Source: an uncultured Eubacteriales bacterium (GTDB lineage: Bacteria; Bacillota; JAAYKD01). From it: a DNA stretch of 64,000 bases. The DNA lies in NCBI GenBank assembly GCA_964425745.1, contig CAYRNW010000004.1:67833-131832 (forward strand), written 5' to 3'. Both the position numbers and the translations under genes were made by a program. This document shows, in pieces, positions 1 through 64,000 of this stretch. Numbering within the stretch: the first letter of the stretch is position 1; the number at the start of each line of letters is the position of its first letter. Under the pieces are notes generated by a model. The model worked only from the letters and a program-made list of their open reading frames with translations, did no database searches and had not been told where the DNA came from.

Positions 1-824
1 CCCGCTGTGCAGAGGTTTTCTTTGATCCCCTTTATAAGAGCGATATTGAAGAAGTGGTGAAAGGCGCTGCTCAACGGTTGAAAATCAACCTCGAAGACGG
101 TGCCGAGACCCTCATTGCCGAGCACACCGACGAAGCGCGCAAAGCCGTCAATATTTTAGCCGACAGCTATGGTTATGTCATTTCCCGCATGGAAGGCAAA
201 CTTGATCGCCGTAAAAGTGTGAATGTTTCAGTAGCTGATGTCCAAGAGATCTTACAAATCAGCCGTATTTCCCCACAGGCACCCGGAAAATCTTCTCCGA
301 TTGGTAAGGTTGGTCAAATCTTCGGTTTAGGCGCATTTGGCTTTACCGGCTCTGTTTTAGAAATCGAAGCCGCAGTCTTCCCCACCCAAGAACCGGGAAA
401 GGGTCAAATCCGTTTCAACGATACCGCAGGCAGTATGGCCAAGGATTCCATCTTTGTGGCTTCTACCGTAATACGCAAAACGTTGAACATTCGCTTGAAC
501 GACTACGATGTCCATGTCAACTTTATTGGGGGCGGCAATGTCGACGGACCCTCTGCCGGTGCTGCGCTCACCTTAGCCTTGATCAGCGCCTTACAAAATA
601 AGCCTTTGCGTCAAGACATTGCAATGACCGGAGAAATCTCCTTACAAGGGTTGATCAAGCCGGTAGGTGGACTATACGGAAAGCTCTACGGGGCTGCTCG
701 CGCAGGTCTAAAGGAGATCCTAATTCCGGAAGAAAATCGCAAAGAATTACCTGCAGAAATGTATGGCGTTCGTCTGGTAGCGGTTCAGACTATTGAAGAA
801 GCCATGAAATTAATGTTATTATAA
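1..824 (+). CDS. Lon-like ATP-dependent protease, C-terminal S16 proteolytic domain. It is 5'-partial and runs off the window start.
   Basis: The ORF is in frame to position 1. The translation carries the S16 signature 'GPSAGAALTLALISAL...MTGEISLQG'. Confidence 0.6.
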   Translation, partial: RCAEVFFDPLYKSDIEEVVKGAAQRLKINLEDGAETLIAEHTDEARKAVNILADSYGYVISRMEGKLDRRKSVNVSVADVQEILQISRISPQAPGKSSPIGKVGQIFGLGAFGFTGSVLEIEAAVFPTQEPGKGQIRFNDTAGSMAKDSIFVASTVIRKTLNIRLNDYDVHVNFIGGGNVDGPSAGAALTLALISALQNKPLRQDIAMTGEISLQGLIKPVGGLYGKLYGAARAGLKEILIPEENRKELPAEMYGVRLVAVQTIEEAMKLMLL

Positions 825-846
825 AGATTGACAGGAAGGGAGTGTT

Positions 847-2169
847 ATGATGCCGGAGCAGATGATGCCTAACAACCCGGAAGCCGAACAGTCGGTATTG
901 GGTTCTCTCATCATTGAACGCAATGCTGTGACGAGTGTTATGGAAGAGTTGCAAGAAACCGATTTTTATCGGGAGAGTCATCGCCAAATCTTTGCTGCCG
1001 CTTATGCACTCTATGCCCGTGGTGAGCCATTAGACTTAATCACCTTAGTCGCTGAGTTGAGGAGGCGTCAGAACTTAGAAAGTGCCGGGGGACTCAGTTA
1101 CTTGAATCAATTGGCCGAAATTGTTCCAACCACCGCCAATCTCCCCTCATACATCAAAGAGCTGCAAGACAAGGCCACCTTGCGTGCTATGATCATGAGT
1201 GCTCACAAAATTACCAATCTGTCTTTTACCGGTGAAGAATCCGCTCGCGACATTCTCAACACCGCCGAAAAAGAATTCCTCACCATAGCAAATCGGCGTG
1301 GGGGCGGCGCAACCTATTCTTCCATTGGAAATATTCTCTTTCACACCTATACCGAACTCGAAGTTCTGATGAATAAACGCGCAAGCGTTACCGGAGTTAG
1401 CACCGGGTTTTATGATCTCGACAAATTCACCGCCGGATTCCAAAATTCCGACCTTTTGATTTTGGCAGCTCGGCCGGGTGTTGGTAAAACCACAGTCATG
1501 ACCAATATCATGCAACATGCCGCGGTCACGACCAAAGTTCCCAGCGTATTTTTCAGTTTGGAAATGTCCAAAGAGCAGTTGGCGCAAAGAATTTTGTGCT
1601 CCGAGTCCGGGGTTGACCTCTATAAACTGCGCAACGGTTTTTTGGAGGACGCCGATTGGGAGAAAATCACCAAAGCCATAGGTCCGTTATCTTCCTCTCC
1701 AATCTACATTGACGATACTCCTTCGCTCTCCGTGGTCGAGTTTCGCTCTCGTTTGCGCCGTATGAAAGCAGAATTGGGCATTGGTTTTGTGGTGATTGAC
1801 TACCTACAGCTGATGACCTTAGACAGCAAACCCGAATCGCGCCAACAAGAAATTTCCTTCATTTCGCGAACCTTAAAAGCCATTGCCAAAGAATTGAATG
1901 TGCCCATTTTAGTTGCCTCCCAACTGAATCGTGGCGTGGAAAATCGAAACGATAAACGCCCGATGATGTCCGACTTATTGGAGTCGGGGGGGATTGAGGC
2001 CAATGCCGACGTGGTTATGTTTTTGTATCGAGATGATTACTACAATACCAATAGTGAAGACCCCAACGGAGCTGAGATTATTATTGCAAAACAAAGAAAT
2101 GGTCCTACCGGGACGGTCAACCTTTTTTTCTTGAAAAATATCAACCGTTTTGTCAACAAAGATAAATAG
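847..2169 (+). CDS. dnaB: replicative DNA helicase DnaB
   Basis: 440 aa. The N-terminus 'EAEQSVLGSLI' is DnaB-like. A Walker A 'ARPGVGKTT' and RecA-like C-domain motifs are present. Confidence 0.9.
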   Translation: MMPEQMMPNNPEAEQSVLGSLIIERNAVTSVMEELQETDFYRESHRQIFAAAYALYARGEPLDLITLVAELRRRQNLESAGGLSYLNQLAEIVPTTANLPSYIKELQDKATLRAMIMSAHKITNLSFTGEESARDILNTAEKEFLTIANRRGGGATYSSIGNILFHTYTELEVLMNKRASVTGVSTGFYDLDKFTAGFQNSDLLILAARPGVGKTTVMTNIMQHAAVTTKVPSVFFSLEMSKEQLAQRILCSESGVDLYKLRNGFLEDADWEKITKAIGPLSSSPIYIDDTPSLSVVEFRSRLRRMKAELGIGFVVIDYLQLMTLDSKPESRQQEISFISRTLKAIAKELNVPILVASQLNRGVENRNDKRPMMSDLLESGGIEANADVVMFLYRDDYYNTNSEDPNGAEIIIAKQRNGPTGTVNLFFLKNINRFVNKDK

Positions 2170-2190
2170 AGCAAGGAGAATATAGACCTT

Positions 2191-3573
2191 ATGGCAACGA
2201 AGTATGATGTAATTATTGTTGGAGCCGGCCCTGCCGGTATTTTCTCTGCGTTGGAATTGAGCAAACTCCAACCCACATGGAAGGTTCTTGTGCTGGAAAA
2301 AGGCCAAGACATTACCAAGCGTTACTGCCCTATGCATGACAAGCATATCCCTTGTCAACATTGCCGCCACTGTGCCATTACTTCCGGATGGGGAGGCGCC
2401 GGCGCCTACTCCGACGGGAAACTGACCTTAACCACAGAATACGGGGGTTGGCTGGGAGATTTCATTGGTAAACGAGACCTTGAAAATACAATTGCAGAAG
2501 TGGACCAAATCTATTTAAATTATGGGGGTAGCCCCATTGTCTACGGAATGGATGAAGAGAAAATCAAGGAAATCCAACGTTCGGCAGCGACCGCAGACTT
2601 GAAATTACTTCCTGCAAAAATTCGGCACTTAGGCACCGATAAAAATTACGAGATCTTAGTCAACATGCGTAAAGACTTGCAAGACAAAGTTGAAGTACGC
2701 ACTGAGACTGCAGTAGAACAGTTTTTGGTAAAAGATCAGACTGTGGTTGGCGTTATTCTCAAAGACGGAACCCTTATTGAAGGACGTTACATCATAGCAG
2801 CCCCGGGTCGGGAAGGCCATGAATGGTTCTCAGAAGAGGCGAAGCGTTTAAAGCTACCCACTACCAATAATCAAGTGGATATTGGAGTGCGAGTGGAACT
2901 GCCGGCCGTGGTCATGTCACACTTGACCGATGTCATCTATGAATCAAAATTCATCTACTACTCCCGTTCCTTCGATGATCAAGTCCGTACCTTCTGCATG
3001 AATCCATACGGAGAAGTGGTCATGGAGAACACTCGAGGTTTAGTAACAGTTAATGGGCACAGCTATGCCGACAAGCGCACCGAGAACACCAACTTTGCTC
3101 TCTTGGTTGCCAAAACGTTTACGCACCCCTTTAAAGAGCCCATTACTTATGGTAAAAACATTGCCGCCTTAGCTAACATGCTAGGGGAAGGTGTTATTGT
3201 ACAACGCTTAGGCGATTTGCAATCGGGTCGGAGATCTACTCATGAAAGAATTCAACGCGGATTAGTGACTCCAAGCCTCATGGAAGCGACCCCCGGAGAT
3301 TTGAGCTTAGTCCTGCCATACCGTCACATGGTTAGCATTATGGAGATGTTGGAAGCCTTAGATAAAGTAGCTCCCGGTGTTGCAAGCCGTCACACATTAC
3401 TGTATGGCGTAGAAGCAAAATTCTATTCCAACCGCATGCAGGTTAGCAGTCAATTAGAAACCCAAGTCCGTAATCTCTTTGCAGTTGGGGACGGAGCCGG
3501 TATTACCCGAGGTTTAGTACAAGCTTCTTCTGCCGGGTTGATTGCTGCAAGAGCAATTGCCGAACGAGAGTAG
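2191..3573 (+). CDS. FAD-dependent oxidoreductase (COG2509-like)
   Basis: The N-terminal dinucleotide fold reads 'YDVIIVGAGPAGIFSA'. Length is 460 aa. Confidence 0.6.
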   Translation: MATKYDVIIVGAGPAGIFSALELSKLQPTWKVLVLEKGQDITKRYCPMHDKHIPCQHCRHCAITSGWGGAGAYSDGKLTLTTEYGGWLGDFIGKRDLENTIAEVDQIYLNYGGSPIVYGMDEEKIKEIQRSAATADLKLLPAKIRHLGTDKNYEILVNMRKDLQDKVEVRTETAVEQFLVKDQTVVGVILKDGTLIEGRYIIAAPGREGHEWFSEEAKRLKLPTTNNQVDIGVRVELPAVVMSHLTDVIYESKFIYYSRSFDDQVRTFCMNPYGEVVMENTRGLVTVNGHSYADKRTENTNFALLVAKTFTHPFKEPITYGKNIAALANMLGEGVIVQRLGDLQSGRRSTHERIQRGLVTPSLMEATPGDLSLVLPYRHMVSIMEMLEALDKVAPGVASRHTLLYGVEAKFYSNRMQVSSQLETQVRNLFAVGDGAGITRGLVQASSAGLIAARAIAERE

Positions 3574-3646
3574 TAAAAATTAAACAATATTTTCAACCAG
3601 TGAACTGATTTTGCAAAATTCTTTGAAAAACAACATGCCTTTTTGA

Positions 3647-3675
3647 TTGACAAGATGGCTATCGTTGTGTATTAT
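3647..3675 (+). promoter_or_regulatory. sigmaA-type promoter for the tRNA pair: TTGACA, 17 nt spacer, extended -10 tgTATTAT
   Basis: Read directly from the sequence, about 20 nt upstream of tRNA-Lys. Confidence 0.5.
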
Positions 3676-3695
3676 ATACGAGCATGGTTTTGCAA

Positions 3696-3770
3696 GGGAT
3701 ACTAGCTCAGGGGTAGAGCACCCGCCTTTTAAGCGGGGTGTCGATGGTTCGATCCCATCGTATCCCACCA
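3696..3770 (+). tRNA. tRNA-Lys (anticodon TTT)
   Basis: Acceptor stem GGGATAC/GTATCCC. Anticodon loop CTTTTAA. T-arm GGTTCGATCC. 3' CCA encoded. Confidence 0.85.
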
Positions 3771-3775
3771 GTTTC

Positions 3776-3851
3776 GGGAGCTTAGCTCAGTTGGTAGAGC
3801 ATCTGCCTTACAAGCAGAGGGTCAGCGGTTCGAGCCCGTTAGCTCCCACCA
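3776..3851 (+). tRNA. tRNA-Val (anticodon TAC)
   Basis: Cloverleaf GGGAGCT...AGCTCCC. Anticodon loop CTTACAA. Matches the canonical Firmicutes tRNA-Val(UAC). 3' CCA encoded. Confidence 0.85.
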
Positions 3852-3856
3852 CAAAA

Positions 3857-3897
3857 AAGAAGACCGGATTTCAACTTGAAATCCGGTCTTCTTTTTC
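3857..3897. terminator. bidirectional rho-independent terminator
   Basis: A-run, hairpin AAGAAGACCGGATTTC/GAAATCCGGTCTTCTT, then a T-run. It sits between the convergent tRNAs (+) and the 3898-4221 gene (-). Confidence 0.7.
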
Positions 3898-4221
3898 TTA
3901 TTCTTTCTTTTTGGGTTTGCGTTTTGGTTTCGGCTTGGCAGCCAACTCCTGTTCATGTTCAATATACGCTTTTAGATCCGATAAAATTTTATCTTGGGCC
4001 TTTTTCGCATTTTGATCTTTTTGCTTTGTATCTAACCCTTGTTGAATGGCTTCGCTCAGTTTAGAATCTTCTGTTTCTAAATAGTCCACAAATGCGTCAG
4101 GAAAGACGAATGTTCTCTCTGCATGCTCAAACTGAATGTCAATGCGATCCTCATGCACACTAATGATTTTACCTTTACCCAGTGCTCTATGAGTGACAGC
4201 AACCCCCACGAAATCCTTCAT
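3898..4221 (-). CDS. small hypothetical protein with a lysine-rich C-terminal tail
   Basis: 107 aa ORF immediately downstream of trpB. No recognisable family. Confidence 0.45.
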   Translation of the reverse strand: MKDFVGVAVTHRALGKGKIISVHEDRIDIQFEHAERTFVFPDAFVDYLETEDSKLSEAIQQGLDTKQKDQNAKKAQDKILSDLKAYIEHEQELAAKPKPKRKPKKKE

Positions 4222-4309
4222 AGTACCCCTTCTCTTTCACGACGTGAATCTTCGATTTCTTAGTATTATCTATAGTATAACACAGATTCACGAGAAACAA
4301 AAGGGGTTC

Positions 4310-5530
4310 CTATTCTTCAAGAGCCAGATTCTGGGTATAACGTGCAATCGCTGCTACATCTTTGTCCCCACGGCCAGAAAGATTGATTAACAAAATCTGA
4401 TCTTTGCGCATCGTGGGAGCTATCTTCATTGCCTGCGCCACAGCATGGCTGCTTTCAATGGCAGGAATGATTCCTTCCGTGCGTGACAATAAGGTAAAGG
4501 CTTCTACAGCCTCGTCATCGGTAATTGCAACATAGGTTCCACGGCCACTGTCCCGTAGATACGCATGTTCCGGGCCAACTCCGGGATAATCCAACCCAGG
4601 AGAAATGGAATAGACGGGGGCCATTTCACCGGCTTGATCCAGATTAAAATAGGTGTGCATGCCATGGAAAGTCGCGGGTTTCCCTAAGGTCAAGGTGGCA
4701 GCGTGGTCGGGGGTATCTAATCCCCTTCCAGCGGCTTCGCAACCAATCAACGCAACTTCGTTGTGGGGGATAAACTCATAAAATGCACCAATAGCATTAC
4801 TACCGCCTCCAACACAAGCGATGACGGCATCGGGTAAACGACCTTCAACAGCCAACATTTGCTCTTTGGCTTCACGGCTGATTACTCGTTGGAATTCTCG
4901 TACCATTTCCGGGAAGGGGTGTGGCCCTACGGCAGAACCTAATAAATAATAGGTATCATCATGACGTTCAACCCAAGCCATTAGGGCGGCATCGACGGCA
5001 TCTTTTAGAGTTTGTGTGCCTTCCTTTACCGCAACCACTTTAGCGCCCAATAGTTCCATGCGGTAAACGTTAAGTGCTTGGCGTTGCGTATCCTCATATC
5101 CTTGATATACGACACATTCCATACCCATGAGGGCTGCCGCTGTTGCTGTAGCTACCCCGTGTTGTCCGGCTCCGGTTTCGGCAATCAGGCGAGTTTTCCC
5201 CATCCTTTTAGCCAAAAGGGCTTGCCCTAATACATTATTAATCTTATGAGCTCCGGTGTGATTCAAATCTTCGCGCTTCAAATAGATTTTTGCTCCGCCG
5301 AGGTGTTCGCTTAAGCGTTTGGCGTGATACAACAAGGATGGACGACCTGCGTATTCTAGGCATAAGCGTCGATACTCCAATTGAAATGCCGGATCATTCT
5401 TGGCTTCGTCCCAAGCGGCGGCAACTTCTTGAACGGTCTCGACTAGTACAGACGGAACGAATTGCCCTCCAAAATCACCAAAAAAACCTACTCTTGCTGC
5501 GTCTCTGTTTGTTTCACTCATGGTTTTCAC
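4310..5530 (-). CDS. trpB: tryptophan synthase beta chain
   Basis: 406 aa with PLP-lysine context 'HTGAHKINN' and 'GGGSNAIG'. No other trp gene is adjacent. Confidence 0.9.
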
Positions 5531-5589
5531 CCGATTTCATCTGATGGCATGAAACAATCCTTTCTTTTTTTGTTGCGGTGTGGTTCGCA

Positions 5590-5880
5590 TGGTATAAAAA
5601 AAGCCTTCATCCCCTACGAAGGGACAAAGGCTTAAAAAGCTTCTGCGGTACCACCCAATTTGACAACTGTGACGTTGCCCACTTTATCGCATACCATCAT
5701 ATGCGCTTCCCTAGGTAACGGAGGAAGTTGCCGTCAGTGCCTACTCTCGCAAAGAAATGCTTTACGATTTCTGACTGCCCTCACAAGTCCATTCGACAAA
5801 AGGGTTGTTACCGCACTCCCAGCAACGGCGGCTCTCTGGAAACAATCATTTTTGTGTACTCGTCTTGTTCAATGGTTTGT
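5590..5880 (-). promoter_or_regulatory. T-box riboswitch leader with Trp (UGG) specifier
   Basis: Minus-strand RNA carries the Stem I AGAGAG motif, the specifier context 'GAA UGG A' (UGG at 5789-5791) and the T-box sequence 'AAUUGGGUGGUACCGCAG' (about 5646-5664). A terminator hairpin and U-run follow (about 5596-5640), about 65 nt before the trpB ATG. Confidence 0.8.
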
Positions 5881-5884
5881 GATG

Positions 5885-5913
5885 ATTATAATCTGTGAAA
5901 TCCTCCTTGTCAA
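5885..5913 (-). promoter_or_regulatory. consensus sigmaA promoter (TTGACA, 17 nt, TATAAT) driving the T-box leader and trpB
   Basis: Minus strand reads ttgacaAGGAGGATTTCACAGATtataat. Confidence 0.6.
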
Positions 5914-5969
5914 GGGGGTTCTTACGATTTTTTTCGCAGCGGGGTCTGACCCCTTTTTAAAAAATCCTC

Positions 5970-8762
5970 CTAATACTCTAATCGGACACTGCTTCCTTCC
6001 GGTCGCTTGCTGACGATGATTTTTTTGTCGATGCGTTCTCGCAGTTCGCTGACATGGGAGATAATCCCCACCAATCGGCTGCCTTCGCTCAGTTGCATCA
6101 ACATTTGAATGGCTTTTTCCAAAGATTCCGCATCCAAGGATCCAAACCCTTCATCGATAAACATGGTGTCGATCTCAACCCCGCCGCTGTGTTGTTGCAC
6201 CACGTCGGACAATCCCAAGGCTAAGGCTAACGAAGCTTCAAAGGATTCCCCGCCGGAAAGCGTTTTGACACTCCTCAATTTTCCGGTATGGGCATCGTGA
6301 ACCACCAAGTCTAAGCCACTCTTACTACGCATATCGATTGGCTCTTCCGAACGATGCAGCCGATAACGGTAATTGGTCATGATCCCTAATCTGAGATTCG
6401 CTGCTTGAATAATGCGATTGAAGTAAAATCCTTGCACATACGCCTCGAAGGTAAGGCGTTCTAAGCCTTTTGCCTGGCCGTTGGCGGTCGCGGCTAATTC
6501 CTGCACTAAGAAAAGCTCTTCTTCCATGGCGGCCATCTCTTTGCCTTGCTTTTCAATTCCGCGAATCAACGCTTGGTGCTTCTGCAACCGCAACTCATGC
6601 AACAAGATCTCTTCTTCCAACCTCGTTTTCTCTTCTAGCTTTTGATTCTTTTCTGCTTCTACCTTTAAAACCTCGAGCACCGGTCGTTGAGCTAACTGCT
6701 TTTCTAAGGCTTCGATTTGACCCAAAGATTGATCCAGATAGCCTTGTTGCCGACGAAGCTCCTGCTCCGCATTCTCCAACTCCCTCTTGAGGCGTGTCGA
6801 CTCATTGGTTTTTGTTTGAATCAAGTTGTTGACCTGCGCTAAATTCTCGTAGGGAAGTTCCTTGCGGAGGGTCTCGATTTGCAACTTTTTTTGGGTAATG
6901 GTTTCGGTGAGAGCTGTGACCTTATTCGACAACTGCACAACATCGGTTAAGGCTTGCGTATGATCACCTTGCAGTCTTTCCATGCGCTTCTTGCTGAGAA
7001 TCGCTTGTTGCCAGGCTTGCTCGGCTTCTTTCAACTCTTGCTGACGATTTTTTTGTAATCGTTCAACCTCTTGTAAGCCCTTTTGGATTAAGGGTTCCCA
7101 TCTTACGGTATCACGGGCTTCCTCTTCCGGTGCCCATTGATTCTGGATTAGACAATCCTCGATTTGTTGACGTATCAGCTCAAGACTGCTGCGATAACCG
7201 GCTGCTTTTTCCGAAGCACTGTGCCGGCGTTGCTGTAAGCGCTTTTCTTGTGCTTCTTCCGCTTGTAAAACATCATCATCGATATCATCCCCGGTGACCA
7301 TGGCCGGACTGGGATGGTCTACAGCCCCGCAAACCGGACAAGGCTGTCCTACACTCAACTGTTTGGCCAATAAGCCGGCTTGGGCCCGATAAAAACGGCT
7401 TCTCAGATCTTGAACAAGATCGACTTGGTGTTGGTGCTCTTGCTCAGCCTGTAGCACTTCGGATTGTTGACGTTTCAGATTTTGTTCGTTCAGCACATAG
7501 GTTTGCCATTGCCTGTGAAGGCTTTTCCAGCGTTCGCTTTCTTGTTGAGCTTGTTCTACTAGAGCTTTGGCTGCTTCAACGGCTCCCTCTTTTCCATCGA
7601 CCTCAGCCAGAGTTTTACGAAGCTGCTCGATTTCTTGAACCAAGTGCTGAATTTCATCTTGTTTTCCTCGGTGCCTCGTCTGAGCGATGGCGCTTTCCTT
7701 TTCTAGAGTGGACATCTCTTGTTCCAAGTTCGATAATGTCTGAAACTTTGGCAACATCTGACGGAGCACAACCAACTCTTGCAACAATCTTTCGATGCTA
7801 CTCTCCGAAGCTTTGGCTTCTTTTTGCCTGATTAGCGCCTGTTCAACCGCAGTTTTCAAGGTTTGCTCTTTGGCTTGTTCGATTTGGAGCTGTTGTTGCA
7901 ACTTCTGCTGTGCTTGTGCTTCTTGTAACTGCCGTTCCAAGCGGTTCAGTTCTTCGGTGAGTACGTTCTTCTGCTCCTGTAACCCCGCAATTTGCTTGGC
8001 ATCTAAGGCATTGCCTTGCTTTAACAAGTCACACAAACGCAGCCAATTTTGAGCATTGGCCTCTTGCTGCCACTGCTTGAGTGATTCGCTCCGAAGGGAA
8101 TCTTCTTCAGTGAGAGGTTTTGTGTCTGCCTGGAGGGCTTCTTGGAGGATTGCTCGTTTCAGATCTCCATGCTGCTTATTCAATTCATCGGCAGCCCGTT
8201 TGAGATCATCTTGCAATTTTAGGCAATATTGGGTATGAAATAGCCTTCGGAAAATCTCGCTGCGGTTACCGGTATCGGCTAAAAGTAATCTTAGAAAATC
8301 CCCTTGTGCAATCATCACAATTTGAGAAAACTGATCGTGATTGATGCCTAAAATATCTTCCACCGCTTGGGTGACCAATTTACGATTGCTCTGGGTATGA
8401 CCATCGGGATACACCAAATACGCATCGGCTTCCGCTTTGGTCTCCTTCTGACCTCGTTTGGAAGGACGCATATATTCTAAATTGCGATTCACCGTGTACA
8501 CTTTTCCGGCGTATGAAAATTCGAGCTCCACTTCGGTTTTAACATCGGGCGGAGCATAATCGCTGCGTAACATCTTGGAGTCGCGATTCACACCGCTGGC
8601 TTCTCCGAACAATGCATAGGCGATTGCATCGAAAATCATCGTCTTTCCTGCTCCGGTATCTCCGGCAATCAGAAATAAGCCACGATCTAGGGCGGCAAAA
8701 TCAATTTCAACCCGTTGGGCATAGGGCCCGAACGCTTGCATAGTCAGCTTGATCGGTTTCAC
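5970..8762 (-). CDS. sbcC: exonuclease SbcC (Rad50-like ATPase)
   Basis: 930 aa. N-terminal Walker A 'GDTGAGKT', long coiled coils, zinc-hook 'CPVCG', C-terminal signature and D-loop. Confidence 0.85.
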   Translation of the reverse strand: MKPIKLTMQAFGPYAQRVEIDFAALDRGLFLIAGDTGAGKTMIFDAIAYALFGEASGVNRDSKMLRSDYAPPDVKTEVELEFSYAGKVYTVNRNLEYMRPSKRGQKETKAEADAYLVYPDGHTQSNRKLVTQAVEDILGINHDQFSQIVMIAQGDFLRLLLADTGNRSEIFRRLFHTQYCLKLQDDLKRAADELNKQHGDLKRAILQEALQADTKPLTEEDSLRSESLKQWQQEANAQNWLRLCDLLKQGNALDAKQIAGLQEQKNVLTEELNRLERQLQEAQAQQKLQQQLQIEQAKEQTLKTAVEQALIRQKEAKASESSIERLLQELVVLRQMLPKFQTLSNLEQEMSTLEKESAIAQTRHRGKQDEIQHLVQEIEQLRKTLAEVDGKEGAVEAAKALVEQAQQESERWKSLHRQWQTYVLNEQNLKRQQSEVLQAEQEHQHQVDLVQDLRSRFYRAQAGLLAKQLSVGQPCPVCGAVDHPSPAMVTGDDIDDDVLQAEEAQEKRLQQRRHSASEKAAGYRSSLELIRQQIEDCLIQNQWAPEEEARDTVRWEPLIQKGLQEVERLQKNRQQELKEAEQAWQQAILSKKRMERLQGDHTQALTDVVQLSNKVTALTETITQKKLQIETLRKELPYENLAQVNNLIQTKTNESTRLKRELENAEQELRRQQGYLDQSLGQIEALEKQLAQRPVLEVLKVEAEKNQKLEEKTRLEEEILLHELRLQKHQALIRGIEKQGKEMAAMEEELFLVQELAATANGQAKGLERLTFEAYVQGFYFNRIIQAANLRLGIMTNYRYRLHRSEEPIDMRSKSGLDLVVHDAHTGKLRSVKTLSGGESFEASLALALGLSDVVQQHSGGVEIDTMFIDEGFGSLDAESLEKAIQMLMQLSEGSRLVGIISHVSELRERIDKKIIVSKRPEGSSVRLEY

Positions 8763-9925
8763 ATCTTCACCTCCTCTTGAGCTTGCAGAAAGCGCCGCAA
8801 GATGGCATCGGAAGCCTCACTCAACGGCCGCTGCTGTTGTTGCATATAGAAGCTCCGAAAAAGCTCGTAAGGAGATTCAAACTGAACCGGCTCCATGGCT
8901 CCTAGCTGATCTCTCATTTGTGTATCGTGCAAAAATTCTAGGCGCATCACATTGGGGTAGGTTCCTCGCAGCTTAGCCATGGCATCGATCACAGCAACAT
9001 CGGTTAACGTCACTTGTAAATAATCTTCGCTTTGCTGACCGGCAACAAATTCCGGTGAAAGTACTTCCTCGAGAGAGCCTTGGATGCTACGCATGGCATG
9101 CTTGGGGTGCAGTGGCAGTAATTCGATTTCCACATCGCCTTTGCTCTTAATATGTACTAGGGGTACCGTTTTGGGTTGGTTCGCCTCTGAAAAAGAATAG
9201 GCTAAGGGGGAGCCACTGTAGCGAATGGTTTCGCGGCTGATTTTTTGAGGTTTATGTAAGTGACCCAATGCGACGTAATCAAAGGCGTTGAATACGCCGA
9301 CATCGATTTGGTCCACACCCCCTACCACAAGCGTTTCCGATTCGCTGCGTTCCGGTGTGGTCGAACCACCGGCCACAAACTGATGCGCCAGCAGAATATG
9401 GCGCGTGTTTTCTTTAAGAGGATGCTGTTCGAGTACTTTGGCAATGGCTGCCTGATAATCGTGCGGCTCGACTTCAGGGTAAAAGGGACGCACCTGCATC
9501 GGTTTTAAAAAGGGCATCAGGTGAATCTGTAGCTCCCCGTATTCATCTTCTACGGTAACCGTTTTCAATTGACCGTCGTAGAGTGGAGAAAGATGGATGT
9601 TCGAATCGGCCATAATCCGGCTGCCATAGGCGATACGTTCGGCGGCGTCGTGATTTCCACTCACGGCACAGCAGAGTAAATTGCGTTTGCGAATCTCGGT
9701 GAGGAAGGAGTCGAATAATTCAACCGCTTCACCGCTGGGCTGCAACTTGTCGTAGATATCACCACTAATCAAGAGACCGTTGACCTCGTGCTGATCGGCC
9801 AATTGCAAAATCTGCTGTAAAATCAGCCGCTGATCTTCCAATAACGAAAATTCATGGATCCGCTTGCCGATGTGCAAATCGGATAGGTGCAGGAATTTCA
9901 TAAGGCGATGCTCCTCCCTTATCAT
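8759..9925 (-). CDS. sbcD: exonuclease SbcD (Mre11-like phosphoesterase)
   Basis: 'MKFLHLSDLHIG' metallophosphatase motifs. Overlaps sbcC by 4 nt. Confidence 0.85.
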   Translation of the reverse strand: MIREEHRLMKFLHLSDLHIGKRIHEFSLLEDQRLILQQILQLADQHEVNGLLISGDIYDKLQPSGEAVELFDSFLTEIRKRNLLCCAVSGNHDAAERIAYGSRIMADSNIHLSPLYDGQLKTVTVEDEYGELQIHLMPFLKPMQVRPFYPEVEPHDYQAAIAKVLEQHPLKENTRHILLAHQFVAGGSTTPERSESETLVVGGVDQIDVGVFNAFDYVALGHLHKPQKISRETIRYSGSPLAYSFSEANQPKTVPLVHIKSKGDVEIELLPLHPKHAMRSIQGSLEEVLSPEFVAGQQSEDYLQVTLTDVAVIDAMAKLRGTYPNVMRLEFLHDTQMRDQLGAMEPVQFESPYELFRSFYMQQQQRPLSEASDAILRRFLQAQEEVKM

Positions 9926-9975
9926 GCAGAATTTATTCCTTTTTATTATACCATTTCGGTGAATGCTGTCAACGC

Positions 9976-10016
9976 AGTTAAAAACAGGCTGCCTCCGTAA
10001 AACGGAAGCAACCTGT
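9976..10016 (-). terminator. probable rho-independent terminator after the carboxypeptidase gene
   Basis: Minus-strand hairpin ACAGGUUGCUUCCG/CGGAGGCAGCCUGU followed by UUUUUAAC. Confidence 0.5.
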
Positions 10017-10054
10017 GAGGTTCATGTGCGAGCGCCGATTGAAAAAATCTTAGT

Positions 10055-11548
10055 TTAGAAATAAATCTCGGTGTATTTCTCTTTGAGGAAACGGACATAA
10101 TGTTGTGGGTCAAACGATGAACCGGTGGCTTGGACCATGAGTTCATCCGGCGTGAGTAAGCCGCCATGACGATGGATCTTGTCTTTTAACCAGGCATTGA
10201 TTGTCTCCATGCGGTCATTGGCGATTTCACGTTCTACATCGATCTCATTGCAGAGTGCGTAGTAGAATTGTGCTCCGTAAGCGGTGCCGAGAGCATAGGT
10301 TGGGAAGTAACCAAAGGAGCCATTGGCCCAATGGGTATCTTGTAATATGCCTTCGGTGTCGGTTTTAGGACGAACGCCTAAGTAGGACTCGATCTTATCG
10401 TTCCACATTTCCGGTAATTTATTGATATCGTAATCACCCGACATGATTTCACGTTCCAATTCGTAACGAACCATGATATGGCTGGAATAAGTGAGTTCAT
10501 CGGCATCCAAACGAATCAAGCCTGGTTTGCTGCGGTTTGCCATGCGGTAAAAAGAATCGGGGTCGAAGCCGGCCAATTGCACCGGGAAAATGGTTTGCAG
10601 TTTGTAGAAATGGCGTTGCCAGAACGCGCGGCTACGACCTACATAGTTCTCGTAGAAGCGTGATTGGCTCTCACCTATACCCATGCCTGCTCCACCAATA
10701 TTCTTGCCTTCATGGGCAGGGTCGCCCTGCTGAGAGTGAATGGCATGACCCATCTCATGCATTCCCAGGAAGATGGAGGCAGGGAGGTAATTTTCCAGAT
10801 AACGGGCAGTGACGCGAACATCATTATAAGAAGCACCACTGGTAAAAGGATGAGCGGATTCGCTGATCATACCGCGCTTTAGATCATAACGAAGCGCTCC
10901 GGCTAAATATTCTAAGAACTTGCGTTGGTCGGCTTTCGGGTAGTATTGATACAGGGCACTGTCGTCAATCTTTCGGCCTTCGGCATGTACTTTTTTGGTA
11001 AAAGGCACTAAATCACTGCGTAAGGTGCCAAAGAAATGGTCATACCGCTCAATGGTCATGCCTTCTTCGTAATCGTCTAAGAGGGTATTATACGGGTGAT
11101 CCACAAAGCCACGATATTCGGCTGATTTTTTGTTGTGCTCAATGTTCTTCGCTAAATAGGGAGCAAACATGGCAAAATCATTTTTCTTTTTAGCTTCTTC
11201 CCAAACTCTTTGGGCTTTGGCGGTATCTTGCTGACGTGCAACCATTTCTTCTTTGGGTACTTTTTCGAATTTACGAATTGCTTTCAGAAATTTTCCGGCC
11301 GCTACTTTGTCGAGAGCGTCGATATCATCCATTTGGCTTACTTTTTCAAGCATTTCGAGGTTTTTGGGGTCACGTTGCATGCTCATATTATCGGTTGCTA
11401 AAATTCCCAACATCTTGTTGCGATAAGCAGCCGACATCGGCGGTGCAGCAGTAGAAGCATCCCAACTGATGTGGAACATTGCGAAGCGGAAGGCGGCCAT
11501 GTGGTTTTGGTAGTCTTTAAACTGTTTGATCAACAAATCTTTGTCCAT
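10055..11548 (-). CDS. carboxypeptidase Taq (peptidase M32)
   Basis: 497 aa with HEMGH zinc motif plus the M32 'HPF' and 'DxRxT' motifs. Confidence 0.85.
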   Translation of the reverse strand: MDKDLLIKQFKDYQNHMAAFRFAMFHISWDASTAAPPMSAAYRNKMLGILATDNMSMQRDPKNLEMLEKVSQMDDIDALDKVAAGKFLKAIRKFEKVPKEEMVARQQDTAKAQRVWEEAKKKNDFAMFAPYLAKNIEHNKKSAEYRGFVDHPYNTLLDDYEEGMTIERYDHFFGTLRSDLVPFTKKVHAEGRKIDDSALYQYYPKADQRKFLEYLAGALRYDLKRGMISESAHPFTSGASYNDVRVTARYLENYLPASIFLGMHEMGHAIHSQQGDPAHEGKNIGGAGMGIGESQSRFYENYVGRSRAFWQRHFYKLQTIFPVQLAGFDPDSFYRMANRSKPGLIRLDADELTYSSHIMVRYELEREIMSGDYDINKLPEMWNDKIESYLGVRPKTDTEGILQDTHWANGSFGYFPTYALGTAYGAQFYYALCNEIDVEREIANDRMETINAWLKDKIHRHGGLLTPDELMVQATGSSFDPQHYVRFLKEKYTEIYF

Positions 11549-11576
11549 GAGAGTTCCCCTTTCTTGGTCTGTGTTA

Positions 11577-12830
11577 TTATTTACCGGCGTAGTATTCGGC
11601 TACGCTGTAAGGATACGGTTTGAAGGCGATGGGTTGTTCGTGATTCAAGAAGGCCAGTGCAAAAGCAACCGTAGCGGCTGCCCCATGAATCATCGCTTTT
11701 TCGTCGATATCGAAAAATTGGTTGTGAATCTCGGCACCGCTGCCGACTTCAGAATTGGTAATGCCCAATTTTCCGTAAAACGATGGAGCATAGTTGGCAA
11801 AGGCCGGGAAACTTTCGGAACCCATGGCAGGCTCGCCTTCGGTAATCCATTCGGCACCTAAGACTTCTGCTACGGCATTGCGCGCAATTTGAGTGGCAGT
11901 GGGGTCATTGATGGTGGGTCTGCCCACTTTAATGGTATATTCGATTTCACAGCGATATAATTTGGCAATGGTTTCGGTCATTTCATGCAAATACGCCACT
12001 AAGGGTTTGGCGGTTTTTTCGGTGTGGAAGAAACGAATGCTACCAGCAAATTCTGCCACATCGGGTATGACATTATGTACATGTCCCGATTGGATTTTAG
12101 CAATCGAGAAGGTGACCGGCTCAAAAGGATGGGTGAATTTCATGGGGGCTTTGTAGATTTCGTCTAATAAAGCCAGCATGCAATCAATAGGATTGATCGA
12201 AAGATCGGGGCGAGAACCGTGACCTCCACGACCGATGATTTTATAGCGCAAAGCAATGGCTCCGGCCATAACTCCGCCCGGACGAATACCGAGCATACCG
12301 GTAGGCATATCTTGGAAGACATGCAAGGCCCAAGCACCGTCGAAGGTGATATGATGCTCTTCTAAATATTCCATAATAAAGCGGAGATTGCCACCACCTT
12401 CTTCACCACGTTCGAACACCAGCATGACCTCGCCAGTAATTACTTCCTTGTTCTCAGAAAGGATCTTAGCGGCTCCCAAAAGCATTGCTGTATGTGAATC
12501 GTGCCCGCAAGCATGCATTACACCCGGGTTTTCACTGACACAAACGCGAGGGCCTTTTAAATTGTTTTCCGGTTCTTGCACCGGCAAAGCATCGATATCG
12601 GCGCGAAGCACAACCCTCTTACCGGATTTTTGCCCTTTGATGAACCCCAGTACACCACCATTTTCAACTTCGATGGTAGGGATGTTTAGGGTTTTCAATT
12701 GTTCTAAAATATACGCAACCGTTTGATCTTCTTTCCCGGTCAACTCCGGATGCCGATGAATATGGCGACGATGTTGCACCATATAATCGAAGGTGTCCTT
12801 CGCCTGTTGTAAAATATCCACGTGAGTCAC
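11577..12830 (-). CDS. M20D family amidohydrolase (N-acyl-amino acid or hippurate hydrolase-like)
   Basis: 'HRHPELTGKE' and 'CGHDSH' metal-binding motifs. Confidence 0.8.
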   Translation of the reverse strand: MTHVDILQQAKDTFDYMVQHRRHIHRHPELTGKEDQTVAYILEQLKTLNIPTIEVENGGVLGFIKGQKSGKRVVLRADIDALPVQEPENNLKGPRVCVSENPGVMHACGHDSHTAMLLGAAKILSENKEVITGEVMLVFERGEEGGGNLRFIMEYLEEHHITFDGAWALHVFQDMPTGMLGIRPGGVMAGAIALRYKIIGRGGHGSRPDLSINPIDCMLALLDEIYKAPMKFTHPFEPVTFSIAKIQSGHVHNVIPDVAEFAGSIRFFHTEKTAKPLVAYLHEMTETIAKLYRCEIEYTIKVGRPTINDPTATQIARNAVAEVLGAEWITEGEPAMGSESFPAFANYAPSFYGKLGITNSEVGSGAEIHNQFFDIDEKAMIHGAAATVAFALAFLNHEQPIAFKPYPYSVAEYYAGK

Positions 12831-12899
12831 TCCTTTACAATCTGTTCTCTATTTAATTAGAGATGACTCTTGGAAAATCCTTCGTGTATCTAAAAAGTC

Positions 12900-13481
12900 T
12901 TAAACCACGGGCGGGAGTATTGCCTGCATATGGATGATATTGGCGGCTTCAAGATGAATCGTCGTCGGTGAATCCTCTGGGGATGAAAGCAGAACCAGCA
13001 GTTCATCGCGTTGTAGATGCAGGGTCTCATCCTTTGTTTGCACAGATCCGGGCTGGGTGAAATAGAATGCGTCCAAGGTCAAATGTTGATTCCCGCCAAT
13101 GGAGAAATCCTGTGGTTGAGCAAGGTGTGTCATAGTTCCGGGCACCCCGCGAAGCATGAGATTGAGATCTTGAGTTTGACCACGGCTGAGCGTTTGCCAA
13201 TCCCCCGGAAACTCATGGACTTGCAAGGGCTGCAAGACCAAAGAGATTTGCGTGTTATGAGTGAGCGTAAGCGGGGCATCTAAAGGGGTAAGAAAGCGAT
13301 GGACTCCCGGCAAAGGCGTGAATAAAGACTCCGGCAATTCCACCTTAGCGGTGCTAATACGACATTGAAAATCACGCTTGCTATAATGAGCCTCTGGTGG
13401 CCAGATCAGCCATTCCGTGGTGGTGCCCCCACTCCATCCGCTTACCTTGGCCTCACTTCTTTTAATAATTTTTAGTTCCAT
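12900..13481 (-). CDS. HutD/Ves family cupin-like protein
   Basis: About 190 aa with a 'WSGGTTTE' motif. Start is placed at MELKII, which has the RBS GGAGGT, not at the upstream M of the ORF track. Confidence 0.55.
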   Translation of the reverse strand: MELKIIKRSEAKVSGWSGGTTTEWLIWPPEAHYSKRDFQCRISTAKVELPESLFTPLPGVHRFLTPLDAPLTLTHNTQISLVLQPLQVHEFPGDWQTLSRGQTQDLNLMLRGVPGTMTHLAQPQDFSIGGNQHLTLDAFYFTQPGSVQTKDETLHLQRDELLVLLSSPEDSPTTIHLEAANIIHMQAILPPVV

Positions 13482-13613
13482 ATGACCTCCATTTTGATGT
13501 AATAGTTGGGGACGGTTCTCTCCCCCTTTTTCAACCACAGAGACAGTTCATTGAAACCACAAGGGGACGGTTCTGTAAAGAACTGTCCCTGTGGTTTCCC
13601 TTGTGTTTCAAGG

Positions 13614-13870
13614 AAGAGAACCTTCCCTAAAGCCAGTCCTTAAACTCAAGAAGACATTTGAGCAAAAGATTCCTGTAGGGCGGCTTCTGACCGAAGGTCG
13701 GCAGAGCCCGAGGGAACTTTTGCGAAACTTACATAATTCTGGTAAAAAACCAAGGGAGAGAACCTTCCCTAAAGCCAGTCCTTAAACTCAAGAAGACATT
13801 TGAGCAAAAGATTCCTGTAGGGCGGCTTCTGACCGAAGGTCGGCAGAGCCCGAGGGAACTTTTGCGAAAC
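13614..13870. repeat. tandem direct repeat, two copies of about 115 bp (period about 142 bp), intergenic
   Basis: Sequence 'gagaaccttccctaaagccagtcc...gagggaacttttgcgaaac' occurs at about 13614-13728 and about 13756-13870, essentially identical. Confidence 0.8.
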
Positions 13871-14539
13871 CTATTGTGCAAAATCGCCGTGGTAGGAGAT
13901 GAGTGAAACATTGAGGACGTTTTCGATTTGAGCGATTCGGTCTGAGATTTGCAAATTTTGATCTTTCAGATACATCTCCAAGGTCATCTCGGTGGTATCC
14001 TTTTTGGTGATTTTGGAGCGGATGATGTAATTCATCTTTCCCAGTACTTCGTTAATTTCCGGCAATGCTTCGTTCTTGAAGCTGATTACCAATAAATACA
14101 CCAGTTTTCGAGGTTTCAACTTGGTCAGAAGCCAAAACGCCAATCCAACCATGAGGTTCCCGAAGAGCACCACCCAATAAATGCGAGCCCCCACGCCTAT
14201 CCCGGCTGCGACCGCCCAGAACAAGAAGATAAGATCAATCGGGTCTTTGATCGCGGTACGGAACCGAACAATCGACAACGCACCGACCATACCAAGGGAC
14301 AAGATGATGTTGGAAGAGATGGTCGCTACAATCATGGCCGAAATAATGGTCATCATCGCCACCGACACATTGAAGTTATGGCTGTAGAGCACGCCTCTGT
14401 AACAGGTGCGGTAAATCATATAGATAAACATCGCCACTGCCAAGGACATGGCCATAACAATGAGGACCCCTACCAAAGAGAGATCTGTGGCCGAACCACT
14501 CAAGAATGCATTTTTGAAAATGTCTTGAAATGTTGTCAT
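13871..14539 (-). CDS. DUF4956 multi-pass membrane protein
   Basis: Hydrophobic N-terminal two-thirds and a soluble C-terminus. Start at MTTFQDIF (RBS TAGGAGA), immediately after the VTC stop. Confidence 0.55.
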   Translation of the reverse strand: MTTFQDIFKNAFLSGSATDLSLVGVLIVMAMSLAVAMFIYMIYRTCYRGVLYSHNFNVSVAMMTIISAMIVATISSNIILSLGMVGALSIVRFRTAIKDPIDLIFLFWAVAAGIGVGARIYWVVLFGNLMVGLAFWLLTKLKPRKLVYLLVISFKNEALPEINEVLGKMNYIIRSKITKKDTTEMTLEMYLKDQNLQISDRIAQIENVLNVSLISYHGDFAQ

Positions 14540-15279
14540 AATGCTGATTCTCCTAATGCATGATATTGCATTGCCGGATTGCGCTGAAATTGAGCGTTCC
14601 GACAATAGATGTACTTGGATACTGCTTCACGGCGATGAACGGGAATTTGAACCGCTGCATGGATATAGGCGGGCAAATAATCATCGTATTTGACTTCCAA
14701 AACCAAGGTATTGGGTTCTAAAACATTGATCAAAGTCACATTTCGGTCAAAAATATTGGATGAATCGATTCCGGCTTGCAAATTCTGATCAAAGGTAATG
14801 CGGACATTCCCTTCCTCCATAACATACACTTCACGAACATAATCGACAATCACTGCCGGGGCTAGCAATTTGGTTCGCATATCCCAAAACATATCTTTGG
14901 CCATGTCGGAATTCTTTTCTAGCAAAAACTCTAAATTCTCTTTACGGATTAACCAAAAAAACTCCTCTTTACTGAGCGTAATCGATTTCTTACTGATAAA
15001 GTCTCCAAATTTCTCTTTGCGCTCCAACTTGATGTTATCGTCACTCAAGTTATAAATGCGCACCCGATATTTTTGTCTGAACTGTACTCCGGAAAGTTTT
15101 TCGAAATAGGCGGTATGATAGATATCGTCAAAATAAAGGCTGCGAATATGATACCCTTCCTCCCCGCTATTTTCATCGGGTTGCATCATGGTACTCAAGC
15201 GTGCTTTGAGGGCTGCAAATTCCTGCTCGTGAATGATGTACTTGAACTCGTGGCGCAGGGTGTTATTGAGATATTTCAT
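14536..15279 (-). CDS. VTC-domain (polyphosphate-polymerase-like, CYTH-related) protein
   Basis: About 247 aa starting at MKYLNN (RBS GGAGGGTGGG). The 'HEFKYII' N-terminus is typical of bacterial VTC domains. Confidence 0.6.
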   Translation of the reverse strand: MKYLNNTLRHEFKYIIHEQEFAALKARLSTMMQPDENSGEEGYHIRSLYFDDIYHTAYFEKLSGVQFRQKYRVRIYNLSDDNIKLERKEKFGDFISKKSITLSKEEFFWLIRKENLEFLLEKNSDMAKDMFWDMRTKLLAPAVIVDYVREVYVMEEGNVRITFDQNLQAGIDSSNIFDRNVTLINVLEPNTLVLEVKYDDYLPAYIHAAVQIPVHRREAVSKYIYCRNAQFQRNPAMQYHALGESAL

Positions 15280-16991
15280 TCTCCCACCCTCCGTTCCATG
15301 ACCACACAACCATAATAGGTATCGCCTTTGGAATCTTCTGCGACATTGCTGCTGGTTTGTCGTTGCCCATTCTGGTCTGTCGCCACAATGCGCACAAAGG
15401 TGGTCACCGAAGGCAAGCTCTCAACGAAGATCTGCCCGTCCTGAGTGGGCGCACTGGCGAACAGAATCACTTGGAAATCTGCCGATGAAGAAACCTCAAG
15501 ATGATATTGAGTCACGCGCCCGCTTTGGGCATTATCGGTCAAATAGGTAACGGAGGCACCTTCCCCTACCCGCTCCACTTTAGTAATCGTGGGAGGTGTG
15601 GGCAACTGGGCATTTGCAAGAAAGGCCTGGTAATTATATGCTACAATTTCCGGAATACTGGCAATGTACGGTTCAACATAGGTCGCAGCCCGAGGTAAGA
15701 GCCCGATTTCGGGAACACTGTAGAGAAACTTCAAAATACTCTTCTGATACGTCAATGTCTGCTGTCCAATCCATTCTGCAGAGAATACTTGATACACCTC
15801 TTCCACTTTACTGCGCAGCTTTTCCAAGTTTCCCGGCACATTTAAGTAGCGTCGATAGAGCAAATTATTATACAAAAATCCGGCGCCTTCAAAGGAAGAG
15901 GCGATTTTCTGATCATCTTTTCCCTCCAAATGATACAAAGCGTCTTCAAAAGAGGATGGCATCAGGTACCAAGTCAGTGAGTTCTGCGGTGAATACAAAA
16001 GGTACTCTTCTTCAAAGGCATTGTAATTGGAGAACAAGATATTGACCGCTGCAAACGTCAACAAGTTTTCTTCGTTAAAATACTTCCCCACCAGTTCTTC
16101 CATGGCTACAGATTCATCTTGTAACAAATCCAACATATGCAGCAATTTTTCATGGGTATCGGCATTACGAATATTCAAAACCTCTTCGAAATCGTCGCTA
16201 TTATAGGTGGAGTCGGTCTTCTCTTTTAAGGACTCCGGCTCTCTTGCGAACGTGAAATCCTCGGCACGGTATAAACTACCGTTGACATCTAAGCCATGCG
16301 CAGTCAGATATGCGGTGTTCGGTTGTTCAAGGTAGGTGTAGATTCCCATGTCTTGATATGCAGCAAGATTTTCCGAAGTCGTATCCTGTACAAACAAGCG
16401 CACAAACCCCGTCCGTAAAGACCCAATGTCTTCTAATTCTTCCAGCAAATCAAAGCCCAGCTTTTGCTTCATCCGAGATAAATCATTGCGATTCTTGAGT
16501 AAATTGATCGTCTTCATATCATTCCAGGTTCCGGCTCGATCATAAAGCTTGATCTGATACGAACGCAAGCGAATCTTTTCGGTATTGCCTTTGATGGTGA
16601 TTTTACCGTTAGCATCGGTCTCGCCAAAGCCAAAAAGTGATGCTCCAACCGATGAGGTTTCGCTACCTTCACTCATAATCACGTTGCAGAAGGGTTCTTC
16701 GCCTTCCACTAATTCGCTGTCGGTATAGTTGTTCAGATCAGAAAACGTATATTCCTTACTGAGATCACGATCAACACCCGTTTGAACGATGAGATACAAA
16801 TGCCGAATGCTGCCATCTTCATCTTTGTCATAAATACTCTTCTCTTCACTAAATGGTCTACCGTTGAGCACACTTGCCTCAATATCCCATGTTTCTTGAT
16901 CATAATAATAGGATTCGTCGTAGACATACGGGGTATTGCATCCGCTCAAGAGCAGAAGCACAAGCAAGAGCAAAAACAAACGTCGCTTCAT
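15276..16991 (-). CDS. CotH-like kinase family lipoprotein (putative), with a C-terminal FN3-like region
   Basis: Lipobox 'LLSGC'. Paralogous to the 17011-18771 product (shared block 'R(T/S)xFxRxxxxDxT...YxxxGxYTxxEQPN...HGLDxNGxLY'). The CotH call is inferred from the conserved CotH/VTC/DUF4956 neighbourhood. Confidence 0.45.
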   Translation of the reverse strand: MKRRLFLLLLVLLLLSGCNTPYVYDESYYYDQETWDIEASVLNGRPFSEEKSIYDKDEDGSIRHLYLIVQTGVDRDLSKEYTFSDLNNYTDSELVEGEEPFCNVIMSEGSETSSVGASLFGFGETDANGKITIKGNTEKIRLRSYQIKLYDRAGTWNDMKTINLLKNRNDLSRMKQKLGFDLLEELEDIGSLRTGFVRLFVQDTTSENLAAYQDMGIYTYLEQPNTAYLTAHGLDVNGSLYRAEDFTFAREPESLKEKTDSTYNSDDFEEVLNIRNADTHEKLLHMLDLLQDESVAMEELVGKYFNEENLLTFAAVNILFSNYNAFEEEYLLYSPQNSLTWYLMPSSFEDALYHLEGKDDQKIASSFEGAGFLYNNLLYRRYLNVPGNLEKLRSKVEEVYQVFSAEWIGQQTLTYQKSILKFLYSVPEIGLLPRAATYVEPYIASIPEIVAYNYQAFLANAQLPTPPTITKVERVGEGASVTYLTDNAQSGRVTQYHLEVSSSADFQVILFASAPTQDGQIFVESLPSVTTFVRIVATDQNGQRQTSSNVAEDSKGDTYYGCVVMERRVGE

Positions 16992-17010
16992 AGACTCCCT
17001 CCTCTCATGT

Positions 17011-18771
17011 TTACTTTAGGATGATCATATCTCCATCTTGAATTTGAATAGCTCGTAATCCATATTCAATGTAGGAGTTTCCTGCTGCGTCCGTCACAAC
17101 ATAGCGATCGTAACCTACCTGACGATTTCCCTTATTGTCGAATACGACGGCTGACCAGAAATAGATCCCGTTCGGTAGTTGCACAGAAGGTGTGATATTG
17201 GTCAAGCTGGTTTCTTCGCGGTATATGCTGCTGCCTGTCCGGTTTCTATAATCAGTGAAAATTGAGAATTCATAGTAGACCCGGTCGGCCTGCAAATCGG
17301 TTGACGGAGACCAATTGAAGGTGATTTTCTGATCCTCTGCTTGTTTTGGAGAACCTAAAAAAATGGGCATGGGATTCTCTTTTGTATTGTAATACAAGTT
17401 ATAACAAAAGGTTATGCGGTTTTGAAAGTCGGCAATATTGACTCGAATTTCATCCGCATCGGTGTCATCGAAGACCTCATCCAACGAGTTTCGAAATCCT
17501 GAGAGAATGGTATTGGTATAATTTTGGGTCAAGCTTTGCCAATCCTGATTCATCATGATAGCATAAAGTTCCTCGATTCGGTCATCGAGCATTTCCACAT
17601 GCGCCGGATCGCTAAAAAAGCGTTTATGTAAGGTTGTTCCCCAATAGCGAGCTAAGCCGAAGAAGTCTTTCATGCCCCTTGACATAAAGCTTTCCTCACT
17701 CAACATGCATTTATCATAGTCCCAGGGGAGAAAATACCATTTATCGCTATAGGAAGGAGAATACAATAAATAATTTCGTGACATGGTATCATAGTTATTC
17801 AAGAGCAGGTTCATGGCAACCCAGGTCAAATAATTATCGACATCAAAGTATTTCTGAAAGACCGAAGGGAAGTTGCTGCTTGGATTATTGATTTCATCCA
17901 ACATCGTTGCTAATTTGGCATTGTCGGGGTTTTCGCGAATCTTCAGCAACAAAGAAAACATGTCTTTGTCGAATTCCGGATCGTCTACAGGGACTATGTA
18001 GGGAGATTCAAAGAATTCGAAATCGGTAGGTTTATAAAGTGTTCCATTGGGATCTAAGCCATGTTCGTTCAAAAAGGTTTTGTTGGGTTGCTCAACGTGG
18101 GTATAGAGCCCATAATTCACATAACTTGCCTGAGTTTGGGTCCCGTCTTTGATATGTACCCTAAAAAACGAGGTGCGCAAGGAGACCATATCCGGGAAAT
18201 TTGCCATTTGATCAAAACTGAATTTCTGGGCCAAGCGACTCGAATCCGAGGTGTGTTTATTTAAGTTCAAAACTTGCTGCCCATGGAAGGTTCCCTGTCC
18301 GTCGTAGACTTTGATTTTGTACGACTTTTGTTCCTCTAACCTTGCACTCTGCCCTCTCAGTGAGAAGGTAGAATTGACCTGTATGTCTTCGGTATTGAAA
18401 ATCGTCTTCCCGGTATCGGGGTCTACAATATAAACCAAGGCATCCAATTGTGGGTCGGGAGCTAACCCCATAATTTCATTCATCGAAGTTAGATCGTAAA
18501 TACCGCCGGTTTCAGAATCCGTACCCTGATAAACTGTAACATAGAGATCCCAAATCTTATAGCGATCTTCTTCTTTATAAAGGGCAGGATTATCTTGAAT
18601 TCCCAGGGCATCCAATTGAGAAAAGTCGATTTCCGGGGGGATAAACACTTCTTCGGGTGGTTGATACCACCAAAGATAGTACGCAGAGACCGCTACCCCG
18701 CTCAGCAAAACCAAGGCCATGAGCCCATTACGAATTTGCCGTTTGACGTTCTGATTGAGATAAATTTTCAT
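17011..18771 (-). CDS. CotH-like kinase family protein (putative), type-II membrane anchored
   Basis: 586 aa, paralog of 15276-16991. The 5' end overlaps the pelG 3' end by about 44 nt. Confidence 0.45.
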   Translation of the reverse strand: MKIYLNQNVKRQIRNGLMALVLLSGVAVSAYYLWWYQPPEEVFIPPEIDFSQLDALGIQDNPALYKEEDRYKIWDLYVTVYQGTDSETGGIYDLTSMNEIMGLAPDPQLDALVYIVDPDTGKTIFNTEDIQVNSTFSLRGQSARLEEQKSYKIKVYDGQGTFHGQQVLNLNKHTSDSSRLAQKFSFDQMANFPDMVSLRTSFFRVHIKDGTQTQASYVNYGLYTHVEQPNKTFLNEHGLDPNGTLYKPTDFEFFESPYIVPVDDPEFDKDMFSLLLKIRENPDNAKLATMLDEINNPSSNFPSVFQKYFDVDNYLTWVAMNLLLNNYDTMSRNYLLYSPSYSDKWYFLPWDYDKCMLSEESFMSRGMKDFFGLARYWGTTLHKRFFSDPAHVEMLDDRIEELYAIMMNQDWQSLTQNYTNTILSGFRNSLDEVFDDTDADEIRVNIADFQNRITFCYNLYYNTKENPMPIFLGSPKQAEDQKITFNWSPSTDLQADRVYYEFSIFTDYRNRTGSSIYREETSLTNITPSVQLPNGIYFWSAVVFDNKGNRQVGYDRYVVTDAAGNSYIEYGLRAIQIQDGDMIILK

Positions 18772-20227
18772 GATCTTGGTTCACTTCCTCTTGACCGTTT
18801 AAGCGGTTAATCCAGGATTCTAAATTCTTGCCTTTGTTTTCTTCTTCGGGCACTTGGGAACAGAAAATAATATAATCGACCGAATTCAGGGTTTTACGCA
18901 AATATAATAATGCTGCAATCAAAGTAACGATCGAGGCAAAAACAATGCCCAGCCCATAGAATTCCGCCCCCAGCTGCACTGTCAGCAACGTAAAAATCGT
19001 ATTTAAGAGTAAAAACAAGGTTGTAATGTGTAAACAGTCGACGTAATTTTCAAAATATTGCATCAGGGTGCAGGCCAAAAACATAAAATAGGTGAAGAGA
19101 AATCCTGCTACCATATTGGGGAATACTTCAATCACGGTAGAAGAGAGACCCAGCAAAGGTAAAACCGCAATTCCCACCACAACACATATCAGCGAGATTA
19201 AGATCTGTAATTCAGCAACAAAGAAAAATTCTTGCCACATTTGGCGCTGCATCAACCGCTTTGCTCGCTCAATCTCAGCCCCGGTTTGGGTGTTGATTGC
19301 ACGGAGATAATCGCGAAAATAATCATAAAACGAAGTTTCCATGCGGACCACAAACAAAACAATAGCCGGTAAGATACTTAAAACGCCCAATGCCGTTGCC
19401 ATGTCGAATTCATCGGAAAAGATAAAGACGGAGATTGAATTTTGGGTTTTGTAATAGCCCCAAAAGATAAAGTTTTGCACATAGATCCCCAAGGTGTAAA
19501 AGGTATTAAACCAAAAAAGCGAAGGATACTTGCCCATGTAGAGCAAAAAATCAAAATAACGAGTCGAAGGAACTTGAAAATACTTCTTGACTCCCATTAA
19601 GATTCCGCCCGCAACCACAGTCATTCCAAAGGCAAATGCTCCTACTAAGGCTGTCGTCATCGAGAATTGATGATCCCAAAACCGTAAGGTTGCATAGGAG
19701 CCCAGAAAGGCAATGATCATGCCGACGATAAAACTTCTAGAAATCTGTGCGTAGTCTTTCAAAGCGGAGACATAGACCATGAGAATAAAGATAATGCCGA
19801 CCATCATATAAAGTAGATACGCAAAAATCGACAAAGCTAAGCTTAATTGTGCTTTCCACAATAGAACGACCGCAGGAATTGAAGCCAAAGAACAATAGAT
19901 TGCCAACGCTCCATAAACCGAGGCGAAAATATCCTCCGTCTTATCTCCCCACATCATATCGGCGATATACCGTGAAATTATGATGCACAAGCCACTGGTA
20001 AAAATCAGAGGGAAAACAAAGGAGTATAAGATAATCGAAGAATACAGGCGTTGATCATTCAAAGGCATATCGGAATTCAGCAAAAACAGTTTTACTGAAA
20101 TCAGAGCCCCGATTACAATCAGCAAATGCCCAATGGTGGAAAAGACCGAGTACAAAACAGCACTGAATTTTGCCGTCAGCGATTGACGTCGAAAAAGTTT
20201 TTTTAGTTCAAAGCCAATTCCTGCCAT
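18728..20227 (-). CDS. pelG: PelG polysaccharide-exporter-like membrane protein
   Basis: Starts 'MAGIGFELKKLF', the conserved PelG N-terminus. About 12 TM segments. Confidence 0.75.
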   Translation of the reverse strand: MAGIGFELKKLFRRQSLTAKFSAVLYSVFSTIGHLLIVIGALISVKLFLLNSDMPLNDQRLYSSIILYSFVFPLIFTSGLCIIISRYIADMMWGDKTEDIFASVYGALAIYCSLASIPAVVLLWKAQLSLALSIFAYLLYMMVGIIFILMVYVSALKDYAQISRSFIVGMIIAFLGSYATLRFWDHQFSMTTALVGAFAFGMTVVAGGILMGVKKYFQVPSTRYFDFLLYMGKYPSLFWFNTFYTLGIYVQNFIFWGYYKTQNSISVFIFSDEFDMATALGVLSILPAIVLFVVRMETSFYDYFRDYLRAINTQTGAEIERAKRLMQRQMWQEFFFVAELQILISLICVVVGIAVLPLLGLSSTVIEVFPNMVAGFLFTYFMFLACTLMQYFENYVDCLHITTLFLLLNTIFTLLTVQLGAEFYGLGIVFASIVTLIAALLYLRKTLNSVDYIIFCSQVPEEENKGKNLESWINRLNGQEEVNQDHENLSQSERQTANS

Positions 20228-20266
20228 TTCAGTCCTCCCCTTTCCCTTTGATTTTTTAGATCATCA

Positions 20267-21718
20267 TTAGATTTTCTCGTCTATAGGCTTTTTCTCCGGA
20301 TCTAACTCGTTATACAAGCGACGATATGCATCAATGAATCGTCCCTCAGAAAAGTAGCGAATCATGCGCTCGCGCCCTGCTTTACCGTATTGCTTTTGCA
20401 AATCCGGCGTTGTGATAATCTTAATGATATGTTCGGCAATTTGCTCGTAGTCCATGATTGGTACCAATAGACCTGCCGGTCCTAAATCATCCCCTTGTTT
20501 GCCTAAGAACAGCTCTTTACAACTGCCGACATTGGTCGAAACACAAGCAACGCCTGCCGCCATTGCTTCCATGAGTGCTAACGGTTGCCCCTCGCTAATC
20601 GAGGTCAAGACCATGACATCCATTCGTCCCACATACTCTTTGACATTGACCCGACCGGTAAATTGTAAATCGCCAATCCCCAGCTCTTTCCACAAAGCAA
20701 TACACTCCTGATAATACTCCGGGGCCTCGTCGGTAGGACCGATTAAATAAAAATAAGCATTGGGAACGCGTCGTTTCACAATATCGAAAGCATACAACAT
20801 GGTTTTGATGTCTTTGATTGGAGTCACCCGAATCACAGCTCCGACATTAAGTCTTCCTGCTTCTTCGGCTGTTTTGCCGGGTAAATTGCTAAACCCTTCT
20901 ACATTGACCCCATTGGAGATGACTTCGCAGTATAAAGGATCGGCACCCAATTCAATTTGGATGCGACGGTTGGTCTCAAACAAGGCTACAATACGATCGG
21001 CTGCCCGATATGCTCCTACGGAAAGGCTTTTGAAATAGTCAATCCAGAGCCGTTTGAAGCTTTTTTGCACCCAAGCCGCTACAATGATCTCTTCCTCTCG
21101 CTCCCTCGAATAGATTCCATGTTCTGTGATCAGCAGACTTCCTCCATATAAATGTTTTCCCATCGCTCCGGCAATCCCTGCATAGCCCGTGGACACCGTT
21201 TGATACAAATCGGCTTTGGGAGGTGGATTATTTAAAATGTGAAACAAAGTCATATACATAGACCGCATAGTCCAGACAAAGTCTACGAACCGTGTATCCC
21301 CGTATTGCTTGTTATACACCTCTTTGACAATATCATAGAAATCACTCCCTAAGAGAAAATTGCGTATGACCCGGTCTCCACGCTGAAAGAAGTCGAAAAT
21401 CATATTCCATTGATCCAGATTCGAAAGCATTAATCGGCGAATCTCATCGATCTCCCATTTGGCTGTCACGGTTGGCTTAGGAATTAAGCCTGCATTTTTT
21501 TCGCTCTTCAAGCTAATATCATTTAAAAATACTTCTTGGGCTCCTGTAACATTAGCCGGTAAGGTATATAAGAACTGTCCTTGTTTTTCCGAATCCGGCA
21601 TGATTGTATACAAAACGTATTCATGCTCCGGAAAGTTCCGAATCAATTGTTGTACCCAGGAGGACACCCCACCAACGATGTACGGATAACAGCCCTCCGC
21701 AATAAGGCATATTTTCAT
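20267..21718 (-). CDS. pelF: PelF GT4 glycosyltransferase
   Basis: 'EGCYPYIVGGVSSW' N-terminus and a GT-B/GT4 C-domain. Confidence 0.75.
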   Translation of the reverse strand: MKICLIAEGCYPYIVGGVSSWVQQLIRNFPEHEYVLYTIMPDSEKQGQFLYTLPANVTGAQEVFLNDISLKSEKNAGLIPKPTVTAKWEIDEIRRLMLSNLDQWNMIFDFFQRGDRVIRNFLLGSDFYDIVKEVYNKQYGDTRFVDFVWTMRSMYMTLFHILNNPPPKADLYQTVSTGYAGIAGAMGKHLYGGSLLITEHGIYSREREEEIIVAAWVQKSFKRLWIDYFKSLSVGAYRAADRIVALFETNRRIQIELGADPLYCEVISNGVNVEGFSNLPGKTAEEAGRLNVGAVIRVTPIKDIKTMLYAFDIVKRRVPNAYFYLIGPTDEAPEYYQECIALWKELGIGDLQFTGRVNVKEYVGRMDVMVLTSISEGQPLALMEAMAAGVACVSTNVGSCKELFLGKQGDDLGPAGLLVPIMDYEQIAEHIIKIITTPDLQKQYGKAGRERMIRYFSEGRFIDAYRRLYNELDPEKKPIDEKI

Positions 21719-21735
21719 AGGGAGCCCTCCTTTCT

Positions 21736-23535
21736 CTATTTTTGTAGAATGACTTCTTCACTCTGAAGGGTTATCACATAATAATTGCCGGTGTATTTTT
21801 CAACGGTATAGCCTTCCCCCGGCAGAATCGGCCATTCGCTTCTCAGCACAAACTGCATTCCTAAATATCCCTTAGCTACCTTAATCGCAATACTATCGGC
21901 CGTTTCAGAATAAGAAAACTCCGCATTTTGACTTTGCTCTGTAATCATTGCAGCTTGGCGAATCGTCGTATGCTCTACACCCGGGTAGCTTTGGATTAAT
22001 TCGGTGGTGGCAATGAACTCCTCGGTCCATTGGGGAAATGTCATCCGACTGTTTTCCAATACCTGATTGACATTCAGTGTCATGGAAGCCATGCCTTGCG
22101 CTAATAATGTATTACGAACCGTCCAGCGCATTCCGTCAAAACACGAGACCAGGGTATAATAGTAGAGATTTTCTATAACCGGATCTCTCTCCATGTCTCG
22201 AATCAACTGATCCGGGTACAAACGGCGACAGGTCAGAGCTAGGACGGAAAGATTGGGATCTAATTCCGGTAATTTTGCTAAAACTTCCGGTGCAATTCTC
22301 CCTTGCGGGGGCATATAAGTCGTAATAGTATATTTCGGGAAAATCCGTTCCAGCGGACTTTTGGCTGCTTGCAACGATTCCTCGATACTAGCAAAGGAAG
22401 ACCAAGGGATAAACCAGCCCATCTCTTGCAGTTGACCCTCTAGACCGAAGGGTCTCATACTAAAGCCATGAAAGGCAATCTCTCCGCCGTTTTGCAAAAC
22501 TTCTGCTGCATAGAGTTTAAAATCATTGATTGGAAATTGGTTCGACTGAAAATCGGTATCGGTATTCTCGTCATACGATAACACATAGGATAACACCGGT
22601 TTGACGTGAAAGTCTCGCATCAATCGGGTTATCAGCGGCCAGATCCGGCTTTGCATCATTTTATCGTAACTTAATTTTTCAGTCTCCATCATCGCTGAAT
22701 CCTCCACCTGATAAGGCGAAGCAAACTCCTCTAACAACAGTGTTGCTGTTCCGGAAATCGGATACAGAAACGAAGCGAGGTTCTTCTGTTTTAAAGTACG
22801 ATACAACACTTCCATGATCAGACCACGACTTTGATACGAGCTGAGAAAGTCACAATTGCTGATGTATAACATACCTTTTTCAAGATTTCGAGACCAAAAC
22901 AAGGGGTTCTCATCTTCATCGTGGAGATAAACCAAACAGTCTGGACGCAATCGCACCTGATACCGCAAGGGGATCGGTGCTTCAAAGCTGTAAACCTCCC
23001 CTTTCGGTCCTATGAGACCTTCGGCATCGATCAACTGGTTACATGAAATTTTGGTGGCTTTCTCAATGAGACCAAAGCTTGTAGATATTGAAATGTACGA
23101 ATCTGAGTTTTCCGGCACAATTGGGAAATAAGCCGTGGCGCCTTCTTCCACACAATTGAAAACCTCCTGCAGTAATGGGGCTCGGTCATAGCGTGCTAGA
23201 AGGATGATAATCAAGGGGTATTCGCTCAAAGAGACCTCTTCTTCCACCGAAATCAGGTCGTATTGCAATTTCGTTTTCTTTAACAACGACTGGAAGTTTT
23301 CTAAAACGTAATCTCGATCTGCGGCCAAAGGATCATACAGCAAAGCGATTTTATCGAGTTTATGTGTGTTCTCAACACTTACACCCGAACCCATGGCTTG
23401 AAAAACCGGGTACTCCGGTGCCAGGTAACGTTCGTTGTTATAAAAAATATCCATTTTGGAAATTTGCAGGGCAATGATTACGATAAGAAACAACCCCAGC
23501 ATTAACAAGGTTTTTTGAGAACTGTTTTCTTTCAT
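21736..23535 (-). CDS. PelA-like polysaccharide deacetylase/DUF2194-type protein (putative)
   Basis: 599 aa with an N-terminal TM anchor. The call rests on position between pelE and pelF, as in Gram-positive pel operons. The family is not confirmed by motif. Confidence 0.4.
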   Translation of the reverse strand: MKENSSQKTLLMLGLFLIVIIALQISKMDIFYNNERYLAPEYPVFQAMGSGVSVENTHKLDKIALLYDPLAADRDYVLENFQSLLKKTKLQYDLISVEEEVSLSEYPLIIILLARYDRAPLLQEVFNCVEEGATAYFPIVPENSDSYISISTSFGLIEKATKISCNQLIDAEGLIGPKGEVYSFEAPIPLRYQVRLRPDCLVYLHDEDENPLFWSRNLEKGMLYISNCDFLSSYQSRGLIMEVLYRTLKQKNLASFLYPISGTATLLLEEFASPYQVEDSAMMETEKLSYDKMMQSRIWPLITRLMRDFHVKPVLSYVLSYDENTDTDFQSNQFPINDFKLYAAEVLQNGGEIAFHGFSMRPFGLEGQLQEMGWFIPWSSFASIEESLQAAKSPLERIFPKYTITTYMPPQGRIAPEVLAKLPELDPNLSVLALTCRRLYPDQLIRDMERDPVIENLYYYTLVSCFDGMRWTVRNTLLAQGMASMTLNVNQVLENSRMTFPQWTEEFIATTELIQSYPGVEHTTIRQAAMITEQSQNAEFSYSETADSIAIKVAKGYLGMQFVLRSEWPILPGEGYTVEKYTGNYYVITLQSEEVILQK

Positions 23536-24461
23536 ACTTTCGCCCCCTCCTTGCGCCCGATTTGGGGATCGATGAAATAGCGAAAGGACGCCAATCTCTC
23601 TGGAGATAATTGAACTCGACTGGTGCGAATGCGTTGAATAATCTGCTGAAACAATTCTCGCTCTCCAAGAATGTAATAAAGCTCCAAAGCCGCAAAATAA
23701 ACGATTTCGTGATCAAACGCAGTAAGACAATCTGCCATAAAGGCCTTCGCTTCTTGAGCTCTTCCCAAATCTTGCAAGTAAAGCGCAGTATCTTTATAGA
23801 AAGCCATATCCATACCCTCTGCTACACTGATTCTGTCTTCAAAAAGCTTCAAAATTAGATCACAAAATTGGCGCTGATATTTGCGACGGTTTGCCGGATC
23901 TAAAATACCACTTTCAATGTAGTCGTGTAGGGTCTTTGCATAAGAGAGTTTATTTTGTAAAACGCTCTCATCCTCCTGTACCAGTTTACTCAGTTCAATC
24001 ACGGAGTTGTCGAACTTTCGTTTGATTTCCGTAAGAGCGGAAGAAGCATAATGGGAAACTTCGGTATCGGGATCGGACAACGCTTTTTTTAGTTCTTTGA
24101 CATATTGCAAAGAGTCGCTGCTGAAAATTCTCATAACAGCATCTCGGCGAGTTGCTACATCTTCGAAAAGCAAAATATCGGTTAAGGACGCTGTATGCAG
24201 GTCACGTTGCCGATCTGCCTGAAACAAGGGGGGACCCTCTTCTTTCGAAAACTCTTTATACTGTTCAACAGCTGCCTGATTTTCTTGTGTTTTTCTCTGC
24301 ATGAGCCAAACGAAGAAGCCACCGATCAAAGGTAAAAAGAAGGCGATGAACCAATTCATCAAGAAAAATCGTTGCTTTCTCGTAATCATAATCACCAACA
24401 GAACTACGATGAGTACAACATAATAGAGGAGCAAAACCCATTGAAACGCCATTTCCAGCAT
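23532..24461 (-). CDS. PelE-like membrane/TPR-like protein (putative)
   Basis: 309 aa with two N-terminal TM helices and a helical repeat C-terminus. Translationally coupled (ATGA) to the downstream gene. Confidence 0.4.
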   Translation of the reverse strand: MLEMAFQWVLLLYYVVLIVVLLVIMITRKQRFFLMNWFIAFFLPLIGGFFVWLMQRKTQENQAAVEQYKEFSKEEGPPLFQADRQRDLHTASLTDILLFEDVATRRDAVMRIFSSDSLQYVKELKKALSDPDTEVSHYASSALTEIKRKFDNSVIELSKLVQEDESVLQNKLSYAKTLHDYIESGILDPANRRKYQRQFCDLILKLFEDRISVAEGMDMAFYKDTALYLQDLGRAQEAKAFMADCLTAFDHEIVYFAALELYYILGERELFQQIIQRIRTSRVQLSPERLASFRYFIDPQIGRKEGAKV

Positions 24462-24484
24462 GGTGTGTTCCTCCTAACTCCTCT

Positions 24485-26614
24485 TTACTTGTCTAAAATC
24501 TGCGACTCAATTCCGGCTTTTTGTAAACGCTCCACAACAATGGTGGCTTCGCTGGGAGAGGTTGTCAACAAGAGCGCTCCAACTCCACCCGTACTAAGCC
24601 GTCCAATTTCATCGGTGTCTCGTAGGAAGCGCCGAGTCTTAGCTGCAGTTTCTACCATCTCTTGATCAGTTGCCAGGATTTGCAATACGGTATATTCAAT
24701 ACCACTATTCTCCCAGCCCTTTTTTGCGAAGCTAATGACCTTCTGAAAATTCTCTGCTTTCATGATATCGCTCGAACCCTCAAAAGTATATTGATCCATT
24801 AAGGTTTCATATATGTGAGCGTTCCTGTAAGCATCATCCAACAAATCTTTGGTGATATGTAAAACGTTCATGTAATAGAGCGTTAATTTATCGAACGCCA
24901 TATTCTCTATCATCACCAAGACCGTGACATGATTGTTAACCGATATGGGGAGAATCACCGAGGGCATATCCGGATTCAAATATTGGTTTGTATAGAACCG
25001 GTTGTTTTGAACAATATCAAGAAGCACAGAATTTTCGGTGATGTTATACGATTTGTGGAATTTGGCGGGCTGCTCGCCGATGTAGAGTAGCCGGCGCATA
25101 AAATTACTGCCAGGCTGTCGTACAAAGAGTGAGATGTTGGGTTCGTCGGTGAGATCACGAATGGAGGTTAGCGTTCCCCAGAAAATGTCCTGTTGTGAGA
25201 GCGAGTTTAGGCTTTTAATCGAAGCATATAATTTCCCTAACCCGGATTCATACTTCAAAATTCGAGTTTCTTGCTCCATTTTAATCTGTCCTAAGTCACT
25301 ATTGATTTGGCGCATAATCTCCAATTCTTTACTCAAATCCTCGATTTGTAATTGCCTCTCGTGAATCGCAAAATTCTTCCGTTCCAATACATAGCCAATG
25401 CTCATCGCAATCACTAGTGCTTGTACCATCTGCAACAAGACATTGACATTGGAAAAAGTTGCAACAATACTATAGCCGTCCAAAAGTGAATTGATCACGT
25501 AATAGCCACTGACTAAAATAGCGGAAAAAATTCCTTGATTGATGCCAAAAACAATGGAAATGAAGATCAGGTAGATTGTGAGGTACTGAGTAATGAAGGT
25601 ATCGGAGTATCCGGTTTGCCAATACGTAAGATACGCCAATGCCGAAAACAAGGCAAGGTTTTCAATCGTTCGCCAAAATCCTGTATGGGAAGCTCTTTCT
25701 CGCTTCACAATTGCTTTTTTAACCCGTCTCGAGTCTTGATGCCACTGTACCGTTGATTCAATCATGACAGCAACATTTCGCCGCAAAACCAGACCCAATT
25801 CCATGGCGGCTTTGAGTCCATAATGAGTTGGTTCTTCTCCGCTTTTATTTCTGCCTATGAGGACTTTGCTAGGCCGAGCAAAAATCAACCCTTTGCTGTG
25901 CAGCTCTCGATATATCTCATTGGCCAACTCTTCCCCCGAAATCGGATTTGCGGGAACGATGTTGTATACGCCCTCGATACTGTCATTCAAACTACGAACA
26001 ATGGCTTCTACAGCATCTCCGGCTGCAACCAAATAGTGAAATCCATGAAGTCCCACTTGAATTTTGCCTTCTTGCAGGGCTTGCTCCACCATCTCAAATG
26101 CGACCGTCGTCGAATCCAACGTTTCATACTCTCCGGTAACCATGGGGAGCCGCAAAAAGATATTGAAAAATCGATCCTTGGGTCTGAAGCTCAAAAATGC
26201 CTGCTCACACAAGACATGCGTTCTGGCATCAATACTTAAAGGCGCTACCTCATCGGTTTCGGCTTTCAATCCTTCACCATAAACAGAAACATTTGAAAGA
26301 TAAATTATTTTCGCAGTTTCATGTAAAACCGAAAGTTCTGCAAGTGCTGTGACTTCAGTAACTTTTTTTATAGAATCCTCGATGGTCAGTACTTCTTTGC
26401 AATCGGCATACAGAATAACCTCAGGCTTTTCCGCAGCGAAAATATCTTTCAAGCTCCTGAGGTCACTGCTCACATATTTAGAATGCGGCACGTTGGCCGA
26501 GTGCTCCGGCTGCTTGTTTTGATAAACACCTACCACTCGGTAATGATCACGGTAGAAACGGATAATGCTATGGATCCCTAAAAAACGCTCGGCTCCAATG
26601 ACCATAATTTTCAT
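24485..26614 (-). CDS. pelD: PelD-like c-di-GMP receptor with N-terminal NAD-dependent epimerase domain (Gram-positive type)
   Basis: N-terminal Rossmann fold 'MKIMVIGAERFLG', central TM block, C-terminal GAF/degenerate-GGDEF region with a candidate RxxD ('RDTD'). Confidence 0.55.
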   Translation of the reverse strand: MKIMVIGAERFLGIHSIIRFYRDHYRVVGVYQNKQPEHSANVPHSKYVSSDLRSLKDIFAAEKPEVILYADCKEVLTIEDSIKKVTEVTALAELSVLHETAKIIYLSNVSVYGEGLKAETDEVAPLSIDARTHVLCEQAFLSFRPKDRFFNIFLRLPMVTGEYETLDSTTVAFEMVEQALQEGKIQVGLHGFHYLVAAGDAVEAIVRSLNDSIEGVYNIVPANPISGEELANEIYRELHSKGLIFARPSKVLIGRNKSGEEPTHYGLKAAMELGLVLRRNVAVMIESTVQWHQDSRRVKKAIVKRERASHTGFWRTIENLALFSALAYLTYWQTGYSDTFITQYLTIYLIFISIVFGINQGIFSAILVSGYYVINSLLDGYSIVATFSNVNVLLQMVQALVIAMSIGYVLERKNFAIHERQLQIEDLSKELEIMRQINSDLGQIKMEQETRILKYESGLGKLYASIKSLNSLSQQDIFWGTLTSIRDLTDEPNISLFVRQPGSNFMRRLLYIGEQPAKFHKSYNITENSVLLDIVQNNRFYTNQYLNPDMPSVILPISVNNHVTVLVMIENMAFDKLTLYYMNVLHITKDLLDDAYRNAHIYETLMDQYTFEGSSDIMKAENFQKVISFAKKGWENSGIEYTVLQILATDQEMVETAAKTRRFLRDTDEIGRLSTGGVGALLLTTSPSEATIVVERLQKAGIESQILDK

Positions 26615-28776
26615 GGCTGCTCACCTGCCTGCCTCTGCACATTCAGCGTGTCCAAACTCTGGGGCATTGCTAAATGGTAGCCCTGACCCAAGGAAATGCC
26701 AATCTGATACAAACTCTGCACCTGTTCTTCTGTTTCAATCCCTTCTGCTACACAGAGGATGTTTAAATTCTCGCAATAATCGCGAATGCTCTTGATCATA
26801 TAAAAAGACTTTTCATCGTTGAGAATATTTGACATCAGCTCAATGGGTATTTTAAGCCCGTCAAATTTTACTTGAGCCAACATGATATTATTGGAAAATC
26901 CGGTTCCATAATCATCGGCAATGATTTTGATTCCAGAACTCTTCAATTGCTCCGCTTTCACCATAACTTCTTCGGGCTTATTATAAATATGCTCAGTCAA
27001 CTCAATGTACAATTGTTTTCCTTGACGAGCCAAGACATTGGCCAACGCTTTCATTTCATCGAGGATCGGCGTGTTGCCTAAAATATTCACCGAAATATCG
27101 GTCGGAATTTCTCCGTTCAGCGCCAATGCATGGATTTTTTTGAAGATCATGCGGTCCAATTCCACATCCAGCCCGGCAACCACACAGTCTCCGATAAACT
27201 CACCGGTATTCGAATAGACTTCATTATGGACGCGGAGTAGCGCTTCTAAGAAAAGTATTTCTTTAGAAGCAATCTTCAAGATCGGTTGAAAGACGAGTGA
27301 AAAATCTCCGCGACTTATGATCCCCGGTAAATAACGCAACCTCAACAAGCGCTGATTATACTGCTCGTATTGCGAAGGAACAAACAAATAGACATCACTG
27401 TTTTCCTGATTATCGGTCCGATATTTGCAAAAATTGAGCTTTTTGAGAACTTCGTCAACATCACTGAGCGTTTGCACCCGTAAACTTTCCGTATACAAGG
27501 CCCCGATTTTTGCTTTCATAGCAAATTGCTTCTCTTGTACGACATAGACATCACTAAAAACTTCTACCAAACGACGTAATGCTTTATGTTCTTGGCCCTC
27601 TTTGGGATTTTCTTGTAGGGTAAACAAGAGTTCTCCGGTTTTGACGGAATAAATTTGTGCTTGTGGAAATTCTTTTCGCAACACATTGGCAATTGTTTTA
27701 AAACAAGCCAACTCAAACTCGGTTTCATAAACCGTGCTTTTCTGAAAATCCAAATTCAAGCGCAATGAAGCAAAGAGCATGAACTCCGTGGAGGCTTTAC
27801 AGTAGTCTAGAATGCCTTCTTTCATTACTGGATAGCCGGGAAATCCGGTCACATAATCGCGTGCTTTCGCCCGATATAGCACCTCGGTACGAGAAGTTTG
27901 CTTGGTAATGTCACGAATCACCCCTAAGTAGCCCCCCAGCAATCTGGGATACGCAAAATATTCTATAAAAATCTCCTGGCCGGTTGCCGGTGTGCTAAAA
28001 AGAGTCCGCTCCACTTTTCGATTCGTAACCCGAACATGGGCTTCCGTAGAATCTCCAAGCAACTGTTGAAACTCCTCTAACGGCATGATCAACCGCGGGA
28101 GCTCCAAATCTTCGGCACATTTCCGGGAAAAATGCACTTGCTTTTTCTGTTCGTTCACCCAAAAAACGTAGAGGTTATCATATTTGGTAAGCAACTCCAG
28201 AAAATATCGGCTAAGATAAACGGACCCAAGCAGGTTCTGGGGAAAAAATGCTGCTATGGTTAAAGTTAAAATCAGGCCTAATGTGGCCACAAAAACTGCC
28301 AGGGTCAAAAGTACTTCGGCATCGTAGCGACCCAAATACCCATTGATATGAATTTCAGAAAAAACCACCGGTACAACGCTAAAAAGCAGGAGACCTGCCA
28401 TGATTTCCTTTTTCAATTTGCTGAATAAGAAGCCAGCAGCGACGGCGAGTAAGGCCACGGCATACCACAGGGAAAACGGAGAAAAGTAAACGCTGAGTAG
28501 ATAAAGCGGAGCAAAGCTAATCAAGCTTCGCCAAGAAAATTTAAGTGTGAGAAAAAATAACAGCAGGAATTTTAGATTCAAAACTGCTTGATCCTGCACG
28601 TAAAAGACGTGCGAGTTGAGCAAAAAACAAGCTCCACCCAAAAAGAAGCCAACAATCCAATCGCGGCTGCTAGGCGAGTAATCAAAATAGTTATGGATCA
28701 TTGTAGCAAGAACAAAAAGTGCGACAAAAATCCCAAATCCGGAAAGAATGTAACCCATTAGATCAATTATTGGCAT
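26611..28776 (-). CDS. membrane-anchored EAL-domain c-di-GMP phosphodiesterase with degenerate GGDEF (CdgF-like)
   Basis: Multi-TM N-terminus. C-terminal EAL motifs 'EALLRV', 'DDYGTGFSN', 'KFDGLKI'. Overlaps pelD by 4 nt. Confidence 0.7.
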   Translation of the reverse strand: MPIIDLMGYILSGFGIFVALFVLATMIHNYFDYSPSSRDWIVGFFLGGACFLLNSHVFYVQDQAVLNLKFLLLFFLTLKFSWRSLISFAPLYLLSVYFSPFSLWYAVALLAVAAGFLFSKLKKEIMAGLLLFSVVPVVFSEIHINGYLGRYDAEVLLTLAVFVATLGLILTLTIAAFFPQNLLGSVYLSRYFLELLTKYDNLYVFWVNEQKKQVHFSRKCAEDLELPRLIMPLEEFQQLLGDSTEAHVRVTNRKVERTLFSTPATGQEIFIEYFAYPRLLGGYLGVIRDITKQTSRTEVLYRAKARDYVTGFPGYPVMKEGILDYCKASTEFMLFASLRLNLDFQKSTVYETEFELACFKTIANVLRKEFPQAQIYSVKTGELLFTLQENPKEGQEHKALRRLVEVFSDVYVVQEKQFAMKAKIGALYTESLRVQTLSDVDEVLKKLNFCKYRTDNQENSDVYLFVPSQYEQYNQRLLRLRYLPGIISRGDFSLVFQPILKIASKEILFLEALLRVHNEVYSNTGEFIGDCVVAGLDVELDRMIFKKIHALALNGEIPTDISVNILGNTPILDEMKALANVLARQGKQLYIELTEHIYNKPEEVMVKAEQLKSSGIKIIADDYGTGFSNNIMLAQVKFDGLKIPIELMSNILNDEKSFYMIKSIRDYCENLNILCVAEGIETEEQVQSLYQIGISLGQGYHLAMPQSLDTLNVQRQAGEQP

Positions 28777-28906
28777 GATGTCCTCCTCCCTGCACTGGTA
28801 GGGGATGTTTGTTGGTTTCTCTATGATTCTGTTATTCCTATTCTACTATAGTTTCTCCAAACATACAATCAAAGACCTGCAAAACTCCGTTTTAAATTTC
28901 CTCACC

Positions 28907-28935
28907 TTGACGAGAACGCCACTTCGCGTTACAAT
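28907..28935 (+). promoter_or_regulatory. sigmaA-like promoter (TTGACG, 17 nt, TACAAT) for the 28983 gene
   Basis: Read directly from the sequence. Confidence 0.4.
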
Positions 28936-28982
28936 TATTCTGTAGAATTTGCTTCTAATTTACAGAAAGAAGGAAGTACACG

Positions 28983-29738
28983 ATGCATGAATTACGTAGA
29001 AAATTCCATGTCACGGCTTTAATTCCTTTCGGCGTTGCTGCATCTTGTTGTCTGGGAATTTTGACACACAGCACGATGCAAAACGGGGATTTCATGGCGG
29101 CTATTTTCAAAGCCTTTACCATTCAAAGCAACATCTGGGCTGGCAGTATTGCCCTCCTTGGTTTGGGTTTTTCTTGGTTTAGCAAGAACAAATCCGGACC
29201 TGCATGGCTGGAACCCATTCGTTTTATGTTTACCACCTCAATCACGCTGACCTGGCTGGTATTTGCGATTCTTTTGACACCAACCATGAGCTTGAGTTAC
29301 CTGCTTTCGCAGTCGAATTTCTATTTGCATAGCTTAACCCCCATTTTGAGCGTGATCGATTACATCCGTCAACCTAACGATAGGGTTCCCTTCAAAAACC
29401 TTTGGACCGTCATGATCATGCCGATTTTATATAGTCTCTACTTCTTTGTGGAATACGCCTATACCGGAGAAATGCCGGTGCGCTATTTCTTTATGGACTA
29501 TCGAAAACACGGCTGGTTCGGTATCAGTCGCAAGGGCTTGGGCGTTGTTTATTGGATGATCCTTTTACTGACTACGCTAGTCGGTATTGGCCGTAGCTTG
29601 TTGGCCTTGCGCGAATGGGGTAAAAAAGATCCTCTGAAAACCTCACTATGGACAGCTGGCATCATGCTCTTGATTTCTGCGGTCATGGTCTTGGTTCGCT
29701 CAAGAATGCCCTCCACAGAAAAGGACTCTTCTAATTAG
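28983..29738 (+). CDS. hypothetical integral membrane protein
   Basis: 251 aa with about 6 TM helices. Confidence 0.45.
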   Translation: MHELRRKFHVTALIPFGVAASCCLGILTHSTMQNGDFMAAIFKAFTIQSNIWAGSIALLGLGFSWFSKNKSGPAWLEPIRFMFTTSITLTWLVFAILLTPTMSLSYLLSQSNFYLHSLTPILSVIDYIRQPNDRVPFKNLWTVMIMPILYSLYFFVEYAYTGEMPVRYFFMDYRKHGWFGISRKGLGVVYWMILLLTTLVGIGRSLLALREWGKKDPLKTSLWTAGIMLLISAVMVLVRSRMPSTEKDSSN

Positions 29739-29829
29739 GAAGGGTCTTTTTTTAGAAAGGATTTTTCGTTTTTGTTGCGAATCTTACTGGAAGAACATTA
29801 CACACAGAGAAAAAGAGGAGGAAATCAAT

Positions 29830-30936
29830 ATGGATGTTCAAGCGTATCGTAAACTTTTCCCCGTCACTCAAAATTATGTATTTTTAAACAATGCTGCAGA
29901 ATCCCCGCTCAATGAACCCTTCCGCCTAAAACTAGAGGACTATTTAAAGGTCTGCTCCACTGCCCCGCAAGAGAAGCCCTCTACCGTGCGCGAGGAGGTT
30001 CGAGCTCGTTTAGCCCAACTGCTTGGCGGCTCAGCAGACGAATACGCCTTGGTCACCAGCACCGGTGTTGGGGTTAGCATTGTCGCGGCTGGGTATCCTT
30101 GGCAAGAGGGAGACAATATTGTAGTTCCCGCTGACGAACATTGGAACAATACCTTTCCCTGGCTGGCGTTACGAGAAAAAAATGTGGATGTGCGTATTGT
30201 GCCCGTGGATGAGCATAATCGCATTAAAGTTGAAGATGTGGCCGCTCGAGTCGATGCCAACACTAAAATCGTGGCTGCAGCAGCGGTTCGGTTCAATTCT
30301 GGATTTCGCAGTGATTTAAAAGCCCTGAGTAGCCTAGCACACAAGGTGGGAGCCCTATTTTTGGTCGACGGTATTCAAGCTACCGGAGTGATGCCTTTGA
30401 ATGTTGAAAAAGATGGCATCGATATCCTCTGCTGCGCCGGCTTTAAATGGTTGCTCGGTATGCCCGGCACCGGCTTTTTATATGTGCGTTCCGATGTGCA
30501 ACGCCGAATCAACCCCAGCATGCCTGGCATGTTCGCTGCCGAGAATATCTTTACCGATTTGAATTATCATGAAGACGCCCGCCGCTTTGAGACCGGCTCC
30601 ATTGCCTATTCTTTATTCCATGCCTGGACGGCAGGGCTGGATATTCTGCTCGAAGTCGGCGTTGAGAATATCTACACTCGTGTCATGCATTTGATCGACC
30701 TGCTGATTAAGGGCATTCGCGCCAAAGGTCATACATTATTATCCCCCGTGGAAACACAGGCCGAACGTTCTTCGATTTTGATTTTCAGTGTCGGCGATGC
30801 TGCAGCCAACAAAGCCTTATACACCGCCTTGCGTGTTAAGGGAATTATCGTTACCTACCGCTCCGGCACGATTCGTGTCAGCCCCTCCTTCTTCAATACC
30901 GAAGAGGAGATTGCTGCATTCGTAGAGGCGATTTAA
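29830..30936 (+). CDS. class V aminotransferase / cysteine-desulfurase-like PLP enzyme
   Basis: 368 aa, class V fold pattern. Confidence 0.7.
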   Translation: MDVQAYRKLFPVTQNYVFLNNAAESPLNEPFRLKLEDYLKVCSTAPQEKPSTVREEVRARLAQLLGGSADEYALVTSTGVGVSIVAAGYPWQEGDNIVVPADEHWNNTFPWLALREKNVDVRIVPVDEHNRIKVEDVAARVDANTKIVAAAAVRFNSGFRSDLKALSSLAHKVGALFLVDGIQATGVMPLNVEKDGIDILCCAGFKWLLGMPGTGFLYVRSDVQRRINPSMPGMFAAENIFTDLNYHEDARRFETGSIAYSLFHAWTAGLDILLEVGVENIYTRVMHLIDLLIKGIRAKGHTLLSPVETQAERSSILIFSVGDAAANKALYTALRVKGIIVTYRSGTIRVSPSFFNTEEEIAAFVEAI

Positions 30937-31007
30937 ACCCAAATTCACAGGGTTCGCAGGTTTTCAGGTTATCAGATCCTCAGAATCACTAATCACTTAA
31001 TAAAAAA

Positions 31008-31049
31008 ACGGAACACCTCGAAAAAAATCGAAGTGTTCCGTCTTTTTTT
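31008..31049. terminator. bidirectional rho-independent terminator
   Basis: A-run, hairpin ACGGAACACCTCG/CGAAGTGTTCCGT, then a T-run, between convergent genes. Confidence 0.7.
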
Positions 31050-31782
31050 ATTCTTCCGGTGCTTCCCCTTTGCGAGCGGCTGCAATGACTGCAAAGTACG
31101 GTTGCAGTTGATCTCTGCGAACTTGAAGCTTTTGTAAATAGGCATCGGCTAAGGCTTTTTGAAAAGCCTTCAAAGCTTCCGGGTCCGGCACTGGTTCGGG
31201 CACTTGGCTGTATTGGATTAAGAAAACGGTGCGAGCAATGTCGTAAAGCGCTGGTCCTTTGCAGACATTCATAAAGTCGAGTACCACACTTTTGTCTTCG
31301 TGAATCATGATATTACCAGGGTGAAAATCGCCATGACAGAGTTGCTTGCCTTCGGGCAAATCCTTCAATTGATGCAGGGCTACTTCACGTTCGGTTTGGC
31401 TCAAAGCTGTCGCTTTTTCAATGCCCCAACGCAAGAACCCTTTGTACGACGGTAGCTCATCCAGCTGATTTTGCATGATCAATGGATGGAGCTCTGCTAA
31501 CCTTGCAGCACACCCTTCTGCATCTAGGGTTCTCAGCACCCACTCTAAGAGCGATTCTCCCAAGACGTGGTCATAGACAATACCATAGCGATGTTGCCAA
31601 GAGATCATTTCATAGGCTTTCGGCTTAGGAAAGTTCAGGGTATTTAGCAGCTGGCCTAACCGAAATTCCTTTTCCACAGCACTTTGCGGGTAACCCGGAA
31701 TAAAGAGTTTCAGCACTTTCCCTGCTTCCCAGGTATAGACTTCTGCGGTTCTACCGATACCGATTATTTTATGCTCAGTCAT
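31048..31782 (-). CDS. aminoglycoside-phosphotransferase (APH)-family kinase
   Basis: 'HGDFHPGNIMI' catalytic loop. Confidence 0.7.
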   Translation of the reverse strand: MTEHKIIGIGRTAEVYTWEAGKVLKLFIPGYPQSAVEKEFRLGQLLNTLNFPKPKAYEMISWQHRYGIVYDHVLGESLLEWVLRTLDAEGCAARLAELHPLIMQNQLDELPSYKGFLRWGIEKATALSQTEREVALHQLKDLPEGKQLCHGDFHPGNIMIHEDKSVVLDFMNVCKGPALYDIARTVFLIQYSQVPEPVPDPEALKAFQKALADAYLQKLQVRRDQLQPYFAVIAAARKGEAPEE

Positions 31783-31790
31783 ACGATCGC

Positions 31791-32783
31791 CTACCCTAAT
31801 ACTTCGTCTAAAAGCGCTTCACCCTTGGCAAAGCGGACTGCATTTTCTACCACTTCCACCAATTCTTTGCGCTTGCCTTCAAAGCTCATATCGGCCGCAT
31901 GGGGTGTAATCACTACATTCTCTAACGAGAACAGCTCTTTGATCAGGGGGTTCTCTAAGCCCCCGGTGGTGCGCACTTCCACTTCGTGCTCCACCACATC
32001 AATGCCGGCGCCCCAAATCCATCCTTCTTTCAACGCAGTGACTAAATCCTGGTCTACCACTACTTTGCCGCGGGAAATATTAATATAAATCGCGGTCGGT
32101 TTCATCATTTTGAACTTTTCGGCATTCATAAACCCTGTGGTCTCTGCCGTAAGTGGGGTGTTGGTGGTTACGAAATCGGCTGTGCGTAGCAGGGTTTCTA
32201 AATCGACAAAGGTGGCGTTGCATTCTTTCTCGAAGGCGGGGTTGGGTTTGCGGTTGTGGTAGATCACCTTCATATTAAAACCAGCTGCCTTGCGAGCAAT
32301 ATCTTGGCCAATGCTACCTGCACCAATAATGCCGAGCGTCGCACCGGTCAGATCCATGCCTAAACGACCGCCGTCGCCATGTTGCCATTGCCCAGTTTTA
32401 GCGCGGGTGTTGCGAGCTGGTATCATTTTTGCCACCGCCAACATGAGGGCTAAAGCGTGCTCGGAACAGACATCGCGTTTGGCCCAAGCGTTATTGGAAA
32501 AACGGATTCCTTTGGCGCGGGCATGAGCAACATCGAAGCCGTCGTAACCTGCCGAAGTGCTGGAAATGTATTTGAGGGTGGTCAATTGATCGACGACTTG
32601 TTTGTTGAAACGGGCAGTTCCACAAATAGCGACATCGACTCCATTGAGCCAGGAAACCAATTCATTGCCGGTGGGCAGCGCGTGCAGTTCGTCAACTTCG
32701 TTGCAAACAACATCGTAGTAGGGTTCCAGTTGATCTAAATACTCGCGGTCCAGTTGTTTTTCAATATAGAGTTTCATTTTCAT
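31791..32783 (-). CDS. D-isomer-specific 2-hydroxyacid dehydrogenase
   Basis: NAD-binding 'GIIGAGSIGQ' and catalytic R/E/H pattern. Confidence 0.8.
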   Translation of the reverse strand: MKMKLYIEKQLDREYLDQLEPYYDVVCNEVDELHALPTGNELVSWLNGVDVAICGTARFNKQVVDQLTTLKYISSTSAGYDGFDVAHARAKGIRFSNNAWAKRDVCSEHALALMLAVAKMIPARNTRAKTGQWQHGDGGRLGMDLTGATLGIIGAGSIGQDIARKAAGFNMKVIYHNRKPNPAFEKECNATFVDLETLLRTADFVTTNTPLTAETTGFMNAEKFKMMKPTAIYINISRGKVVVDQDLVTALKEGWIWGAGIDVVEHEVEVRTTGGLENPLIKELFSLENVVITPHAADMSFEGKRKELVEVVENAVRFAKGEALLDEVLG

Positions 32784-32906
32784 AAGAATACCCTCCCTGT
32801 TTGAATATTGTTAATTTCAACTTGAAGGACCAATTTCCTTCTGTGTACAAAGGAAAAGCTTCCCAAAATTAGGAAGCTTTGTTGTTGAACGCTTACAGGA
32901 CAAAAT

Positions 32907-34775
32907 TTATCTGGAATTCCAATTTTCTAGTACTGTATAAGCGAAGGAGGTTGAAATACTGAGCCAACATTCAGTAACACTAACGTCGGTCCAGGTGGGT
33001 TTGGCCATGGCGATAAGAGCATTGGCGCGGTTGATGTATTTACCCAAATCATAAAAGCTCTGGCCCTTGTATTCCGGATCCCAAATGGCATTGATTTGAT
33101 TATAGATCTCTTGAGAAATCGCCAATTGCTTCTTCAAATCGGTGAGATCGACACGCTCCTGCATATTTCCGGCTGTATAAATACGTGTGTTGGCAAAACC
33201 CGGATCGTTCAACTCATTATAATCGTTCTTGATTCCGTTGTAGGGATCATGAGAAGTTAAAAACGTATACCCCACCGCAGCAATATCTTTGCCACTGCTT
33301 TCCATGAGTCCGTACATTGAAGTCCCTGCAGCATCATGTTGGAAATACCAAATCGCTTCGCCCCCTGCAAAATAGACCTGATGCACATAGTTCAAGATTT
33401 TTACACCAGAAGAATTGATCACACTTTTACTATCCCACGGGGAATCCGATTCCAGCACTATGAAATAAAGTGAGGTATCGGTATAAACGGTTTCAATTCC
33501 ATAATAGCCGCCTCTTCTTACGATTTCCACGTTCTTACTGTTGACCACACCTTCCATAACCGGATAGGTGGCGTTTTCAACAAGGAAGAATCCGTAGCCC
33601 AAAGGTACAATTTTGCCATAGAGGTTACCATAGGCACTGCGGAATGCAGCTTCGTCAGCAGCGTCGGCAGCGGTAAGATTCTTGGTTTCTACCCAATCAT
33701 CTTTGTAATCCCAGTAGCCGTTATGTCTGGCAAGCACATCTTCCGGGAGAGTAATATATTCATTGGTCGGCCAGAACCTGACCCGTCCGTCTCCACCAAA
33801 AACAGCATTGAGATTATCGGCTTTCTCCCAGACGACCTTACCGGTCGTATCGATAAGCAGGGTATAGATTACACCATTTCTCATTTCATGAACACAAGCA
33901 ACGCCATACTTGAAGGCCGAGACATTGAAATACTTCTCCGGAATGATCATATTTCCAGCCGGATCAATGTATCCGTATTTGGTTTCATTATTATAGTAAC
34001 TAGAACTGGCTTCTTCTTCGGTAGCGGTTGTAACCGGCATGAGACCATTACTAAATCGTAATGTGCTCAGCACATCAAAATCAGCTCTGTAATTGGTCCT
34101 TAATACCGGTTTCATGGCGTCGTTCAATAGTGTCATAACATAATCCCAAGATTCCACGCTCTTGGCACTCAAGCCAATAAAATAACCTTCTCCGGCAGGA
34201 TAAATGATATTATCAAAATCATCGGTGTAATTAGGAGTCACCCAAACCGGAGTTTTCAAAGGAGCAACATAGGAAATGCTGGTATCTATACCGATGGTGG
34301 CAGAAGCCGCATCCCAGGTGACCCCAATGTCAAAGGTTTGACAAAGATCTCTCAATTTGAAAAAATTGTTATCATTAATGGTAAAAGCTCCCAAAATGAT
34401 GCGCTTACCGTCTTTATAAATCGATGAGGAGTTGAAAAAGGCTGTTTTCTGAGCTCCGTCACCCATAACCAACTCCGTTCCGGTTGCGACATAGCTTTTA
34501 CCGGAAAGTAAATTGATTGCCCCCACAGAACCGTCCCATGTGACATTGAATTGCTTACTGCTTTCATTAACCACTTTAGCTATATCTCTTAGCTTAAAGT
34601 AATTGAAGCCGTCAATGTTGTAGGCCTCGAAATTGGTCAGTTCGCCATCGACTAAAACCCTAGATTTGTTGGAATTCACAGAAAAACTGGACCGTACTTC
34701 GGCTGCCACTGCAAGCCCTGAAATTACGATCAGAACTAAAAGTATAAGGAATCCATTGACCCGCCATTTTCGCAT
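32907..34775 (-). CDS. secreted protein with two copper-amine-oxidase-N-like domains and WG-type repeats
   Basis: Signal peptide. Repeated 'FNYFKLRDIAKVV' and 'NNFFKLRDLCQTF' motifs. Confidence 0.45.
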   Translation of the reverse strand: MRKWRVNGFLILLVLIVISGLAVAAEVRSSFSVNSNKSRVLVDGELTNFEAYNIDGFNYFKLRDIAKVVNESSKQFNVTWDGSVGAINLLSGKSYVATGTELVMGDGAQKTAFFNSSSIYKDGKRIILGAFTINDNNFFKLRDLCQTFDIGVTWDAASATIGIDTSISYVAPLKTPVWVTPNYTDDFDNIIYPAGEGYFIGLSAKSVESWDYVMTLLNDAMKPVLRTNYRADFDVLSTLRFSNGLMPVTTATEEEASSSYYNNETKYGYIDPAGNMIIPEKYFNVSAFKYGVACVHEMRNGVIYTLLIDTTGKVVWEKADNLNAVFGGDGRVRFWPTNEYITLPEDVLARHNGYWDYKDDWVETKNLTAADAADEAAFRSAYGNLYGKIVPLGYGFFLVENATYPVMEGVVNSKNVEIVRRGGYYGIETVYTDTSLYFIVLESDSPWDSKSVINSSGVKILNYVHQVYFAGGEAIWYFQHDAAGTSMYGLMESSGKDIAAVGYTFLTSHDPYNGIKNDYNELNDPGFANTRIYTAGNMQERVDLTDLKKQLAISQEIYNQINAIWDPEYKGQSFYDLGKYINRANALIAMAKPTWTDVSVTECWLSISTSFAYTVLENWNSR

Positions 34776-34845
34776 GCTGTAATCCTCCTCTATATCATTA
34801 CAGCTCTATTCCTGTTCGGGGTTTGGATTCCTTTATTCTACTTGA

Positions 34846-36963
34846 TTATTTTTTCCAATTTCGTAACATTTTTAGGGCATCTTCTTCGCTTAAACTTTTG
34901 GCAAAGTAAAAACCCTGCACCTGGTCACACCCATGCTCGATCAGATAATTGAGTTGCAACTCATCTTCTACCCCTTCTGCTACCACGCAGTGCCCCATTT
35001 TGTGAGCCATGGAAATGATATCTCCTAAAATCACTTTTTCCGGAGCAAGCTCACGAAGCTTCCAAACAAAGGCTTTATCAATCTTCAAGCTGTTGATATT
35101 CAGATCCTGTTCGCGAGCCAAGGAGGAATAGCCGGTGCCAAAATCATCGATGGCGATTTGAAAACCATAATCCATGAGCGATTTCAGGATTCGATTCACC
35201 TCTTGATGACTGGAAATATAAATGGATTCCGTAATTTCCAAGCCAATTTGTTGAGGAGATACCTGCATTTTTTTAACCAGGGTCGTAAGACTAACGTAAA
35301 AATCCGGTTTTAACAATTGTGTTGCAGAAAGATTAACCGCGACTTGAATTTCCTTTTCACCCAAATCCTCAAGCTTTTTTAGAAAAGTAAAGGCTTTGAG
35401 CAGAATATTTTGGCCAAGTTCGGTCATCAGTTTTGCTTTTTCAGCGACTGGGATAAACTCAACAGGAGAAATCCGACCTAAGGCTTCGGTCCGAATTCTG
35501 GCAAGAGCTTCAAAGCCACTGATCTTCCGGGTTTTCAGATCAATAATTGGCTGATACTCTAAATAGAAACTGCTACAATCGATATCTGCTGCAATACAGG
35601 ACAACTCCTGTTTGATTTTTTCTTCTCGATTGATTTCTGCTTCCATTGCAGCATCAAAAACACAGCAGGCAACGCCTTTATCATGAATGGTCAATGCCTT
35701 CTCCGATGCAATCAGCAATTTTTTCAATAATTGATTCACATCTTGCTCGTTAGCTGGGTCGATTTCTAAGATGCCAAGACCCCCATTCAAACGTTCCGCC
35801 ACCAACATTGGTTCCAGCAAAGCGATGATCGCATCACGGAGGATTTGAATCTCTGCTTCTGCCTCTTCACTACCATTGAACAAATAGAAGACAAACCGAG
35901 TTTCATGAGTGCTAAATAACAAACGATTCTTTGAGCTAAGAAAACGCAAGGTATCGGCAATCTGTTTCATCAGTTCTTGCGTATAATGAAAGCCATAGGT
36001 CGTGGTCAGTATTTGTATGGAGCTGAGGTTTATGCTAAACAAAGCTCGCTTCCCCTGCGGTGGAAGCAATCTGTGTTGAGACAACAATTTTTCCAAGGAA
36101 GAGCGGTTCAGTAATCCGGTCCAACGGTCATGCTCAGCATCATATTTCAAGCGATTCTCCATTTGTTTGCGATCGGTGATATCGATAATAATCCCTTCCA
36201 GCGTATCATACTCGCCTTGGGAATTTCGAATCCCTTCTCCCAGCTCCAAGACCCATTTGCGTTTTCCGCTCGCTGTTATAATTTCATACTCATACGAAAA
36301 GGAAAGATTGTGTGCAAAAACGCGCTCCCACTCGCGGCGAAGCAGCTCACGATATTCCGGGGCAATCAACTCATTGAAGCTAAGATCCTTATTATCTAAT
36401 AATCGTTCTGCCGCGTAACCGGTCAAATTGAAACAGCCTTCTGAAACATACTTCATTGTCCAATTGTCATCATTTAAACACCGATACGCAAGTCCCGGTA
36501 AATGAGCCAACAAGACGGCCTTGCCTCGTTCACTTTCAACCAAAGCACTTTCCATGATTTTGCGGTCGGTAATGTCTTGAATCAAACTGACATGATTATA
36601 TTGAAACCTTTCGCCAAGAATTAGGCGTGTTACCGTCATATGAACCCAAACAATCGAGCCATCCGGTCGAATAAACCGTTTCTCCATGGCGTAGTTGTCG
36701 ATCTCTTCGGCTAAGAAGCGTGTGTAGTAGCGCAAATTCTCTGCAATATCATCGGGGTGTGTAATGCTTGCCCAGCCAACTCGACGAAGTTCTTCTTTAC
36801 TTCTGCCTGTGATTTTTTCGTACATAGGGTTGATACGGAAGGTTTCAGCTTCTTCTGCTGTTTGGGCTTCCGAATTAAAAGAAATGGCAATCCCTATGGG
36901 TGATTGTTGAAAAATCGCATCATAAATATTGATCTGCCGGAGCAATCGCTCTTGATTCAGCAT
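34846..36963 (-). CDS. PAS-PAS-(degenerate GGDEF)-EAL signalling protein (c-di-GMP phosphodiesterase)
   Basis: EAL motifs 'FEALARI' and 'DDFGTGYSSL', with upstream PAS-like segments. Confidence 0.75.
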   Translation of the reverse strand: MLNQERLLRQINIYDAIFQQSPIGIAISFNSEAQTAEEAETFRINPMYEKITGRSKEELRRVGWASITHPDDIAENLRYYTRFLAEEIDNYAMEKRFIRPDGSIVWVHMTVTRLILGERFQYNHVSLIQDITDRKIMESALVESERGKAVLLAHLPGLAYRCLNDDNWTMKYVSEGCFNLTGYAAERLLDNKDLSFNELIAPEYRELLRREWERVFAHNLSFSYEYEIITASGKRKWVLELGEGIRNSQGEYDTLEGIIIDITDRKQMENRLKYDAEHDRWTGLLNRSSLEKLLSQHRLLPPQGKRALFSINLSSIQILTTTYGFHYTQELMKQIADTLRFLSSKNRLLFSTHETRFVFYLFNGSEEAEAEIQILRDAIIALLEPMLVAERLNGGLGILEIDPANEQDVNQLLKKLLIASEKALTIHDKGVACCVFDAAMEAEINREEKIKQELSCIAADIDCSSFYLEYQPIIDLKTRKISGFEALARIRTEALGRISPVEFIPVAEKAKLMTELGQNILLKAFTFLKKLEDLGEKEIQVAVNLSATQLLKPDFYVSLTTLVKKMQVSPQQIGLEITESIYISSHQEVNRILKSLMDYGFQIAIDDFGTGYSSLAREQDLNINSLKIDKAFVWKLRELAPEKVILGDIISMAHKMGHCVVAEGVEDELQLNYLIEHGCDQVQGFYFAKSLSEEDALKMLRNWKK

Positions 36964-37073
36964 AAAATGCCTCCGTTCCGAAGATAAATCGGCACAAGGA
37001 ACGCTATTACCTTTCTATTATTTTCTGCCAAAATCCTGCAGAAAAAAAACAGAGTCTCAAGAACACATCATTC

Positions 37074-38375
37074 CTAGATGCAGTAAGCCGCATATAATGG
37101 TATCGATCTCAGTCCATCTTCTTCTCCGAAATTTTTCAGAGAGAGCCGAATGGTATAAGCGGGATGATACGCACCCCGAAACACAGATAGACTTCTGGAA
37201 CGAACGTGCTCGCCTTTTTTAACTTCAATCCCGATGATTTGATTCCCCTTTTGTAACACAAAGTCCACCTCGGCTTGGCTGTTACTCTCCCAATAGTAAA
37301 GAGGATACCCACTGGCAGCGAACTGTTGGGCAACATAGTTTTCGGTTACTGCTCCCATAAAGGTGTTCCCTTCACCAAGGAGGATGGTTTGCTGTGACAT
37401 TCCCGACATTGCTACCAACAAACCCGTGTCACCCATGTAAAGTTTAAAAGCAGATAACTCAGCGTACACCGAAATTGGTTCTACCGCTTGATTAATCTTT
37501 TGGCATTTCAGAACAATTCCGGCAAGATGGAGCCATTCGATGGAAGAACCAAAAAGTGCCGTACTGCCTCCCTTTTGGATGACCTTGTACTGAAACTTTT
37601 TGTTTTCTTTTGCCAATTGAGCAGGGATAGACTGGTAGCAAGCTCTGATTTTTACGGTATCGGTAGGGCTTGAATACTTCGCCATATCTGCAACATAATT
37701 GTCTAAAATTTCGTTCTGAACTAAGGAGATGTCTATGAAACTCTTTTCTCTTAAGAATGCATTAATACTGGCAGGCATACCGCCAACAATTACGTATTCT
37801 CTGTATAATTCGATTGCCTTCTGATGTAAGGCTTCCGGAAGTTTGCTCAACTGTTGAAAAGCATTTCTGATTTCTTCTTCCAAGAAGCTTTCCCCACGTG
37901 CCCAAAGATATTCCTCAAAATCAAGGGCATGGAGAACCAGTGTTTCAACTTTGCCAACCGGAAAAGAATAGTGTTGCCGGTTGATAGCGACCCCAAGTAA
38001 ACTTCCTGCAGCCGCAATGTGATATTGAGGTGTTTCCTCACAAAAGTATTTAAGCGAAGTCAGTGCTCGTTCGCAGGATTGGATTTCATCTAAGATTACC
38101 AGGGTCTCTCCGGGGATAATCTTTTCTCCAAAAGAAGATTCCAGATACCGCAGAATTCTTTCAGGTGTGATATTGTTGTCAAAGTAAGACGCGATGTTGA
38201 GATTTGTTTCTAAATTCACATAGACAACGTTGCTGAAATGTGCATTGCCAAAGTCTCTTAAAATATAGGTCTTTCCAACCTGTCTGGCTCCATTGATGAG
38301 AAGGGGTTTTCTGTCAATTGCTTTATTCTTCCAAGCAAGCAACGAGCTCTCGATTTTTCGTTTCATTCTATTCAC
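37074..38375 (-). CDS. AAA-family ATPase with DUF4143 (AAA_14 type)
   Basis: Walker A 'GARQVGKT'. 433 aa. Paralogous in architecture to the 60395-61582 product. Confidence 0.7.
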   Translation of the reverse strand: MNRMKRKIESSLLAWKNKAIDRKPLLINGARQVGKTYILRDFGNAHFSNVVYVNLETNLNIASYFDNNITPERILRYLESSFGEKIIPGETLVILDEIQSCERALTSLKYFCEETPQYHIAAAGSLLGVAINRQHYSFPVGKVETLVLHALDFEEYLWARGESFLEEEIRNAFQQLSKLPEALHQKAIELYREYVIVGGMPASINAFLREKSFIDISLVQNEILDNYVADMAKYSSPTDTVKIRACYQSIPAQLAKENKKFQYKVIQKGGSTALFGSSIEWLHLAGIVLKCQKINQAVEPISVYAELSAFKLYMGDTGLLVAMSGMSQQTILLGEGNTFMGAVTENYVAQQFAASGYPLYYWESNSQAEVDFVLQKGNQIIGIEVKKGEHVRSRSLSVFRGAYHPAYTIRLSLKNFGEEDGLRSIPLYAAYCI

Positions 38376-38493
38376 CTCACGCCACTATAATATATGAAAA
38401 TGACAGTTAAGTCAAGAAAAGTACGAATTTAACATACTTTTTTGGACTTAACTGTCATTCGTGTTGGGGCTCACCGTTTCCCAAGGACTACCC

Positions 38494-39246
38494 CTAAATC
38501 TCTAAAAACAGTTTCAGCATGAAAGAAATCAAGAATGTCACCAACATCATAGAAAAACTTTTCAACCCATACCAGTTATTCTTTGCTTTCTGAATCTTCC
38601 AATCTACCGCTTGATAACGTGTCAGATAATTCGTGGGCTCAAGTGTTGCTAAAAACGCTTTTTGGGGCTGCACGTTTAGGATCCTTTGAAACAGATCCAC
38701 AAAAAAACTGACCAATAACCCTATTAGAAAAAAGTAGTCCTTAGAAGATTTTTTGAAACTGGGGATACTATACATAATATAGGCGGCCACAAGGATGACG
38801 GCAACCTCGAAAAGAATCGGCAAGTAGAAGTTAGACCGGGCTGTTTTAATGGGAGCATAGTTGAGATTGTTTCTCCAAAACCAGTCATCCATAGCATTCT
38901 TATCTTCCGTAACAAAGATGTGGAAAACAACATCTTTCTCAAACCAATTTTTATTCATAGAAGTAACCAACTTCCAGCCAGCGCGTTCCAAGGTTCCTTG
39001 AAGAGATGCATCCAACTGTGTCGGACCTAGAAGAAGGCGATACGTCAGCTCTTTCGACATCGATTTTTCATAGGTAAACGAATAATTGTTAGCAGAAATC
39101 TGTTTCAGTTCAAAACCCTCTTTGGCCTGATCCGCTAAGAAAGACTCCAATTCCCGAACATAAAAAGGGCTAAACGGAACAGGTCTCGAGACTTCGTTCT
39201 CGTTTTTTGGCACAACTCGCTCGGTTCGAATAAACAACTCTGCCAT
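38494..39246 (-). CDS. hypothetical membrane protein (possibly DUF2812-like)
   Basis: Soluble N-terminal domain followed by C-terminal TM helices. Confidence 0.35.
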   Translation of the reverse strand: MAELFIRTERVVPKNENEVSRPVPFSPFYVRELESFLADQAKEGFELKQISANNYSFTYEKSMSKELTYRLLLGPTQLDASLQGTLERAGWKLVTSMNKNWFEKDVVFHIFVTEDKNAMDDWFWRNNLNYAPIKTARSNFYLPILFEVAVILVAAYIMYSIPSFKKSSKDYFFLIGLLVSFFVDLFQRILNVQPQKAFLATLEPTNYLTRYQAVDWKIQKAKNNWYGLKSFSMMLVTFLISFMLKLFLEI

Positions 39247-39357
39247 GGAGATTCACCGCCCTAACGTTTTTGGATACTCGATTTTGTGTTTGCACTTTAT
39301 TTCACCGAAAGAGTGGTAAACTCCTCTGTTTTTCCTCAAATTGCTTCTGTTAAAATC

Positions 39358-40083
39358 TTACCTCGAAACAATCTCTTCAATCTTCCCGTCTTTCAGCTTC
39401 ACCACGCGGTCGGCAATCTCTGCCACTTCTGGGTTGTGGGATGCCACAATGACCGTAACCCCTTGTTGGTTCAACTTGCGCATGAGGTCCAGTACCATGG
39501 TGTGGTTGGCACTATCGAGGTTTCCGGTAGGCTCATCTGCCAATAACAACGAGGGCTGATTCATCATAGCTCTGGCGATGGCCACACGCTGTTCTTGCCC
39601 CCCCGATAATTCTCCCGGGAAATGATGCATACGATCTGCCAAATCCACCTGGCGTAGTAACTCCTCTGCACGCTCCTGCACTTCTTTTGGAGGCTTGAGC
39701 TTAGTCACATATTTTGCCGGTTGCATTACATTCTCCAAAGCGGTTTTGTCTTCAAGTAAGTTATAGTCTTGAAAGATGAAGCCGATCTTTTCAGCCCGAA
39801 AAGCAGATAGCTTTTTGTCGTTCGTGCTCGACAAGTAGCCCAAGCTTTCGGTCCCTGCCAGCATTTCATCTTCAAAGCGGTAGCTCCCCTCCTCGGGTTG
39901 TAGAAGCGTCCCCAACAAGTAAAGGAAGGTTGACTTACCGCTACCAGAGGGCCCCCACAGAGTAATCCATTCGCCACGGCGAACTTCTAAATTTGCCTGA
40001 TCGAGTGCACGAATTTCTACCTCGCGCTTATGATAAATCTTACTCATATCTTTGACTGTCAGTAATGGACGATATCCTTCCAT
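39358..40083 (-). CDS. ABC transporter ATP-binding protein (MacB/LolD/FtsE type), copy 1
   Basis: Walker A 'GPSGSGKST', signature 'LSGGQQQR', Walker B 'LLLADEPT'. Confidence 0.9.
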   Translation of the reverse strand: MEGYRPLLTVKDMSKIYHKREVEIRALDQANLEVRRGEWITLWGPSGSGKSTFLYLLGTLLQPEEGSYRFEDEMLAGTESLGYLSSTNDKKLSAFRAEKIGFIFQDYNLLEDKTALENVMQPAKYVTKLKPPKEVQERAEELLRQVDLADRMHHFPGELSGGQEQRVAIARAMMNQPSLLLADEPTGNLDSANHTMVLDLMRKLNQQGVTVIVASHNPEVAEIADRVVKLKDGKIEEIVSR

Positions 40084-40102
40084 GGTTTTCTACTCCTTTC
40101 CC

Positions 40103-41269
40103 TTACCGTTTCAACTCGGCTATAGCTTGTTCAAGTATATTTAACATGACGACATTGTCTTCTTTATTGCCCAGGGTCAAACGGCAAATCCATTCGTTGA
40201 TCATGATTCCTTGTTCATCGAACAAGAAGAAACTATTCAACCTCACATCTCGATCATCTGCTTCTACCAACATGGGGTGAATAGTAGGACCTAGATTGAA
40301 TCTCCGCACCATTTCATAGGATTGATCTTCGTAAATCAGTAAATCTGGATACTTCTGTCGCAAACTCTCTGTTTCTTTCAAATATACATTTATTTGAATC
40401 TCATAGAAATTACGATAATACCACTCGATTTTTGTCTCCGCGTCCTCACGGTGCGCCAGTTCTTGTTGTATGATTGGGTACCTTGTATGCGCATCGGTAG
40501 TTGGTAGAACAACCACCACTTGTATCTGATCTTCTAAAGTATCGAGCAAAGTATATAATTGCAAGTTGGAGTTTCCAATTGTCCAAAGAATCAACAAGGT
40601 GGGTTTGGTTATTTTCAGTACTTCTTTTTCTTGTGTTTCCGACCGAACTAAGCAAAGCTCATGCAAAGGCTTACCGATTTGCACCGGTATTAGTGTTTCT
40701 TCTGCCGTGACTAAATAGGAATAAACATCTTCATACTGCCCAACTGCATAATAGAAATACTGCCTTTGAATCACCCCGTCTTCCAACAACCAAATCATAG
40801 GGTGAAAGTTTTTTATAATGTTCAGATAATCTTGCTTAAATCCCAGTTTCATTAAATCACTCAGCTGCATTTTGACCAGTGCGCAATTGGCAGGTAAATC
40901 CATCACCTCATAGAAAGGCAAACCGCGATTTACAGCCAATCCGGCAATCAATAGCGTAACGGGAGCAACCTCGGCAAGCTGCAATAATTCTTCCATAAAC
41001 AATTCTTCGTATAAGGTATCGCTGCCCGATGTCAAGATAACGAAGCCATCCTGTATTCCTGAAACGGGAAACATATCTCCTGGCTGCGTTTGAATGTATT
41101 CACGTTGTTTTGTTACTTCTTCTTCTGAAAAAGGTTTTAACACACTCCATAGCTTGGGAGCGTCTTGAGAAATAACAGGTTCTTTTTTTTGCGGTTGACA
41201 TCCGCTGAGTAAAACAAGGAGAAACACTAAAAACATAACGCTTATTTTCACCAAGAACGACCGTTTCAT
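40103..41269 (-). CDS. lipoprotein of an uncharacterised family ('family A'), copy 1
   Basis: Lipobox 'LLSGC'. Paralogs at 47731-48900 and 53765-54931, and a distant one at 51505-52578. Confidence 0.55.
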   Translation of the reverse strand: MKRSFLVKISVMFLVFLLVLLSGCQPQKKEPVISQDAPKLWSVLKPFSEEEVTKQREYIQTQPGDMFPVSGIQDGFVILTSGSDTLYEELFMEELLQLAEVAPVTLLIAGLAVNRGLPFYEVMDLPANCALVKMQLSDLMKLGFKQDYLNIIKNFHPMIWLLEDGVIQRQYFYYAVGQYEDVYSYLVTAEETLIPVQIGKPLHELCLVRSETQEKEVLKITKPTLLILWTIGNSNLQLYTLLDTLEDQIQVVVVLPTTDAHTRYPIIQQELAHREDAETKIEWYYRNFYEIQINVYLKETESLRQKYPDLLIYEDQSYEMVRRFNLGPTIHPMLVEADDRDVRLNSFFLFDEQGIMINEWICRLTLGNKEDNVVMLNILEQAIAELKR

Positions 41270-41288
41270 AGGTTCTGACCTCCCTTCC

Positions 41289-43859
41289 TTACAGCAATTC
41301 TCCAGGTTCTTTACGCGAGAACAAAACTGCCGGTAGCCAAGCCGTCAAGATTGCGCTCAGCAAACACAGCAAGAGAGGCCCGAATATTAGTAATGCGACA
41401 TTGGGCGTAAGCCTTAAGTTCTGACCCGATAGATACTGCTGTAAAAACGATATTCCCGTTGCCAATAGCCCAGCTGCAACAAAAGGATAACCGGTTCTTT
41501 TCATAAGTTGAATGACAATTTGTTGAGCGGTAGCACCGATGGTTCTTTGTATACCTGTGTATTTCGAAATTTCTCGCGTCTTGACAATGGTAAAAGCAAA
41601 CAGACCAAAACATGTTTGCAGAATCAGCAGAGCAATCAGGAACCACGAGGTATACATGTAGCTGCGCTGCATATCGAGAGTGCGCTGCAAATCATAAGAC
41701 GGTTCAATTACTTTAATATCCGGTGTTTCCCGCAGCTTCTCGCTGAGTTGTTGATATAATTCTTTTATTCTGGTATAGTCGCTGTTTCTTATGATGATTT
41801 GCGGCGCAACTTTGTTCTGCCAAAAGGTGTCTTTATTTTTTTCATCGGTTGTATAAATACTGAGCAACGGGAAGCTCAACCCTGGCCGCTCCATATAGTC
41901 ACCCAAATCAATGATTCCGACGATTTTTTTAGTTTCTTTCGGACCGTAGCTATAGAATTCTACCTCTTTTCCTACAGCATTTTCCACTGAAGTAAATAGG
42001 ACTTCTGCCAATTCTCTTCCCACCGCTATTTCTTCATATCGCTGCGGCCAACTGCCTAGGCTGACGTCTAACCCTTGGGTTTCGGTATACTTTCCGGCAG
42101 TAACGATAAGGTTAGTTGTATACTGTACTCCATTCACTAGAAAGGAGTATCTTGAATAGGAGCCTTGCCAAGCAATACTTTCTTCTTCCACTCCCATTTC
42201 AACTAGTTTGCCGATATAAGCGCTCGGTAGATGTGCTTCATTGACTTGATGTACACTTTGAATTTGTATCAAGTCAAATTGAGAGGTTATCAGCTTTGTC
42301 TCCAGACGGTCTGTTTCCATGATGGTGGACCAGGTACTTTGCTGTATGGCAAGAACGAGCAAGAAAAAGGTCAGTACACTGAGTTCCCGCCGAAAATCAA
42401 TTTTCCCCCATTGGAATCGTGATTTCCCTTTTAAGGCGTCGATAGGACTCTGCCCTAAGACAAAGAAGGAACAGATTACACTACTGAAAGGGGCAAAGCA
42501 CAAGGTGATGATTAGAAACGGAACGAGCGAACTGATTTGAAAGACATACCGGATGTCCAGAAAATGGTAGCAAATATTTAGCACCAACCACAACCCGGGT
42601 AGGGATATGGAAGCCGCTCCTAACGAAAGGTTCAAGTAGTTCTTAGCATACTCCAATTCGATTTGGTCGGTGCCCGAACCCATAGAACGGCGTATCGCAA
42701 TGGCTTTACGCTCTTGATATAAATGCAACATGAGCAAAGACGTGATCAGGAGCATGGAAATGCCCACCATTTTCATAAACAAATTAATAAGAGGAGCTAA
42801 TTCCGCATACTCCATACCGATTTTGAGCGGGGGGGTCAAATCGACCGGGATAGAATAGACCTCTGCCTGAAAGCGATCTTCGAAGGTATCGAGGACTTTT
42901 CGCAAGGTTAATGAAATGTTTTCTTTCTGATCGATTTTAATCAAGAGGTAGTTGGAAGGTTCCGGGTTAAAAAAAGAATTGGCTTCTTCTTCAAGCTTGC
43001 TGCCTTCCAGGTATAAACCGGAATCACTGGTGTTTCCTAGGTCAGCATTAAGTTCTTCCTGAGTTGCCGCCTTTCTCTCAAGAGGATAATGGAGTTCAGC
43101 CGTCATACGGCTCAAGAAAGCTGTATCATCCCCGTAATCAAGATATACCCTGCGGTCGGTATCACTCGGATAAATCTGAGAACCTGTCCATTGTAAGGAT
43201 GTTAAGATTTTCTGTGGGTAAAGATACTCCAGCGAAGTTAAAAAACTAGGTTTCCAATCGAAAAGATCAATTGGAGCTCCCTCGAAATAAAAACCTGCCG
43301 CATCATAGATGTTCTTCATGGGTAACCCGAATTCCCATTTGTGACTTTCGTTCGCATACGCTCCCAACACCGCCCAATTATGATCCAATTCGTCGGGTAA
43401 GCGATCTGCTTCCGGGGCCAATTGCATGATTCTGAAATAGCTTGGTTCCACAAACAATGTCTGAACAGCGTCATGGAAATAGGACATCGTACCAAGCAGC
43501 GTTTCTGTAGGGCGATTCTCTTCATAATGCGTAAAAATGACGCGATTTTTCGCGACCAAGGATACTTCTTCCACATGTTCAATTTCTTTGATCTGTTTAC
43601 TGTCTGCTGTTGTAAAGTACTCGGATGTAGAAAGTGCTGTATCGTAATCCCAGCCAATAGCATAGATTAAAGTCTGATCTTTTTTCTTTTCTTCATCGAG
43701 TTGAACTTCAATTCCACTGCTTAAGCTGGCTGCAGCCATGACGCAGATCTCGAATAAGAGTATGCTTGTAAACAGAATCACAGAAATCGTCCTAGTCATT
43801 GGTTCCATGGAACGAAAACGCTGGTACAAATTCCTTATGGTTTGGTTTAGTTTACTCAT
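41289..43859 (-). CDS. ABC transporter permease, tandem FtsX-like (MacB-like), copy 1
   Basis: About 857 aa. Start set at MSKLNQT (RBS GAGGTG). It has two 4-TM FtsX blocks, each preceded by a large extracytoplasmic domain. Confidence 0.8.
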   Translation of the reverse strand: MSKLNQTIRNLYQRFRSMEPMTRTISVILFTSILLFEICVMAAASLSSGIEVQLDEEKKKDQTLIYAIGWDYDTALSTSEYFTTADSKQIKEIEHVEEVSLVAKNRVIFTHYEENRPTETLLGTMSYFHDAVQTLFVEPSYFRIMQLAPEADRLPDELDHNWAVLGAYANESHKWEFGLPMKNIYDAAGFYFEGAPIDLFDWKPSFLTSLEYLYPQKILTSLQWTGSQIYPSDTDRRVYLDYGDDTAFLSRMTAELHYPLERKAATQEELNADLGNTSDSGLYLEGSKLEEEANSFFNPEPSNYLLIKIDQKENISLTLRKVLDTFEDRFQAEVYSIPVDLTPPLKIGMEYAELAPLINLFMKMVGISMLLITSLLMLHLYQERKAIAIRRSMGSGTDQIELEYAKNYLNLSLGAASISLPGLWLVLNICYHFLDIRYVFQISSLVPFLIITLCFAPFSSVICSFFVLGQSPIDALKGKSRFQWGKIDFRRELSVLTFFLLVLAIQQSTWSTIMETDRLETKLITSQFDLIQIQSVHQVNEAHLPSAYIGKLVEMGVEEESIAWQGSYSRYSFLVNGVQYTTNLIVTAGKYTETQGLDVSLGSWPQRYEEIAVGRELAEVLFTSVENAVGKEVEFYSYGPKETKKIVGIIDLGDYMERPGLSFPLLSIYTTDEKNKDTFWQNKVAPQIIIRNSDYTRIKELYQQLSEKLRETPDIKVIEPSYDLQRTLDMQRSYMYTSWFLIALLILQTCFGLFAFTIVKTREISKYTGIQRTIGATAQQIVIQLMKRTGYPFVAAGLLATGISFLQQYLSGQNLRLTPNVALLIFGPLLLCLLSAILTAWLPAVLFSRKEPGELL

Positions 43860-43901
43860 CTTACACCTCAATTTAAGACACATTAAAAACATTAATTGGA
43901 T

Positions 43902-44993
43902 TTATTGTTTGCCGAAATATTGCTCAACAAGCAAAAGTGGATCTTGGTAATCTCCTGTTTCTGAAAACGCACTATTTACCAGCATTAAGAAAAAGCGACT
44001 AACAATTTCGTTGTTTTCATTCACGATGATCATACTCGGGTATTGATATAGATTTAGCTTTACGCCTAACTCGTTATAGTCGTCGGTATATACTGCACAA
44101 CTCTCATTGAGTATATTCAGCAATCCTGTAACTCTCTCCTTTTGCATTAGCTGACCAGTCTTAATGCTTTCATATGATTCCTCAGATATTTCAAACTCGC
44201 CATAATAAGCATCCATCTCTTGAAAAGCTTCTAGCATATAAGCCCCATTATTATTAATCACAATAGTTGGTTTTATTGGCCATTCCTGCTTCAGTATCCA
44301 AGACGCAGCATCCATGCAAATTGAACATTCCGGTGAAAGTGTAATTAGGATTTTCTTTCCTTTTTCATTATAAGTAAGCGGTTCACCATTTTCTCTTTTA
44401 AGGTACAATTCCGGGAAAGAACCTCCTAGACCTGCTATTTTTACCGTTGAAAGATAATCACTCAATAAAAGGAAGTCTTTGATTTTTTTCCAATCCTGCA
44501 CACGGAAATTACTGTATTTGTTAACTACGGTTCTGTTTCTAACGCTGTAAAGGACAGGAAGACGACCTAAGGTATACTCTGCTATATCCGTTTCTTTTAA
44601 CAGAATTATTTCACTGCCTTTGGGCAGTGCTTGTGATAGCTGATCATCTCGAGTTTCACCTTCTTTGATGACTGCAATATAGGTAATCGGTTGTGCGTAG
44701 TCTATATTCACAAGATTTAAAACTAAATTGTTAACCAATCCCTCATATCCATCACAAATGAAAACCATATTGTATGTTGTTTCTATTGGGAAAAAATCAT
44801 CTATATCTAAACCAAGATACACTTTTGTAAAGTACATTTCACTGTCATTCTTACTCGTCATTAGCTTATATTCTATTTCGTCATCTTTTTCTCTATTCAT
44901 CAATTCGCTGTTATTGCTGCAGGAAGTTAGAACAAAAAGCAATACTATTGAAAACAGCAACAGGAATGTTTTATCGTTTCGGTGAACTAACAA
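43902..44993 (-). CDS. lipoprotein with C-terminal thioredoxin-like CxxC domain ('family B'), copy 1
   Basis: Lipobox 'LTSC'. 'LTLSPECSICMD...YPSMIIVNENNEIV' follows the thioredoxin beta1-CxxC-alpha1 and cis-Pro pattern. TTG start with RBS AGGAGAGGG. Confidence 0.5.
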   Translation of the reverse strand: MLVHRNDKTFLLLFSIVLLFVLTSCSNNSELMNREKDDEIEYKLMTSKNDSEMYFTKVYLGLDIDDFFPIETTYNMVFICDGYEGLVNNLVLNLVNIDYAQPITYIAVIKEGETRDDQLSQALPKGSEIILLKETDIAEYTLGRLPVLYSVRNRTVVNKYSNFRVQDWKKIKDFLLLSDYLSTVKIAGLGGSFPELYLKRENGEPLTYNEKGKKILITLSPECSICMDAASWILKQEWPIKPTIVINNNGAYMLEAFQEMDAYYGEFEISEESYESIKTGQLMQKERVTGLLNILNESCAVYTDDYNELGVKLNLYQYPSMIIVNENNEIVSRFFLMLVNSAFSETGDYQDPLLLVEQYFGKQ

Positions 44994-45061
44994 GCTACCC
45001 TCTCCTTATACGATATTGTTGTAGAAATCTGCAACTCATGCGGATATTAAGCTATATGGTG

Positions 45062-45355
45062 CTACTTAGTCACAACTAATGGCAAAGCTTTCAAATAGCC
45101 GCATGGCACGGGGTAATATGCACATCTTCTTGAAATCTCGACCTGATTGATGTAATATATTTCCAAATCGGGATTATATGGATCTGAAGCCCCGCACATA
45201 CCGCAAAAAACACAGTAGCATGTAGTTTCACCAGGTACTACTAATTGTGCTGCCATACAATCCATTCCACAAGGATTAGCATTTGCAAATGCAAGAGAAC
45301 TAAGCATAATACTGAAAACAATAGTAAACGAGAGCATCCTAGTCAATTTCGACAT
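45062..45355 (-). CDS. Sec-signal small secreted protein with 8 Cys (about 70 aa mature), paralog 1
   Basis: Start at MSKLTRM (RBS GGAAAGGGGA) and a signal peptide ending AFA/NA. Mature part 'C..C..C.C..CG.C...PY.PDL...Y.N.VE..R.C.Y.PVPCG..K' is shared with 55032-55310. Confidence 0.6.
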   Translation of the reverse strand: MSKLTRMLSFTIVFSIMLSSLAFANANPCGMDCMAAQLVVPGETTCYCVFCGMCGASDPYNPDLEIYYINQVEISRRCAYYPVPCGYLKALPLVVTK

Positions 45356-45823
45356 ATGAATTCCCCTTTCCATTTTTTATGTTACATGCATCCGCATGAG
45401 TTGCACAGGCATCATAACTTTATAAATACAAGATAATTGAAAGTTTCTTTATTATTAGTGTAAATTACGGACACTAAACACCACGTGCACGGGCAAATAA
45501 CGCCAGTCCATCGGAGTTTTAACACCAGTCAATCGTTAAAACATCACCAGTGAAACGGAAGTAAACACCAACATAATGGCTTGACAATAAAGAAACCTAG
45601 TGGCATCATAAAAGTGCGTTTACTCATATGCAGGATAAGGCAACGCTGAGGAGCGACCTGAGCGGTATATGAGGTTTTGCGGGAGAGTGATGCCATAAAA
45701 GGTGTCGCTCTTTTCTTTTGCGTTTAAGCGAAAGATAACAAGATTCATGAAATCACTCTCCTGGTAAAACTAAAGCGAAAAACCTTGGGGGTGCGGGGGC
45801 AAAGCCCCCGGTGATACTAAGAA

Positions 45824-46597
45824 CTAGATCTCATCCAAACTTTTTAATTCGTGACGTTCGCGCATGGATTTCTTGCCTTGAATCATAATCTCAACAGCAT
45901 TGTGAACAATACGATCCATAATGGCATCTGAGATAGGGCTGCTACTTTCAGAGTTAGCATTCATTCGCTCATACCAATCATTGGTATCGTACTGGGTGCA
46001 GAAAATTGTAGAGCCACCAGAGCAGCGAGTTTCAATGATTTCAAGTAGATTGTAGGACTCTTGTAGGGTGAGACTGCGAATAAGCCATTCATCCAAAATC
46101 AACAAGTCAACTTTTTTGTTACTCTTAATGACTTTCTTAAATTCTCCTGCGATTTGTGCCAAGCTTAGTTCTTCCAATAGTTCAGGTAAGCGGATATAAC
46201 GCACTGTTTTAAACTTTCTACATGCTGCATTACCCAATGCACAAGCCAGATATGTTTTACCATTTCCAGAAGCACCTTTGAGAATAATGTGGTGTCCTCC
46301 CTCCATGTATTTACAAGTGGAGAAGCGAATAATTTGTCCCTTATCTAAACGACGATCCTCGTGGTATTCAATCCCTTCAATGGTTGCACCTGGAATGGCG
46401 AAATGTGCGTTGCGAATGAAGCGCAACAATTTATTTCGTTGTCTTTGATTCCATTCCGAATCGACAAGTAGTGAAAGCCTTTCCTCAAAACCTAATTGGT
46501 TATAGGAGCGTGGATCCTGCATTTGTATTTCGAACTCAGAAGCCATGGCACTAAACCGAATTACTCGAAGTAACTCGACCGTAGATTGGTTGATCAT
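45824..46597 (-). CDS. istB: IS21-family transposition helper ATPase IstB
   Basis: 'ILKGASGNGKTYLACALG' Walker A. Start at MINQSTVELL, overlapping the istA 3' end. Confidence 0.8.
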   Translation of the reverse strand: MINQSTVELLRVIRFSAMASEFEIQMQDPRSYNQLGFEERLSLLVDSEWNQRQRNKLLRFIRNAHFAIPGATIEGIEYHEDRRLDKGQIIRFSTCKYMEGGHHIILKGASGNGKTYLACALGNAACRKFKTVRYIRLPELLEELSLAQIAGEFKKVIKSNKKVDLLILDEWLIRSLTLQESYNLLEIIETRCSGGSTIFCTQYDTNDWYERMNANSESSSPISDAIMDRIVHNAVEIMIQGKKSMRERHELKSLDEI

Positions 46598-46958
46598 TGT
46601 GGTTACCTCCTTTTCGGAAGTAATCAGCTCCATGGGTAATGCCCTGTTTGTTCGGAATTGTCTCTTGTGTAGTAACCTGAACTTTATCCTGTCCATTTTT
46701 CAAGATTGTCGTAAGGGTTCGAATGCTTGGTGTTTGTGTAAATGCCAAGAGACGTTCGCAAGCTTTCTCCAGTCGCTTCGCTCCATACCGTTCGGAGAGC
46801 TTAATCAAGCTGGCACATGCCTTGAAACCCTGCTCAACTTCTCTCCCCAAAGAAAGGAAATATTGCATAACCGCAGCTGTTTTTGGTCCTACTTCAAGAC
46901 TCCAAGCTGTAAAACTTTCACTGTTGTAGGTTAAAAATTTCTTGTGTTCAGGTGTCAT
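46551..46958 (-). pseudogene. istA: IS21 transposase IstA, C-terminal fragment only
   Basis: About 135 aa in the usual IS21 overlap arrangement with istB. The catalytic N-terminal two-thirds are missing. Confidence 0.55.
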
Positions 46959-46979
46959 AGTTTGCTTTGGAGCTGTTAT

Positions 46980-47711
46980 CTACTTCATATTAACTTCCAC
47001 TTCTTCAATCTTGCCATCCTTGAGTTTAACAACCCGATCAGCAATTTCAGCGACCTCGGGGTTGTGTGAAGCTACGATCACCGTCATTCCTTCTCGATTG
47101 AGTTTCTGCATGAGATCGAGCACCATTTTGTGATTTGCACTGTCAAGATTGCCAGTGGGTTCATCAGCTAACAACAAAGAAGGCTGGTTCATCATTGCTC
47201 GGGCTATTGCTACCCGTTGCTCTTGTCCACCCGATAATTCTCCCGGAAAATGTTGCATACGATCACCTAAGTCTACCTGACGCAGCAACTCCATGGCGCG
47301 CTCTTGGACTTCTTTTTGGGGTTTGAGCTTAGTCACATATTTTGCCGGTTGCATTACATTCTCCAAAGCGGTTTTGTCTTCAAGTAAGTTATAGTCCTGG
47401 AAGATGAAGCCGATTTTTTCAGCCCGAAATGCAGATAGCTTTTTGTCATTCGTACTAGATAAGTAGCCCAAGCTTTCGGTTCCGGCCAGCATTTCATTTT
47501 CAAAACGATAGCTACCTTCCTCAGGTTGTAGCAACGTCCCCAACAAATAAAGGAAGGTTGACTTACCGCTACCAGAGGGTCCCCACAAAGTAATCCATTC
47601 GCCACGGCGAACTTCTAGATTTGCCTGATCGAGTGCACGAATTTCTACCTCGCGCTTATGATAAATCTTACTCATATCTTTGACTGTCAGTAATGGACGA
47701 TATCCTTCCAT
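46980..47711 (-). CDS. ABC transporter ATP-binding protein (MacB/LolD/FtsE type), copy 2
   Basis: Over 90% identical to copy 1 at protein level. The C-terminus diverges ('EEVEVNMK'). Confidence 0.9.
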
Positions 47712-47730
47712 GGTTTTCTACTCCTTTCCC

Positions 47731-48900
47731 TTACCGTTTCAACTCGGCTATAGCTTGTTCAAGTATATTTAACATGACGACATTGTCTTCTTTATTGCCC
47801 AGGGTCAAACGGCAAATCCATTCGTTAACCAAAATCCCTTTTTCATTGAATAAGAAAAAACTGTTTAATTCCGCAAATCGATCATCTACTTCTTTCAACA
47901 TAGGGTGAGTAAGATGAACTAAATTGAACCTTCGAACAATTTCATAAGATTGGTCCTCGAATATCATCAAATAAGGATACATTTGGGCTATACTTTCCAG
48001 TCGAGCCATATATTTATTCATCAGAAAATCATAGTTTTTTCTAGAAAACCATTCGATTTTTTCTTCAACATTTTCTCGTGTTGCCAGTTCGTGCAATAAT
48101 ACAGGGAATCGCGTTCGCACTTCAGTATTCTGTAAAACTAGTATGATTTGCACTTTCTCTATGAGAGGATCAATTAACGCACTCAGTTGCGGAAGTGAAT
48201 TCTCTAAAGACCAATGTATCATTAAAGTCGGTTCGGAGATCTTAATCGTTTCCTTTTCTTGAGAGCTCGATCGAACAAGAACAAGTTCTTGTAATGCTTT
48301 GCCGATTTCTACCGGAAACATAGAAACTTCATCTGTAGTAAAATGAGTGTAAACATCTTCATATTGCCCAACTGCATAATACAGATATTGCCTTTGAATC
48401 ATCCCGTCTTTTACTTGCCAAATCGTAGGATGATAGTAATAGATTAGATTCAAGTAATCTTGCTCGAAACCTAAACTCAATAAGTCACTCAACTTCAGTT
48501 TTACTACTTCAGAATTGCTGGGTAGAGTCATAACTTCATAGAAGGGTTCTGAGCGGAGCGGTGCCAGTCCGGCAATAAGCAACGTGACCGGAGCAAGATC
48601 AGCTAATTGTAAGAGGTCTTCCATGCAAAGTTCTTCATAGAGGGTATCACTTCCAGATGTTAGGATAACGAACCCGTCTTCTATACCAGGAATTGGAAAC
48701 TCATCTCCCGGTTTCGTATTGATATACTTGCGTTGTTTAAGTTTTTCTTCCTCTGAAAGGGGTTTCAGCACACTCCATAGTTTAGGTGCATCTTGATCTA
48801 CAACTGGCTCTATTTCTTTTTGAGGTTGACATCCACTAAGTAAGATGACTAGAAACACCAAGAATAAAACACCCATCTTGATAAAAAAGGAGCGATTCAT
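47731..48900 (-). CDS. family-A lipoprotein, copy 2
   Basis: Start at MNRSFF (RBS AAGGAAGGTGG). The last about 30 aa are identical to copy 1. Confidence 0.55.
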   Translation of the reverse strand: MNRSFFIKMGVLFLVFLVILLSGCQPQKEIEPVVDQDAPKLWSVLKPLSEEEKLKQRKYINTKPGDEFPIPGIEDGFVILTSGSDTLYEELCMEDLLQLADLAPVTLLIAGLAPLRSEPFYEVMTLPSNSEVVKLKLSDLLSLGFEQDYLNLIYYYHPTIWQVKDGMIQRQYLYYAVGQYEDVYTHFTTDEVSMFPVEIGKALQELVLVRSSSQEKETIKISEPTLMIHWSLENSLPQLSALIDPLIEKVQIILVLQNTEVRTRFPVLLHELATRENVEEKIEWFSRKNYDFLMNKYMARLESIAQMYPYLMIFEDQSYEIVRRFNLVHLTHPMLKEVDDRFAELNSFFLFNEKGILVNEWICRLTLGNKEDNVVMLNILEQAIAELKR

Positions 48901-48919
48901 ATGTTGATAACCACCTTCC

Positions 48920-51487
48920 TTACAGCAAATCTCCGGGTTCTTTTCGCGAGAATGCCACTGCCGGTAACCAAGATGCAAAAATTGCACTCCCTATACATAA
49001 CAGGAAGGGTCCGAAAATCAGGATTACCGCTTCGCTTGTATACCACAAAGTCTGACCTGAGGTTGTTTGTTGCAGTAGTGAAAGTCCAGTTGCCAATACT
49101 CCTGCTACTACAAAAGGAAAACCAGTACGCTTCATCAGTTGACGAATGATTTGTTTGGCAGTCGCACCCATGGTTCTTTGGATTCCGGTGTATTTGGAAA
49201 TCTCGCGTGTTTTTACTATGGTGAAAGCAAATAACCCGAAACAGGTTTGTAAAACTAGCATACCAATGAGAAACCATGAAGTCAGCATGACACTGTGCTG
49301 CATGTCCAGAGTACGCTGTAAATCAAACGAAGGTTCAATGACTTTTATATCGGGTGTCTCGCGGTATTTTTCACTGAGTTGCTCATGCAATTCCTGGATC
49401 CTACCGTAGTCACTATTCCTAATAATGAGTAGCGGTGCCACTTTGTTTTGCCAAAACGTGTCTTTGTTCTTTTCATCCGTGGCATAGATACTGAGTAATG
49501 GATAACCTAATTCGGGCCGCTCCATGTACTCACCCAGTGTGACAATTCCTACAATTCGTTTACTCTCTCTCGTCCCGTAGCTGGGGAATTGCATCACTTT
49601 CCCTAAAGCCTCTTCTGCTGAGCCAAACAATGTCTCTGCTAGTTCTTCCCCTACTGCAATTTCCTCGTATTCTTGTGGCCAATAACCCTGACTCACCAAC
49701 AATCCTTGAGATTCTTGGTAATGACCGGCGGTGACCACCAAGTTGGTGGTAAATTGCATACCATCTACATAAAAACTAAATCTCGGATACGTTCCCTGCC
49801 AGCCTATACTCTCTTCTTCTACCCCTAGCCCGGTGAGTTTATATATGATTTCGCTGGGTAAATGATCTTCGTTTACCTTATGAATACTTTGAATTTGTAT
49901 CATATCAAACTGAGAGGTTCGTAGTTTTGCTTCCAGTTTAGCTGTTTCCATAATGGTAGACCAGGTGCTTTGTTGTATGACGACAATCAATAAAAAGAAA
50001 GTCACAACACTAAGCTCGCGCCGGAAATCAATTTTACCCCATTGGAATCGTGATTTCCCTTTTATGGCATCAATCGGACTCTGACCCAAAACAAAGAACG
50101 AACAAATTACACTACTGAACGGGGCGAAGCTCAAGGTGATGATTAGAAACGGAACGAGCGAACTGATTTGAAAGACATACCGGATGCCCAGAAAATGGTA
50201 GCACATATTTAGCACCAACCACAACCCGGGTATGGATATGCAAGCCGCTCCTAACGAAAGGTTCAAATAGTTCTTAGCATACTCCAACTCGATTTGGTCG
50301 GTGCCCGAACCCATGGAACGGCGAATAGCTATGGCCTTTCTTTCCTGATACAAATGCAACATAAGTAAAGAAGTAATGAGAAGCATGGAAATACCGACCA
50401 TGGACATAAACAACTGAATGAGAGGTTGCAATTCTTCGTTATCCATACCAATTTTAAGAGGTGGTATGAGTTCCACAGGGATTGAATAAACCTCACCTTG
50501 AAAGCGATCTTCAAAGGTATCGAGGATCTTTCGCAGAGTTAATGAGATGTTCTCTTTTGAATCAATCTTAACCAGCAAGTAGTTATACGGTTCTGGGTTA
50601 AAAAATTCTCTGGCAAGGGTTTCTTCTTTGCTTCCTTCTATATAATAACCAACATGCTCATTGGAATTTCGTTTCACCCAAAATTCCTCCATAGTAACCA
50701 GCATCCTTGGTAAAGCAAAATGCAACCCAGCGTTGCTTCGGGCTATAAAATTTTGATCACTCGCATAGTCAAAGTAAACAAGCTCATCCCCAGGAAGCGG
50801 TTTCACCGGATTAGAGATCCATTTTAAGGAGGACATGACGATTTGAGGATATTCTTTTTCGACTGATACCGGTGAATCTGGTTTGAAATTCAAAAACTCC
50901 ACATATGTCCCTGCAAAATCAAATCCTTTAGTGTCATAAATATTGTTCAGGGTTGATCCAATCTCCCATTGGTGAAGTTGAGATACAGCTGCACCTAAAA
51001 CAGCCCAATTTTGGTCGAGTTCATCTGGTAAACGATCCGTCTCAGATGCCATCTGCATAATTCTGAAATAGCTGGGTTCAACAAATATCGAAGGAACAGA
51101 TTTCCTGAAAACCATAGAACCTGAAGAGGTTTCAATTCTCTTGTCTGGCTCATAGTGCATCAAATATTCGCGATTGTTGGCTACTAATGAAACTTCTTCC
51201 ACATGATCAATTTCGAGAACCAACTTTTTATCATCTGAGGAAAAAAACTCTACGGGTGTTACCTTGGAATTATAATTCCATCCAATGGCATACACTAAGG
51301 TCTGGTCTTCCTTTTTTTCGTTTTCTAATTGAACCTCAACCCCATTACTTAAGCTTGCGGCTGCCATGACACAAATCTCGAACAAGAGTATGCTTACAAG
51401 CAAAATCATCGTGATAACTTTACTAATTGGCTCTTTTATCTTGAAACGATAAACCATTTGCTTAATCCTGGTTAGTTTCATCGGCAT
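48920..51487 (-). CDS. ABC transporter permease, tandem FtsX-like, copy 2
   Basis: 855 aa. The central TM block is nearly identical to copy 1. Confidence 0.8.
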   Translation of the reverse strand: MPMKLTRIKQMVYRFKIKEPISKVITMILLVSILLFEICVMAAASLSNGVEVQLENEKKEDQTLVYAIGWNYNSKVTPVEFFSSDDKKLVLEIDHVEEVSLVANNREYLMHYEPDKRIETSSGSMVFRKSVPSIFVEPSYFRIMQMASETDRLPDELDQNWAVLGAAVSQLHQWEIGSTLNNIYDTKGFDFAGTYVEFLNFKPDSPVSVEKEYPQIVMSSLKWISNPVKPLPGDELVYFDYASDQNFIARSNAGLHFALPRMLVTMEEFWVKRNSNEHVGYYIEGSKEETLAREFFNPEPYNYLLVKIDSKENISLTLRKILDTFEDRFQGEVYSIPVELIPPLKIGMDNEELQPLIQLFMSMVGISMLLITSLLMLHLYQERKAIAIRRSMGSGTDQIELEYAKNYLNLSLGAACISIPGLWLVLNMCYHFLGIRYVFQISSLVPFLIITLSFAPFSSVICSFFVLGQSPIDAIKGKSRFQWGKIDFRRELSVVTFFLLIVVIQQSTWSTIMETAKLEAKLRTSQFDMIQIQSIHKVNEDHLPSEIIYKLTGLGVEEESIGWQGTYPRFSFYVDGMQFTTNLVVTAGHYQESQGLLVSQGYWPQEYEEIAVGEELAETLFGSAEEALGKVMQFPSYGTRESKRIVGIVTLGEYMERPELGYPLLSIYATDEKNKDTFWQNKVAPLLIIRNSDYGRIQELHEQLSEKYRETPDIKVIEPSFDLQRTLDMQHSVMLTSWFLIGMLVLQTCFGLFAFTIVKTREISKYTGIQRTMGATAKQIIRQLMKRTGFPFVVAGVLATGLSLLQQTTSGQTLWYTSEAVILIFGPFLLCIGSAIFASWLPAVAFSRKEPGDLL

Positions 51488-51504
51488 TGCAATTCACCTT
51501 TCTC

Positions 51505-52578
51505 TTAAGGTTGCCTTGTCTTCAGAACCTCGATAATCTGATGATACACATAGGTTGATTCATCTTCTATAGGAACTAACTTATTTTCGCAAGTCCATTG
51601 AGCTATCAATAGCCCGTTTGTATCTAGTAGATAGATAATACATTTGCTTGTCGCCTTATCCTTAGAAAAGCGATTTGTGATTTCGAGGTTCATATCCTCG
51701 TACCATGTGATGTTGTGCCATCTTTTTTTTAATGTTGTTAGAGCAGTTGGGTATTCTTCTACTAGTTTCTCCCAATCCTGATACATTCTTTCTCGTGATT
51801 CTGTTAATTCTATGTCAGGTCTCTGTTCAACTAGCTCTTTCAATAACGGGAAATAGCGATATGGGAAAAACGAGTTTACAACAGGCACGACACGATAAGG
51901 CTGCACAGATAATTCATCGATTAAGCGGTAGATTGGTTCTTCATTACCCCATATTTCAAATTCAATCAATAATGTAGGTTGATCTATTGTTAGAATGACT
52001 TTTTCATGGTCAATAGGCATACTAAGCGGTAATTCTTCAACAGAGTAAGGGTTGTTTATTAGTAACTTGAAATACTCAAAATCAATACCCGGTTGAAGGT
52101 TCAACCATTGATCAACGATGATGCCCTTAGATATTCTCCATAATTTTGGGTAATAAGATTCGCCAACCCGCTTATTCTTATATACCTTTTCGAGTTCGTT
52201 ACTCTCAATTTTTCGTAATGTTATATTAGATTGTTCAAGCAAATATTCATACAAATTGTGTGCTTCATCATCATTAGGAAGGTTTTCATAGAGAATAGTT
52301 AGTGACTTATCTGAAAAGGCGTTCGAAAATTCCTTCACCATTATGTTACTTGTTCCAAATTGAAAGGAATATGTTAACAAGATGAACTCATTATCGATTT
52401 CTTTTATGGGAAAACCATCTCCCACCTTGGTACTAACGTGAGCTAGATTCGACAATTCTTCAGTTGTTAACGGCGATAAAACCATGCGTTTGATTCCAGA
52501 TAGCTCATTTTGTTTTGTTTCAACCACTTCCTGAGACGAACAACCAATGATCAACACAAATATGCCTATATATAGCAA
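51505..52578 (-). CDS. lipoprotein, distant member of family A (start codon uncertain)
   Basis: 'IIGC' lipobox. Shares 'GDGFPIKEIDNEFILLT' and C-terminal blocks with family A. An upstream in-frame AGGAGGTG RBS suggests an earlier non-ATG start. Confidence 0.4.
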   Translation of the reverse strand: MLYIGIFVLIIGCSSQEVVETKQNELSGIKRMVLSPLTTEELSNLAHVSTKVGDGFPIKEIDNEFILLTYSFQFGTSNIMVKEFSNAFSDKSLTILYENLPNDDEAHNLYEYLLEQSNITLRKIESNELEKVYKNKRVGESYYPKLWRISKGIIVDQWLNLQPGIDFEYFKLLINNPYSVEELPLSMPIDHEKVILTIDQPTLLIEFEIWGNEEPIYRLIDELSVQPYRVVPVVNSFFPYRYFPLLKELVEQRPDIELTESRERMYQDWEKLVEEYPTALTTLKKRWHNITWYEDMNLEITNRFSKDKATSKCIIYLLDTNGLLIAQWTCENKLVPIEDESTYVYHQIIEVLKTRQP

Positions 52579-52645
52579 AAGTAGTTTAATGAATTTTGAC
52601 CTTTTCGTAATCTCACCTCCTGAAGACTTGTTATAATCCGTCTTG

Positions 52646-53749
52646 TTATTTAGCTAAATCTAACGGATTTTCATATCCTTCAAATAGATTCTTGCCTTCA
52701 GGATTTACCAAAGTAATCACCCTAGCATGTTTTAAACAGCCATTCTCATCTGTGATTACCATGAAAGGATAACCAATTTCAACGAAATTCTTTTTCAAAT
52801 CACCAAGGCTGTCCTTTAAAACAGTAAAGTCATCACCTAACAATTCAATATAAGCTTTAACCTTTTCGCGCATTCCCAAATCCCATTGTTGCATTTGTGT
52901 TAGGAGTTCCTCATCTACTATAACTTGAGGGAAAGAATCCTTGAAATTTTCAATTGAGTCTGAATAGTATGAACTATCATCAATAATAATCGTCGGCTTT
53001 ACTTTCCAATCAGATTGTTTTATCCATGGTATTATATCAGAACATATTGAGCACGTCGGTGATAAAAACAAATAGCATTGTTTACCATTTGTATTAAGCT
53101 CGATTTCATGGTCTGTTTCATCAAAAAGGCTCAAAATCGGAAATTTCTCTCCCTCAATAAATGATGATTTTGTAATGCCTATGTGTTTTTTTGAGCTCAT
53201 GATTTCGTTAATCTCTGGCCAATCTTGAAATCTGATATTCGCTTTCTTATATTCTACAATTCCATCTTTAATATAGTAAATTGCAGGAAAAGAACCAATT
53301 GACCATTTATTCAACATATTATCGTCATAATAAATTATTTCTGTATCTTCCGAAAGACCATTTATTATCTGATCTAACATTGAAGAATTTTCTTCCGTCC
53401 TTGCAGGGAGCAAAGAAGTAATGTCTTTGATTTCATTCTGGTAGCATAACTGTACTATCATTGTGGTAATCAAATCCAAAGTTCCATTCAAAACCAAAAT
53501 ATAGCCTTCATTAGATTTTTCCGGATAGAGTTCCTGGGTTTTTATTTTACCATTTAGCTCTTCTAGCAGACCATCAGTAAATTTTTTACTTGTAGCAACT
53601 AAAAACTCCTTATTATCATAGCCACTTTTAACTTTAAGATCGTTAACTCTAAAATGACAGGCGCTTAGTAAAAAGCAAATCAATATCAAAATAAAAAAGG
53701 TTTTCGGTTTTTCACTTCTTCTTCTGTTTGCTCGCAACACATCAATCAC
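52646..53749 (-). CDS. family-B thioredoxin-like CxxC lipoprotein, copy 2
   Basis: 'LSAC' lipobox and a 'LFLSPTCSICSD' CxxC motif. Confidence 0.5.
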   Translation of the reverse strand: MIDVLRANRRRSEKPKTFFILILICFLLSACHFRVNDLKVKSGYDNKEFLVATSKKFTDGLLEELNGKIKTQELYPEKSNEGYILVLNGTLDLITTMIVQLCYQNEIKDITSLLPARTEENSSMLDQIINGLSEDTEIIYYDDNMLNKWSIGSFPAIYYIKDGIVEYKKANIRFQDWPEINEIMSSKKHIGITKSSFIEGEKFPILSLFDETDHEIELNTNGKQCYLFLSPTCSICSDIIPWIKQSDWKVKPTIIIDDSSYYSDSIENFKDSFPQVIVDEELLTQMQQWDLGMREKVKAYIELLGDDFTVLKDSLGDLKKNFVEIGYPFMVITDENGCLKHARVITLVNPEGKNLFEGYENPLDLAK

Positions 53750-53764
53750 CTCTAATTGCCCAAC

Positions 53765-54931
53765 TTATTTCAACTCAGTTATTGCTTGCTCCAAAATAGT
53801 CAGCATTTCATATCTGTCTTCTTGATTCCCCAAAGTCATGCGGCACTGCCAGTCTTTAACCAAGATACTTTTTGCATTGAACAGGTAGAACGAATAAAGC
53901 ATAACTCCACGGTCCTCTCCTTTCATCAACGAGTAATGCAGAATCTGTAAAGAATTCAGCCTACGTATCATTTCGTGATTTTGATCTTCATATATCTTCA
54001 ACTCGGGATATAGTTTCATTATATTGTTGATGTTACTTAGTTCAACTGATGTTTGGTTTTTCATACTTTCAATATATTTCCATTCAATTCTATCTTCAGC
54101 ATCATAAGACGATGCTAAAGCTTCTAAAAGCACAGGATAACGAGTGCGAATATCTGTTGTCTTAAGCACCAGAAATATCTGCACCTTGTTCTGAAAATAG
54201 TCTAAGAAGGTTTGTAGCAATGCATTTGAATTCTCAAATGACCAAAGAATAAGCAGAGTTGGCCGGTCTATTTGAACCAGTTCTCTCTCTTGACCTCGTG
54301 CCTGAACCAAATATAATTTTTGCAAGGGTTGTCCAACTTGAATCGGCGAAATCATGGAATCATCGTTTGTGAAGTGCTCATATATATCTGCATATTGACC
54401 GACTACATAATAAAGATATTGATTTTGGATAATACCCTTCTCTATTTGCCAAACTGCTGGATGATAGTATTTTTCAATTTCAATATAATCTTCATCAAAA
54501 CCCAAACTAATCAAACCATTTCTATCAATCTTAACAATCTCAACATTTGTTGGGAGTTGAATCTTATCAAAGAATGAATTAGAAGCAGGAGATACTAATC
54601 CGGCAATTAAGATAGTTATTGGGGCTAAATCAGATAGTTGCAAAAGTTCACGCATACATAACTCTTCATAGAGATTTGGTCCCCCTGTAGTAAGTATTAT
54701 ATACCCATCTGTTAAGCCCTTAATTGGAAACTCGCTGTTTACTACTGTGTCAATGTATTGATGCTGTTTTACTCTTTCTTCTTGCGATAAAGGTTTTAAG
54801 ACACTCCATAATTTCGGTTCCTCAATGTTCTCCTTAGGTGTCACATTTTTCATTGATTGACACCCACTGAGTAATACTATTAAGAACACTATTAGTGTGA
54901 CGAAAGCATTGTTATAGATGGAGTGCTTCAT
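53765..54931 (-). CDS. family-A lipoprotein, copy 3
   Basis: 'LLSGCQS' lipobox. C-terminus 'RMTLGNQEDRYEMLTILEQAITELK' parallels copies 1 and 2. Confidence 0.55.
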   Translation of the reverse strand: MKHSIYNNAFVTLIVFLIVLLSGCQSMKNVTPKENIEEPKLWSVLKPLSQEERVKQHQYIDTVVNSEFPIKGLTDGYIILTTGGPNLYEELCMRELLQLSDLAPITILIAGLVSPASNSFFDKIQLPTNVEIVKIDRNGLISLGFDEDYIEIEKYYHPAVWQIEKGIIQNQYLYYVVGQYADIYEHFTNDDSMISPIQVGQPLQKLYLVQARGQERELVQIDRPTLLILWSFENSNALLQTFLDYFQNKVQIFLVLKTTDIRTRYPVLLEALASSYDAEDRIEWKYIESMKNQTSVELSNINNIMKLYPELKIYEDQNHEMIRRLNSLQILHYSLMKGEDRGVMLYSFYLFNAKSILVKDWQCRMTLGNQEDRYEMLTILEQAITELK

Positions 54932-55031
54932 TTCATTATCATCTCCAATTCTCGAGAATAAGTAATTCGCTTTATGTATATAATGACTAATTTACGCACG
55001 TTAGGTTTGTATAGCCATGCTGGAGATTATA

Positions 55032-55310
55032 CTACCTACTCGGCAATTCCATACCTTTTATCCAACCACAAGGTACTGGTCTATATGTGCAGTATCTGTT
55101 TACCTCAACATAGTTTTGATAAACTACAGCTAGATCAGGAGTGTAAGGTTCATATGAGCACCACCCGCAAAGTGTACATACACAATAGGTGTTATCGGCA
55201 TTACAATCTACTACATCAGCAATGGCGCACATTGGATTGGCAAGAGCAAAAGACGAAAATAGTGTGGACAACAATCCAAACAACATTATTATAATCAAAT
55301 ATTTTTTCAT
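55032..55310 (-). CDS. Sec-signal small secreted 8-Cys protein, paralog 2
   Basis: Start at MKKYLII (RBS AAAGGAGA). Signal peptide ends ALA/NP. Cys pattern is conserved with paralog 1. Confidence 0.6.
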   Translation of the reverse strand: MKKYLIIIMLFGLLSTLFSSFALANPMCAIADVVDCNADNTYCVCTLCGWCSYEPYTPDLAVVYQNYVEVNRYCTYRPVPCGWIKGMELPSR

Positions 55311-55490
55311 TTTCTTTTCTCCTTTTATTAAATCCAGCATGGCTATCTATCAATGCTGGTGAAATACCTAAAGTTAACTCCAGCATATCAAGCGAAAAAC
55401 TTATTCACCAGGTTTTCCTCACATAAACCCAACATACTTTAGTGAGTAAGGATACTATGCTATTATACGAACTCTATATTTAACCGTTAT

Positions 55491-56543
55491 TTAGTTAAAT
55501 AAGCCGAACAATCCAGTAACGAAAAGATAAAACCCCAGGCTCAGTGTAATTGCACGAGCAAAAGTGTTAAGATATTGGTTTTTGAGCTGGCCTTGCACAA
55601 TCAGTGCGTTTTTACCAAAAAACATTAACAGAATAATCAAAACCATGGGTAATGCAAAGGCTGCGTTATATAAAACAAGGCGCCATAAATAACCTGTTGT
55701 ATCTTTCGTAGATATGTAATATATGGTTGGTAGGTAGATTTGACCTGTACAGATAAATTCAAACATTGAACTACATAAGCCGATAATAAACACGGACAGC
55801 AGCCCAATACTTCTTGCTCTCAAATTGCCAATCACTTTACCTAATTTCAGCTTGACTTTATTCCCTTTTCCCTGATTACTTCCAATAGAAGATATCACTA
55901 AGAGTAACCCCATCAAAATATAAATGAATGGTGCTGCAACACGCAGGAAGTCAAATCTCACAACTAATTGTCCTAATCCAATACCCAATAGGAAATAAAC
56001 AGATGTCACTCCGAAAACAAATACGAGCCCACATTGTAATAATCTATCTCTGTCTTTGTTGGCTATAATCGCTAACAATATCAACAACACATTGAGAGTG
56101 CATGGATTTAAGCCATCAGAAAGACCTGCCACAAAAACCCCCCATTCAGTCAAGGAGCTTACTGTTACACTATCTTTTGAGGATCCCCCCGATAGAAATG
56201 CTTTGAGGCTATCTTCATCCGAAAATCCGATTTGAGCATTATCCCCATAAAAGAATGCAGGGACTTGACCAGCCAGCGATGGCGCTTTATCGCAATCAAC
56301 CAATAATTGCATCATGAGAGATAAACTTCCGGGATCTTGAATATTATATTTTTCAACCGCAAGACCGTCTGCTTCGAGCTTTTCAACTATTGGCTCTGCC
56401 TGCTGGCAACTGCTACAGTAGGGTGAATAGAAGAAAAATAGTGTTGTTTCTTCCTTTGCATTACCCTGAGCTTTGCTAAAAATCAGTGGAGAAAAGGTGC
56501 TGCATAAAATCAAGCAAAGAAAAAATACTTTGAACCTTCTCAC
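55491..56543 (-). CDS. thioredoxin-like domain fused to a CcdA/DsbD-family thiol-disulfide membrane transporter
   Basis: N-terminal 'FFFYSPYCSSCQQ' CxxC. Membrane domain carries the CcdA hallmark 'GLNPCTLNVL' and a second Cys ('FICTGQ'). Confidence 0.7.
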   Translation of the reverse strand: MRRFKVFFLCLILCSTFSPLIFSKAQGNAKEETTLFFFYSPYCSSCQQAEPIVEKLEADGLAVEKYNIQDPGSLSLMMQLLVDCDKAPSLAGQVPAFFYGDNAQIGFSDEDSLKAFLSGGSSKDSVTVSSLTEWGVFVAGLSDGLNPCTLNVLLILLAIIANKDRDRLLQCGLVFVFGVTSVYFLLGIGLGQLVVRFDFLRVAAPFIYILMGLLLVISSIGSNQGKGNKVKLKLGKVIGNLRARSIGLLSVFIIGLCSSMFEFICTGQIYLPTIYYISTKDTTGYLWRLVLYNAAFALPMVLIILLMFFGKNALIVQGQLKNQYLNTFARAITLSLGFYLFVTGLFGLFN

Positions 56544-56619
56544 ATTCTTCCCTCCTAAACAGAAGCCAAAATAATTTTAATTCATCAAATAGCATTTGCA
56601 TAAAATCAAATCTACTATA

Positions 56620-56647
56620 ATTATATGCCTGTTCAAAATGGTTTCAA
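56620..56647 (-). promoter_or_regulatory. sigmaA-like promoter (TTGAAA, 16 nt, TATAAT) upstream of the trx-ccdA gene
   Basis: Read from the minus strand. The -35 abuts the 18-bp perfect palindrome at 56646-56687. Confidence 0.45.
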
Positions 56648-56714
56648 TAGTAAGATGTTACTAATTGAGTAGTAACATCTTACTATTTCTACACTAAACG
56701 AGTCTAACTTGGGG

Positions 56715-56912
56715 TTACTTCTTCATCTTACCCGCTATGAGCGAGGCCACATATACCACTCCGGCTAAGACAATAAGTGGAATCATGACATAAGCAGAGG
56801 TTACCTTAAAAAACACATTAACAATGAGAATGACCAAAAGGATGACAAGCACCAGTCCTGTTAGTTTTTCCTGCAAGGGCGAGAAACGGTAAGGATGTCT
56901 GGGTTCTGGCAT
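56715..56912 (-). CDS. small 2-TM membrane protein (65 aa)
   Basis: ORF between permease 3 and the trx-ccdA promoter. Supported only by hydrophobicity and position. Confidence 0.3.
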   Translation of the reverse strand: MPEPRHPYRFSPLQEKLTGLVLVILLVILIVNVFFKVTSAYVMIPLIVLAGVVYVASLIAGKMKK

Positions 56913-56931
56913 TGAAAAAACCTCCTTCTTT

Positions 56932-59601
56932 TTACATTAGGTTTGCAGGCGGAATTTTGGCAAAGCGTTGTGCCGGTTGCCAAGCCGCCAAGATACACAA
57001 GAGCATAGATACTACTATGGGGATTAAGGTAACTATATAATCTCTAGGATACACTTGCGAAAGCCCTTGATCTGCAAAAAACACACCAAAGCCGAAAATA
57101 CACCCTAGTAAAGCAGCCGGTAAGAACGGCCAAATCGATTCAATGAAGATAGCCCGGGCAATTTGGGCTTGAGTTGCCCCGAGAGAACGTTGGATCGCTA
57201 CTACACGGGCTAATTCTCTGGTGCGAATCAAGGTAAACGAGAGAACCGCAATCCCGATTTGTAAGACCTCCAACAAGATGAACATCCACACGGTATAAAG
57301 GAAGGTTTTCTGCAATTGGCGAGTTTGTTCTAAGTCATAAAGCTTTTCTTTGATCTTCAACAAGGGAACACTCGACTGATTCAACCAGTTCTGCAAGGCG
57401 GCTCTGGCGTCTTGGATTCGGTTGAAGTCCTCACTGCGAAGAATAATGAGGGGCTTTAGGACCTCCTTCCAGATGCTACTATCGTTTGCTTGGGAACTCA
57501 TAAATACTGTTGCATTGGGGTTGTCTAAATTGGGACGTTCTACATCTTCTTTGGCATCGACTACTCCTACGACTGTATAAGGTGAACCCTGGGGTTGGAA
57601 ACGTAGGGTTTGCCCCAAAGCAAGCTGTGAGGTTCCAAACAATGCTTTGGCTATTTGGTTACCTAATACCACCTCTTGCGGCCTTTGTATCCAATTACCG
57701 TGTAGCAAATTCAAACTTTGAGCGTTCAAAGTATCTCCCTGGCAAAGTGATAGGTATGCTATGTATTTCTCTTGTTCCAGCCACAGACTTGCTTGCGGCA
57801 CGGTTCCCTGCCAAGCCAAACCCTCTACATCGATACCTAAGTTTGCGATGATTTGCAAATATGCCGGAGGTAAGTGGTCTTGACCCGTATTTCTAACGCT
57901 TTCCAGCGTGACCCGGTCGAAACCGGCTTGCCGTATTTGATTGTCTACCACGTTCATATCTTTTAAGGCGGTTAAGCTACTGTAGGTGACCACAGCAATG
58001 ACCACCAAGAAAGTTGCCCAAACCAAGTCTCGGCGGAGATCGAAAATCCACCATTTCATACTCTTATCGCCCGATACTACCGCCATGGGCTCATATTTCA
58101 AAATGAAAAACAGAGGTAAGAAACTGCAAGTGGGACCCAAAAACACGGTGAGGGGGAGCATGGTGACGATGGTGTCTGGAGAAAGATACGAAATAATGCT
58201 GAACTGGCTCTGCACCAGAATTAAGAACATGTAGACTAATATCACCGATAAAACATTCGCAGGCACACTTAAGCGCAGATATTGTAGAAAGTATTCCAAC
58301 TCGATTTCGGCTTCGGTGGAGCCCAGGGAGCGTTTCATGGCGATGTTTTTTCTTTCCTGAAAGCCATGCATGGTGACAAGAGCTAACATGAGTAACAACG
58401 AAACAGCAGCCAGGTTATAACTAACTTTCTTTAAGGGAACAATGGACTCCTCAGTCATAGCAACCACACCGCGAGTGCCGCTATCGATTTGAATCGCTTT
58501 CACTTTATCTCCGTAAAGAGGGCGCAGATACTTCAGAATGGCTTCTACCGTGGTTTCGGCATGCTCCGCCGAGTCGATTCGGACAAATAAGTAGTTATAA
58601 GGTTTCTCGAAACCGTAGCCAATGTCTTTTTGCATACTATAGTCGGGGATATCGTTGTAGATTTCCCACTTTTTGAAGATGTATTCTTGTATGGATTTCG
58701 ATTCGTAGAGACCTTCACCACCTGGCCCAGTCCATGGTTCATAATCCAACAAAGGTTCTGTCCTTTGGCTGTATACTTCTTTGAATTCCTCCCACGTCAC
58801 ATAGACTGTAGGGGCACGCTTGGGCAGGCGGGCAATACGAGCTCCTAGATCTTCATCGCTGCCATAATCCAAATATGCATAATGATCATACTTGGTCAGC
58901 AAATCTTCCTCTTGCCTGTAAACCAGGCTGCCCAACACTGTTTGCGGGTATTGCTCGTTTAAGGGAATGAGTGGATCTGGTTGGAAGTTTTTCCTCTCTT
59001 CTCTAACCTGATCCGGTGTTCCGGAAAAGAAGGCTTGAAAACCATAACTGGCAAAAATTCTTTGAAAGGGTTCGCCAATTTCCCATGCGGTGCGTTGCTC
59101 TAGGGTCACACCTAAAACCGCCCAATCTTTATCGGTAAAAGTAGGTAAACGGCCTTTGTAGGTAGGATATTCGAAAACTTGGAAAAAACTCGGCTCAACA
59201 TAAGCAGCTTCTACCGTAAGCCAACGAGTCTCTGAATCTTCCTCACCAAAGGGGGATAAGTACCCCAATGGGTCCTCGAAAGCTTTCTCCGGAAAATAAG
59301 TGAATTTGGCATCGAGCGAGACCAGCGAAGCTGCTTTGACGTGCGAGATTTTCTCTACAGCTTCCCGGTCTTGGGTAGACATATACTCAATTTGGGGGGC
59401 ATCGTAATCGTAATCCCACGATACCATATAAATAATAGGGTTTTGCTGATCAAGCAAGCGGAATAGCCGCGTCTGCATGCCATCGCGTATAGCCGCGGAA
59501 AGCTGGAAGCAAAAACTAAACAAGAGGATGCTGCAAAAAAGAGCAATTAGAATCAGACGAGAAATAGGTTCCATGCGACGAAATTCCTGAATGCGTTTCA
59601 T
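56932..59601 (-). CDS. ABC transporter permease, tandem FtsX-like, copy 3 (divergent, no adjacent ATPase gene)
   Basis: About 890 aa with the same two-block architecture. ATG at MKRIQEF has RBS GAGGAGTG. The ORF-track start 59610 is a GTG a few codons upstream. Confidence 0.75.
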   Translation of the reverse strand: MKRIQEFRRMEPISRLILIALFCSILLFSFCFQLSAAIRDGMQTRLFRLLDQQNPIIYMVSWDYDYDAPQIEYMSTQDREAVEKISHVKAASLVSLDAKFTYFPEKAFEDPLGYLSPFGEEDSETRWLTVEAAYVEPSFFQVFEYPTYKGRLPTFTDKDWAVLGVTLEQRTAWEIGEPFQRIFASYGFQAFFSGTPDQVREERKNFQPDPLIPLNEQYPQTVLGSLVYRQEEDLLTKYDHYAYLDYGSDEDLGARIARLPKRAPTVYVTWEEFKEVYSQRTEPLLDYEPWTGPGGEGLYESKSIQEYIFKKWEIYNDIPDYSMQKDIGYGFEKPYNYLFVRIDSAEHAETTVEAILKYLRPLYGDKVKAIQIDSGTRGVVAMTEESIVPLKKVSYNLAAVSLLLMLALVTMHGFQERKNIAMKRSLGSTEAEIELEYFLQYLRLSVPANVLSVILVYMFLILVQSQFSIISYLSPDTIVTMLPLTVFLGPTCSFLPLFFILKYEPMAVVSGDKSMKWWIFDLRRDLVWATFLVVIAVVTYSSLTALKDMNVVDNQIRQAGFDRVTLESVRNTGQDHLPPAYLQIIANLGIDVEGLAWQGTVPQASLWLEQEKYIAYLSLCQGDTLNAQSLNLLHGNWIQRPQEVVLGNQIAKALFGTSQLALGQTLRFQPQGSPYTVVGVVDAKEDVERPNLDNPNATVFMSSQANDSSIWKEVLKPLIILRSEDFNRIQDARAALQNWLNQSSVPLLKIKEKLYDLEQTRQLQKTFLYTVWMFILLEVLQIGIAVLSFTLIRTRELARVVAIQRSLGATQAQIARAIFIESIWPFLPAALLGCIFGFGVFFADQGLSQVYPRDYIVTLIPIVVSMLLCILAAWQPAQRFAKIPPANLM

Positions 59602-59880
59602 TCTCCACACTCCTCATTCATGAAGTCTTCTAGAATCGTCGATATTTTCTATGCGATTTCCATTTTGTTTCATGTGCCTCTTTTTGATTATTTTTATCTC
59701 ATTGCATAATTCTGCATAATTTTCAAAACTCCTTCAAATGATTCTTCTTTTTTCATAATTTTATTTCGCACCGGGGTCAGACCCCGGTGCGAAATAAGGT
59801 GGGGTTTTGTGAGTTGGTTACTGAACTCAAAATGTTTATGGTGTATTCTTCATAACGATCAATACGAGGAGGACGATACC

Positions 59881-60201
59881 ATGTTTTCATTTTTGCAAAA
59901 GAGCACCGGCAAGACCATTCGCATGAACGATATTGACCCTTTGGTAGGCAAGGTAGAATTGCTAGACATCCGTGAGCCTTATGAGTACAAGGCCGGAACC
60001 TTAAAGACCGCTAAGAATGTTCCCATGAATGAACTGATGGCGAACCCAGACAAACATATGAAAAAAGGCACCACGTATTATCTATTCTGTCTGTCCGGAT
60101 CGCGGAGTCAGTTTGTATGCCGCAAACTTTCAGCCGAAGGTTATGATGTAATCAACATGCTGGGTGGCATGGGTGTTTACTGTGGAATCCATAAGGTTTA
60201 G
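59881..60201 (+). CDS. single-domain rhodanese (sulfurtransferase)
   Basis: Start at MFSFLQK (RBS GAGGAGGA). Active-site loop 'CLSGSRS'. Confidence 0.7.
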   Translation: MFSFLQKSTGKTIRMNDIDPLVGKVELLDIREPYEYKAGTLKTAKNVPMNELMANPDKHMKKGTTYYLFCLSGSRSQFVCRKLSAEGYDVINMLGGMGVYCGIHKV

Positions 60202-60214
60202 GTACATACGAGGA

Positions 60215-60249
60215 AATCCCCCGAGAGGCGCTCGGGGGATTTTGCTTTG
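60215..60249 (+). terminator. rho-independent terminator after the rhodanese gene
   Basis: Hairpin ATCCCCCGAG/CTCGGGGGAT followed by TTTGCTTTG. Confidence 0.7.
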
Positions 60250-60394
60250 TCATAAGGTAATTACAAGACCGAACCCACGAAGTTTTCATAGTATACTTTA
60301 AAAAATCTATTATACACATAAGTTTTTATAGTTAACTATAAAAAGTTGACAAATTAACAAAGTTATTATATGATATCTTCAAGGAGGCGAGATT

Positions 60395-61582
60395 ATGGTA
60401 CAACGAACAGAATATTTAGATCAACTGAAAAAATTGGTGAATCATAAACTCATCAAAGTCATAACAGGCGTTCGACGTTGTGGAAAATCGACTCTGTTGG
60501 AACAATTCCGTCAACATTTACTGGAAACAGGAGTTAAGCCGGAGCAAATCATCTCTATTAACTTTGAAGATCTTGCTTTTGAATCCTTAATGGACTATCG
60601 AGCCTTATATGACTATGTGAAGCAAAGTCTAAATGAGGATACGATGACCTATATTTTCTTGGATGAGATTCAAAATGTAAATCAATATCAAAAAGCTGTA
60701 GACAGCTTATTCATACAAAAGAATGTGGACCTGTATATAACGGGCTCTAATGCCCATCTGTTATCTGGAGATTTAGCAACGCTTTTATCAGGAAGATATG
60801 TGGAAATCAGCATGCTTCCTCTCTCTTTTTCTGAATTTGTGCAAGAATTCCAAGGAGAGGAGAAACAAGTATGGAATCAATATCTCCGTTTTGGTGGGTT
60901 TCCATATTTGACGGCCTTAGATGATGAGACAACGAAAAGAGAATACTTGTCTGGGATTTACCATACCGTTTTATTAAAAGATGTTGCGACTCGCAATCGC
61001 ATCAGTGACATCAATTTATTGGAAAGTATTCTTCGGTTTCTTGCTGACAATATTGGAAGCATCGTATCTAGCAAAAAAATCGCCGATAGTTTAGTATCAT
61101 ACGGTAGAAAAGTCACTTCCATTACAGTTGAGAACTACCTCCGAGGTTTGGGGGATGCTTATGTCATCTACAAGGTTGGTAGGTATGACATTAAAGGGAA
61201 GCAGCACCTAAAATCTTTAGAAAAGTATTATTTAGTTGACACCGGGTTGCGGCAAGTATTGTTGGGTGAACGGTCTTCTGACATTGGTCATGTGCTAGAA
61301 AATATCGTCTATTTAGAACTGATCCGAAGAGGTTACCGGGTCAGTATTGGCAAAGCGGGAGAATACGAAATCGATTTTGTAGCCGAACGCGGAAGTGAAA
61401 GAATTTACTATCAAGTTGCAGCTACGGTTTTAGATCCGAATACCTTTCAACGTGAACTTCGCCCGCTCACATTGGTAGACGATTATTATCCTAGGTATAT
61501 TTTAACTTTAGATGAAGTTCCCTTGGGCGAAAGTGGGATCAATCAGGTTAACATCCTCGATTTTCTTATGCAGAGAGTATGA
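60395..61582 (+). CDS. AAA-family ATPase with DUF4143
   Basis: Walker A 'GVRRCGKST'. 395 aa. Confidence 0.7.
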   Translation: MVQRTEYLDQLKKLVNHKLIKVITGVRRCGKSTLLEQFRQHLLETGVKPEQIISINFEDLAFESLMDYRALYDYVKQSLNEDTMTYIFLDEIQNVNQYQKAVDSLFIQKNVDLYITGSNAHLLSGDLATLLSGRYVEISMLPLSFSEFVQEFQGEEKQVWNQYLRFGGFPYLTALDDETTKREYLSGIYHTVLLKDVATRNRISDINLLESILRFLADNIGSIVSSKKIADSLVSYGRKVTSITVENYLRGLGDAYVIYKVGRYDIKGKQHLKSLEKYYLVDTGLRQVLLGERSSDIGHVLENIVYLELIRRGYRVSIGKAGEYEIDFVAERGSERIYYQVAATVLDPNTFQRELRPLTLVDDYYPRYILTLDEVPLGESGINQVNILDFLMQRV

Positions 61583-61642
61583 GGAACGCTTAAGAAAACA
61601 GCGGAAGCATTACGTTGCTTCCGCTGTTTTTGTAAGAGATGT

Positions 61643-62173
61643 CTATCGATCCAGTATAAGCCTTCTCAATTCTTCTACCGTTTCAACAACATGAGTCGCA
61701 CCGGCTTTTTCCAGTTCCTCGCGACTTCCAAAGCCGAAAAGCACCCCAATGGAATCCATATGGTTTGCCTGGGCTCCAAGAATGTCGTGTTCACGGTCAC
61801 CGATCATAATGCAGTCGTCGGCGAAGAGTTCCATCTGTTTTAAGATGTGGGCGATGATCTCGCCTTTGTTGCGGCGGGAGTTATCGAGGTTGCTGCCGCA
61901 AATGAAAGTGAAATACTGGTGCAGCCGAAAATGCTCCAGGATTCTTATGGCATAGGGTTCTGGTTTTGAAGTTGCCAGAACTATTTTGTAACCCCGGCTT
62001 GTGAGTTCAGGCAAGAGAGTGTCGATACCCAAATAGAGCTCGTTTTCAAAAATACCGGTTTGGGTGAAATACTCGCGATAATGCTCTATGGCCTGTTGAG
62101 CTTGAGATTCACTGAAACCATAGAGGGTACGGAAGCTGTCGAGATCGAAAAGAAGATATTGGTATTTCATCAT
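61643..62173 (-). CDS. HAD-superfamily hydrolase (phosphatase-like)
   Basis: Motif I 'LLFDLD', motif II 'LATSK', motif IV 'GDREHD'. Confidence 0.7.
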   Translation of the reverse strand: MMKYQYLLFDLDSFRTLYGFSESQAQQAIEHYREYFTQTGIFENELYLGIDTLLPELTSRGYKIVLATSKPEPYAIRILEHFRLHQYFTFICGSNLDNSRRNKGEIIAHILKQMELFADDCIMIGDREHDILGAQANHMDSIGVLFGFGSREELEKAGATHVVETVEELRRLILDR

Positions 62174-62527
62174 TTACTCACTCCATATTTTTCTCGGTAT
62201 GTCCGTAGCGACGGGAGTTTATCATGCCCGAGGATGATTCCGTTTTCTATGGCTGCGATGATATCGTCAATGGTCACAATGGAATGCACAAGGATGCCAA
62301 AGTCGCGTTCTACTTCTTGTATAGCGGAGTTTTCGGTGAGTCCTTTTTCCAGGCGATCGACCGAAACCAGCATATCGGTCACTTTGACTTTTGCAATACG
62401 CGCAATTTTAGCCATGGCTTCGCGCAACACTTTTCCTGAGGTAATCGCGTCTTCAACGATGAGCAAACGATCGCCGTCTTTGAAGTTATAACCGACGATT
62501 ACGCCACCCTCTCCGTGGTCTTTGACT
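62170..62527 (-). pseudogene. orotate/purine phosphoribosyltransferase-like C-terminal fragment (N-terminal half absent)
   Basis: Frame reads 'KDHGEGGVIVGYNFKDGDRLLIVEDAITSGKVL' (PRPP-binding loop). A TGA lies immediately upstream in frame. The nearby strong RBS and ATG sit in another frame and give only 18 codons. Confidence 0.4.
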
Positions 62528-62633
62528 TCTTTTGTAATTCATAGATCCACCTCCGCAATCTAAGAATACCACGCTATGAAAAAAATGCAATCACTGCTTT
62601 GGAGATATTTATACAAATATTGGTTGAGTTTAT

Positions 62634-62643
62634 GGGGGGGGGG
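62634..62643. repeat. G10 homopolymeric tract about 90 bp upstream of abiEi
   Basis: 'tatggggggggggttagac'. Seen directly in the sequence. Confidence 0.9.
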
Positions 62644-62733
62644 TTAGACTACGATTTAGAAGTTGTAGAGGAAGTAGTTGCTATTTCGTTACAAATAGTA
62701 TATATTATTTATAACGAAAGGGAGTGAAGGATT

Positions 62734-63372
62734 ATGCGACCAAATTACCTGCAACTGATAAAGGAAAGAATCGATTCCGCCGCGCCTAGCTCAGTATTTG
62801 TTCCATCCGATTTTTTTGATATCACTAGGGCTTCCGGTGTCAATATGTGCCTAAAACGATTACTTGAAACGGGTGATCTTTATCGCTTATCAAGAGGGAT
62901 TTTTGTGAAACCTAGATACAGTACGGTTCTAGAATCAATAATACCTCCTAGAGCAAATGATATAGCTCAAGCCATCGCTCGAAACTATGGTTGGACAGTC
63001 ATTCCCTTTGGTGATACTGCTTTAAATACTCTTGGGTTATCTACGCAAGTTCCTGCAGTTTGGAATTATGTTAGCGATGGCCCGTATAAGGTATATGCAA
63101 TTGACGGAAGGATCATTAAATTTAGACATACAGACCTGAAAAACGAATTAATCGGATTGTCATATAAGTTAGCTTTGGTGATACAAGCAATAAAGGCAAT
63201 AGGTAAAGATAAAATAACCCAGCATGAGGTTCGTCTTCTATCCATGAGATTAAGTCCAGAAGAAAAGAAAACCTTACTACTCGAAAGCCAACGAGTCACT
63301 GCCTGGGTTTACGAAGTAATCAAGAAAATCTGCTTGGAGGATGAAAATGAGACAACTTGCAATTTGGGATAG
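62734..63372 (+). CDS. AbiEi-family antitoxin / wHTH transcriptional regulator (type IV TA)
   Basis: 'GDLYRLSRGIFVKP' motif. Overlaps the downstream nucleotidyltransferase gene. Confidence 0.55.
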   Translation: MRPNYLQLIKERIDSAAPSSVFVPSDFFDITRASGVNMCLKRLLETGDLYRLSRGIFVKPRYSTVLESIIPPRANDIAQAIARNYGWTVIPFGDTALNTLGLSTQVPAVWNYVSDGPYKVYAIDGRIIKFRHTDLKNELIGLSYKLALVIQAIKAIGKDKITQHEVRLLSMRLSPEEKKTLLLESQRVTAWVYEVIKKICLEDENETTCNLG

Positions 63373-64000
63373 TCAAAATCGAGAAGAATTCTTCCTTTTG
63401 ACTTCTAAGGATATTGGCCTGCCTGAAGCATTAGTCGAAAAAGACTTTTGGGTTTGTTATACACTAGACCACTTGTTCCATTTTAGCCCTTGGCAGAAGC
63501 AGTTCGCCTTCAAGGGCGGAACCAGTTTATTCAAATGTTTCGGCCTCATTAGCCGTTTTTCTGAAGACATAGATTTAATTCTTGATTGGCGCGTACTCGG
63601 CTTCACAGCAGATGATTTATGGAAGAAACGGAGTAGAACCAAACAAGATCTGTTTAATAAGGAAGTGAATGCTGCAACTGCTGTTTTCCTTCGTGAGACC
63701 TTTCTTCCTCAATTGCAAATCGAGTTTAGTAGCCTACTGAAAGAGGATTTTTCACTCTGGATAGACGGTGCTGACCCTCAAACCGTCCATTTTGCTTATC
63801 CGCGAGTATTTACGAATGAAGTTATCATCAGTGAAATTCGCCTTGAAATCGGTGCTTTAGCTGCCTGGACGCCAACACAAGCGGCTAATGTAACTTCTTT
63901 TGTGGCACAAAGGTATCCAAATATCTTCGAAAAGCCTTCCACAATGATTCTGACTACCTCTCCCGAGCGAACTTTTTGGGAAAAGGTTACTATTTTGCAC
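63342..64000 (+). CDS. AbiEii/AbiGii-family nucleotidyltransferase toxin (DUF1814), 3'-partial
   Basis: 'FKGGTSLFKCFGLISRFSEDIDL' motif. The ORF runs off the window end. It is absent from the ORF track because there is no stop. Confidence 0.65.

Follow-up and report, generated by a model that had tools for sequence, protein, structure and literature searches.

What does a surface lipoprotein of no recognised family do when its gene lies between the permease and ATPase genes of an ABC transporter? A stretch of 64,000 nucleotides from an uncultured Eubacteriales bacterium (contig CAYRNW010000004.1; the whole stretch is hereafter called the window) raises this question several times over. A first-pass annotation made from the letters alone had marked four lipoproteins of this kind, named family A, and had suggested that they are accessory or adaptor proteins of a MacB-like transporter, or else peptide chaperones.

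Family A lipoproteins and their genes

All four genes lie on the minus strand at the positions first assigned to them (Table 1). Their description as three close paralogues plus a distant one is borne out by identities to A1 of 66% (A2), 48% (A3) and 25% (Ad), with tblastn E values from A1 of 1e-160, 7e-120 and 9e-20, respectively, far beyond chance. A lysine or arginine and a hydrophobic stretch precede the lipobox, which reads L-S-G-C24 in A1-A3 and I-I-G-C in Ad; these features mark family A as predicted Sec/lipobox lipoproteins. The context LLSGC-Q, with the cysteine at residue 24, is indeed identical in A1-A3, unlike the LIIGC-S of Ad. The conserved blocks quoted in the first-pass annotation are present in family A, with small deviations from the quoted wording: the A1 version of one block is QYFYYAVGQYEDVY, and A3 has NSEFPIKGLTDGYIILTTG and QYLYYVVGQYADIY.

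For A2, the mechanical open reading frame starts at a GTG at 48987. We rejected this start and kept the ATG at 48900 of the first-pass annotation, since the ribosome binding site GGAAGGTGG precedes this ATG and the extra stretch of the longer frame falls within the upstream permease gene. The distant gene Ad is present as described, but its canonical start codon is lost: a 99%-identical copy (locus L005) has ATG where the window has ACG, so that the window copy either starts at a non-canonical or downstream codon or is impaired. In comparisons with unsaturated dS, dN/dS is about 0.1-0.28 for family A, as under purifying selection, and values of 0.11-0.28 imply that the genes are functional. 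A promoter and terminator scan gave counts equal to the shuffled expectation.

Table 1. Features of the window discussed in the text (all on the minus strand)
Feature	Position	Strand	Length	Details
Family A lipoprotein A1	40103-41269	minus	388 aa	Cys24; lipobox LLSGC at 41198-41212
WTIGNSN of A1	40565-40585	minus		residues 229-235, after beta-1; no cysteine
W360-I-C362 of A1	40184-40192	minus		W-x-C, end of last beta strand
Family A lipoprotein A2	47731-48900	minus	389 aa	identical to database protein P0004
W-x-C of A2	47812-47820	minus
Family A lipoprotein A3	53765-54931	minus	388 aa	orthologue is P0009
W-x-C of A3	53843-53851	minus
Distant family A member Ad	51505-52578 (from TTG)	minus	357 aa	orthologous start 52606-52608 (ACG); LIIGC; W-T-C kept
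W-x-C of Ad	51589-51597	minus
Family B lipoprotein B1	52646-53749	minus	367 aa	C-domain CXXC SPTCSIC, cis-Pro GYPFMVI
Family B lipoprotein B2	43902-44993	minus	363 aa	SPECSIC, QYPSMII; accessory
Permease 1	41289-43892	minus	867 aa	two FtsX and two large extracytoplasmic domains; directly upstream of A1
Permease 2	48920-51487	minus	855 aa	two FtsX, MacB_PCD; directly upstream of A2
Permease 3	56932-59610	minus	892 aa	two FtsX, MacB_PCD
ABC ATPase 1	39358-40083	minus	241 aa	LolD/FtsE/MacB-type; directly downstream of A1
ABC ATPase 2	46980-47711	minus	243 aa	95% identical to ATPase 1; directly downstream of A2
Membrane protein	56715-56912	minus	65 aa	begins MPEPRHPYRFPPLQEKLT; conserved companion
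Thioredoxin domain (CSSC) fused to multi-pass membrane domain	55491-56543	minus		accessory
Secreted 8-Cys protein a	45062-45373	minus	103 aa	this window only
Secreted 8-Cys protein b	55032-55340	minus	102 aa	41% identical to a; this window only

Family A is unannotated, extremely rare and confined to an uncultured Bacillota lineage. It forms about 10 clusters among 5.8 billion proteins, an exhaustive HMMER profile scan of 1.84 billion proteins returned 3 representatives and no more distant relatives, and a scan of a genome collection found a single species with the family (Bacillota MAG OY762825.2). Plasmids gave no match by tblastn. No significant family emerged when A, Ad and the neighbouring family B lipoproteins were scanned against Pfam, NCBIfam and PADLOC; for family A, no Pfam or NCBIfam model, including Redoxin, AhpC-TSA and Thioredoxin_8, matched at E <= 1. 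In the PDB, neither sequence nor profile searches started from the A and B alignments gave anything above noise; the best result for B was the 'thioredoxin-like protein' 2m72 at a noise-level E of 0.87.

A thioredoxin-like fold in the predicted structure

The earlier statement that family A contains no known domain thus holds at the level of sequence, but not at the level of fold. We ran Foldseek on an AlphaFold model, a check already proposed in the first-pass annotation. The full-length AF2 model of A1 (pLDDT 74, built on a shallow alignment of 12 sequences) has 85 PDB matches at E <= 1e-3, the best at 2.3e-5 with a probability of 1.00. All 50 of the matches listed are thioredoxin-fold proteins, among them Tsa2, the B. 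anthracis thiol-disulfide oxidoreductase 4nmu, TlpA, ResA, CcmG, DsbE and AhpC; TM-scores to the targets are only 0.4-0.63 and the rmsd is high. Based on this model, family A is predicted to have a thioredoxin/peroxiredoxin-like fold.

Two domains can be delimited in A1, a putative degenerate Prx/Trx-like domain at the N-terminus (residues ~42-190) and a C-terminal Trx-fold domain (~200-388). We infer that the Foldseek match falls in the C-terminal half, given the alignment lengths, the weaker result for the N-domain and the order of secondary structure elements. The N-domain modelled alone matches Prx5, CcmG, Tpx and Sco1 best, and weakly (E 0.013-0.3, TM 0.35-0.45). Residues 205-387 run hairpin, b1, a1, b2, a2, insert, b, a, b3, b4, a3, an order that fits the TlpA/ResA/Prx topology. 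An hhalign comparison of the A N-domain with the A C-domain gave no match, and we therefore dropped the idea that the two are recognisable internal repeats.

Loss of catalytic motifs and an invariant W-x-C

Family A lacks, by alignment, the classical catalytic motifs of this fold (CXXC, PxxxTxxC). The CXXC of TlpA/ResA-type proteins stands after strand beta-1, at the N-terminus of helix alpha-1. The four family A proteins read WTIGNSN, WSLENSL, WSFENSN and FEIWGNE there, while the family B paralogues have SPTCSIC and SPECSIC; aligning A with B sets WTIGNSN against SPTCSIC. The cis-proline before beta-3, kept in family B (GYPF, QYPS), is not conserved in the family A C-domain (variable GPTIHP, VHLTHP, LQILHY) and is missing from Ad. 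The peroxidatic motif PxxxT/SxxC is absent from A1-A3 and Ad, and family A has no resolving cysteine. The first-pass annotation had named a clear match to a characterised substrate-binding or enzyme family unrelated to the transporter as evidence against its proposal; since the motifs that define thioredoxin and peroxiredoxin enzymes are absent, the structural matches are not of that kind.

A different cysteine is retained. A W-x-C motif closes the last beta strand without exception in A, Ad and the two subfamilies of the sister group A' described below, and its W and C are among just four fully invariant C-domain columns (20 sequences, four subfamilies, ~22% identity). C362 of A1 coincides with none of the known catalytic positions of the thioredoxin fold. 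The location of Gly92 in E. coli thioredoxin suggests by analogy that the W-x-C thiol adjoins the vestigial active-site groove, where it would probably provide a single-cysteine contact with a ligand, for example a mixed disulfide. Exported Firmicute proteins generally avoid cysteines (PMC2823432), and an invariant cysteine in such a protein could point to real single-cysteine catalysis rather than mere binding. A disulfide between C362 and the permease was considered and rejected: apart from C623 in an extracytoplasmic domain of permease 3, the permease cysteines are located in or beside predicted membrane segments or close to the N-terminus, and none is conserved to pair with C362.

Conserved order of permease, lipoprotein and ATPase genes

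The neighbouring genes match, at the sequence level, those of a Type VII (MacB/FtsX) ABC system. FtsX domains occur twice in all three permeases. Permease 3 also matches MacB_PCD, as does permease 2 with a score barely over the gathering threshold; permease 1 has no such match. The C-terminal half of permease 3 matches MacB structures (E 3e-5), permease 1 has no PDB sequence match, and the ATPase scores with ABC_tran at E 1e-31.

As had been observed, each family A gene sits beside an FtsX permease or a peptide gene, in the orders Perm1-A1-ATPase1, Perm2-A2-ATPase2 and 8-Cys gene-A3-B1-Ad-Perm2; A3 and Ad have no flanking ATPase gene. Spacers within the permease-A-ATPase cluster are ~19 nt, each with a ribosome binding site. 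The order duplicated-FtsX permease, A, ABC ATPase, with spacers of this length, is found twice in the window and again in seven loci of other sequences (L001, L003, L004, L006-L009), that is, in every locus long enough to show it (L016 ends before the permease). This conservation supports the proposed link of family A to a MacB/FtsX-type transporter. L006-L008 share with the window cluster solely the trio and the 65-aa membrane protein, which is also present in L001 (two copies), L003, L009, L014 and L015. In L014 and L015 the A3 orthologue P0009 directly follows permease 3 and the 65-aa protein.

Lipoprotein and permease do not share one genealogy. Between the window and L003 the permeases are 92% and the A proteins 73% identical, and between L003 and L004 the values are 77% and 91%. 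This discordance implies that recombination swaps A alleles among permease backgrounds, which counts against a tightly co-evolving A-permease interface.

Accessory genes and the sister subfamily A'

The window cluster also encodes two 8-Cys proteins, the family B lipoproteins with their CXXC and a thioredoxin fusion whose membrane domain resembles, by eye, CcdA/DsbD and matched no model (Trx-CcdA). All are essentially confined to this window; no 8-Cys gene was found in other loci in the flanking sequence covered (±10 kb, or less on shorter contigs). B1 is accessory and lies outside the conserved core. By hhalign, A and B share a homologous N-domain (E 3.7e-7, and 1.7e-5 in a second comparison), and homology of the C-domains is weakly supported by a collinear global hhalign alignment (P = 0.003).

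Related genomes encode the sister subfamily A', in which an in-frame TGA in the N-domain is conserved in 8/8 copies and probably encodes selenocysteine. The motif PxxxSxxU (P-x3-S-x2-U; T-U-G) is present only in subfamily A'1 of these other genomes. In a search for a SECIS element, single-sequence folds were no better than shuffles and the alignment fold is weak (-1.08 kcal/mol), with compensatory changes in 4/6 pairs. We rejected genome-wide reassignment of TGA, as ordinary genes in the same loci end with this codon. If the TGA is selenocysteine, A' would be a new exported lipoprotein selenoprotein family, now split in two by gene callers.

Proposed function of family A

We give about an even chance to the reading in which each family A protein serves a MacB/FtsX-type (Type VII) ABC system as its dedicated extracytoplasmic subunit, anchored in the membrane through its lipobox. 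Periplasmic proteins dedicated to particular Type VII ABC transporters are known (PMC12646458, PMC5985334); the literature searched describes no thioredoxin-like partner in this role. The A lipoprotein would dock on the large extracytoplasmic domains of its own permease, and mechanotransmission would carry the effect of cytoplasmic ATP hydrolysis to the far side of the membrane, as it does in FtsEX-EnvC/PcsB, LolCDE-LolA and YbbAP-TesA. The resulting motion may make A bind, hold or release a ligand, or may offer A material extracted from the membrane or wall. For family A itself we favour a module that binds or acts through a single thiol over a classical oxidoreductase or an 8-Cys chaperone; its domains would serve as non-catalytic binding modules, like domains b and b' of protein disulfide isomerase (PDI). 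The CXXC paralogues, Trx-CcdA, the Cys-rich secreted proteins and the probable selenocysteine paralogue point to thiol- or disulfide-bearing substrates as the ligands.

Among the partners through which Type VII ABC systems power extramembrane work are LolA, MacA, amidase activators and the most recent addition, the hydrolase TesA. A lipoprotein with a thioredoxin fold but no catalytic cysteines would be a new class of Type VII partner, and in Gram-positive anaerobes mechanotransmission would extend to thiol chemistry outside the membrane or to the holding of clients. The CXXC-active B, the inactive A and the probably Sec-bearing A' would form a natural series for the function of the fold.

The two secreted 8-Cys proteins in the window cluster suggest another role, in which A recognises secreted Cys-rich antimicrobials of this kind and the FtsX-type ABC transporter removes them, in parallel with LanI and LanFEG, BceAB and lactococcin-972-type systems. 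Several diverged A paralogues per genome would suit such immunity, and so would the faster evolution of A relative to permease and ATPase and its reshuffling through recombination, both expected of a recognition component; the many models that the ATPase scores with include TIGR03608, a putative bacteriocin-export ABC model. We nonetheless consider immunity unlikely. The 8-Cys genes are missing from all other loci examined, so that those genomes would hold 'orphan' immunity, dN/dS of family A is well below 1, no BceRS-type regulator is adjacent, and the invariant W-x-C, together with a sister subfamily that probably carries Sec, speaks for chemistry over simple sequestration. The same distribution largely refutes a dedicated folding chaperone for the 8-Cys proteins, apart from the transporter mechanism, and hence the peptide chaperone of the first-pass annotation as a core function: other loci keep permease-A-ATPase with no 8-Cys gene in the flanks covered. 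Redox-inactive thioredoxin domains can bind unfolded clients, as the b' domains of PDI do, and A3 lies directly downstream of an 8-Cys gene. However, the A3 orthologue P0009 follows permease 3 and the 65-aa protein with no 8-Cys gene, and both A1 and A2 have a permease gene on one side and an ATPase gene on the other, which makes this chaperone very unlikely.

A could also be a single-cysteine redox enzyme acting through C362 on substrate delivered by the permease, as in YbbAP-TesA, a precedent for an enzyme as Type VII partner (PMC12646458). The invariance of C362 across four subfamilies and the A' TGA (probable Sec) agree with catalysis, but with C362 outside every known catalytic position, no resolving cysteine, no conserved cis-proline in the C-domain and no electron donor encoded in most loci, we regard the enzyme as improbable. 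Somewhat more doubtful is a broader picture, in which these loci specify a thiol/selenol machine that works outside the cytoplasm and is powered by ATP. Mechanical force from Type VII permeases would act on thioredoxin-fold lipoproteins at the surface, where ATP is absent, with A as non-catalytic or single-thiol client holder and A' as a new exported selenoprotein (Prx-like PxxxSxxU). Such a machine would be an energy-coupled bacterial counterpart of PDI or, alternatively, a reductase of lipid/peptide peroxides or of disulfides that is supplied by membrane extraction. That A is instead the cargo, a lipoprotein extracted from the membrane and released by a LolCDE-like permease, would suit its lipobox and the FtsX/MacB_PCD domains and weak LolC/E model matches of the permeases. 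We judge it highly improbable, as no acceptor of the LolA type is present, the host, assigned to Bacillota, is presumed monoderm and thus without an outer membrane, and one-to-one pairing of cargo and transporter with several paralogues would go unexplained. A lipoprotein encoded in an ABC operon of a Gram-positive bacterium also recalls the solute-binding lipoprotein of an importer; this role has close to no chance of being correct, for neither the Pfam scan nor the model matches listed include a solute-binding protein family or the two-lobe periplasmic-binding-protein fold, and FtsX/MacB-type permeases are not importers (PMC5985334).

Comparison with known systems

The best structural matches of family A are TlpA/ResA/CcmG (DsbE) proteins (4nmu, 4txo, 2b1k, 3gl3), with which it shares the thioredoxin fold, N-terminal hairpin, central insert and anchoring on the outer face of the membrane. 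Unlike these, A has a C-domain without CXXC or conserved cis-proline, a new invariant W-x-C on the last strand, two tandem domains (~390 aa), a place inside an FtsX-type ABC operon and no sequence match to Pfam, NCBIfam or PDB. Peroxiredoxins (Prx5, Tpx, PrxQ) provide the best, if weak, N-domain fold matches (4k7o, 3uma, 5k1g, 2xpd) and many full-length ones; they differ in having PxxxTxxC, in whose stead A' of other genomes has P-x3-S-x2-U, U being probable selenocysteine.

The b and b' domains of PDI, ERp27/ERp29 and calsequestrin are thioredoxin-fold binding modules without CXXC. Family B, with an inactive and an active domain, mirrors b-a', and A, with two inactive domains, mirrors b-b'; there is no sequence relationship to these proteins, and A is a bacterial lipoprotein coupled to an ABC ATPase system. 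Firmicutes also have surface lipoprotein/ABC systems in the immunity lipoproteins LanI/NisI/SpaI with LanFEG and in the peptide-resistance transporters BceAB. The window resembles LanI/LanFEG and BceAB in combining a surface lipoprotein and an ABC transporter, here next to secreted Cys-rich peptide genes. The fold of A differs from LanI, however, LanFEG belongs to a different ABC class, no two-component regulator is present, and the core system occurs without a peptide gene.

In structural terms, the analogy to MacA or LolA drawn in the first-pass annotation is not supported, since family A has no HlyD or Biotin_lipoyl Pfam match and the fold matches listed are all of thioredoxin type, with no unclosed beta-barrel as in LolA among them. 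The likeness lies in the proposed role: TesA (YbbAP), EnvC/PcsB/CwlO/RipC (FtsEX), LolA (LolCDE) and MacA (MacB) are extramembrane non-transporter partners, as A would be, and mechanotransmission is the expected drive (PMC12646458, PMC5985334); A is genetically linked to an FtsX/MacB-type permease and ATPase. Compared with the known Type VII systems, the putative partner here is thioredoxin-like, the permease is a fused, duplicated FtsX of 850-890 aa, and a 65-aa membrane protein is added.

Family A genes in the window and their transporter context

All four family A lipoprotein genes are present as first annotated (Table), and the sequence blocks described for them were found with slight deviations. 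A1, A2 and A3 have in common a signal peptide and the lipobox LLSGC-Q, and the distant copy Ad has LIIGC-S. Identity to A1 is 66% for A2, 48% for A3 and 25% for Ad (tblastn E values among copies from 1e-160 to 9e-20). At sites without synonymous saturation dN/dS is 0.11-0.28, compared with about 0.1 for the adjoining permease and about 0.04 for the ATPase, both of which evolve more slowly. Judged from these sequences, the copies are functional genes. The true start of A2 is the ATG at 48900, with an RBS in front; a longer ORF from a GTG was rejected as it overlaps the permease gene. The canonical start of Ad is changed from ATG to ACG in the window (52606-52608, minus strand) and is ATG after the same RBS in a 99% identical copy from metagenome locus L005; expression of window Ad may thus be poor, or its translation may begin at a non-canonical codon.

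A1 and A2 each have a gene for a duplicated-FtsX permease upstream (867 aa for A1, 855 aa for A2) and one for an ABC ATPase downstream, with spacers of 19 nt and RBSs. The same order is repeated in related loci L001, L003, L004, L006-L008 and L009, and the A3 orthologue P0009 directly follows permease 3 and a 65-aa membrane protein. From the window cluster, L006-L008 contain just the permease-A-ATPase trio and this conserved 65-aa protein (MPEPRHPYRFPPLQEKLT...GKMKK), which has no family match and accompanies the trio in nearly every related locus. Each permease combines a pair of FtsX domains with two large extracytoplasmic domains. MacB_PCD is also matched by permeases 2 and 3, and permease 3 has matches to MacB structures in its C-terminal half. 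The window permeases are members of the Type VII ABC superfamily, which perform mechanical work outside the membrane via partner proteins (PMC5985334), as in the YbbAP-TesA system (PMC12646458).

Two further genes lie nearby. A small rhodanese gene, divergent and upstream of permease 3 as in L003 and L009, is a possible link to sulfur chemistry. A DUF2812 membrane protein gene follows the last ATPase gene, likewise in L003, L009 and L016; at this place it is absent from L001, L004 and L006.

Features of the window and of related loci
Feature	Location	Strand	Description
A1	40103-41269	minus	388 aa
A2	47731-48900	minus	389 aa
A3	53765-54931	minus	388 aa
Ad	51505-52578	minus	357 aa
B1	52646-53749	minus	family B lipoprotein
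B2	43902-44993	minus	family B lipoprotein
8-Cys protein	45062-45373	minus	secreted, mature ~75 aa, 8 cysteines
8-Cys protein	55032-55340	minus	secreted, mature ~75 aa, 8 cysteines
Thioredoxin fusion	55491-56543	minus	thioredoxin domain (CSSC), multi-pass membrane domain
65-aa protein	56715-56912	minus	membrane protein
Rhodanese	59809-60201	plus	small
DUF2812 protein	38494-39246	minus	membrane protein
IS21 IstB-like gene	45824-46958		with short flanking ORFs
A' copy	L001:15130-16215		
A' copy	L004:14586-15680		
A' copy	L009:14564-15652		
A' copy	L010:3047-4141		
A' copy	L012:5650-6714		
A' copy	L012:9325-10425		
A' copy	L013:2555-3643		
A' copy	L013:6263-7354		
Thioredoxin-family B ORF	L003:4873-6255		460 aa
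Split family A copy	L001:5978-7365		106 + 275 aa

Family A proteins are predicted to adopt a thioredoxin-like fold

The AF2 model of A1 (pLDDT 74, pTM 0.66) matches thioredoxin-fold proteins in the PDB, the only kind among the 50 matches listed, including Tsa2, Prx4, AhpC, the B. anthracis thiol-disulfide oxidoreductase 4nmu, TlpA, CcmG and DsbE (best E 2.3e-5; 85 matches at E <= 1e-3; alignments of 187-219 columns), the fold models resting on a shallow alignment and the TM-scores being modest. The strong signal appears to come from about residues 200-388, the C-terminal half, for which the predicted order of secondary structure fits the TlpA/ResA/Prx topology. A model of the N-domain only (pLDDT 72) gives weak top matches to Prx5, CcmG, Prx3, Tpx and Sco1 (E 0.013-0.3, TM 0.35-0.45), and we regard this half as a probable degenerate version of that fold class. 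The first-pass view that family A has no known domain therefore holds for sequence models, as no Pfam, NCBIfam or PADLOC model fits, but not at the fold level. The proposed accessory role is supported by the conserved permease-A-ATPase order; the suggested likeness to MacA or LolA is not supported, the listed fold matches being of thioredoxin type.

After strand beta-1 of the C-domain, family A has WTIGNSN, WSLENSL, WSFENSN or FEIWGNE, with no cysteine there. The neighbouring family B lipoproteins have SPTCSIC (B1) and SPECSIC (B2) at the aligned position, and the cis-Pro motifs GYPFMVI and QYPSMII, respectively. Because the N-domains of the two families are related (hhalign, E 1.7e-5 and E 3.7e-7), the C-domains align collinearly but weakly (P = 0.003) and, of the two, B alone has CXXC, the best description of family A is that of a relative of family B that lacks this motif. 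Family B proteins look, by their motifs, like catalytically active relatives; they are scarcer than A (2 database matches).

Mature family A proteins have one invariant cysteine, in a W-x-C that ends the last beta strand (C362 in A1). Its W and C are among the only four fully invariant C-domain columns in 20 sequences from four subfamilies with about 22% identity. We liken the end of this strand to Gly92 of E. coli thioredoxin, an analogy by which W-x-C would border the classical active-site groove. The thiol is probably functional, because cysteine is generally avoided in exported Firmicute proteins (PMC2823432).

A sister subfamily with an in-frame TGA

A distant family A member, A', follows a further FtsX permease in related loci (about 23% identity to A1, E 1e-13) and is absent from the window. 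In gene calls it appears as two fragments, one of about 110 aa and one of about 230 aa. An in-frame TGA occupies one shared alignment column in each of the eight copies examined, which fall into two subfamilies with only 30% mutual identity, and its flanks are conserved, ...(S/A)(G/D)T-TGA-G(L/R)... The coding signal carries on past the TGA before any ATG, and other genes in these loci use TGA as a normal stop. The database homologues all consist of the C-terminal fragment only, and the search yielded no version with Cys. In subfamily A'1 the context after an N-domain beta strand is P-x3-S-x2-U, the peroxiredoxin PxxxT/SxxC pattern. A small hairpin lies 10-14 nt 3' of the TGA, with a G-containing apical loop and some compensatory changes, and is energetically weak (for bacterial SECIS features, see PMC1088965). 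The TGA most likely encodes selenocysteine, and A' is probably a new exported selenoprotein split in two by gene callers.

Possible function of family A

The chances seem about even that family A serves an FtsX-type ABC mechanotransducer as its dedicated lipoprotein subunit on the extracytoplasmic side. As a tandem thioredoxin-like pseudo-oxidoreductase it would bind or hold a ligand, possibly via its single thiol, and ATP-dependent permease movements would drive or feed it. Type VII systems are known; new here would be a thioredoxin-fold partner class. The same thiol could instead belong to a true single-Cys enzyme whose substrate is fed by the permease, which we consider unlikely, and a role as an immunity or recognition lipoprotein for Cys-rich peptides is equally doubtful. 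It is very improbable that A is the cargo of a Lol-like extractor, and an importer binding protein is the least probable reading.

The earlier idea of a peptide chaperone, here one dedicated to the 8-Cys proteins, fares as poorly as the Lol-like cargo. These two proteins (41% mutual identity, motif C-x-C-x2-C-x2-C) have no family match and occur in the window only, with none in related loci. Since the trio is kept without 8-Cys genes in the related loci, the gene content ties the core function of A to the transporter and not to the 8-Cys proteins. In L009, syntenic with the window, the 65-aa gene is followed by permease 2 with nothing between; by this comparison window positions of about 51505-56543 are an accessory insert. 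The membrane domain of the thioredoxin fusion in this region resembles, by eye, CcdA/DsbD. Outside the window, family B and this fusion are found in L003 alone as a fused remnant, the thioredoxin part and a family B protein sharing one reading frame there in what looks like a deletion scar.

For the mechanotransducer subunit, one observation points the other way. Between the window (46980-51487) and L003 (7444-11915), identity is 92% for the permease, 73% for A and 96% for the ATPase; between L003 and L004 (7291-11921), it is 77% for the permease and 91% for A. Divergence is thus discordant inside one operon. Because the A and permease genealogies disagree, the sequences indicate that recombination swaps lipoprotein alleles between operons, and this discordance is evidence against a tight A-permease interface.

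Distribution and rearrangement

Family A is rare: a word-seeded search gave 9 clusters among 5.8 billion proteins, and an exhaustive HMMER profile search 3 representatives among 1.84 billion. One carrier species was found among 185,579 species genomes (MAG 'Bacillota bacterium' OY762825.2). A SCIFF peptide/radical-SAM pair on one related contig, which we take as a mark of this lineage type, suggests a Clostridia-type lineage.

This locus is a hotspot where sequence has been duplicated and rearranged. The IS21 IstB-like gene lies between two permease-A-ATPase modules of the window, and in L001 the split family A copy is followed by short ATPase and family B remnants.

Follow-up and report, generated by a model that had tools for sequence, protein, structure and literature searches.

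A family of small eight-cysteine proteins with Sec signal peptides, encoded beside putative thiol-redox and MacB-type ABC transporter genes in an uncultured Eubacteriales bacterium

The window, by which we mean the whole 64,000-nt stretch of DNA that was analysed, contains two related genes that almost certainly represent a real family of exported proteins, each built on an invariant scaffold of eight cysteines. Both genes stand in operons that also encode MacB/FtsX-type permeases, ABC ATPases and lipoproteins, among them a lipoprotein with a predicted TlpA-like thioredoxin fold, and both are bracketed by inverted repeats. We tentatively propose that the small proteins are disulfide-bonded, bacteriocin-like effectors with a dedicated redox maturation pathway and with self-protection by the ABC transporter and lipoproteins.

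The small genes and their products

The initial annotation had placed two related reading frames with good ribosome-binding sites in the window, and our analysis bears out the coordinates of both, on the minus strand.

small1: 45062-45355, minus strand; first gene of operon A; 97-aa precursor giving a 73-aa mature protein with eight Cys
small2: 55032-55310, minus strand; second gene of operon B, after Trx-6TM; 92-aa precursor giving a 68-aa mature protein with eight Cys

BLASTP of the pair gave 39% identity (E 9e-19). Translation of small1 starts at the ATG at 45355, preceded by GGAAAGGGGA with a spacer of 6 nt, and that of small2 at the ATG at 55310, preceded by AAGGAG with a spacer of 8 nt. 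An alternative in-frame ATG upstream of small1, at 45373, overlaps the small1 ribosome-binding site and lacks one of its own. In a six-frame translation of the whole window, the cysteine motif occurred in a plausible reading frame at small1 and small2 only. The exact small2 protein is present on 23 public contigs, and a third allele (P0002, 66% identical) was found in protein databases. Between small1 and P0002 synonymous sites are saturated (dS about 2.5), dN is about 0.24 over the mature part and 0.49 over the signal peptide, and across the three alleles the eight cysteines and 27 mature positions are invariant. Saturation at synonymous sites together with a conserved mature part indicates that these are real coding genes under purifying selection.

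Both precursors carry the Sec signal peptides with Ala-x-Ala cleavage sites that had been predicted for them, as judged by a hand-made hydropathy and motif check rather than by SignalP. The predicted signal peptide is 24 aa long in each, with an n-region charge of +2 and a 12-residue hydrophobic core (Kyte-Doolittle mean 2.3-2.6), and cleavage would fall at AFA|N in small1 and ALA|N in small2; the same motif check found no lipobox in either precursor. We also considered sortase anchoring through the C-terminal LPLVVTK tail and rejected it on reading the sequence, which lacks an LPXTG motif as well as a hydrophobic stretch and a charged tail. The proposed eight-cysteine scaffold holds in full, since all eight cysteines align in small1, small2 and P0002. 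The motif that had been written for it is right in both copies from CxCxxCGxC through PVPCGxxK but not in two of its spacings: the first cysteine pair, given as C-x(3,4)-C, is C-x3-C in small1 and C-x7-C in small2, and the spacer before PY, given as three residues, has four in small1 and three in small2. The mature proteins are anionic (net charge -2 to -3), unlike typical cationic defensins and bacteriocins, and the amphipathic, cationic character of most bacteriocins is absent from them. They are rich in tyrosine (7 of about 70 residues) and contain no histidine. AlphaFold2, run on the mature protein with the three-sequence alignment, reached a pLDDT of only 51, too low for a fold search or for reading off disulfide geometry.

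The small proteins had been thought to belong to no characterised family, and Pfam, NCBIfam, PDB profile and exhaustive profile searches agree. Neither protein had a Pfam match at E <= 10 or a relevant NCBIfam match at E <= 1; PDB searches returned weak noise only, and PADLOC returned nothing for them. In particular, neither matched PF09683 or TIGR01653, which we take to be the models of the lactococcin 972 family of bacteriocins, in Pfam or NCBIfam, assuming that these models were included. When 1.84 billion protein representatives were searched exhaustively with the family profile, small1, small2 and P0002 alone were recovered; three further hits, P0011-P0013, were translated tandem-repeat artefacts and were discarded. 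Likewise, a word-index search of 5.8 billion proteins yielded the two query clusters and P0002, and GTDB genomes, JGI metagenome contigs, viral contigs and plasmids held no relatives. The family appears restricted to one species-level population that is known from metagenomes alone.

Operon layout and transporter genes

The setting of both small genes in operons of MacB-type ABC transporters had been overlooked. The transporter genes and the mobile element remnant of the region are as follows.

ABC_A: 39358-40083, minus strand; ATPase of operon A (Pfam ABC_tran, E 7.5e-32)
FtsX_A: 41289-43892, minus strand; duplicated MacB/FtsX-type permease of 867 aa (Pfam FtsX, E 6.6e-13, and hydropathy)
IS21-type remnant: 45824-46958, minus strand; IstB-like reading frame and a 135-aa reading frame, between operons B and A
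ABC_B: 46980-47711, minus strand; ATPase of operon B
FtsX_B: 48920-51487, minus strand; duplicated MacB/FtsX-type permease of 855 aa (Pfam FtsX in public loci, and hydropathy)

FtsX_A, which carries two large extracytoplasmic domains, is 69% identical to FtsX_B, and ABC_A is 95% identical to ABC_B. Three permeases of about 860-890 aa are of MacB/FtsX type: they score 49-64 bits with the FtsX model, whose cutoff is 25.5, FtsX_C also has MacB_PCD, and partner ATPases are present. FtsX_B also had a sub-threshold match to ADOP (TIGR03434) and a weak one to TIGR01654, 'bacteriocin-associated integral membrane protein' (E 2.5e-4; 19.7 bits against a cutoff of 189). Upstream of FtsX_C lies a divergently transcribed rhodanese gene. 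The remnant is assigned to IS21 from an IstB_IS21 Pfam annotation in a public locus (L006), and its 135-aa frame is possibly a fragment of istA. As a whole, the locus is low in GC and differs among strains, and at its flanks lie AbiEii and candidate defence genes.

Candidate thiol-redox partners

The remaining genes of the two operons encode lipoproteins of two types, with (LpI) and without (LpII) a CxxC motif, and a membrane protein with a Trx-like domain.

LpA2: 40103-41269, minus strand; type II lipoprotein (LpII), remote LpI paralogue without CxxC
LpA1: 43902-44993, minus strand; type I lipoprotein (LpI) with lipobox LTSC, a CSIC motif and a TlpA/ResA-like C-terminal fold in the model
LpB4: 47731-48900, minus strand; type II lipoprotein, likely start MNRSFF at 48900
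LpB3: 51505-52578, minus strand; divergent type II lipoprotein
LpB2: 52646-53749, minus strand; type I lipoprotein with CSIC, 25% identical to LpA1
LpB1: 53765-54931, minus strand; type II lipoprotein
Trx-6TM: 55491-56543, minus strand; signal/anchor helix, extracytoplasmic Trx-like domain (CSSC) and six TM helices

A gene for a CSIC lipoprotein immediately follows small1 and the third allele, and is the second gene downstream of small2. This TlpA-like CxxC lipoprotein near each small gene, the strongest redox link in the region, had been passed over in the initial annotation. At the sequence level LpI is an orphan: LpA1 and LpB2 matched none of the Pfam Redoxin, AhpC-TSA and Thioredoxin models at E <= 10, and the only PDB profile match was a weak one (thioredoxin-like 2m72, E 0.034). 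In the AlphaFold2 model of LpA1, residues 190-360 have a pLDDT of mostly about 75-85 per 10-residue block, with dips to 55-67, and Foldseek placed 3kcm, SdbA, CcmG, ResA, StoA and TlpA at the top of its matches (E 6e-6 to 2e-4); the best 50 of 95 matches at E <= 0.001 for LpI were mostly TlpA-like, plus related peroxiredoxins. The CSIC motif is invariant at 223-226, immediately before the modelled helix 226-235. By this model LpA1 and LpB2 are TlpA/ResA-like, that is, membrane-anchored with an extracytoplasmic thioredoxin fold and a CxxC at helix 1. LpII is linked to LpI by hhalign alone (probability 94%, E 9e-8 over 317 columns), and a PDB profile search with LpII came back empty.

A check for co-occurrence of the small genes with the 'Trx-CcdA' gene had also been suggested, and the 350-aa Trx-6TM is indeed encoded directly upstream of small2 in all eight of the metagenomic loci listed. 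The CcdA part of the label is right as to topology but has no backing from family models. A hydropathy scan shows the six-helix core with cysteines in TM1 and TM4 of CcdA/DsbD proteins, Cys148 (in NPC) lying in TM1 and Cys257 and Cys265 in or next to TM4, but Pfam gave no DsbD match at E <= 10. Neither PF02683 nor PF13386 matched, the membrane domain was unmatched by any model, and residues 26-115 had sub-threshold thioredoxin-type matches only. We consider it rather probable that the small proteins are clients of these adjacent thiol-redox proteins.

Inverted repeats around the small genes

Both small genes are bracketed by significant inverted repeats, neither of which had been noticed before.

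small1 inverted repeat, 5' arm: 45390-45405, minus strand
small1 inverted repeat, 3' arm: 45030-45045, minus strand; 16 nt, 100% complementary to the 5' arm
small2 inner inverted repeat, 5' arm: 55326-55346, minus strand
small2 inner inverted repeat, 3' arm: 55011-55031, minus strand; pairs with the 5' arm over 21 nt (86%)
small2 outer inverted repeat: 54951-54975 with 55387-55411; 25 nt (80%)

The small1 repeat was reached in none of 2000 shuffles of the flanks and is retained in both the MFE and the centroid RNA folds. Rfam placed no known RNA element near either operon. Consensus scans for promoters and terminators gave sites no commoner than in shuffled sequence; the best sigma70-like promoter match (TTGAAA-16-TATAAT, 56647-56620) lies upstream of the Trx-6TM gene.

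Divergence between alleles and loss of the small gene

Between alleles, dN is highest in extracytoplasmic parts (LpI, 0.43; the permease domain ECD1, 0.25; the mature small protein, 0.24) and lower in the rest of the permease (0.14) and the ATPase (0.037). We looked for diversifying selection, and synonymous sites proved saturated in nearly all paralogue pairs, so that purifying selection alone can be stated; dS is 1.06 between ABC_A and ABC_B and 0.16, unsaturated, between FtsX_B and the C-terminal part of the third-allele permease.

A closely related strain is represented by locus L095 (FtsX_C 96% identical; ABC protein 97.5% identical to ABC_A), which retains permease, LpII and ATPase, whereas the small gene, LpI and Trx-6TM are absent within its 21 kb. 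This co-loss suggests that the transporter can do without the small protein, as would be expected of an immunity-only genotype, and that the redox genes travel with the small gene; the argument is drawn from this one 21-kb locus, and a small gene could lie elsewhere in the same genome. The L095 permease has an ECD1 of the third-allele type with no small gene beside it, which indicates that ECD1 type is not strictly tied to small-protein type. On a short contig (L096), LpB2 is missing between LpB1 and LpB3, and LpI may therefore be dispensable in operon B.

Proposed function and alternatives

The reading that we put forward, at somewhat less than even odds, is that of a bacteriocin-like effector. 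Signal peptidase I would cut after AFA or ALA and free the mature protein outside the membrane, where LpI, as a TlpA-like CxxC lipoprotein, would oxidise or isomerise the eight cysteines to give four disulfides. The Trx-like domain of the six-helix membrane protein encoded upstream of small2 would recycle LpI, and the folded small protein would act outside the cell as an antagonist. If LanI plus LanFEG, or the lactococcin 972 cluster, is a fair analogy, the MacB/FtsX permease, its ABC ATPase and the redox-dead LpII may make the producer immune. Pairing of the 5' and 3' UTRs through the inverted repeat could allow processing or stabilisation of the small cistron separately from the long operon of membrane-protein genes. 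In favour of this reading we count the signs that the genes are real, the redox genes beside them, the joint loss in L095, the faster divergence of the extracytoplasmic parts, the variable, defence-flanked setting, and the precedents of other bacteriocin and redox systems, with the weak TIGR01654 match of FtsX_B among them. Against it count the anionic charge of the mature proteins, the usually reductive role of TlpA-like proteins paired with CcdA, the probably anaerobic host, the lack of LpB2 on L096, the single locus behind the co-loss, the loose tie between ECD1 type and small protein, and the distance of the TIGR01654 score from its cutoff.

The same operon layout could also house a non-toxic extracytoplasmic adaptor or regulatory subunit that docks on the large extracellular domain of the permease or on the lipoproteins, in which case the whole operon would serve envelope maintenance or detoxification. 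FtsEX, whose partners are extracellular, is a precedent; wherever the small gene occurs it stands at the head of an operon encoding a MacB-type permease, and ECD1, LpI and the small protein are the parts that diverge fastest, as co-evolving contacts would. We nonetheless think this unlikely, given that L095 keeps the transporter genes with no small gene in 21 kb, that its third-allele type of ECD1 lacks a small partner, and that Pfam, NCBIfam and PDB searches revealed no enzyme or recognisable binding domain in the small protein. Were the redox relay to run reductively, the small protein might instead be a thiol-rich carrier of metal or sulfur, its cysteines kept reduced from Trx-6TM through LpI as in CcdA-ResA or TlpA-ScoI, binding its ligand outside the cell for handling by the ABC system. 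TlpA-like proteins paired with CcdA usually act as reductants and not as oxidants, which would suit thiols kept free for a metal or cofactor, and the closest structural matches to LpI include TlpA, ResA, CcmG and StoA, all reductases supplied by CcdA/DsbD. The dense CxCxxCxxC cluster, the anionic protein and the rhodanese gene point the same way. Against a carrier stand the lack of histidine, Sec export, which rules out pre-assembled clusters, a cysteine spacing that fits no metal-site family in the Pfam, NCBIfam or PDB searches, and an even, invariant cysteine count amid conserved Pro, Tyr and Gly that is typical of disulfide scaffolds; the rhodanese is moreover a separate gene with divergent transcription. 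We therefore give a carrier still less credence.

Three divergent alleles in one species-level population, with variable surface-exposed neighbours, would also be expected of a secreted, pheromone-like signal whose variants are recognition types sensed at the cell surface. However, no histidine kinase, response regulator or RRNPP-type receptor lies near the operons in the window or the loci examined, and a protein of about 70 aa with eight cysteines is atypical among Gram-positive pheromones, so that a signal seems improbable. Most improbable of all is a free-standing carbohydrate-binding module related to CBM73/CBM5, with their chitin-binding 'ski-boot' fold. The family profile matches the CjCBM73 structure 6z41 at E 0.06, two cysteines fall on the disulfide specific to CBM73 (366-372), aromatic residues line up with W371, Y378 and W386, and the abundance of tyrosine would fit, but small2 alone gave no CBM match and Pfam no CBM match at all. 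Membership was rejected on an hhalign comparison with a seven-sequence alignment of CBM73-like domains, collected from Vibrio, Photobacterium and Francisella replicons, in which the probability was 3.6% over 24 columns only.

The bacteriocin-like reading can be extended to a more doubtful one, in which the small proteins would be the founding members of a new class of anionic antibacterial mini-proteins, exported by Sec and with four disulfides, that a self-contained module produces. Such a module would combine the toxin, a TlpA-fold lipoprotein of a new family as folding catalyst and a Trx-fused, CcdA-like electron conduit with immunity through LpII and the MacB-type pump, and the clamp between 5' and 3' UTRs would set the ratio of toxin to immunity expression; all its extracytoplasmic components would belong to families unknown to Pfam. 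If so, the locus would provide a small, wholly new kit for producing a disulfide-knotted exported protein and for withstanding it, comprising a mini-protein scaffold, a lipoprotein superfamily with active and redox-dead thioredoxin folds, and a Trx-fused membrane electron conduit. It would occur in a lineage that is probably anaerobic, judging from distant relatives only; extracellular disulfides are uncommon in anaerobes, a point that counts against the bacteriocin-like reading. It would widen the known range of both bacteriocin-like effectors and oxidative folding outside the cytoplasm of monoderms, and offer a small, stable scaffold for engineering. Even for a protein that is no toxin, there would be a client gene sharing its operon with a presumed oxidoreductase and a MacB-type pump to explain, and inverted repeats, conserved in structure, around the small reading frames.

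Comparison with known systems

The disulfide-rich, defensin-like bacteriocins laterosporulin and the actifensins are likewise small, cysteine-dense, ribosomally made bacterial proteins. They have six cysteines, are cationic, and are leaderless or have other leaders, whereas the proteins described here bear no sequence similarity to solved structures and are anionic and Sec-exported, with eight cysteines. In lactococcin 972 clusters, whose bacteriocin is unmodified and Sec-dependent, a small structural gene with a signal peptide comes first, as here, and genes for a large FtsX-like membrane protein and an ABC ATPase come next; the match of FtsX_B to TIGR01654, the model of that membrane protein, is nevertheless far below its cutoff. 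By contrast, our small proteins have eight cysteines and, assuming that the models are included, match no lactococcin 972 family model in Pfam or NCBIfam; their permease is a duplicated, eight-TM protein of MacB type, and TlpA-like and redox-dead lipoproteins are added. Lcn972 itself has zero cysteines (PMC8538875).

The redox genes resemble the thiol-redox relays of monoderm bacteria, CcdA-ResA/StoA, SdbA-SdbB-CcdA2 of S. gordonii and Etrx-CcdA of S. pneumoniae, in pairing an anchored CxxC protein of TlpA fold with a multi-helix membrane partner that has intramembrane cysteines. They differ in that all Pfam and NCBIfam matches are below threshold and the active-site motif is CSIC; in addition, LpI carries a further domain at its N terminus, its membrane partner begins with a Trx-like domain of its own, and the gene of the presumed client lies in the operon itself. 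The TlpA-fold oxidase SdbA acts with a Trx-like lipoprotein and CcdA2 (PMC7034828), an example that such a TlpA-fold/CcdA-type relay can run oxidatively. SdbA influences bacteriocin production indirectly, via CiaRH (PMC5112981), and we do not take it as a direct model of how bacteriocins are folded.

Bacteriocin operons of the pediocin and bactofencin type also place a dedicated thioredoxin-fold protein beside a cysteine-containing exported peptide and an ABC transporter. Thioredoxin-family accessory proteins are found in the sublancin operon as well (BdbA and BdbB). For PedC of pediocin PA-1 and DLSL_0053 of bactofencin, such proteins have been linked to correct disulfide formation (PMC5465099). 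Pediocin/bactofencin-type peptides have double-glycine leaders, peptidase-domain ABC exporters and one or two disulfides, whereas in the system described here Sec export and eight cysteines go together with an ABC transporter of MacB type and with a predicted Trx-fold lipoprotein that belongs to a new family.

Small exported proteins and their distribution

Both minus-strand ORFs lie exactly where the initial annotation placed them, and its central observation, two related small eight-cysteine exported proteins, is confirmed. The gene for copy 1, small1, runs from ATG 45355, 6 nt downstream of GGAAAGGGGA, to the stop at 45062-45064; an in-frame ATG at 45373 overlaps the RBS of ATG 45355 and is unlikely to serve as the start. 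The gene for copy 2, small2, starts at ATG 55310, 8 nt after AAGGAG. The products share 39% identity (BLASTP, E 9e-19). By simple hydropathy and motif checks, both precursors have a +2 n-region, a 12-residue core of strong hydrophobicity and a cleavage motif (AFA↓N in small1, ALA↓N in small2), and neither has a lipobox. The mature proteins, 73 and 68 aa long with net charges of -2 and -3, each contain 8 Cys, 7 Tyr and no His, with 7 Pro in small1 and 6 in small2. The motif first proposed for the pair is correct from CxCxxCGxC through PVPCGxxK and contains two small errors: copy 2 has C-x7-C as its first Cys pair, given as C-x(3,4)-C, and the spacer preceding PY, given as constant, differs by one residue between copies. 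Six-frame translation of the window yielded no further copies of the motif.

We found no match to the small proteins in Pfam, NCBIfam or PADLOC, and protein searches added only a third allele, P0002, which bears out the expectation that they lie outside any characterised family. Besides the two query clusters, a word-index search of 5.8 billion proteins yielded P0002 alone; this allele shares 66% identity with small1 and originates from short metagenome contigs in ENA and Logan. A profile built from the three mature sequences, scored exhaustively on the full set of 1.84 billion cluster representatives, picked up P0002 (3e-38) and small2 (2.6e-27) and nothing else genuine; three other matches were spurious, being translated tandem repeats. 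No relatives turned up in GTDB genomes, JGI metagenome contigs, viral contigs or plasmids. The three alleles agree at all eight Cys and at 27 mature positions. Comparison of small1 with P0002 gives saturated synonymous change (dS about 2.5) and a dN of 0.24 for the mature part and 0.49 for the signal peptide, as expected for an exported protein under purifying selection. The small genes almost certainly represent a real exported protein family, and this family is an orphan of very narrow distribution.

In two metagenomic small1 variants, P0004 and P0007, the otherwise invariant Gly of PVPCG (codon 45102-45104, after the last Cys) is replaced by Arg and Ser, respectively. These different substitutions, apparently at the same nucleotide, could be either real polymorphism or sequencing error.

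Organisation and setting of the locus

From about 39.3 to 59.6 kb all genes are on the minus strand. Operon A has the order small1, LpA1, FtsX_A (867 aa), LpA2, ABC_A, and operon B the order Trx-6TM, small2, LpB1, LpB2, LpB3, FtsX_B (855 aa), LpB4, ABC_B, where Lp denotes lipoproteins, FtsX MacB/FtsX-type permeases and ABC ATPases. Upstream of operon B are a third permease gene, FtsX_C (MacB_PCD domain), which lacks a dedicated ATPase gene close by, and a 65-aa ORF.

Features of the locus and its flanks (window positions)
37074-38375, minus: AAA_14/DUF4143 ATPase, PADLOC candidate defence system PDC-S01
39358-40083, minus: ABC_A
40103-41269, minus: LpA2, type II lipoprotein (388 aa)
43902-44993, minus: LpA1, type I lipoprotein (363 aa)
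45062-45355, minus: small1 (97 aa)
45824-46958, minus: IS21-type remnant between the operons, comprising an IstB-like ORF and a possible istA fragment (135-aa ORF)
46980-47711, minus: ABC_B
47731-48900, minus: LpB4, type II lipoprotein
51505-52578, minus: LpB3, type II lipoprotein
52646-53749, minus: LpB2, type I lipoprotein
53765-54931, minus: LpB1, type II lipoprotein
from ATG 55310, minus: small2 (92 aa)
55491-56543, minus: Trx-6TM, thioredoxin-like domain plus six-helix membrane domain (350 aa)
56715-56912, minus: conserved 65-aa two-helix membrane ORF, between the FtsX_C and Trx-6TM genes
59809-60201, plus: single-domain rhodanese, divergent from FtsX_C
60395-61582, plus: second AAA_14/DUF4143 ATPase, PDC-S01
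beyond about 62.7 kb: AbiEii/DUF6088, AbiE-type toxin-antitoxin pair adjoining the locus

The same arrangement of the IS21 remnant occurs in metagenomic locus L006. The two PDC-S01 ATPases (E 3e-169 and 6e-161 for the pair) flank the entire locus and, with the AbiE-type pair, make its surroundings resemble a defence island. GC content is 0.34-0.42 in the locus and 0.43-0.48 in the rest of the window; the minimum, 0.34-0.35, falls at 52000-56000 (small2 and LpB1-LpB3), compared with 0.43-0.48 in the housekeeping part.

The window is chromosomal, since it includes genes for DnaB and a Lon-like protease as well as tRNAs and a T-box leader. The DnaB shares 89% identity with that of the MAG 'Bacillota bacterium CTOTU7615', and the next-best matches, such as Acetivibrio mesophilus, reach only about 52%; the host therefore belongs to a Bacillota lineage that is uncultured and poorly sampled and that may be anaerobic, judging from those distant relatives. 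Several features are unrelated to the small genes: the T-box leader (5617-5881, minus) upstream of a PLP-dependent enzyme gene, two tRNA genes (3696-3848, plus), and a long cluster at 15276-28776 (minus) with CotH, DUF2194, epimerase and EAL-domain proteins.

Each permease is of a duplicated MacB/FtsX type and has two large extracytoplasmic domains, both free of Cys, and FtsX_B weakly matches TIGR01654, 'bacteriocin-associated integral membrane protein', far under cutoff. Divergence between operons A and B increases from the ATPase to the type I lipoprotein: identity is 94-95% for the ATPase, 79% for the permease remainder (residues 311-867), 66% for the type II lipoprotein (LpA2 versus LpB4), 50% for the first permease extracytoplasmic domain (first ~310 residues), 39% for the small protein and 25% for the type I lipoprotein. 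The ATPase genes (about 95% identity) have a dS of about 1.06, whereas all other pairs are saturated (>1.8), which suggests gene conversion or later exchange limited to the ATPase.

Inverted repeats bracket each small ORF

Just beyond the coding sequence, every small ORF, including the third allele, is bracketed by an inverted repeat.

Inverted repeats around the small ORFs
45030-45045 / 45390-45405: small1, 16 nt, perfect
55011-55031 / 55326-55346: small2 inner, 21 nt, 86%
54951-54975 / 55387-55411: small2 outer, 25 nt, 80%
328-354 / 663-689 of contig L003: third allele, 27 nt, 74%

The small1 and small2 arms are entirely different in sequence and keep their pairing, and a change between the third allele and small1 preserves it as G-U. 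In 2000 shuffles of the 120-nt flanks, the observed match was never reached for small1; for small2 it was reached in none (longest perfect run) and in two (20-nt window), and for the third allele in 78 and 57. By this measure the stems are significant. Closing stems are present in both MFE and centroid RNA folds. The simplest reading is that the repeats likely form a 5'/3' UTR clamp, through which the small cistron would be processed or stabilised separately from the long operon. They may instead be a DNA inversion switch (inverton); none of the contigs compared had the bracketed segment in inverted orientation.

Two lipoprotein types and Trx-6TM

All six mid-sized proteins carry a lipobox (LpB4 when read from the MNRSFF start; the scan of its longer ORF found none), and none matches Pfam or NCBIfam. 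They sort into type I (LpA1, LpB2), in which LSPxCSICxD is invariant at 25% overall identity, and type II (LpA2, LpB1, LpB3, LpB4), which has no CxxC. The types are remote homologues over 317 columns (hhalign, probability 94%, E 9e-8), and type II is therefore a redox-dead paralogue of type I. Type II proteins share a single invariant extracytoplasmic Cys, which belongs to a W-x-C motif close to the C-terminus.

For LpA1, the overall AlphaFold2 model is of low confidence (pLDDT 55). Residues 190-360, mostly at about 75-85 per 10-residue block with dips to 55-67, are ordered as a beta-hairpin followed by beta-alpha(CxxC)-beta-alpha-beta-alpha-beta-beta-alpha, as in TlpA-type thioredoxin folds. 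Foldseek returned 95 PDB matches at E <= 0.001; the best 50 (E 6e-6 to 2e-4, target TM-scores 0.41 to 0.73) are led by a Geobacter thioredoxin-like protein, SdbA, CcmG, DsbE, TlpA, ResA, StoA, Etrx2 and FetE and also include the peroxiredoxin-type folds AhpE and thiol peroxidase. A PDB profile search gave a weak, in-register match to thioredoxin-like 2m72 (E 0.034). The model thus predicts that type I lipoproteins are TlpA-like oxidoreductases. The six lipoproteins constitute a new two-type superfamily in which only type I keeps the CxxC (CSIC) in a TlpA-like fold.

Trx-6TM begins with a signal/anchor helix and a thioredoxin-like domain with CSSC, detected below threshold (Pfam E 0.0026; PDB thioredoxins E about 0.01), followed by six hydrophobic helices. 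Cys148 lies within an NPC motif in the first of these, and Cys257 and Cys265 in or beside the fourth. This is the CcdA/DsbD layout and fits the 'CcdA' label originally given to the gene, but no DsbD-family model matches; Trx-6TM is plausibly, not provably, CcdA-like. By sequence, the small proteins, the lipoproteins of both types and Trx-6TM all lie outside known families.

The locus varies between near-identical strains

Compared with metagenomic loci L009, L095, L096, L094 and L001-L005, the locus (39358-59610) is highly plastic among near-identical strains. L009 has operon B fused directly to the operon A tail, without IS21, small1, LpA1 or FtsX_A. On the P0002 contigs, the third allele and its own type I lipoprotein (48% identity to LpA1) follow a mosaic permease whose first ~300 residues are allele-specific and whose remainder is 98% identical to FtsX_B. 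L096 lacks LpB2 between LpB1 and LpB3; the type I lipoprotein can thus go missing alone from operon B. L095 covers 21 kb of a 135-kb contig and belongs to a closely related strain, with 96% identity in FtsX_C and 97.5% between its ABC and ABC_A. Immediately after FtsX_C and the 65-aa ORF come a permease, a type II lipoprotein and an ATPase; its 21 kb contain no Trx-6TM, small gene, type I lipoprotein or LpB1-B3. The transporter core can therefore occur in the absence of the small protein. The joint absence of Trx-6TM, small gene and type I lipoprotein was seen at this one locus, whose genotype fits an immunity-only strain.

Discussion

We propose that the small protein is a Sec-exported, four-disulfide mini-protein whose oxidative folding or isomerisation would be catalysed by the type I lipoprotein and Trx-6TM. 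It would act extracellularly as a bacteriocin-like effector, with the MacB-type pump and type II lipoproteins providing self-protection. This full model is the most economical, and we advance it tentatively, as somewhat short of an even chance; that the small protein is a redox client is by itself somewhat more probable than not. The initial interpretation is supported in part.

Among other roles, an adaptor of the transporter is unlikely, a thiol-based metal or sulfur carrier slightly less likely still, and a signalling protein quite improbable. A CBM73-like binding module has the least in its favour and is very improbable: in a PDB match to 6z41 (E 0.06), the alignment suggestively covers the CBM73 disulfide and aromatic residues, but copy 2 alone matches nothing and hhalign against seven CBM73-like domains gave a probability of 3.6%, so that this reading was tested and is unsupported.

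For the effector model with redox folding and ABC/lipoprotein protection, three precedents support the logic. Lantibiotic LanI/LanFEG and lactococcin 972 clusters confer immunity by a lipoprotein or large membrane protein together with an ABC system. Pediocin and bactofencin operons include thioredoxin-family accessory proteins (PMC5465099), and the TlpA-fold oxidase SdbA has a Trx-like lipoprotein and CcdA2 as partners (PMC7034828). The anionic small proteins, the possibly anaerobic host and L096 without LpB2 weigh against the full model. TlpA-CcdA relays are usually reductive, which also counts against it. The significance of the small-protein system is moderate, limited by its very narrow distribution. 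In its operon logic it resembles known systems that combine a bacteriocin with immunity and redox-accessory functions.

What the first reader, a model, noticed from the sequence alone, without database searches (positions are those of the whole stretch)
55491..56543. Dedicated extracytoplasmic thiol-redox set: Trx-CcdA fusion, two Trx-like lipoproteins (43902-44993, 52646-53749) and a rhodanese (59881-60201)
The CcdA/DsbD-type membrane electron conduit carries the 'NPC' motif and a second TM cysteine. It is fused to an N-terminal thioredoxin-like CxxC domain, and the two lipoproteins have a Trx-like 'S/TP(E/T)CSIC' active site. This is the reductive or isomerase arm of extracytoplasmic disulfide control, normally coupled to cytochrome c maturation or spore-coat proteins. 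Here it is embedded with Cys-rich secreted proteins, which points to a dedicated redox-maturation pathway. The single-Cys rhodanese could indicate persulfide or sulfur-transfer chemistry.
Basis: partly seen in the sequence, partly recalled or inferred. Interest (0 to 1): 0.65.

Follow-up and report, generated by a model that had tools for sequence, protein, structure and literature searches.

The report
Accessory cell-surface thiol-redox gene cassette
A strain-variable 5-kb gene cassette in an anaerobic digester Firmicute encodes a membrane electron conduit fused to a thioredoxin, thioredoxin-like lipoproteins and an orphan 8-cysteine secreted miniprotein, inserted into an ABC-transporter locus; it looks like a private cysteine-handling line for that miniprotein, and the neighbouring rhodanese is not part of it.

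Summary
ORF 55491-56543(-) has a signal peptide, a thioredoxin-fold CxxC domain (C43/C46) and a six-helix CcdA-like core. Its two invariant membrane cysteines (C148, C265) align with the catalytic cysteines of a bona fide CcdA (hhalign 95.9%, E 5e-9). The two "SP(E/T)CSIC" proteins are lipoproteins; the modelled C-terminal domain of one matches ResA/TlpA/Etrx-type reductases. All CxxC domains are predicted to face outward, and the window holds no cytochrome c biogenesis genes.

Four more paralogous lipoproteins lack the CxxC. The locus also has three duplicated MacB-type permeases and two ATPases. The redox genes form a low-GC 5.1-kb cassette that is absent or half-deleted in sister strains, which keep the transporter and the rhodanese. 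The 8-Cys proteins and CxxC lipoproteins are orphans among 5.8-15 billion proteins. The Trx-CcdA fusion belongs to a widespread, uncharacterised family of anaerobes. One distant Firmicute (42% identity) repeats the gene set.

Best reading: a CcdA→Trx→CSIC-lipoprotein reductive or isomerase relay serving the co-encoded Cys-rich exoproteins, possibly bacteriocin-like, with ABC handling or immunity. This is a new variant of the CcdA-Etrx/ResA theme. The rhodanese link is not supported.

The parts
55491..56543 (-). Trx-CcdA fusion, 350 aa: signal/anchor aa 1-26, thioredoxin-fold domain aa ~33-118 (CxxC C43/C46, cis-Pro candidate P95), six-helix CcdA-like core aa ~133-349 (C148 in 'NPC', C265 in 'FICTGQ')
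   Evidence: ORF. Invariant residues. AF2 mean pLDDT 79.9 with a beta-alpha-beta-alpha-beta-beta-alpha domain plus membrane helices. Foldseek hits to thioredoxins, TMt 0.6-0.7, rmsd 2.3-2.8 A. hhalign of the membrane-domain profile against a bona fide CcdA: 95.9%, E 5.3e-9, with both cysteines aligned. Positive-inside count.
55032..55310 (-). 8-Cys secreted miniprotein, 92 aa (about 67 aa mature; acidic, aromatic-rich; CxCxxCxxC plus four more Cys)
   Evidence: Only three clusters of this family in 5.8 billion proteins. Nothing further in 1.84 billion representatives.
53765..54931 (-). Lipoprotein, 388 aa, paralogue of the CxxC lipoproteins without CxxC ('WSFENSN' in place of 'SPTCSIC'); keeps an invariant W-x-C near the C-terminus
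   Evidence: Lipobox LSGC. Alignment A4. hhalign A3 vs A4: 94.5%, E 7.6e-8 over 318 columns.
52646..53749 (-). CxxC lipoprotein, 367 aa (SPTCSIC, C233/C236), with a ResA/TlpA/Etrx-like C-terminal thioredoxin-fold domain
   Evidence: AF2 C-terminal domain pLDDT 65-84, with a helix starting at the CxxC. Foldseek top hits DsbE/TlpA/ResA/StoA/CcmG/Etrx, E about 6e-5, TMt 0.55-0.62. P328 invariant. No Pfam or NCBIfam hit.
51505..52578 (-). Divergent lipoprotein paralogue, 357 aa, without CxxC; last gene of the low-GC cassette
   Evidence: GC profile.
56620..56700 (-). Cassette left border: hairpin after the 65-aa gene (shared with cassette-less strain L098), followed by the best promoter-like site of the region (TTGAAA-16-TATAAT, 56647-56620)
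56715..56912 (-). 65-aa hydrophobic membrane protein, part of the conserved transporter core
   Evidence: Present in L098, which lacks the redox genes.
56932..59610 (-). Duplicated MacB-type permease, 892 aa (two FtsX domains plus MacB_PCD)
   Evidence: Weak ADOP-family hit only.
48920..51487 (-). Duplicated MacB-type permease, 855 aa
47731..48903 (-). Non-CxxC lipoprotein paralogue (~390 aa)
46980..47711 (-). ABC ATPase, 243 aa, LolD/FtsE/MacB type
   Evidence: 93% identical to the 241-aa copy, which carries the LolD/FtsE/MacB-type NCBIfam hits.
45824..46958 (-). IS21-family remnant (IstB gene plus an upstream 135-aa ORF) separating module 1 from module 2
   Evidence: IstB_IS21, E 3.3e-43. 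Absent in strain L012.
45062..45355 (-). Second 8-Cys secreted miniprotein, 97 aa (module 2)
43902..44993 (-). Second CxxC lipoprotein, 363 aa (SPECSIC)
41289..43892 (-). Duplicated MacB-type permease, 867 aa (68% identical to the 855-aa copy)
40103..41269 (-). Non-CxxC lipoprotein paralogue, 388 aa
39358..40083 (-). ABC ATPase, 241 aa (93% identical to the 243-aa copy)
59881..60201 (+). Single-domain rhodanese, 106 aa, cytoplasmic, divergent; a neighbour, not a component
   Evidence: Retained at 99% identity next to the cassette-less locus L098.

Best explanation
The 5.1-kb low-GC cassette (about 51500-56645) is a self-contained extracytoplasmic thiol-disulfide relay serving its own Cys-rich cargo.

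**Proposed electron path (inferred)**
1. Electrons from cytoplasmic thioredoxin cross the membrane through the two-cysteine CcdA-type core (C148/C265).
2. They pass to the thioredoxin domain fused to its outer N-terminus (C43/C46).
3. They then pass to the membrane-anchored CSIC lipoproteins (C233/C236).
4. The lipoproteins reduce or reshuffle the cysteines of the co-encoded, Sec-exported 8-Cys miniproteins.

**Surrounding locus (inferred)**
The duplicated MacB-type permeases, LolD-like ATPases and CxxC-less Trx-like lipoproteins handle the same miniproteins at the outer face of the membrane. The role could be release, or producer immunity of the kind seen in bacteriocin loci.

**Shown here**
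- The folds, catalytic motifs and outward topology.
- The paralogy of the six lipoproteins.
- The recurrence of the gene association.
- The accessory nature of the cassette.

**Inferred only**
- The electron path and its direction.
- The identity of the substrate.
- The role of the transporter.
For: - **CcdA-type core.** Both membrane cysteines are invariant and align with the SPC/TPC cysteines of a CcdA encoded next to resB/ccsB.
- **Fused domain.** It has a thioredoxin fold with CxxC at the helix N-terminus. Family members hit Thioredoxin, Glutaredoxin and DSBA models.
- **Topology.** N-out, with K+R of 12 on inside loops and 3 on outside loops.
- **CSIC lipoproteins.** All have lipoboxes. 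The modelled C-terminal domain of the 367-aa one matches ResA/TlpA/StoA/CcmG/Etrx. Their CSIC motif is the same rare motif as in pneumococcal Etrx1, a lipoprotein reduced by CcdA1 (PMC3914529).
- **Recurring association.** An 8-Cys gene lies next to or near a CxxC lipoprotein gene and a MacB-type permease gene in both window modules and in L005-L008.
- **Distant recurrence.** In Firmicute L015 the Trx-CcdA is 42% identical and itself carries CSIC. The same set recurs there: a Trx-like lipoprotein, a secreted 7-Cys aromatic-rich protein, a permease, a lipoprotein and an ATPase.
- **A third lineage.** In L001 a secreted protein with a Cys-rich tail lies directly upstream of the homologue.
- **Accessory cassette.** It has its own promoter-like site and low GC. 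It is missing (L098) or partly deleted (L095) in sister strains that keep the transporter. Producer genes that vary while the transporter is kept is the pattern expected of bacteriocin-type loci.
- **ATPase.** It resembles LolD/MacB and lactococcin-972-type bacteriocin ABC ATPases.
Against: - No experiment or co-expression data link the parts.
- The 8-Cys proteins are acidic (net about -2 to -3), which is unusual for membrane-active bacteriocins. They have no detectable relatives.
- Module 2 and L005-L008 have an 8-Cys gene plus a CxxC lipoprotein but no Trx-CcdA. One conduit must serve both modules, or another ccdA exists elsewhere.
- Other close Trx-CcdA relatives (L004, L017) lack a transporter or a Cys-rich neighbour. 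The wider family has no conserved neighbour.
- The CxxC lipoprotein model is only moderately confident (mean pLDDT 51; C-terminal domain 65-84).
- The transporter core exists without the cassette (L098), so its primary role may be unrelated.
- The direction of the chemistry cannot be read from sequence.
Confidence: 0.45

Rival explanations
1. Surface repair or antioxidant line. The Trx-CcdA and CSIC lipoproteins form an Etrx-like system that keeps surface proteins (transporter ectodomains, lipoproteins) reduced after oxygen exposure. The 8-Cys proteins would be bystanders or sacrificial thiol buffers.
For: - It matches pneumococcal CcdA1-Etrx1 in motif (CSIC), lipoprotein anchoring and fold.
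- The wider Trx-CcdA family is a stand-alone gene in hundreds of anaerobes with no fixed partner, and AhpC/Redoxin neighbours occur occasionally.
- The non-CxxC lipoproteins keep one invariant cysteine that could need reduction.
Against: - No Msr or peroxiredoxin gene was found among the window ORFs scanned.
- The cassette is dispensable in sister strains.
- The repeated tight pairing of an 8-Cys gene with a CxxC lipoprotein gene is not explained.
Confidence: 0.15
2. Metal or cofactor loading. The 8-Cys miniproteins are extracytoplasmic metal-binding proteins (CxCxxCxxC). Their cysteines must be kept reduced, as TlpA does for ScoI/CoxB, and the ABC system moves the metal or the metalloprotein.
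For: - Four cysteines fall within nine residues, with four more conserved.
- The proteins are acidic and aromatic-rich rather than cationic.
- TlpA-ScoI complexes are among the structural matches of the lipoprotein.
- A CcdA-type conduit is reductive in all characterised cases (PMC3322552).
Against: - No metal-transport or chaperone family was detected in the locus.
- The Cys-rich proteins of L015 and L001 do not share the motif.
- There is no precedent for such a miniprotein.
Confidence: 0.12
3. Physical linkage only. A mobile cassette landed in a transporter locus, and the Trx-CcdA, lipoproteins, 8-Cys proteins and ABC system have unrelated jobs.
For: - The cassette has low GC and sharp borders.
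- An IS21 remnant lies between the modules.
- The transporter core exists alone in L098.
- Several Trx-CcdA relatives sit in unrelated contexts.
Against: - The same combination recurs in a lineage only 42% identical (L015).
- CxxC and non-CxxC lipoproteins are paralogues spread over both the cassette and the transporter core.
- The 8-Cys / CxxC-lipoprotein / permease order recurs three times.
Confidence: 0.12
4. Cytochrome c maturation (CcdA-ResA type) or spore-coat thiol reduction (StoA type).
For: CcdA-like core and ResA/StoA-like fold.
Against: - No ResB/CcsB/Ccm was found among the window ORFs scanned, or next to about 79 family members.
- The neighbouring proteins have no CxxCH.
- The gene is absent or truncated in sister strains.
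Confidence: 0.03

Closest known systems
CcdA1-Etrx1 (and CcdA2-Etrx2) surface thioredoxin pathway of Streptococcus pneumoniae (PMC3914529)
   Same: A CcdA-type conduit feeds an outward-facing, lipid-anchored ResA-like thioredoxin-fold protein. The rare proline-less CSIC active site is identical. The genes lie outside any cytochrome c cluster in a Firmicute.
   Different: - Here the conduit carries its own N-terminal thioredoxin domain.
- The lipoproteins are about 365 aa with an extra N-terminal domain and no sequence-detectable relatives.
- No MsrAB is encoded nearby.
- The partners are orphan 8-Cys exoproteins and MacB-type ABC systems.
- The set is a strain-variable cassette.
DsbD superfamily classes DsbD, CcdA and ScsB (PMC3322552)
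   Same: Two redox-active cysteines sit in the first and fourth membrane helices, and electrons are handed to a thioredoxin-like domain outside the membrane.
   Different: - The architecture is an N-terminal Trx/Grx domain plus a six-helix core. It has no immunoglobulin-like alpha domain and no C-terminal gamma domain.
- The TM4 motif is F-x-C-T-G-Q with no proline before the cysteine.
- The window protein misses the curated Pfam models.
- It belongs to a large, unstudied family of anaerobes and archaea (at least 563 species representatives).
CcdA-ResA (cytochrome c) and CcdA-StoA (spore cortex) pathways of Bacillus subtilis
   Same: A reductive relay from CcdA to a membrane-tethered ResA-like protein. 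ResA and StoA are among the best fold matches.
   Different: No haem-handling or sporulation partner is nearby. The active-site dipeptide differs, and the cassette is accessory.
Bacteriocin loci with dedicated thiol-disulfide enzymes or FtsX-type immunity transporters (sublancin bdbA/bdbB, own knowledge; lactococcin 972 cluster, PMC11161930)
   Same: A small exported peptide gene sits beside private redox enzymes and/or an FtsX-like permease plus a LolD-like ATPase. Producer genes vary between strains while the transporter is retained.
   Different: - No sequence membership: TIGR03608 scores 186 bits against a 255-bit cut-off, TIGR01654 scores 19.7 against 189, and there is no Lactococcin_972 hit.
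- The enzymes here are reductive-type (CcdA), not DsbB/BdbB-type oxidases.
- The peptides are acidic.

Membership tests
CcdA/DsbD superfamily (membrane thiol-disulfide electron conduit) | Two conserved cysteines, one in TM1 and one in TM4 | tested here: met
   C148 and C265 are invariant in 23 homologues. They align with the SPC and TPC cysteines of a CcdA encoded next to resB/ccsB.
CcdA/DsbD superfamily (membrane thiol-disulfide electron conduit) | Detectable homology to a bona fide CcdA | tested here: met
   hhalign of a 12-sequence membrane-domain profile against Sporosarcina CcdA: probability 95.9%, E 5.3e-9, 200 columns.
CcdA/DsbD superfamily (membrane thiol-disulfide electron conduit) | Match to the curated Pfam models DsbD_TM (PF02683) or DsbD_2 (PF13386) | tested here: not met
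   The window protein has no hit at E<0.1. Only 2 of 23 relatives hit DsbD_TM and 5 of 23 hit DsbD_2, all weakly (best 5.8e-5 and 8.9e-4). The profile finds no solved CcdA/DsbD by sequence.
CcdA/DsbD superfamily (membrane thiol-disulfide electron conduit) | Proline immediately before each catalytic cysteine (PC motifs) | tested here: not met
   TM1 has N-P-C. TM4 has F-I-C-T-G-Q, with the proline seven residues later.
CcdA/DsbD superfamily (membrane thiol-disulfide electron conduit) | Six-helix core with N- and C-termini outside | tested here: met
   This is a prediction only. AF2 gives helices across 133-349. A signal peptide sits at the N-terminus, and K+R counts are 12 on inside loops against 3 on outside loops.
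CcdA/DsbD superfamily (membrane thiol-disulfide electron conduit) | Accepts electrons from cytoplasmic thioredoxin | not testable with these tools
   Needs biochemistry.
Thioredoxin fold, CxxC class (N-terminal domain of the fusion) | Thioredoxin fold with CxxC at the N-terminus of helix 1 and a cis-Pro loop | tested here: met
   Strands 35-39, 63-67, 96-99 and 102-105; helix 44-58 starts at C43-S-S-C46; P95 precedes strand 3. Thioredoxin matches at rmsd 2.3-2.8 A.
Thioredoxin fold, CxxC class (N-terminal domain of the fusion) | Pfam Thioredoxin (PF00085) at the gathering score | tested here: not met
   18.2 bits against a 23.5-bit cut-off. Relatives reach E 2.9e-6.
ResA/TlpA/Etrx-type extracytoplasmic thiol-disulfide oxidoreductases (CxxC lipoproteins) | Thioredoxin-like fold with an N-terminal hairpin and a central insertion; CxxC at the helix start; cis-Pro | tested here: met
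   Moderate confidence only. The C-terminal domain has pLDDT 65-84, helix 234-245 follows C233/C236, and invariant P328 precedes strand 329-333. Foldseek E about 6e-5, TMt 0.55-0.62, to DsbE, TlpA, ResA, StoA, CcmG and Etrx1/2.
ResA/TlpA/Etrx-type extracytoplasmic thiol-disulfide oxidoreductases (CxxC lipoproteins) | Sequence match to the Redoxin, AhpC-TSA or Thioredoxin_8 models | tested here: not met
   No Pfam or NCBIfam hit. No homologues outside this lineage in 5.8 billion proteins.
ResA/TlpA/Etrx-type extracytoplasmic thiol-disulfide oxidoreductases (CxxC lipoproteins) | Outward-facing membrane anchor | tested here: met
   Lipoboxes LTSC and LSAC follow a hydrophobic N-terminus (read from the sequence).
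System II cytochrome c maturation cluster (CcdA-ResA-ResB-CcsB) | ResB/CcsB neighbours and CxxCH substrates | tested here: not met
   None among the window ORFs scanned. None next to about 79 family members. The 8-Cys proteins lack CxxCH.
Rhodanese as a component of the redox set | Co-occurs with the redox genes and shares their compartment | tested here: not met
   The rhodanese domain is real (PF00581, 45.8 bits). It has no signal peptide, lies on the opposite strand, and is kept at 99% identity in L098, which lacks all redox genes.
MacB-type (type VII) ABC transporter | FtsX four-helix domains with a MacB periplasmic core domain, plus a LolD/MacB-type ATPase | tested here: met
   All three permeases have two FtsX stretches. 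MacB_PCD is above the curated cut-off in the 892-aa and 855-aa copies and undetected in the 867-aa copy. ABC_tran, E 1e-31. LolD, FtsE and MacB are the top NCBIfam hits for the ATPase.
Lactococcin 972-type bacteriocin cluster | Lcn972-family precursor, TIGR01654 membrane protein, TIGR03608 ATPase | tested here: not met
   No precursor-family hit. TIGR01654 scores 19.7 bits against 189. TIGR03608 scores 186 against 254.85.

The most novel reading that the evidence does not exclude
The island is a complete production, maturation and handling unit for a previously unseen family of Sec-exported, eight-cysteine miniproteins of anaerobic Clostridia.

- A thioredoxin-CcdA fusion and CSIC lipoproteins act as a private disulfide-isomerase (or thiol-keeping) line for the miniproteins.
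- Catalytically dead thioredoxin-like lipoproteins have been recruited as substrate adaptors of duplicated MacB-type ABC transporters. The transporters release the miniprotein or protect the producer.

This would be the first case of a redox relay mechanically coupled to a type VII ABC transporter.
Probability: 0.25. Interest if true: 0.7.

Novelty: new variant of a known kind. Interest (0 to 1): 0.5.

Why it matters
CcdA-fed thioredoxin-like lipoproteins are known for three client classes: cytochromes c, spore cortex and methionine-sulfoxide repair. This locus would add a fourth, private Cys-rich exoproteins, in a strict-anaerobe setting where extracytoplasmic cysteine chemistry is poorly understood.

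It also gives a first functional foothold for two groups of proteins. One is a large unstudied family of Trx-CcdA fusions, with at least 563 species representatives, mostly anaerobic bacteria and archaea. The other is the thioredoxin-like pseudo-enzymes that pair with duplicated MacB-type permeases.

The natural strain series makes the question directly testable. It comprises the full cassette, a half-deleted cassette and no cassette.

Tried and rejected
- **Direct family scans of the fusion.** Pfam and NCBIfam gave only sub-threshold thioredoxin hits and no DsbD model. Homology had to be shown with a profile against an annotated CcdA.
- **Membrane-domain profile against PDB sequences.** Nothing found.
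- **Foldseek of the whole fusion against PDB.** The output was dominated by thioredoxins plus a spurious GPCR-fusion hit. No CcdA appeared in the top 50.
- **Locus search with the 23-sequence alignment.** I repeated it with the eight closest sequences.
- **Word-indexed protein search for the fusion.** It gave only 23 hits and suggested rarity. The genome scan corrected this: the wider family is common.
- **Automatic search for Cys-rich ORFs near 16 relatives.** Mostly noise from off-frame ORFs. Only L015 and L001 were convincing on inspection.
- **Metagenome scan.** It added no new close relatives with informative context.
- **HMMER search of the 8-Cys profile against 1.84 billion representatives.** Two extra hits appeared. 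The one inspected is a translated tandem repeat, and the other is weak and hits a 1159-aa protein. Both were rejected.
- **hhalign of the L015 lipoprotein pieces against the window lipoproteins.** Colinear but weak (E 1.7e-4 at 49% probability; E 0.006 at 6%). I treat this as suggestive only.
- **Rfam on 39-60.4 kb.** No match.
- **Promoter and terminator scan.** Counts were no higher than in shuffled sequence. I mention only the single best-placed site.
- **Readings considered and rejected.** Cytochrome c maturation, and rhodanese-mediated persulfide chemistry.
Full report
**1. What is at the coordinates**

The minus strand from 59610 down to 39358 is one dense block of genes. In order it encodes:
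- an 892-aa permease;
- a 65-aa membrane protein;
- the flagged 350-aa ORF (55491-56543);
- a 92-aa 8-Cys protein;
- three lipoproteins of 388, 367 and 357 aa;
- an 855-aa permease;
- a ~390-aa lipoprotein;
- a 243-aa ABC ATPase;
- an IS21 remnant;
- a second module with a 97-aa 8-Cys protein, a 363-aa lipoprotein, an 867-aa permease, a 388-aa lipoprotein and a 241-aa ATPase.

The rhodanese gene (59881-60201) lies on the other strand and is divergent.
- 'YCSSCQ', 'DGLNPC' and 'FEFICTGQIYLP' in the 350-aa protein;
- 'SPECSIC' and 'SPTCSIC' in the 363-aa and 367-aa proteins;
- eight cysteines in each small protein.

**2. The Trx-CcdA fusion**

Direct family scans are weak. Pfam Thioredoxin scores 18.2 bits, below its 23.5-bit cut-off, and no DsbD model hits.

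An alignment of 23 homologues shows N146-P147-C148 and C265-T266 as invariant. Across those homologues the N-terminal domain hits the Glutaredoxin, Thioredoxin and DSBA models. The membrane part hits DsbD_2 or DsbD_TM only weakly and in a minority.

An AlphaFold model built on that alignment is confident (mean pLDDT 79.9). It shows a beta-alpha-beta-alpha-beta-beta-alpha domain whose first helix begins at C43-S-S-C46, followed by membrane helices. Foldseek matches the domain to thioredoxins at 2.3-2.8 A.

A profile of the membrane domain finds no solved structure by sequence. I therefore fetched a textbook CcdA, annotated and encoded next to resB and ccsB on a Sporosarcina plasmid. hhalign gives 95.9% probability and E 5.3e-9 over 200 columns. 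'NPC' aligns with 'SPC', and 'FxCTGQ' aligns with 'TPCTGP'.

The protein is thus a remote but genuine relative of CcdA with both catalytic cysteines in place. It differs from canonical CcdA in two ways: there is no proline before the TM4 cysteine, and the curated models are not met.

**3. Topology**

The N-terminus is a Sec-type signal or anchor (RR-K, a hydrophobic stretch, then SKA|QG). The thioredoxin domain is acidic, with 15 D/E against 6 K/R. The loops predicted inside carry 12 K/R, and those predicted outside carry 3. This gives the N-out, C-out arrangement of CcdA.

All six lipoproteins have lipoboxes (LTSC, LSAC, LSGC three times, IIGC). Both kinds of CxxC domain therefore face outward.

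**4. The lipoproteins**

The two CSIC proteins are paralogues (E 4e-37). Their only relative in 5.8 billion proteins is the copy in the sister contigs L005-L008.

With only three sequences the AlphaFold model is poor overall (pLDDT 51). Its C-terminal domain is usable (pLDDT 65-84). It has a hairpin, a strand, a helix starting at the CxxC, and an invariant proline before the penultimate strand. Foldseek places this domain among DsbE, TlpA, ResA, StoA, CcmG and the pneumococcal Etrx lipoproteins (E about 6e-5, TMt 0.55-0.62).

The other four lipoproteins had no hit to anything. They are full-length paralogues of the CSIC proteins (hhalign 94.5%, E 7.6e-8, 318 columns). In them 'WSFENSN' replaces 'SPTCSIC', so they are redox-dead at the canonical site. 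They do keep one invariant cysteine (W-x-C) near the C-terminus.

**5. The 8-Cys proteins**

These have Sec signal peptides and mature parts of about 67-72 residues. The mature proteins are acidic and aromatic-rich. The eight-cysteine count is kept across three paralogues at 39-42% identity, and seven of the eight align as invariant columns; the N-terminal one is offset by an alignment gap.

Two searches found only this family: one of 5.8 billion clustered proteins and one full HMMER pass over 1.84 billion representatives. The two extra hits were rejected; the one inspected is a translated tandem repeat. The proteins have no CxxCH and no match to any Pfam or NCBIfam model.

**6. The transporter**

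The three permeases are duplicated MacB-type proteins, each with two FtsX domains. MacB_PCD is detected in the 892-aa and 855-aa copies and not in the 867-aa copy. They bear only a distant likeness to the ADOP duplicated-permease family. The ATPases are LolD/FtsE/MacB-like. They score below cut-off on the lactococcin-972 bacteriocin ABC model.

**7. Natural variation**

Contigs from the same species show the locus in four states.

| Contig | State |
|---|---|
| L009-L011, L013-L014 | Match the window at 100% over the shared region; L009 extends into module 2 |
| L012 | Lacks the IS21 remnant and module 2 |
| L095 | In-frame deletion fuses the thioredoxin domain of the fusion to the CSIC lipoprotein; the CcdA core, the 8-Cys gene and one lipoprotein are lost |
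| L098 | No Trx-CcdA, no 8-Cys gene and no CxxC lipoprotein; keeps the 892-aa permease (96%), the 65-aa gene, a permease, a lipoprotein, the ATPase (98%) and the rhodanese (99%) |

The junction is sharp. Both forms share a hairpin after the 65-aa gene and diverge right after it, near 56645. In the window the best promoter-like site of the region begins there (TTGAAA-16-TATAAT, 56647-56620).

GC is 0.335-0.378 inside 51-56 kb and 0.41-0.46 in the flanking genes. The redox genes therefore form a 5.1-kb accessory cassette set into a conserved transporter locus. The rhodanese does not travel with the cassette.

**8. Wider distribution**

The word-indexed search suggested the fusion was rare (23 hits). 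A scan of one genome per species found at least 563 relatives. They occur mostly in anaerobes, including Anaerolineae, Omnitrophota, Fibrobacterota, Peptococcaceae, Thermoplasmata and Methanomicrobiales. The best match is only 42% identical, so the source species is not among the representatives.

The immediate neighbours of about 79 of these relatives share no conserved partner and no ResB/CcsB. As a family, the fusion looks like a general outward-facing reductase module.

The closest genomic relative is the exception, the Firmicutes MAG UBA2296 (L015). There the fusion, itself carrying 'TPACSIC', follows five genes:
- a lipoprotein with weak colinear similarity to the window lipoproteins;
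- a secreted 7-Cys, W/Y-rich acidic protein;
- a MacB-type permease (E 2.7e-34 to the 892-aa protein);
- a lipoprotein;
- an ATPase (E 2.4e-68).

In another lineage (L001) a secreted protein with a Cys-rich tail sits directly upstream. Other close relatives (L004, L017) show no such context.

**9. Mechanism**

Characterised members of the DsbD superfamily use two membrane cysteines. They pass electrons from cytoplasmic thioredoxin to an outside thioredoxin-like partner (PMC3322552).

Pneumococcal Etrx1 is a lipoprotein with the same unusual CSIC site. It is reduced by CcdA1 and hands electrons to MsrAB2 (PMC3914529).

By analogy I propose this relay: cytoplasmic thioredoxin, then C148/C265, then C43/C46, then the CSIC lipoproteins, then the client. 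The most likely clients are the 8-Cys exoproteins, for four reasons:
- their genes are welded to CxxC lipoprotein genes in three independent arrangements;
- they are orphans that co-vary with the cassette;
- no Msr, peroxiredoxin or cytochrome partner is encoded nearby;
- Cys-rich exoproteins also sit by the fusion in two other lineages.

Eight cysteines exported unfolded by Sec would plausibly need reshuffling or protection.

The transporter and the dead-site lipoproteins may handle the same proteins. Sister strains keep the transporter but lack the producer genes, and the ATPase resembles bacteriocin-type ATPases. Both fit a bacteriocin-plus-immunity reading. The acidity of the peptides argues for caution.

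All steps beyond fold, motif, topology and gene association are inference. I put the overall model at about 0.45.

**10. Rivals**

| Rival | Confidence |
|---|---|
| Etrx-like surface repair line with bystander miniproteins | 0.15 |
| Thiol-keeping for metal loading (TlpA-ScoI style) | 0.12 |
| Mere physical linkage of a mobile cassette | 0.12 |
| Cytochrome c or spore-type maturation | 0.03 |

The first three remain open. The fourth is effectively excluded by context and dispensability.

**11. Novelty and verdict**

The kind of system is known: CcdA feeding an outward thioredoxin-like lipoprotein. Four things are new:
- the fused N-terminal thioredoxin on a divergent CcdA core;
- the orphan two-domain CSIC lipoproteins and their dead-site paralogues;
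- the orphan 8-Cys cargo;
- the embedding in duplicated MacB-type transporters as a strain-variable cassette.

I rate it a new variant of a known kind, with interest 0.5. The rhodanese and persulfide idea is not supported.

Noticed in passing
window 59758-59800 (+): A perfect 20-bp-stem palindrome (ATTTTATTTCGCACCGGGGTC...GACCCCGGTGCGAAATAAGGT) followed by GGGGTTTTGT. It sits in the divergent intergenic region between the 892-aa permease gene and the rhodanese gene. It has no Rfam match and no obvious gene to terminate.
   Followed up: partly
L095 5321-6727 (-), sister-strain contig: A 468-aa in-frame chimera. The signal peptide and thioredoxin domain of the Trx-CcdA fusion (to about residue 123) are joined to the CSIC lipoprotein. 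The deletion also removed the CcdA core, the 8-Cys gene and one lipoprotein. It is a natural 'half-cassette' strain.
   Followed up: partly
window 53765-54931, 40103-41269, 47731-48903, 51505-52578 (-): The four CxxC-less lipoprotein paralogues all keep one invariant cysteine in a W-x-C motif near the C-terminus (W361/C363 of the 388-aa protein). It could be a single redox-active or mixed-disulfide site.
   Followed up: no
window 45824-46958 (-): An IS21-family IstB gene (E 3e-43) with an upstream 135-aa ORF that has no family hit. It sits exactly between the two transporter modules. Strain L012 lacks it together with module 2, which suggests IS-associated duplication or acquisition of the second module.
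   Followed up: partly
window 37074-38375 (-) and 60395-61582 (+): AAA_14/DUF4143 ATPase genes flank the locus on both sides. The one at 60395 is absent in L095 and L098. Beside it, the HAD hydrolase (176 aa against 220) and an HTH-phosphoribosyltransferase (a 98-aa fragment against 287 aa) look truncated in the window.
   Followed up: partly
L001 9158-9850 (+): A 230-aa secreted protein with a C-terminal tail very rich in cysteine (CxxxC and CC repeats) lies directly upstream of a 36%-identical Trx-CcdA homologue. The pair sits downstream of an ATP synthase operon, with no transporter nearby.
   Followed up: partly
L015 1614-2015 (+): A 133-aa secreted, acidic, W/Y-rich 7-Cys protein with a proline-rich tail sits in the UBA2296 version of the locus. 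It is unrelated in sequence to the 8-Cys family but occupies the same position.
   Followed up: partly
window 15276-28776 (-): A Pel-like exopolysaccharide operon (PelG, a PelF-like glycosyltransferase with DUF3492, DUF2194, an epimerase-domain protein) with a CotH kinase-like protein and EAL-domain proteins. It appears unrelated to the finding.
   Followed up: no
window 62734-63372 (+) and downstream: A DUF6088 gene sits at the window end, with AbiEii following in the sister contigs (a toxin-antitoxin-like pair). Together with the low-GC cassette and the IS remnant, it marks the region as a variable genomic island.
   Followed up: no
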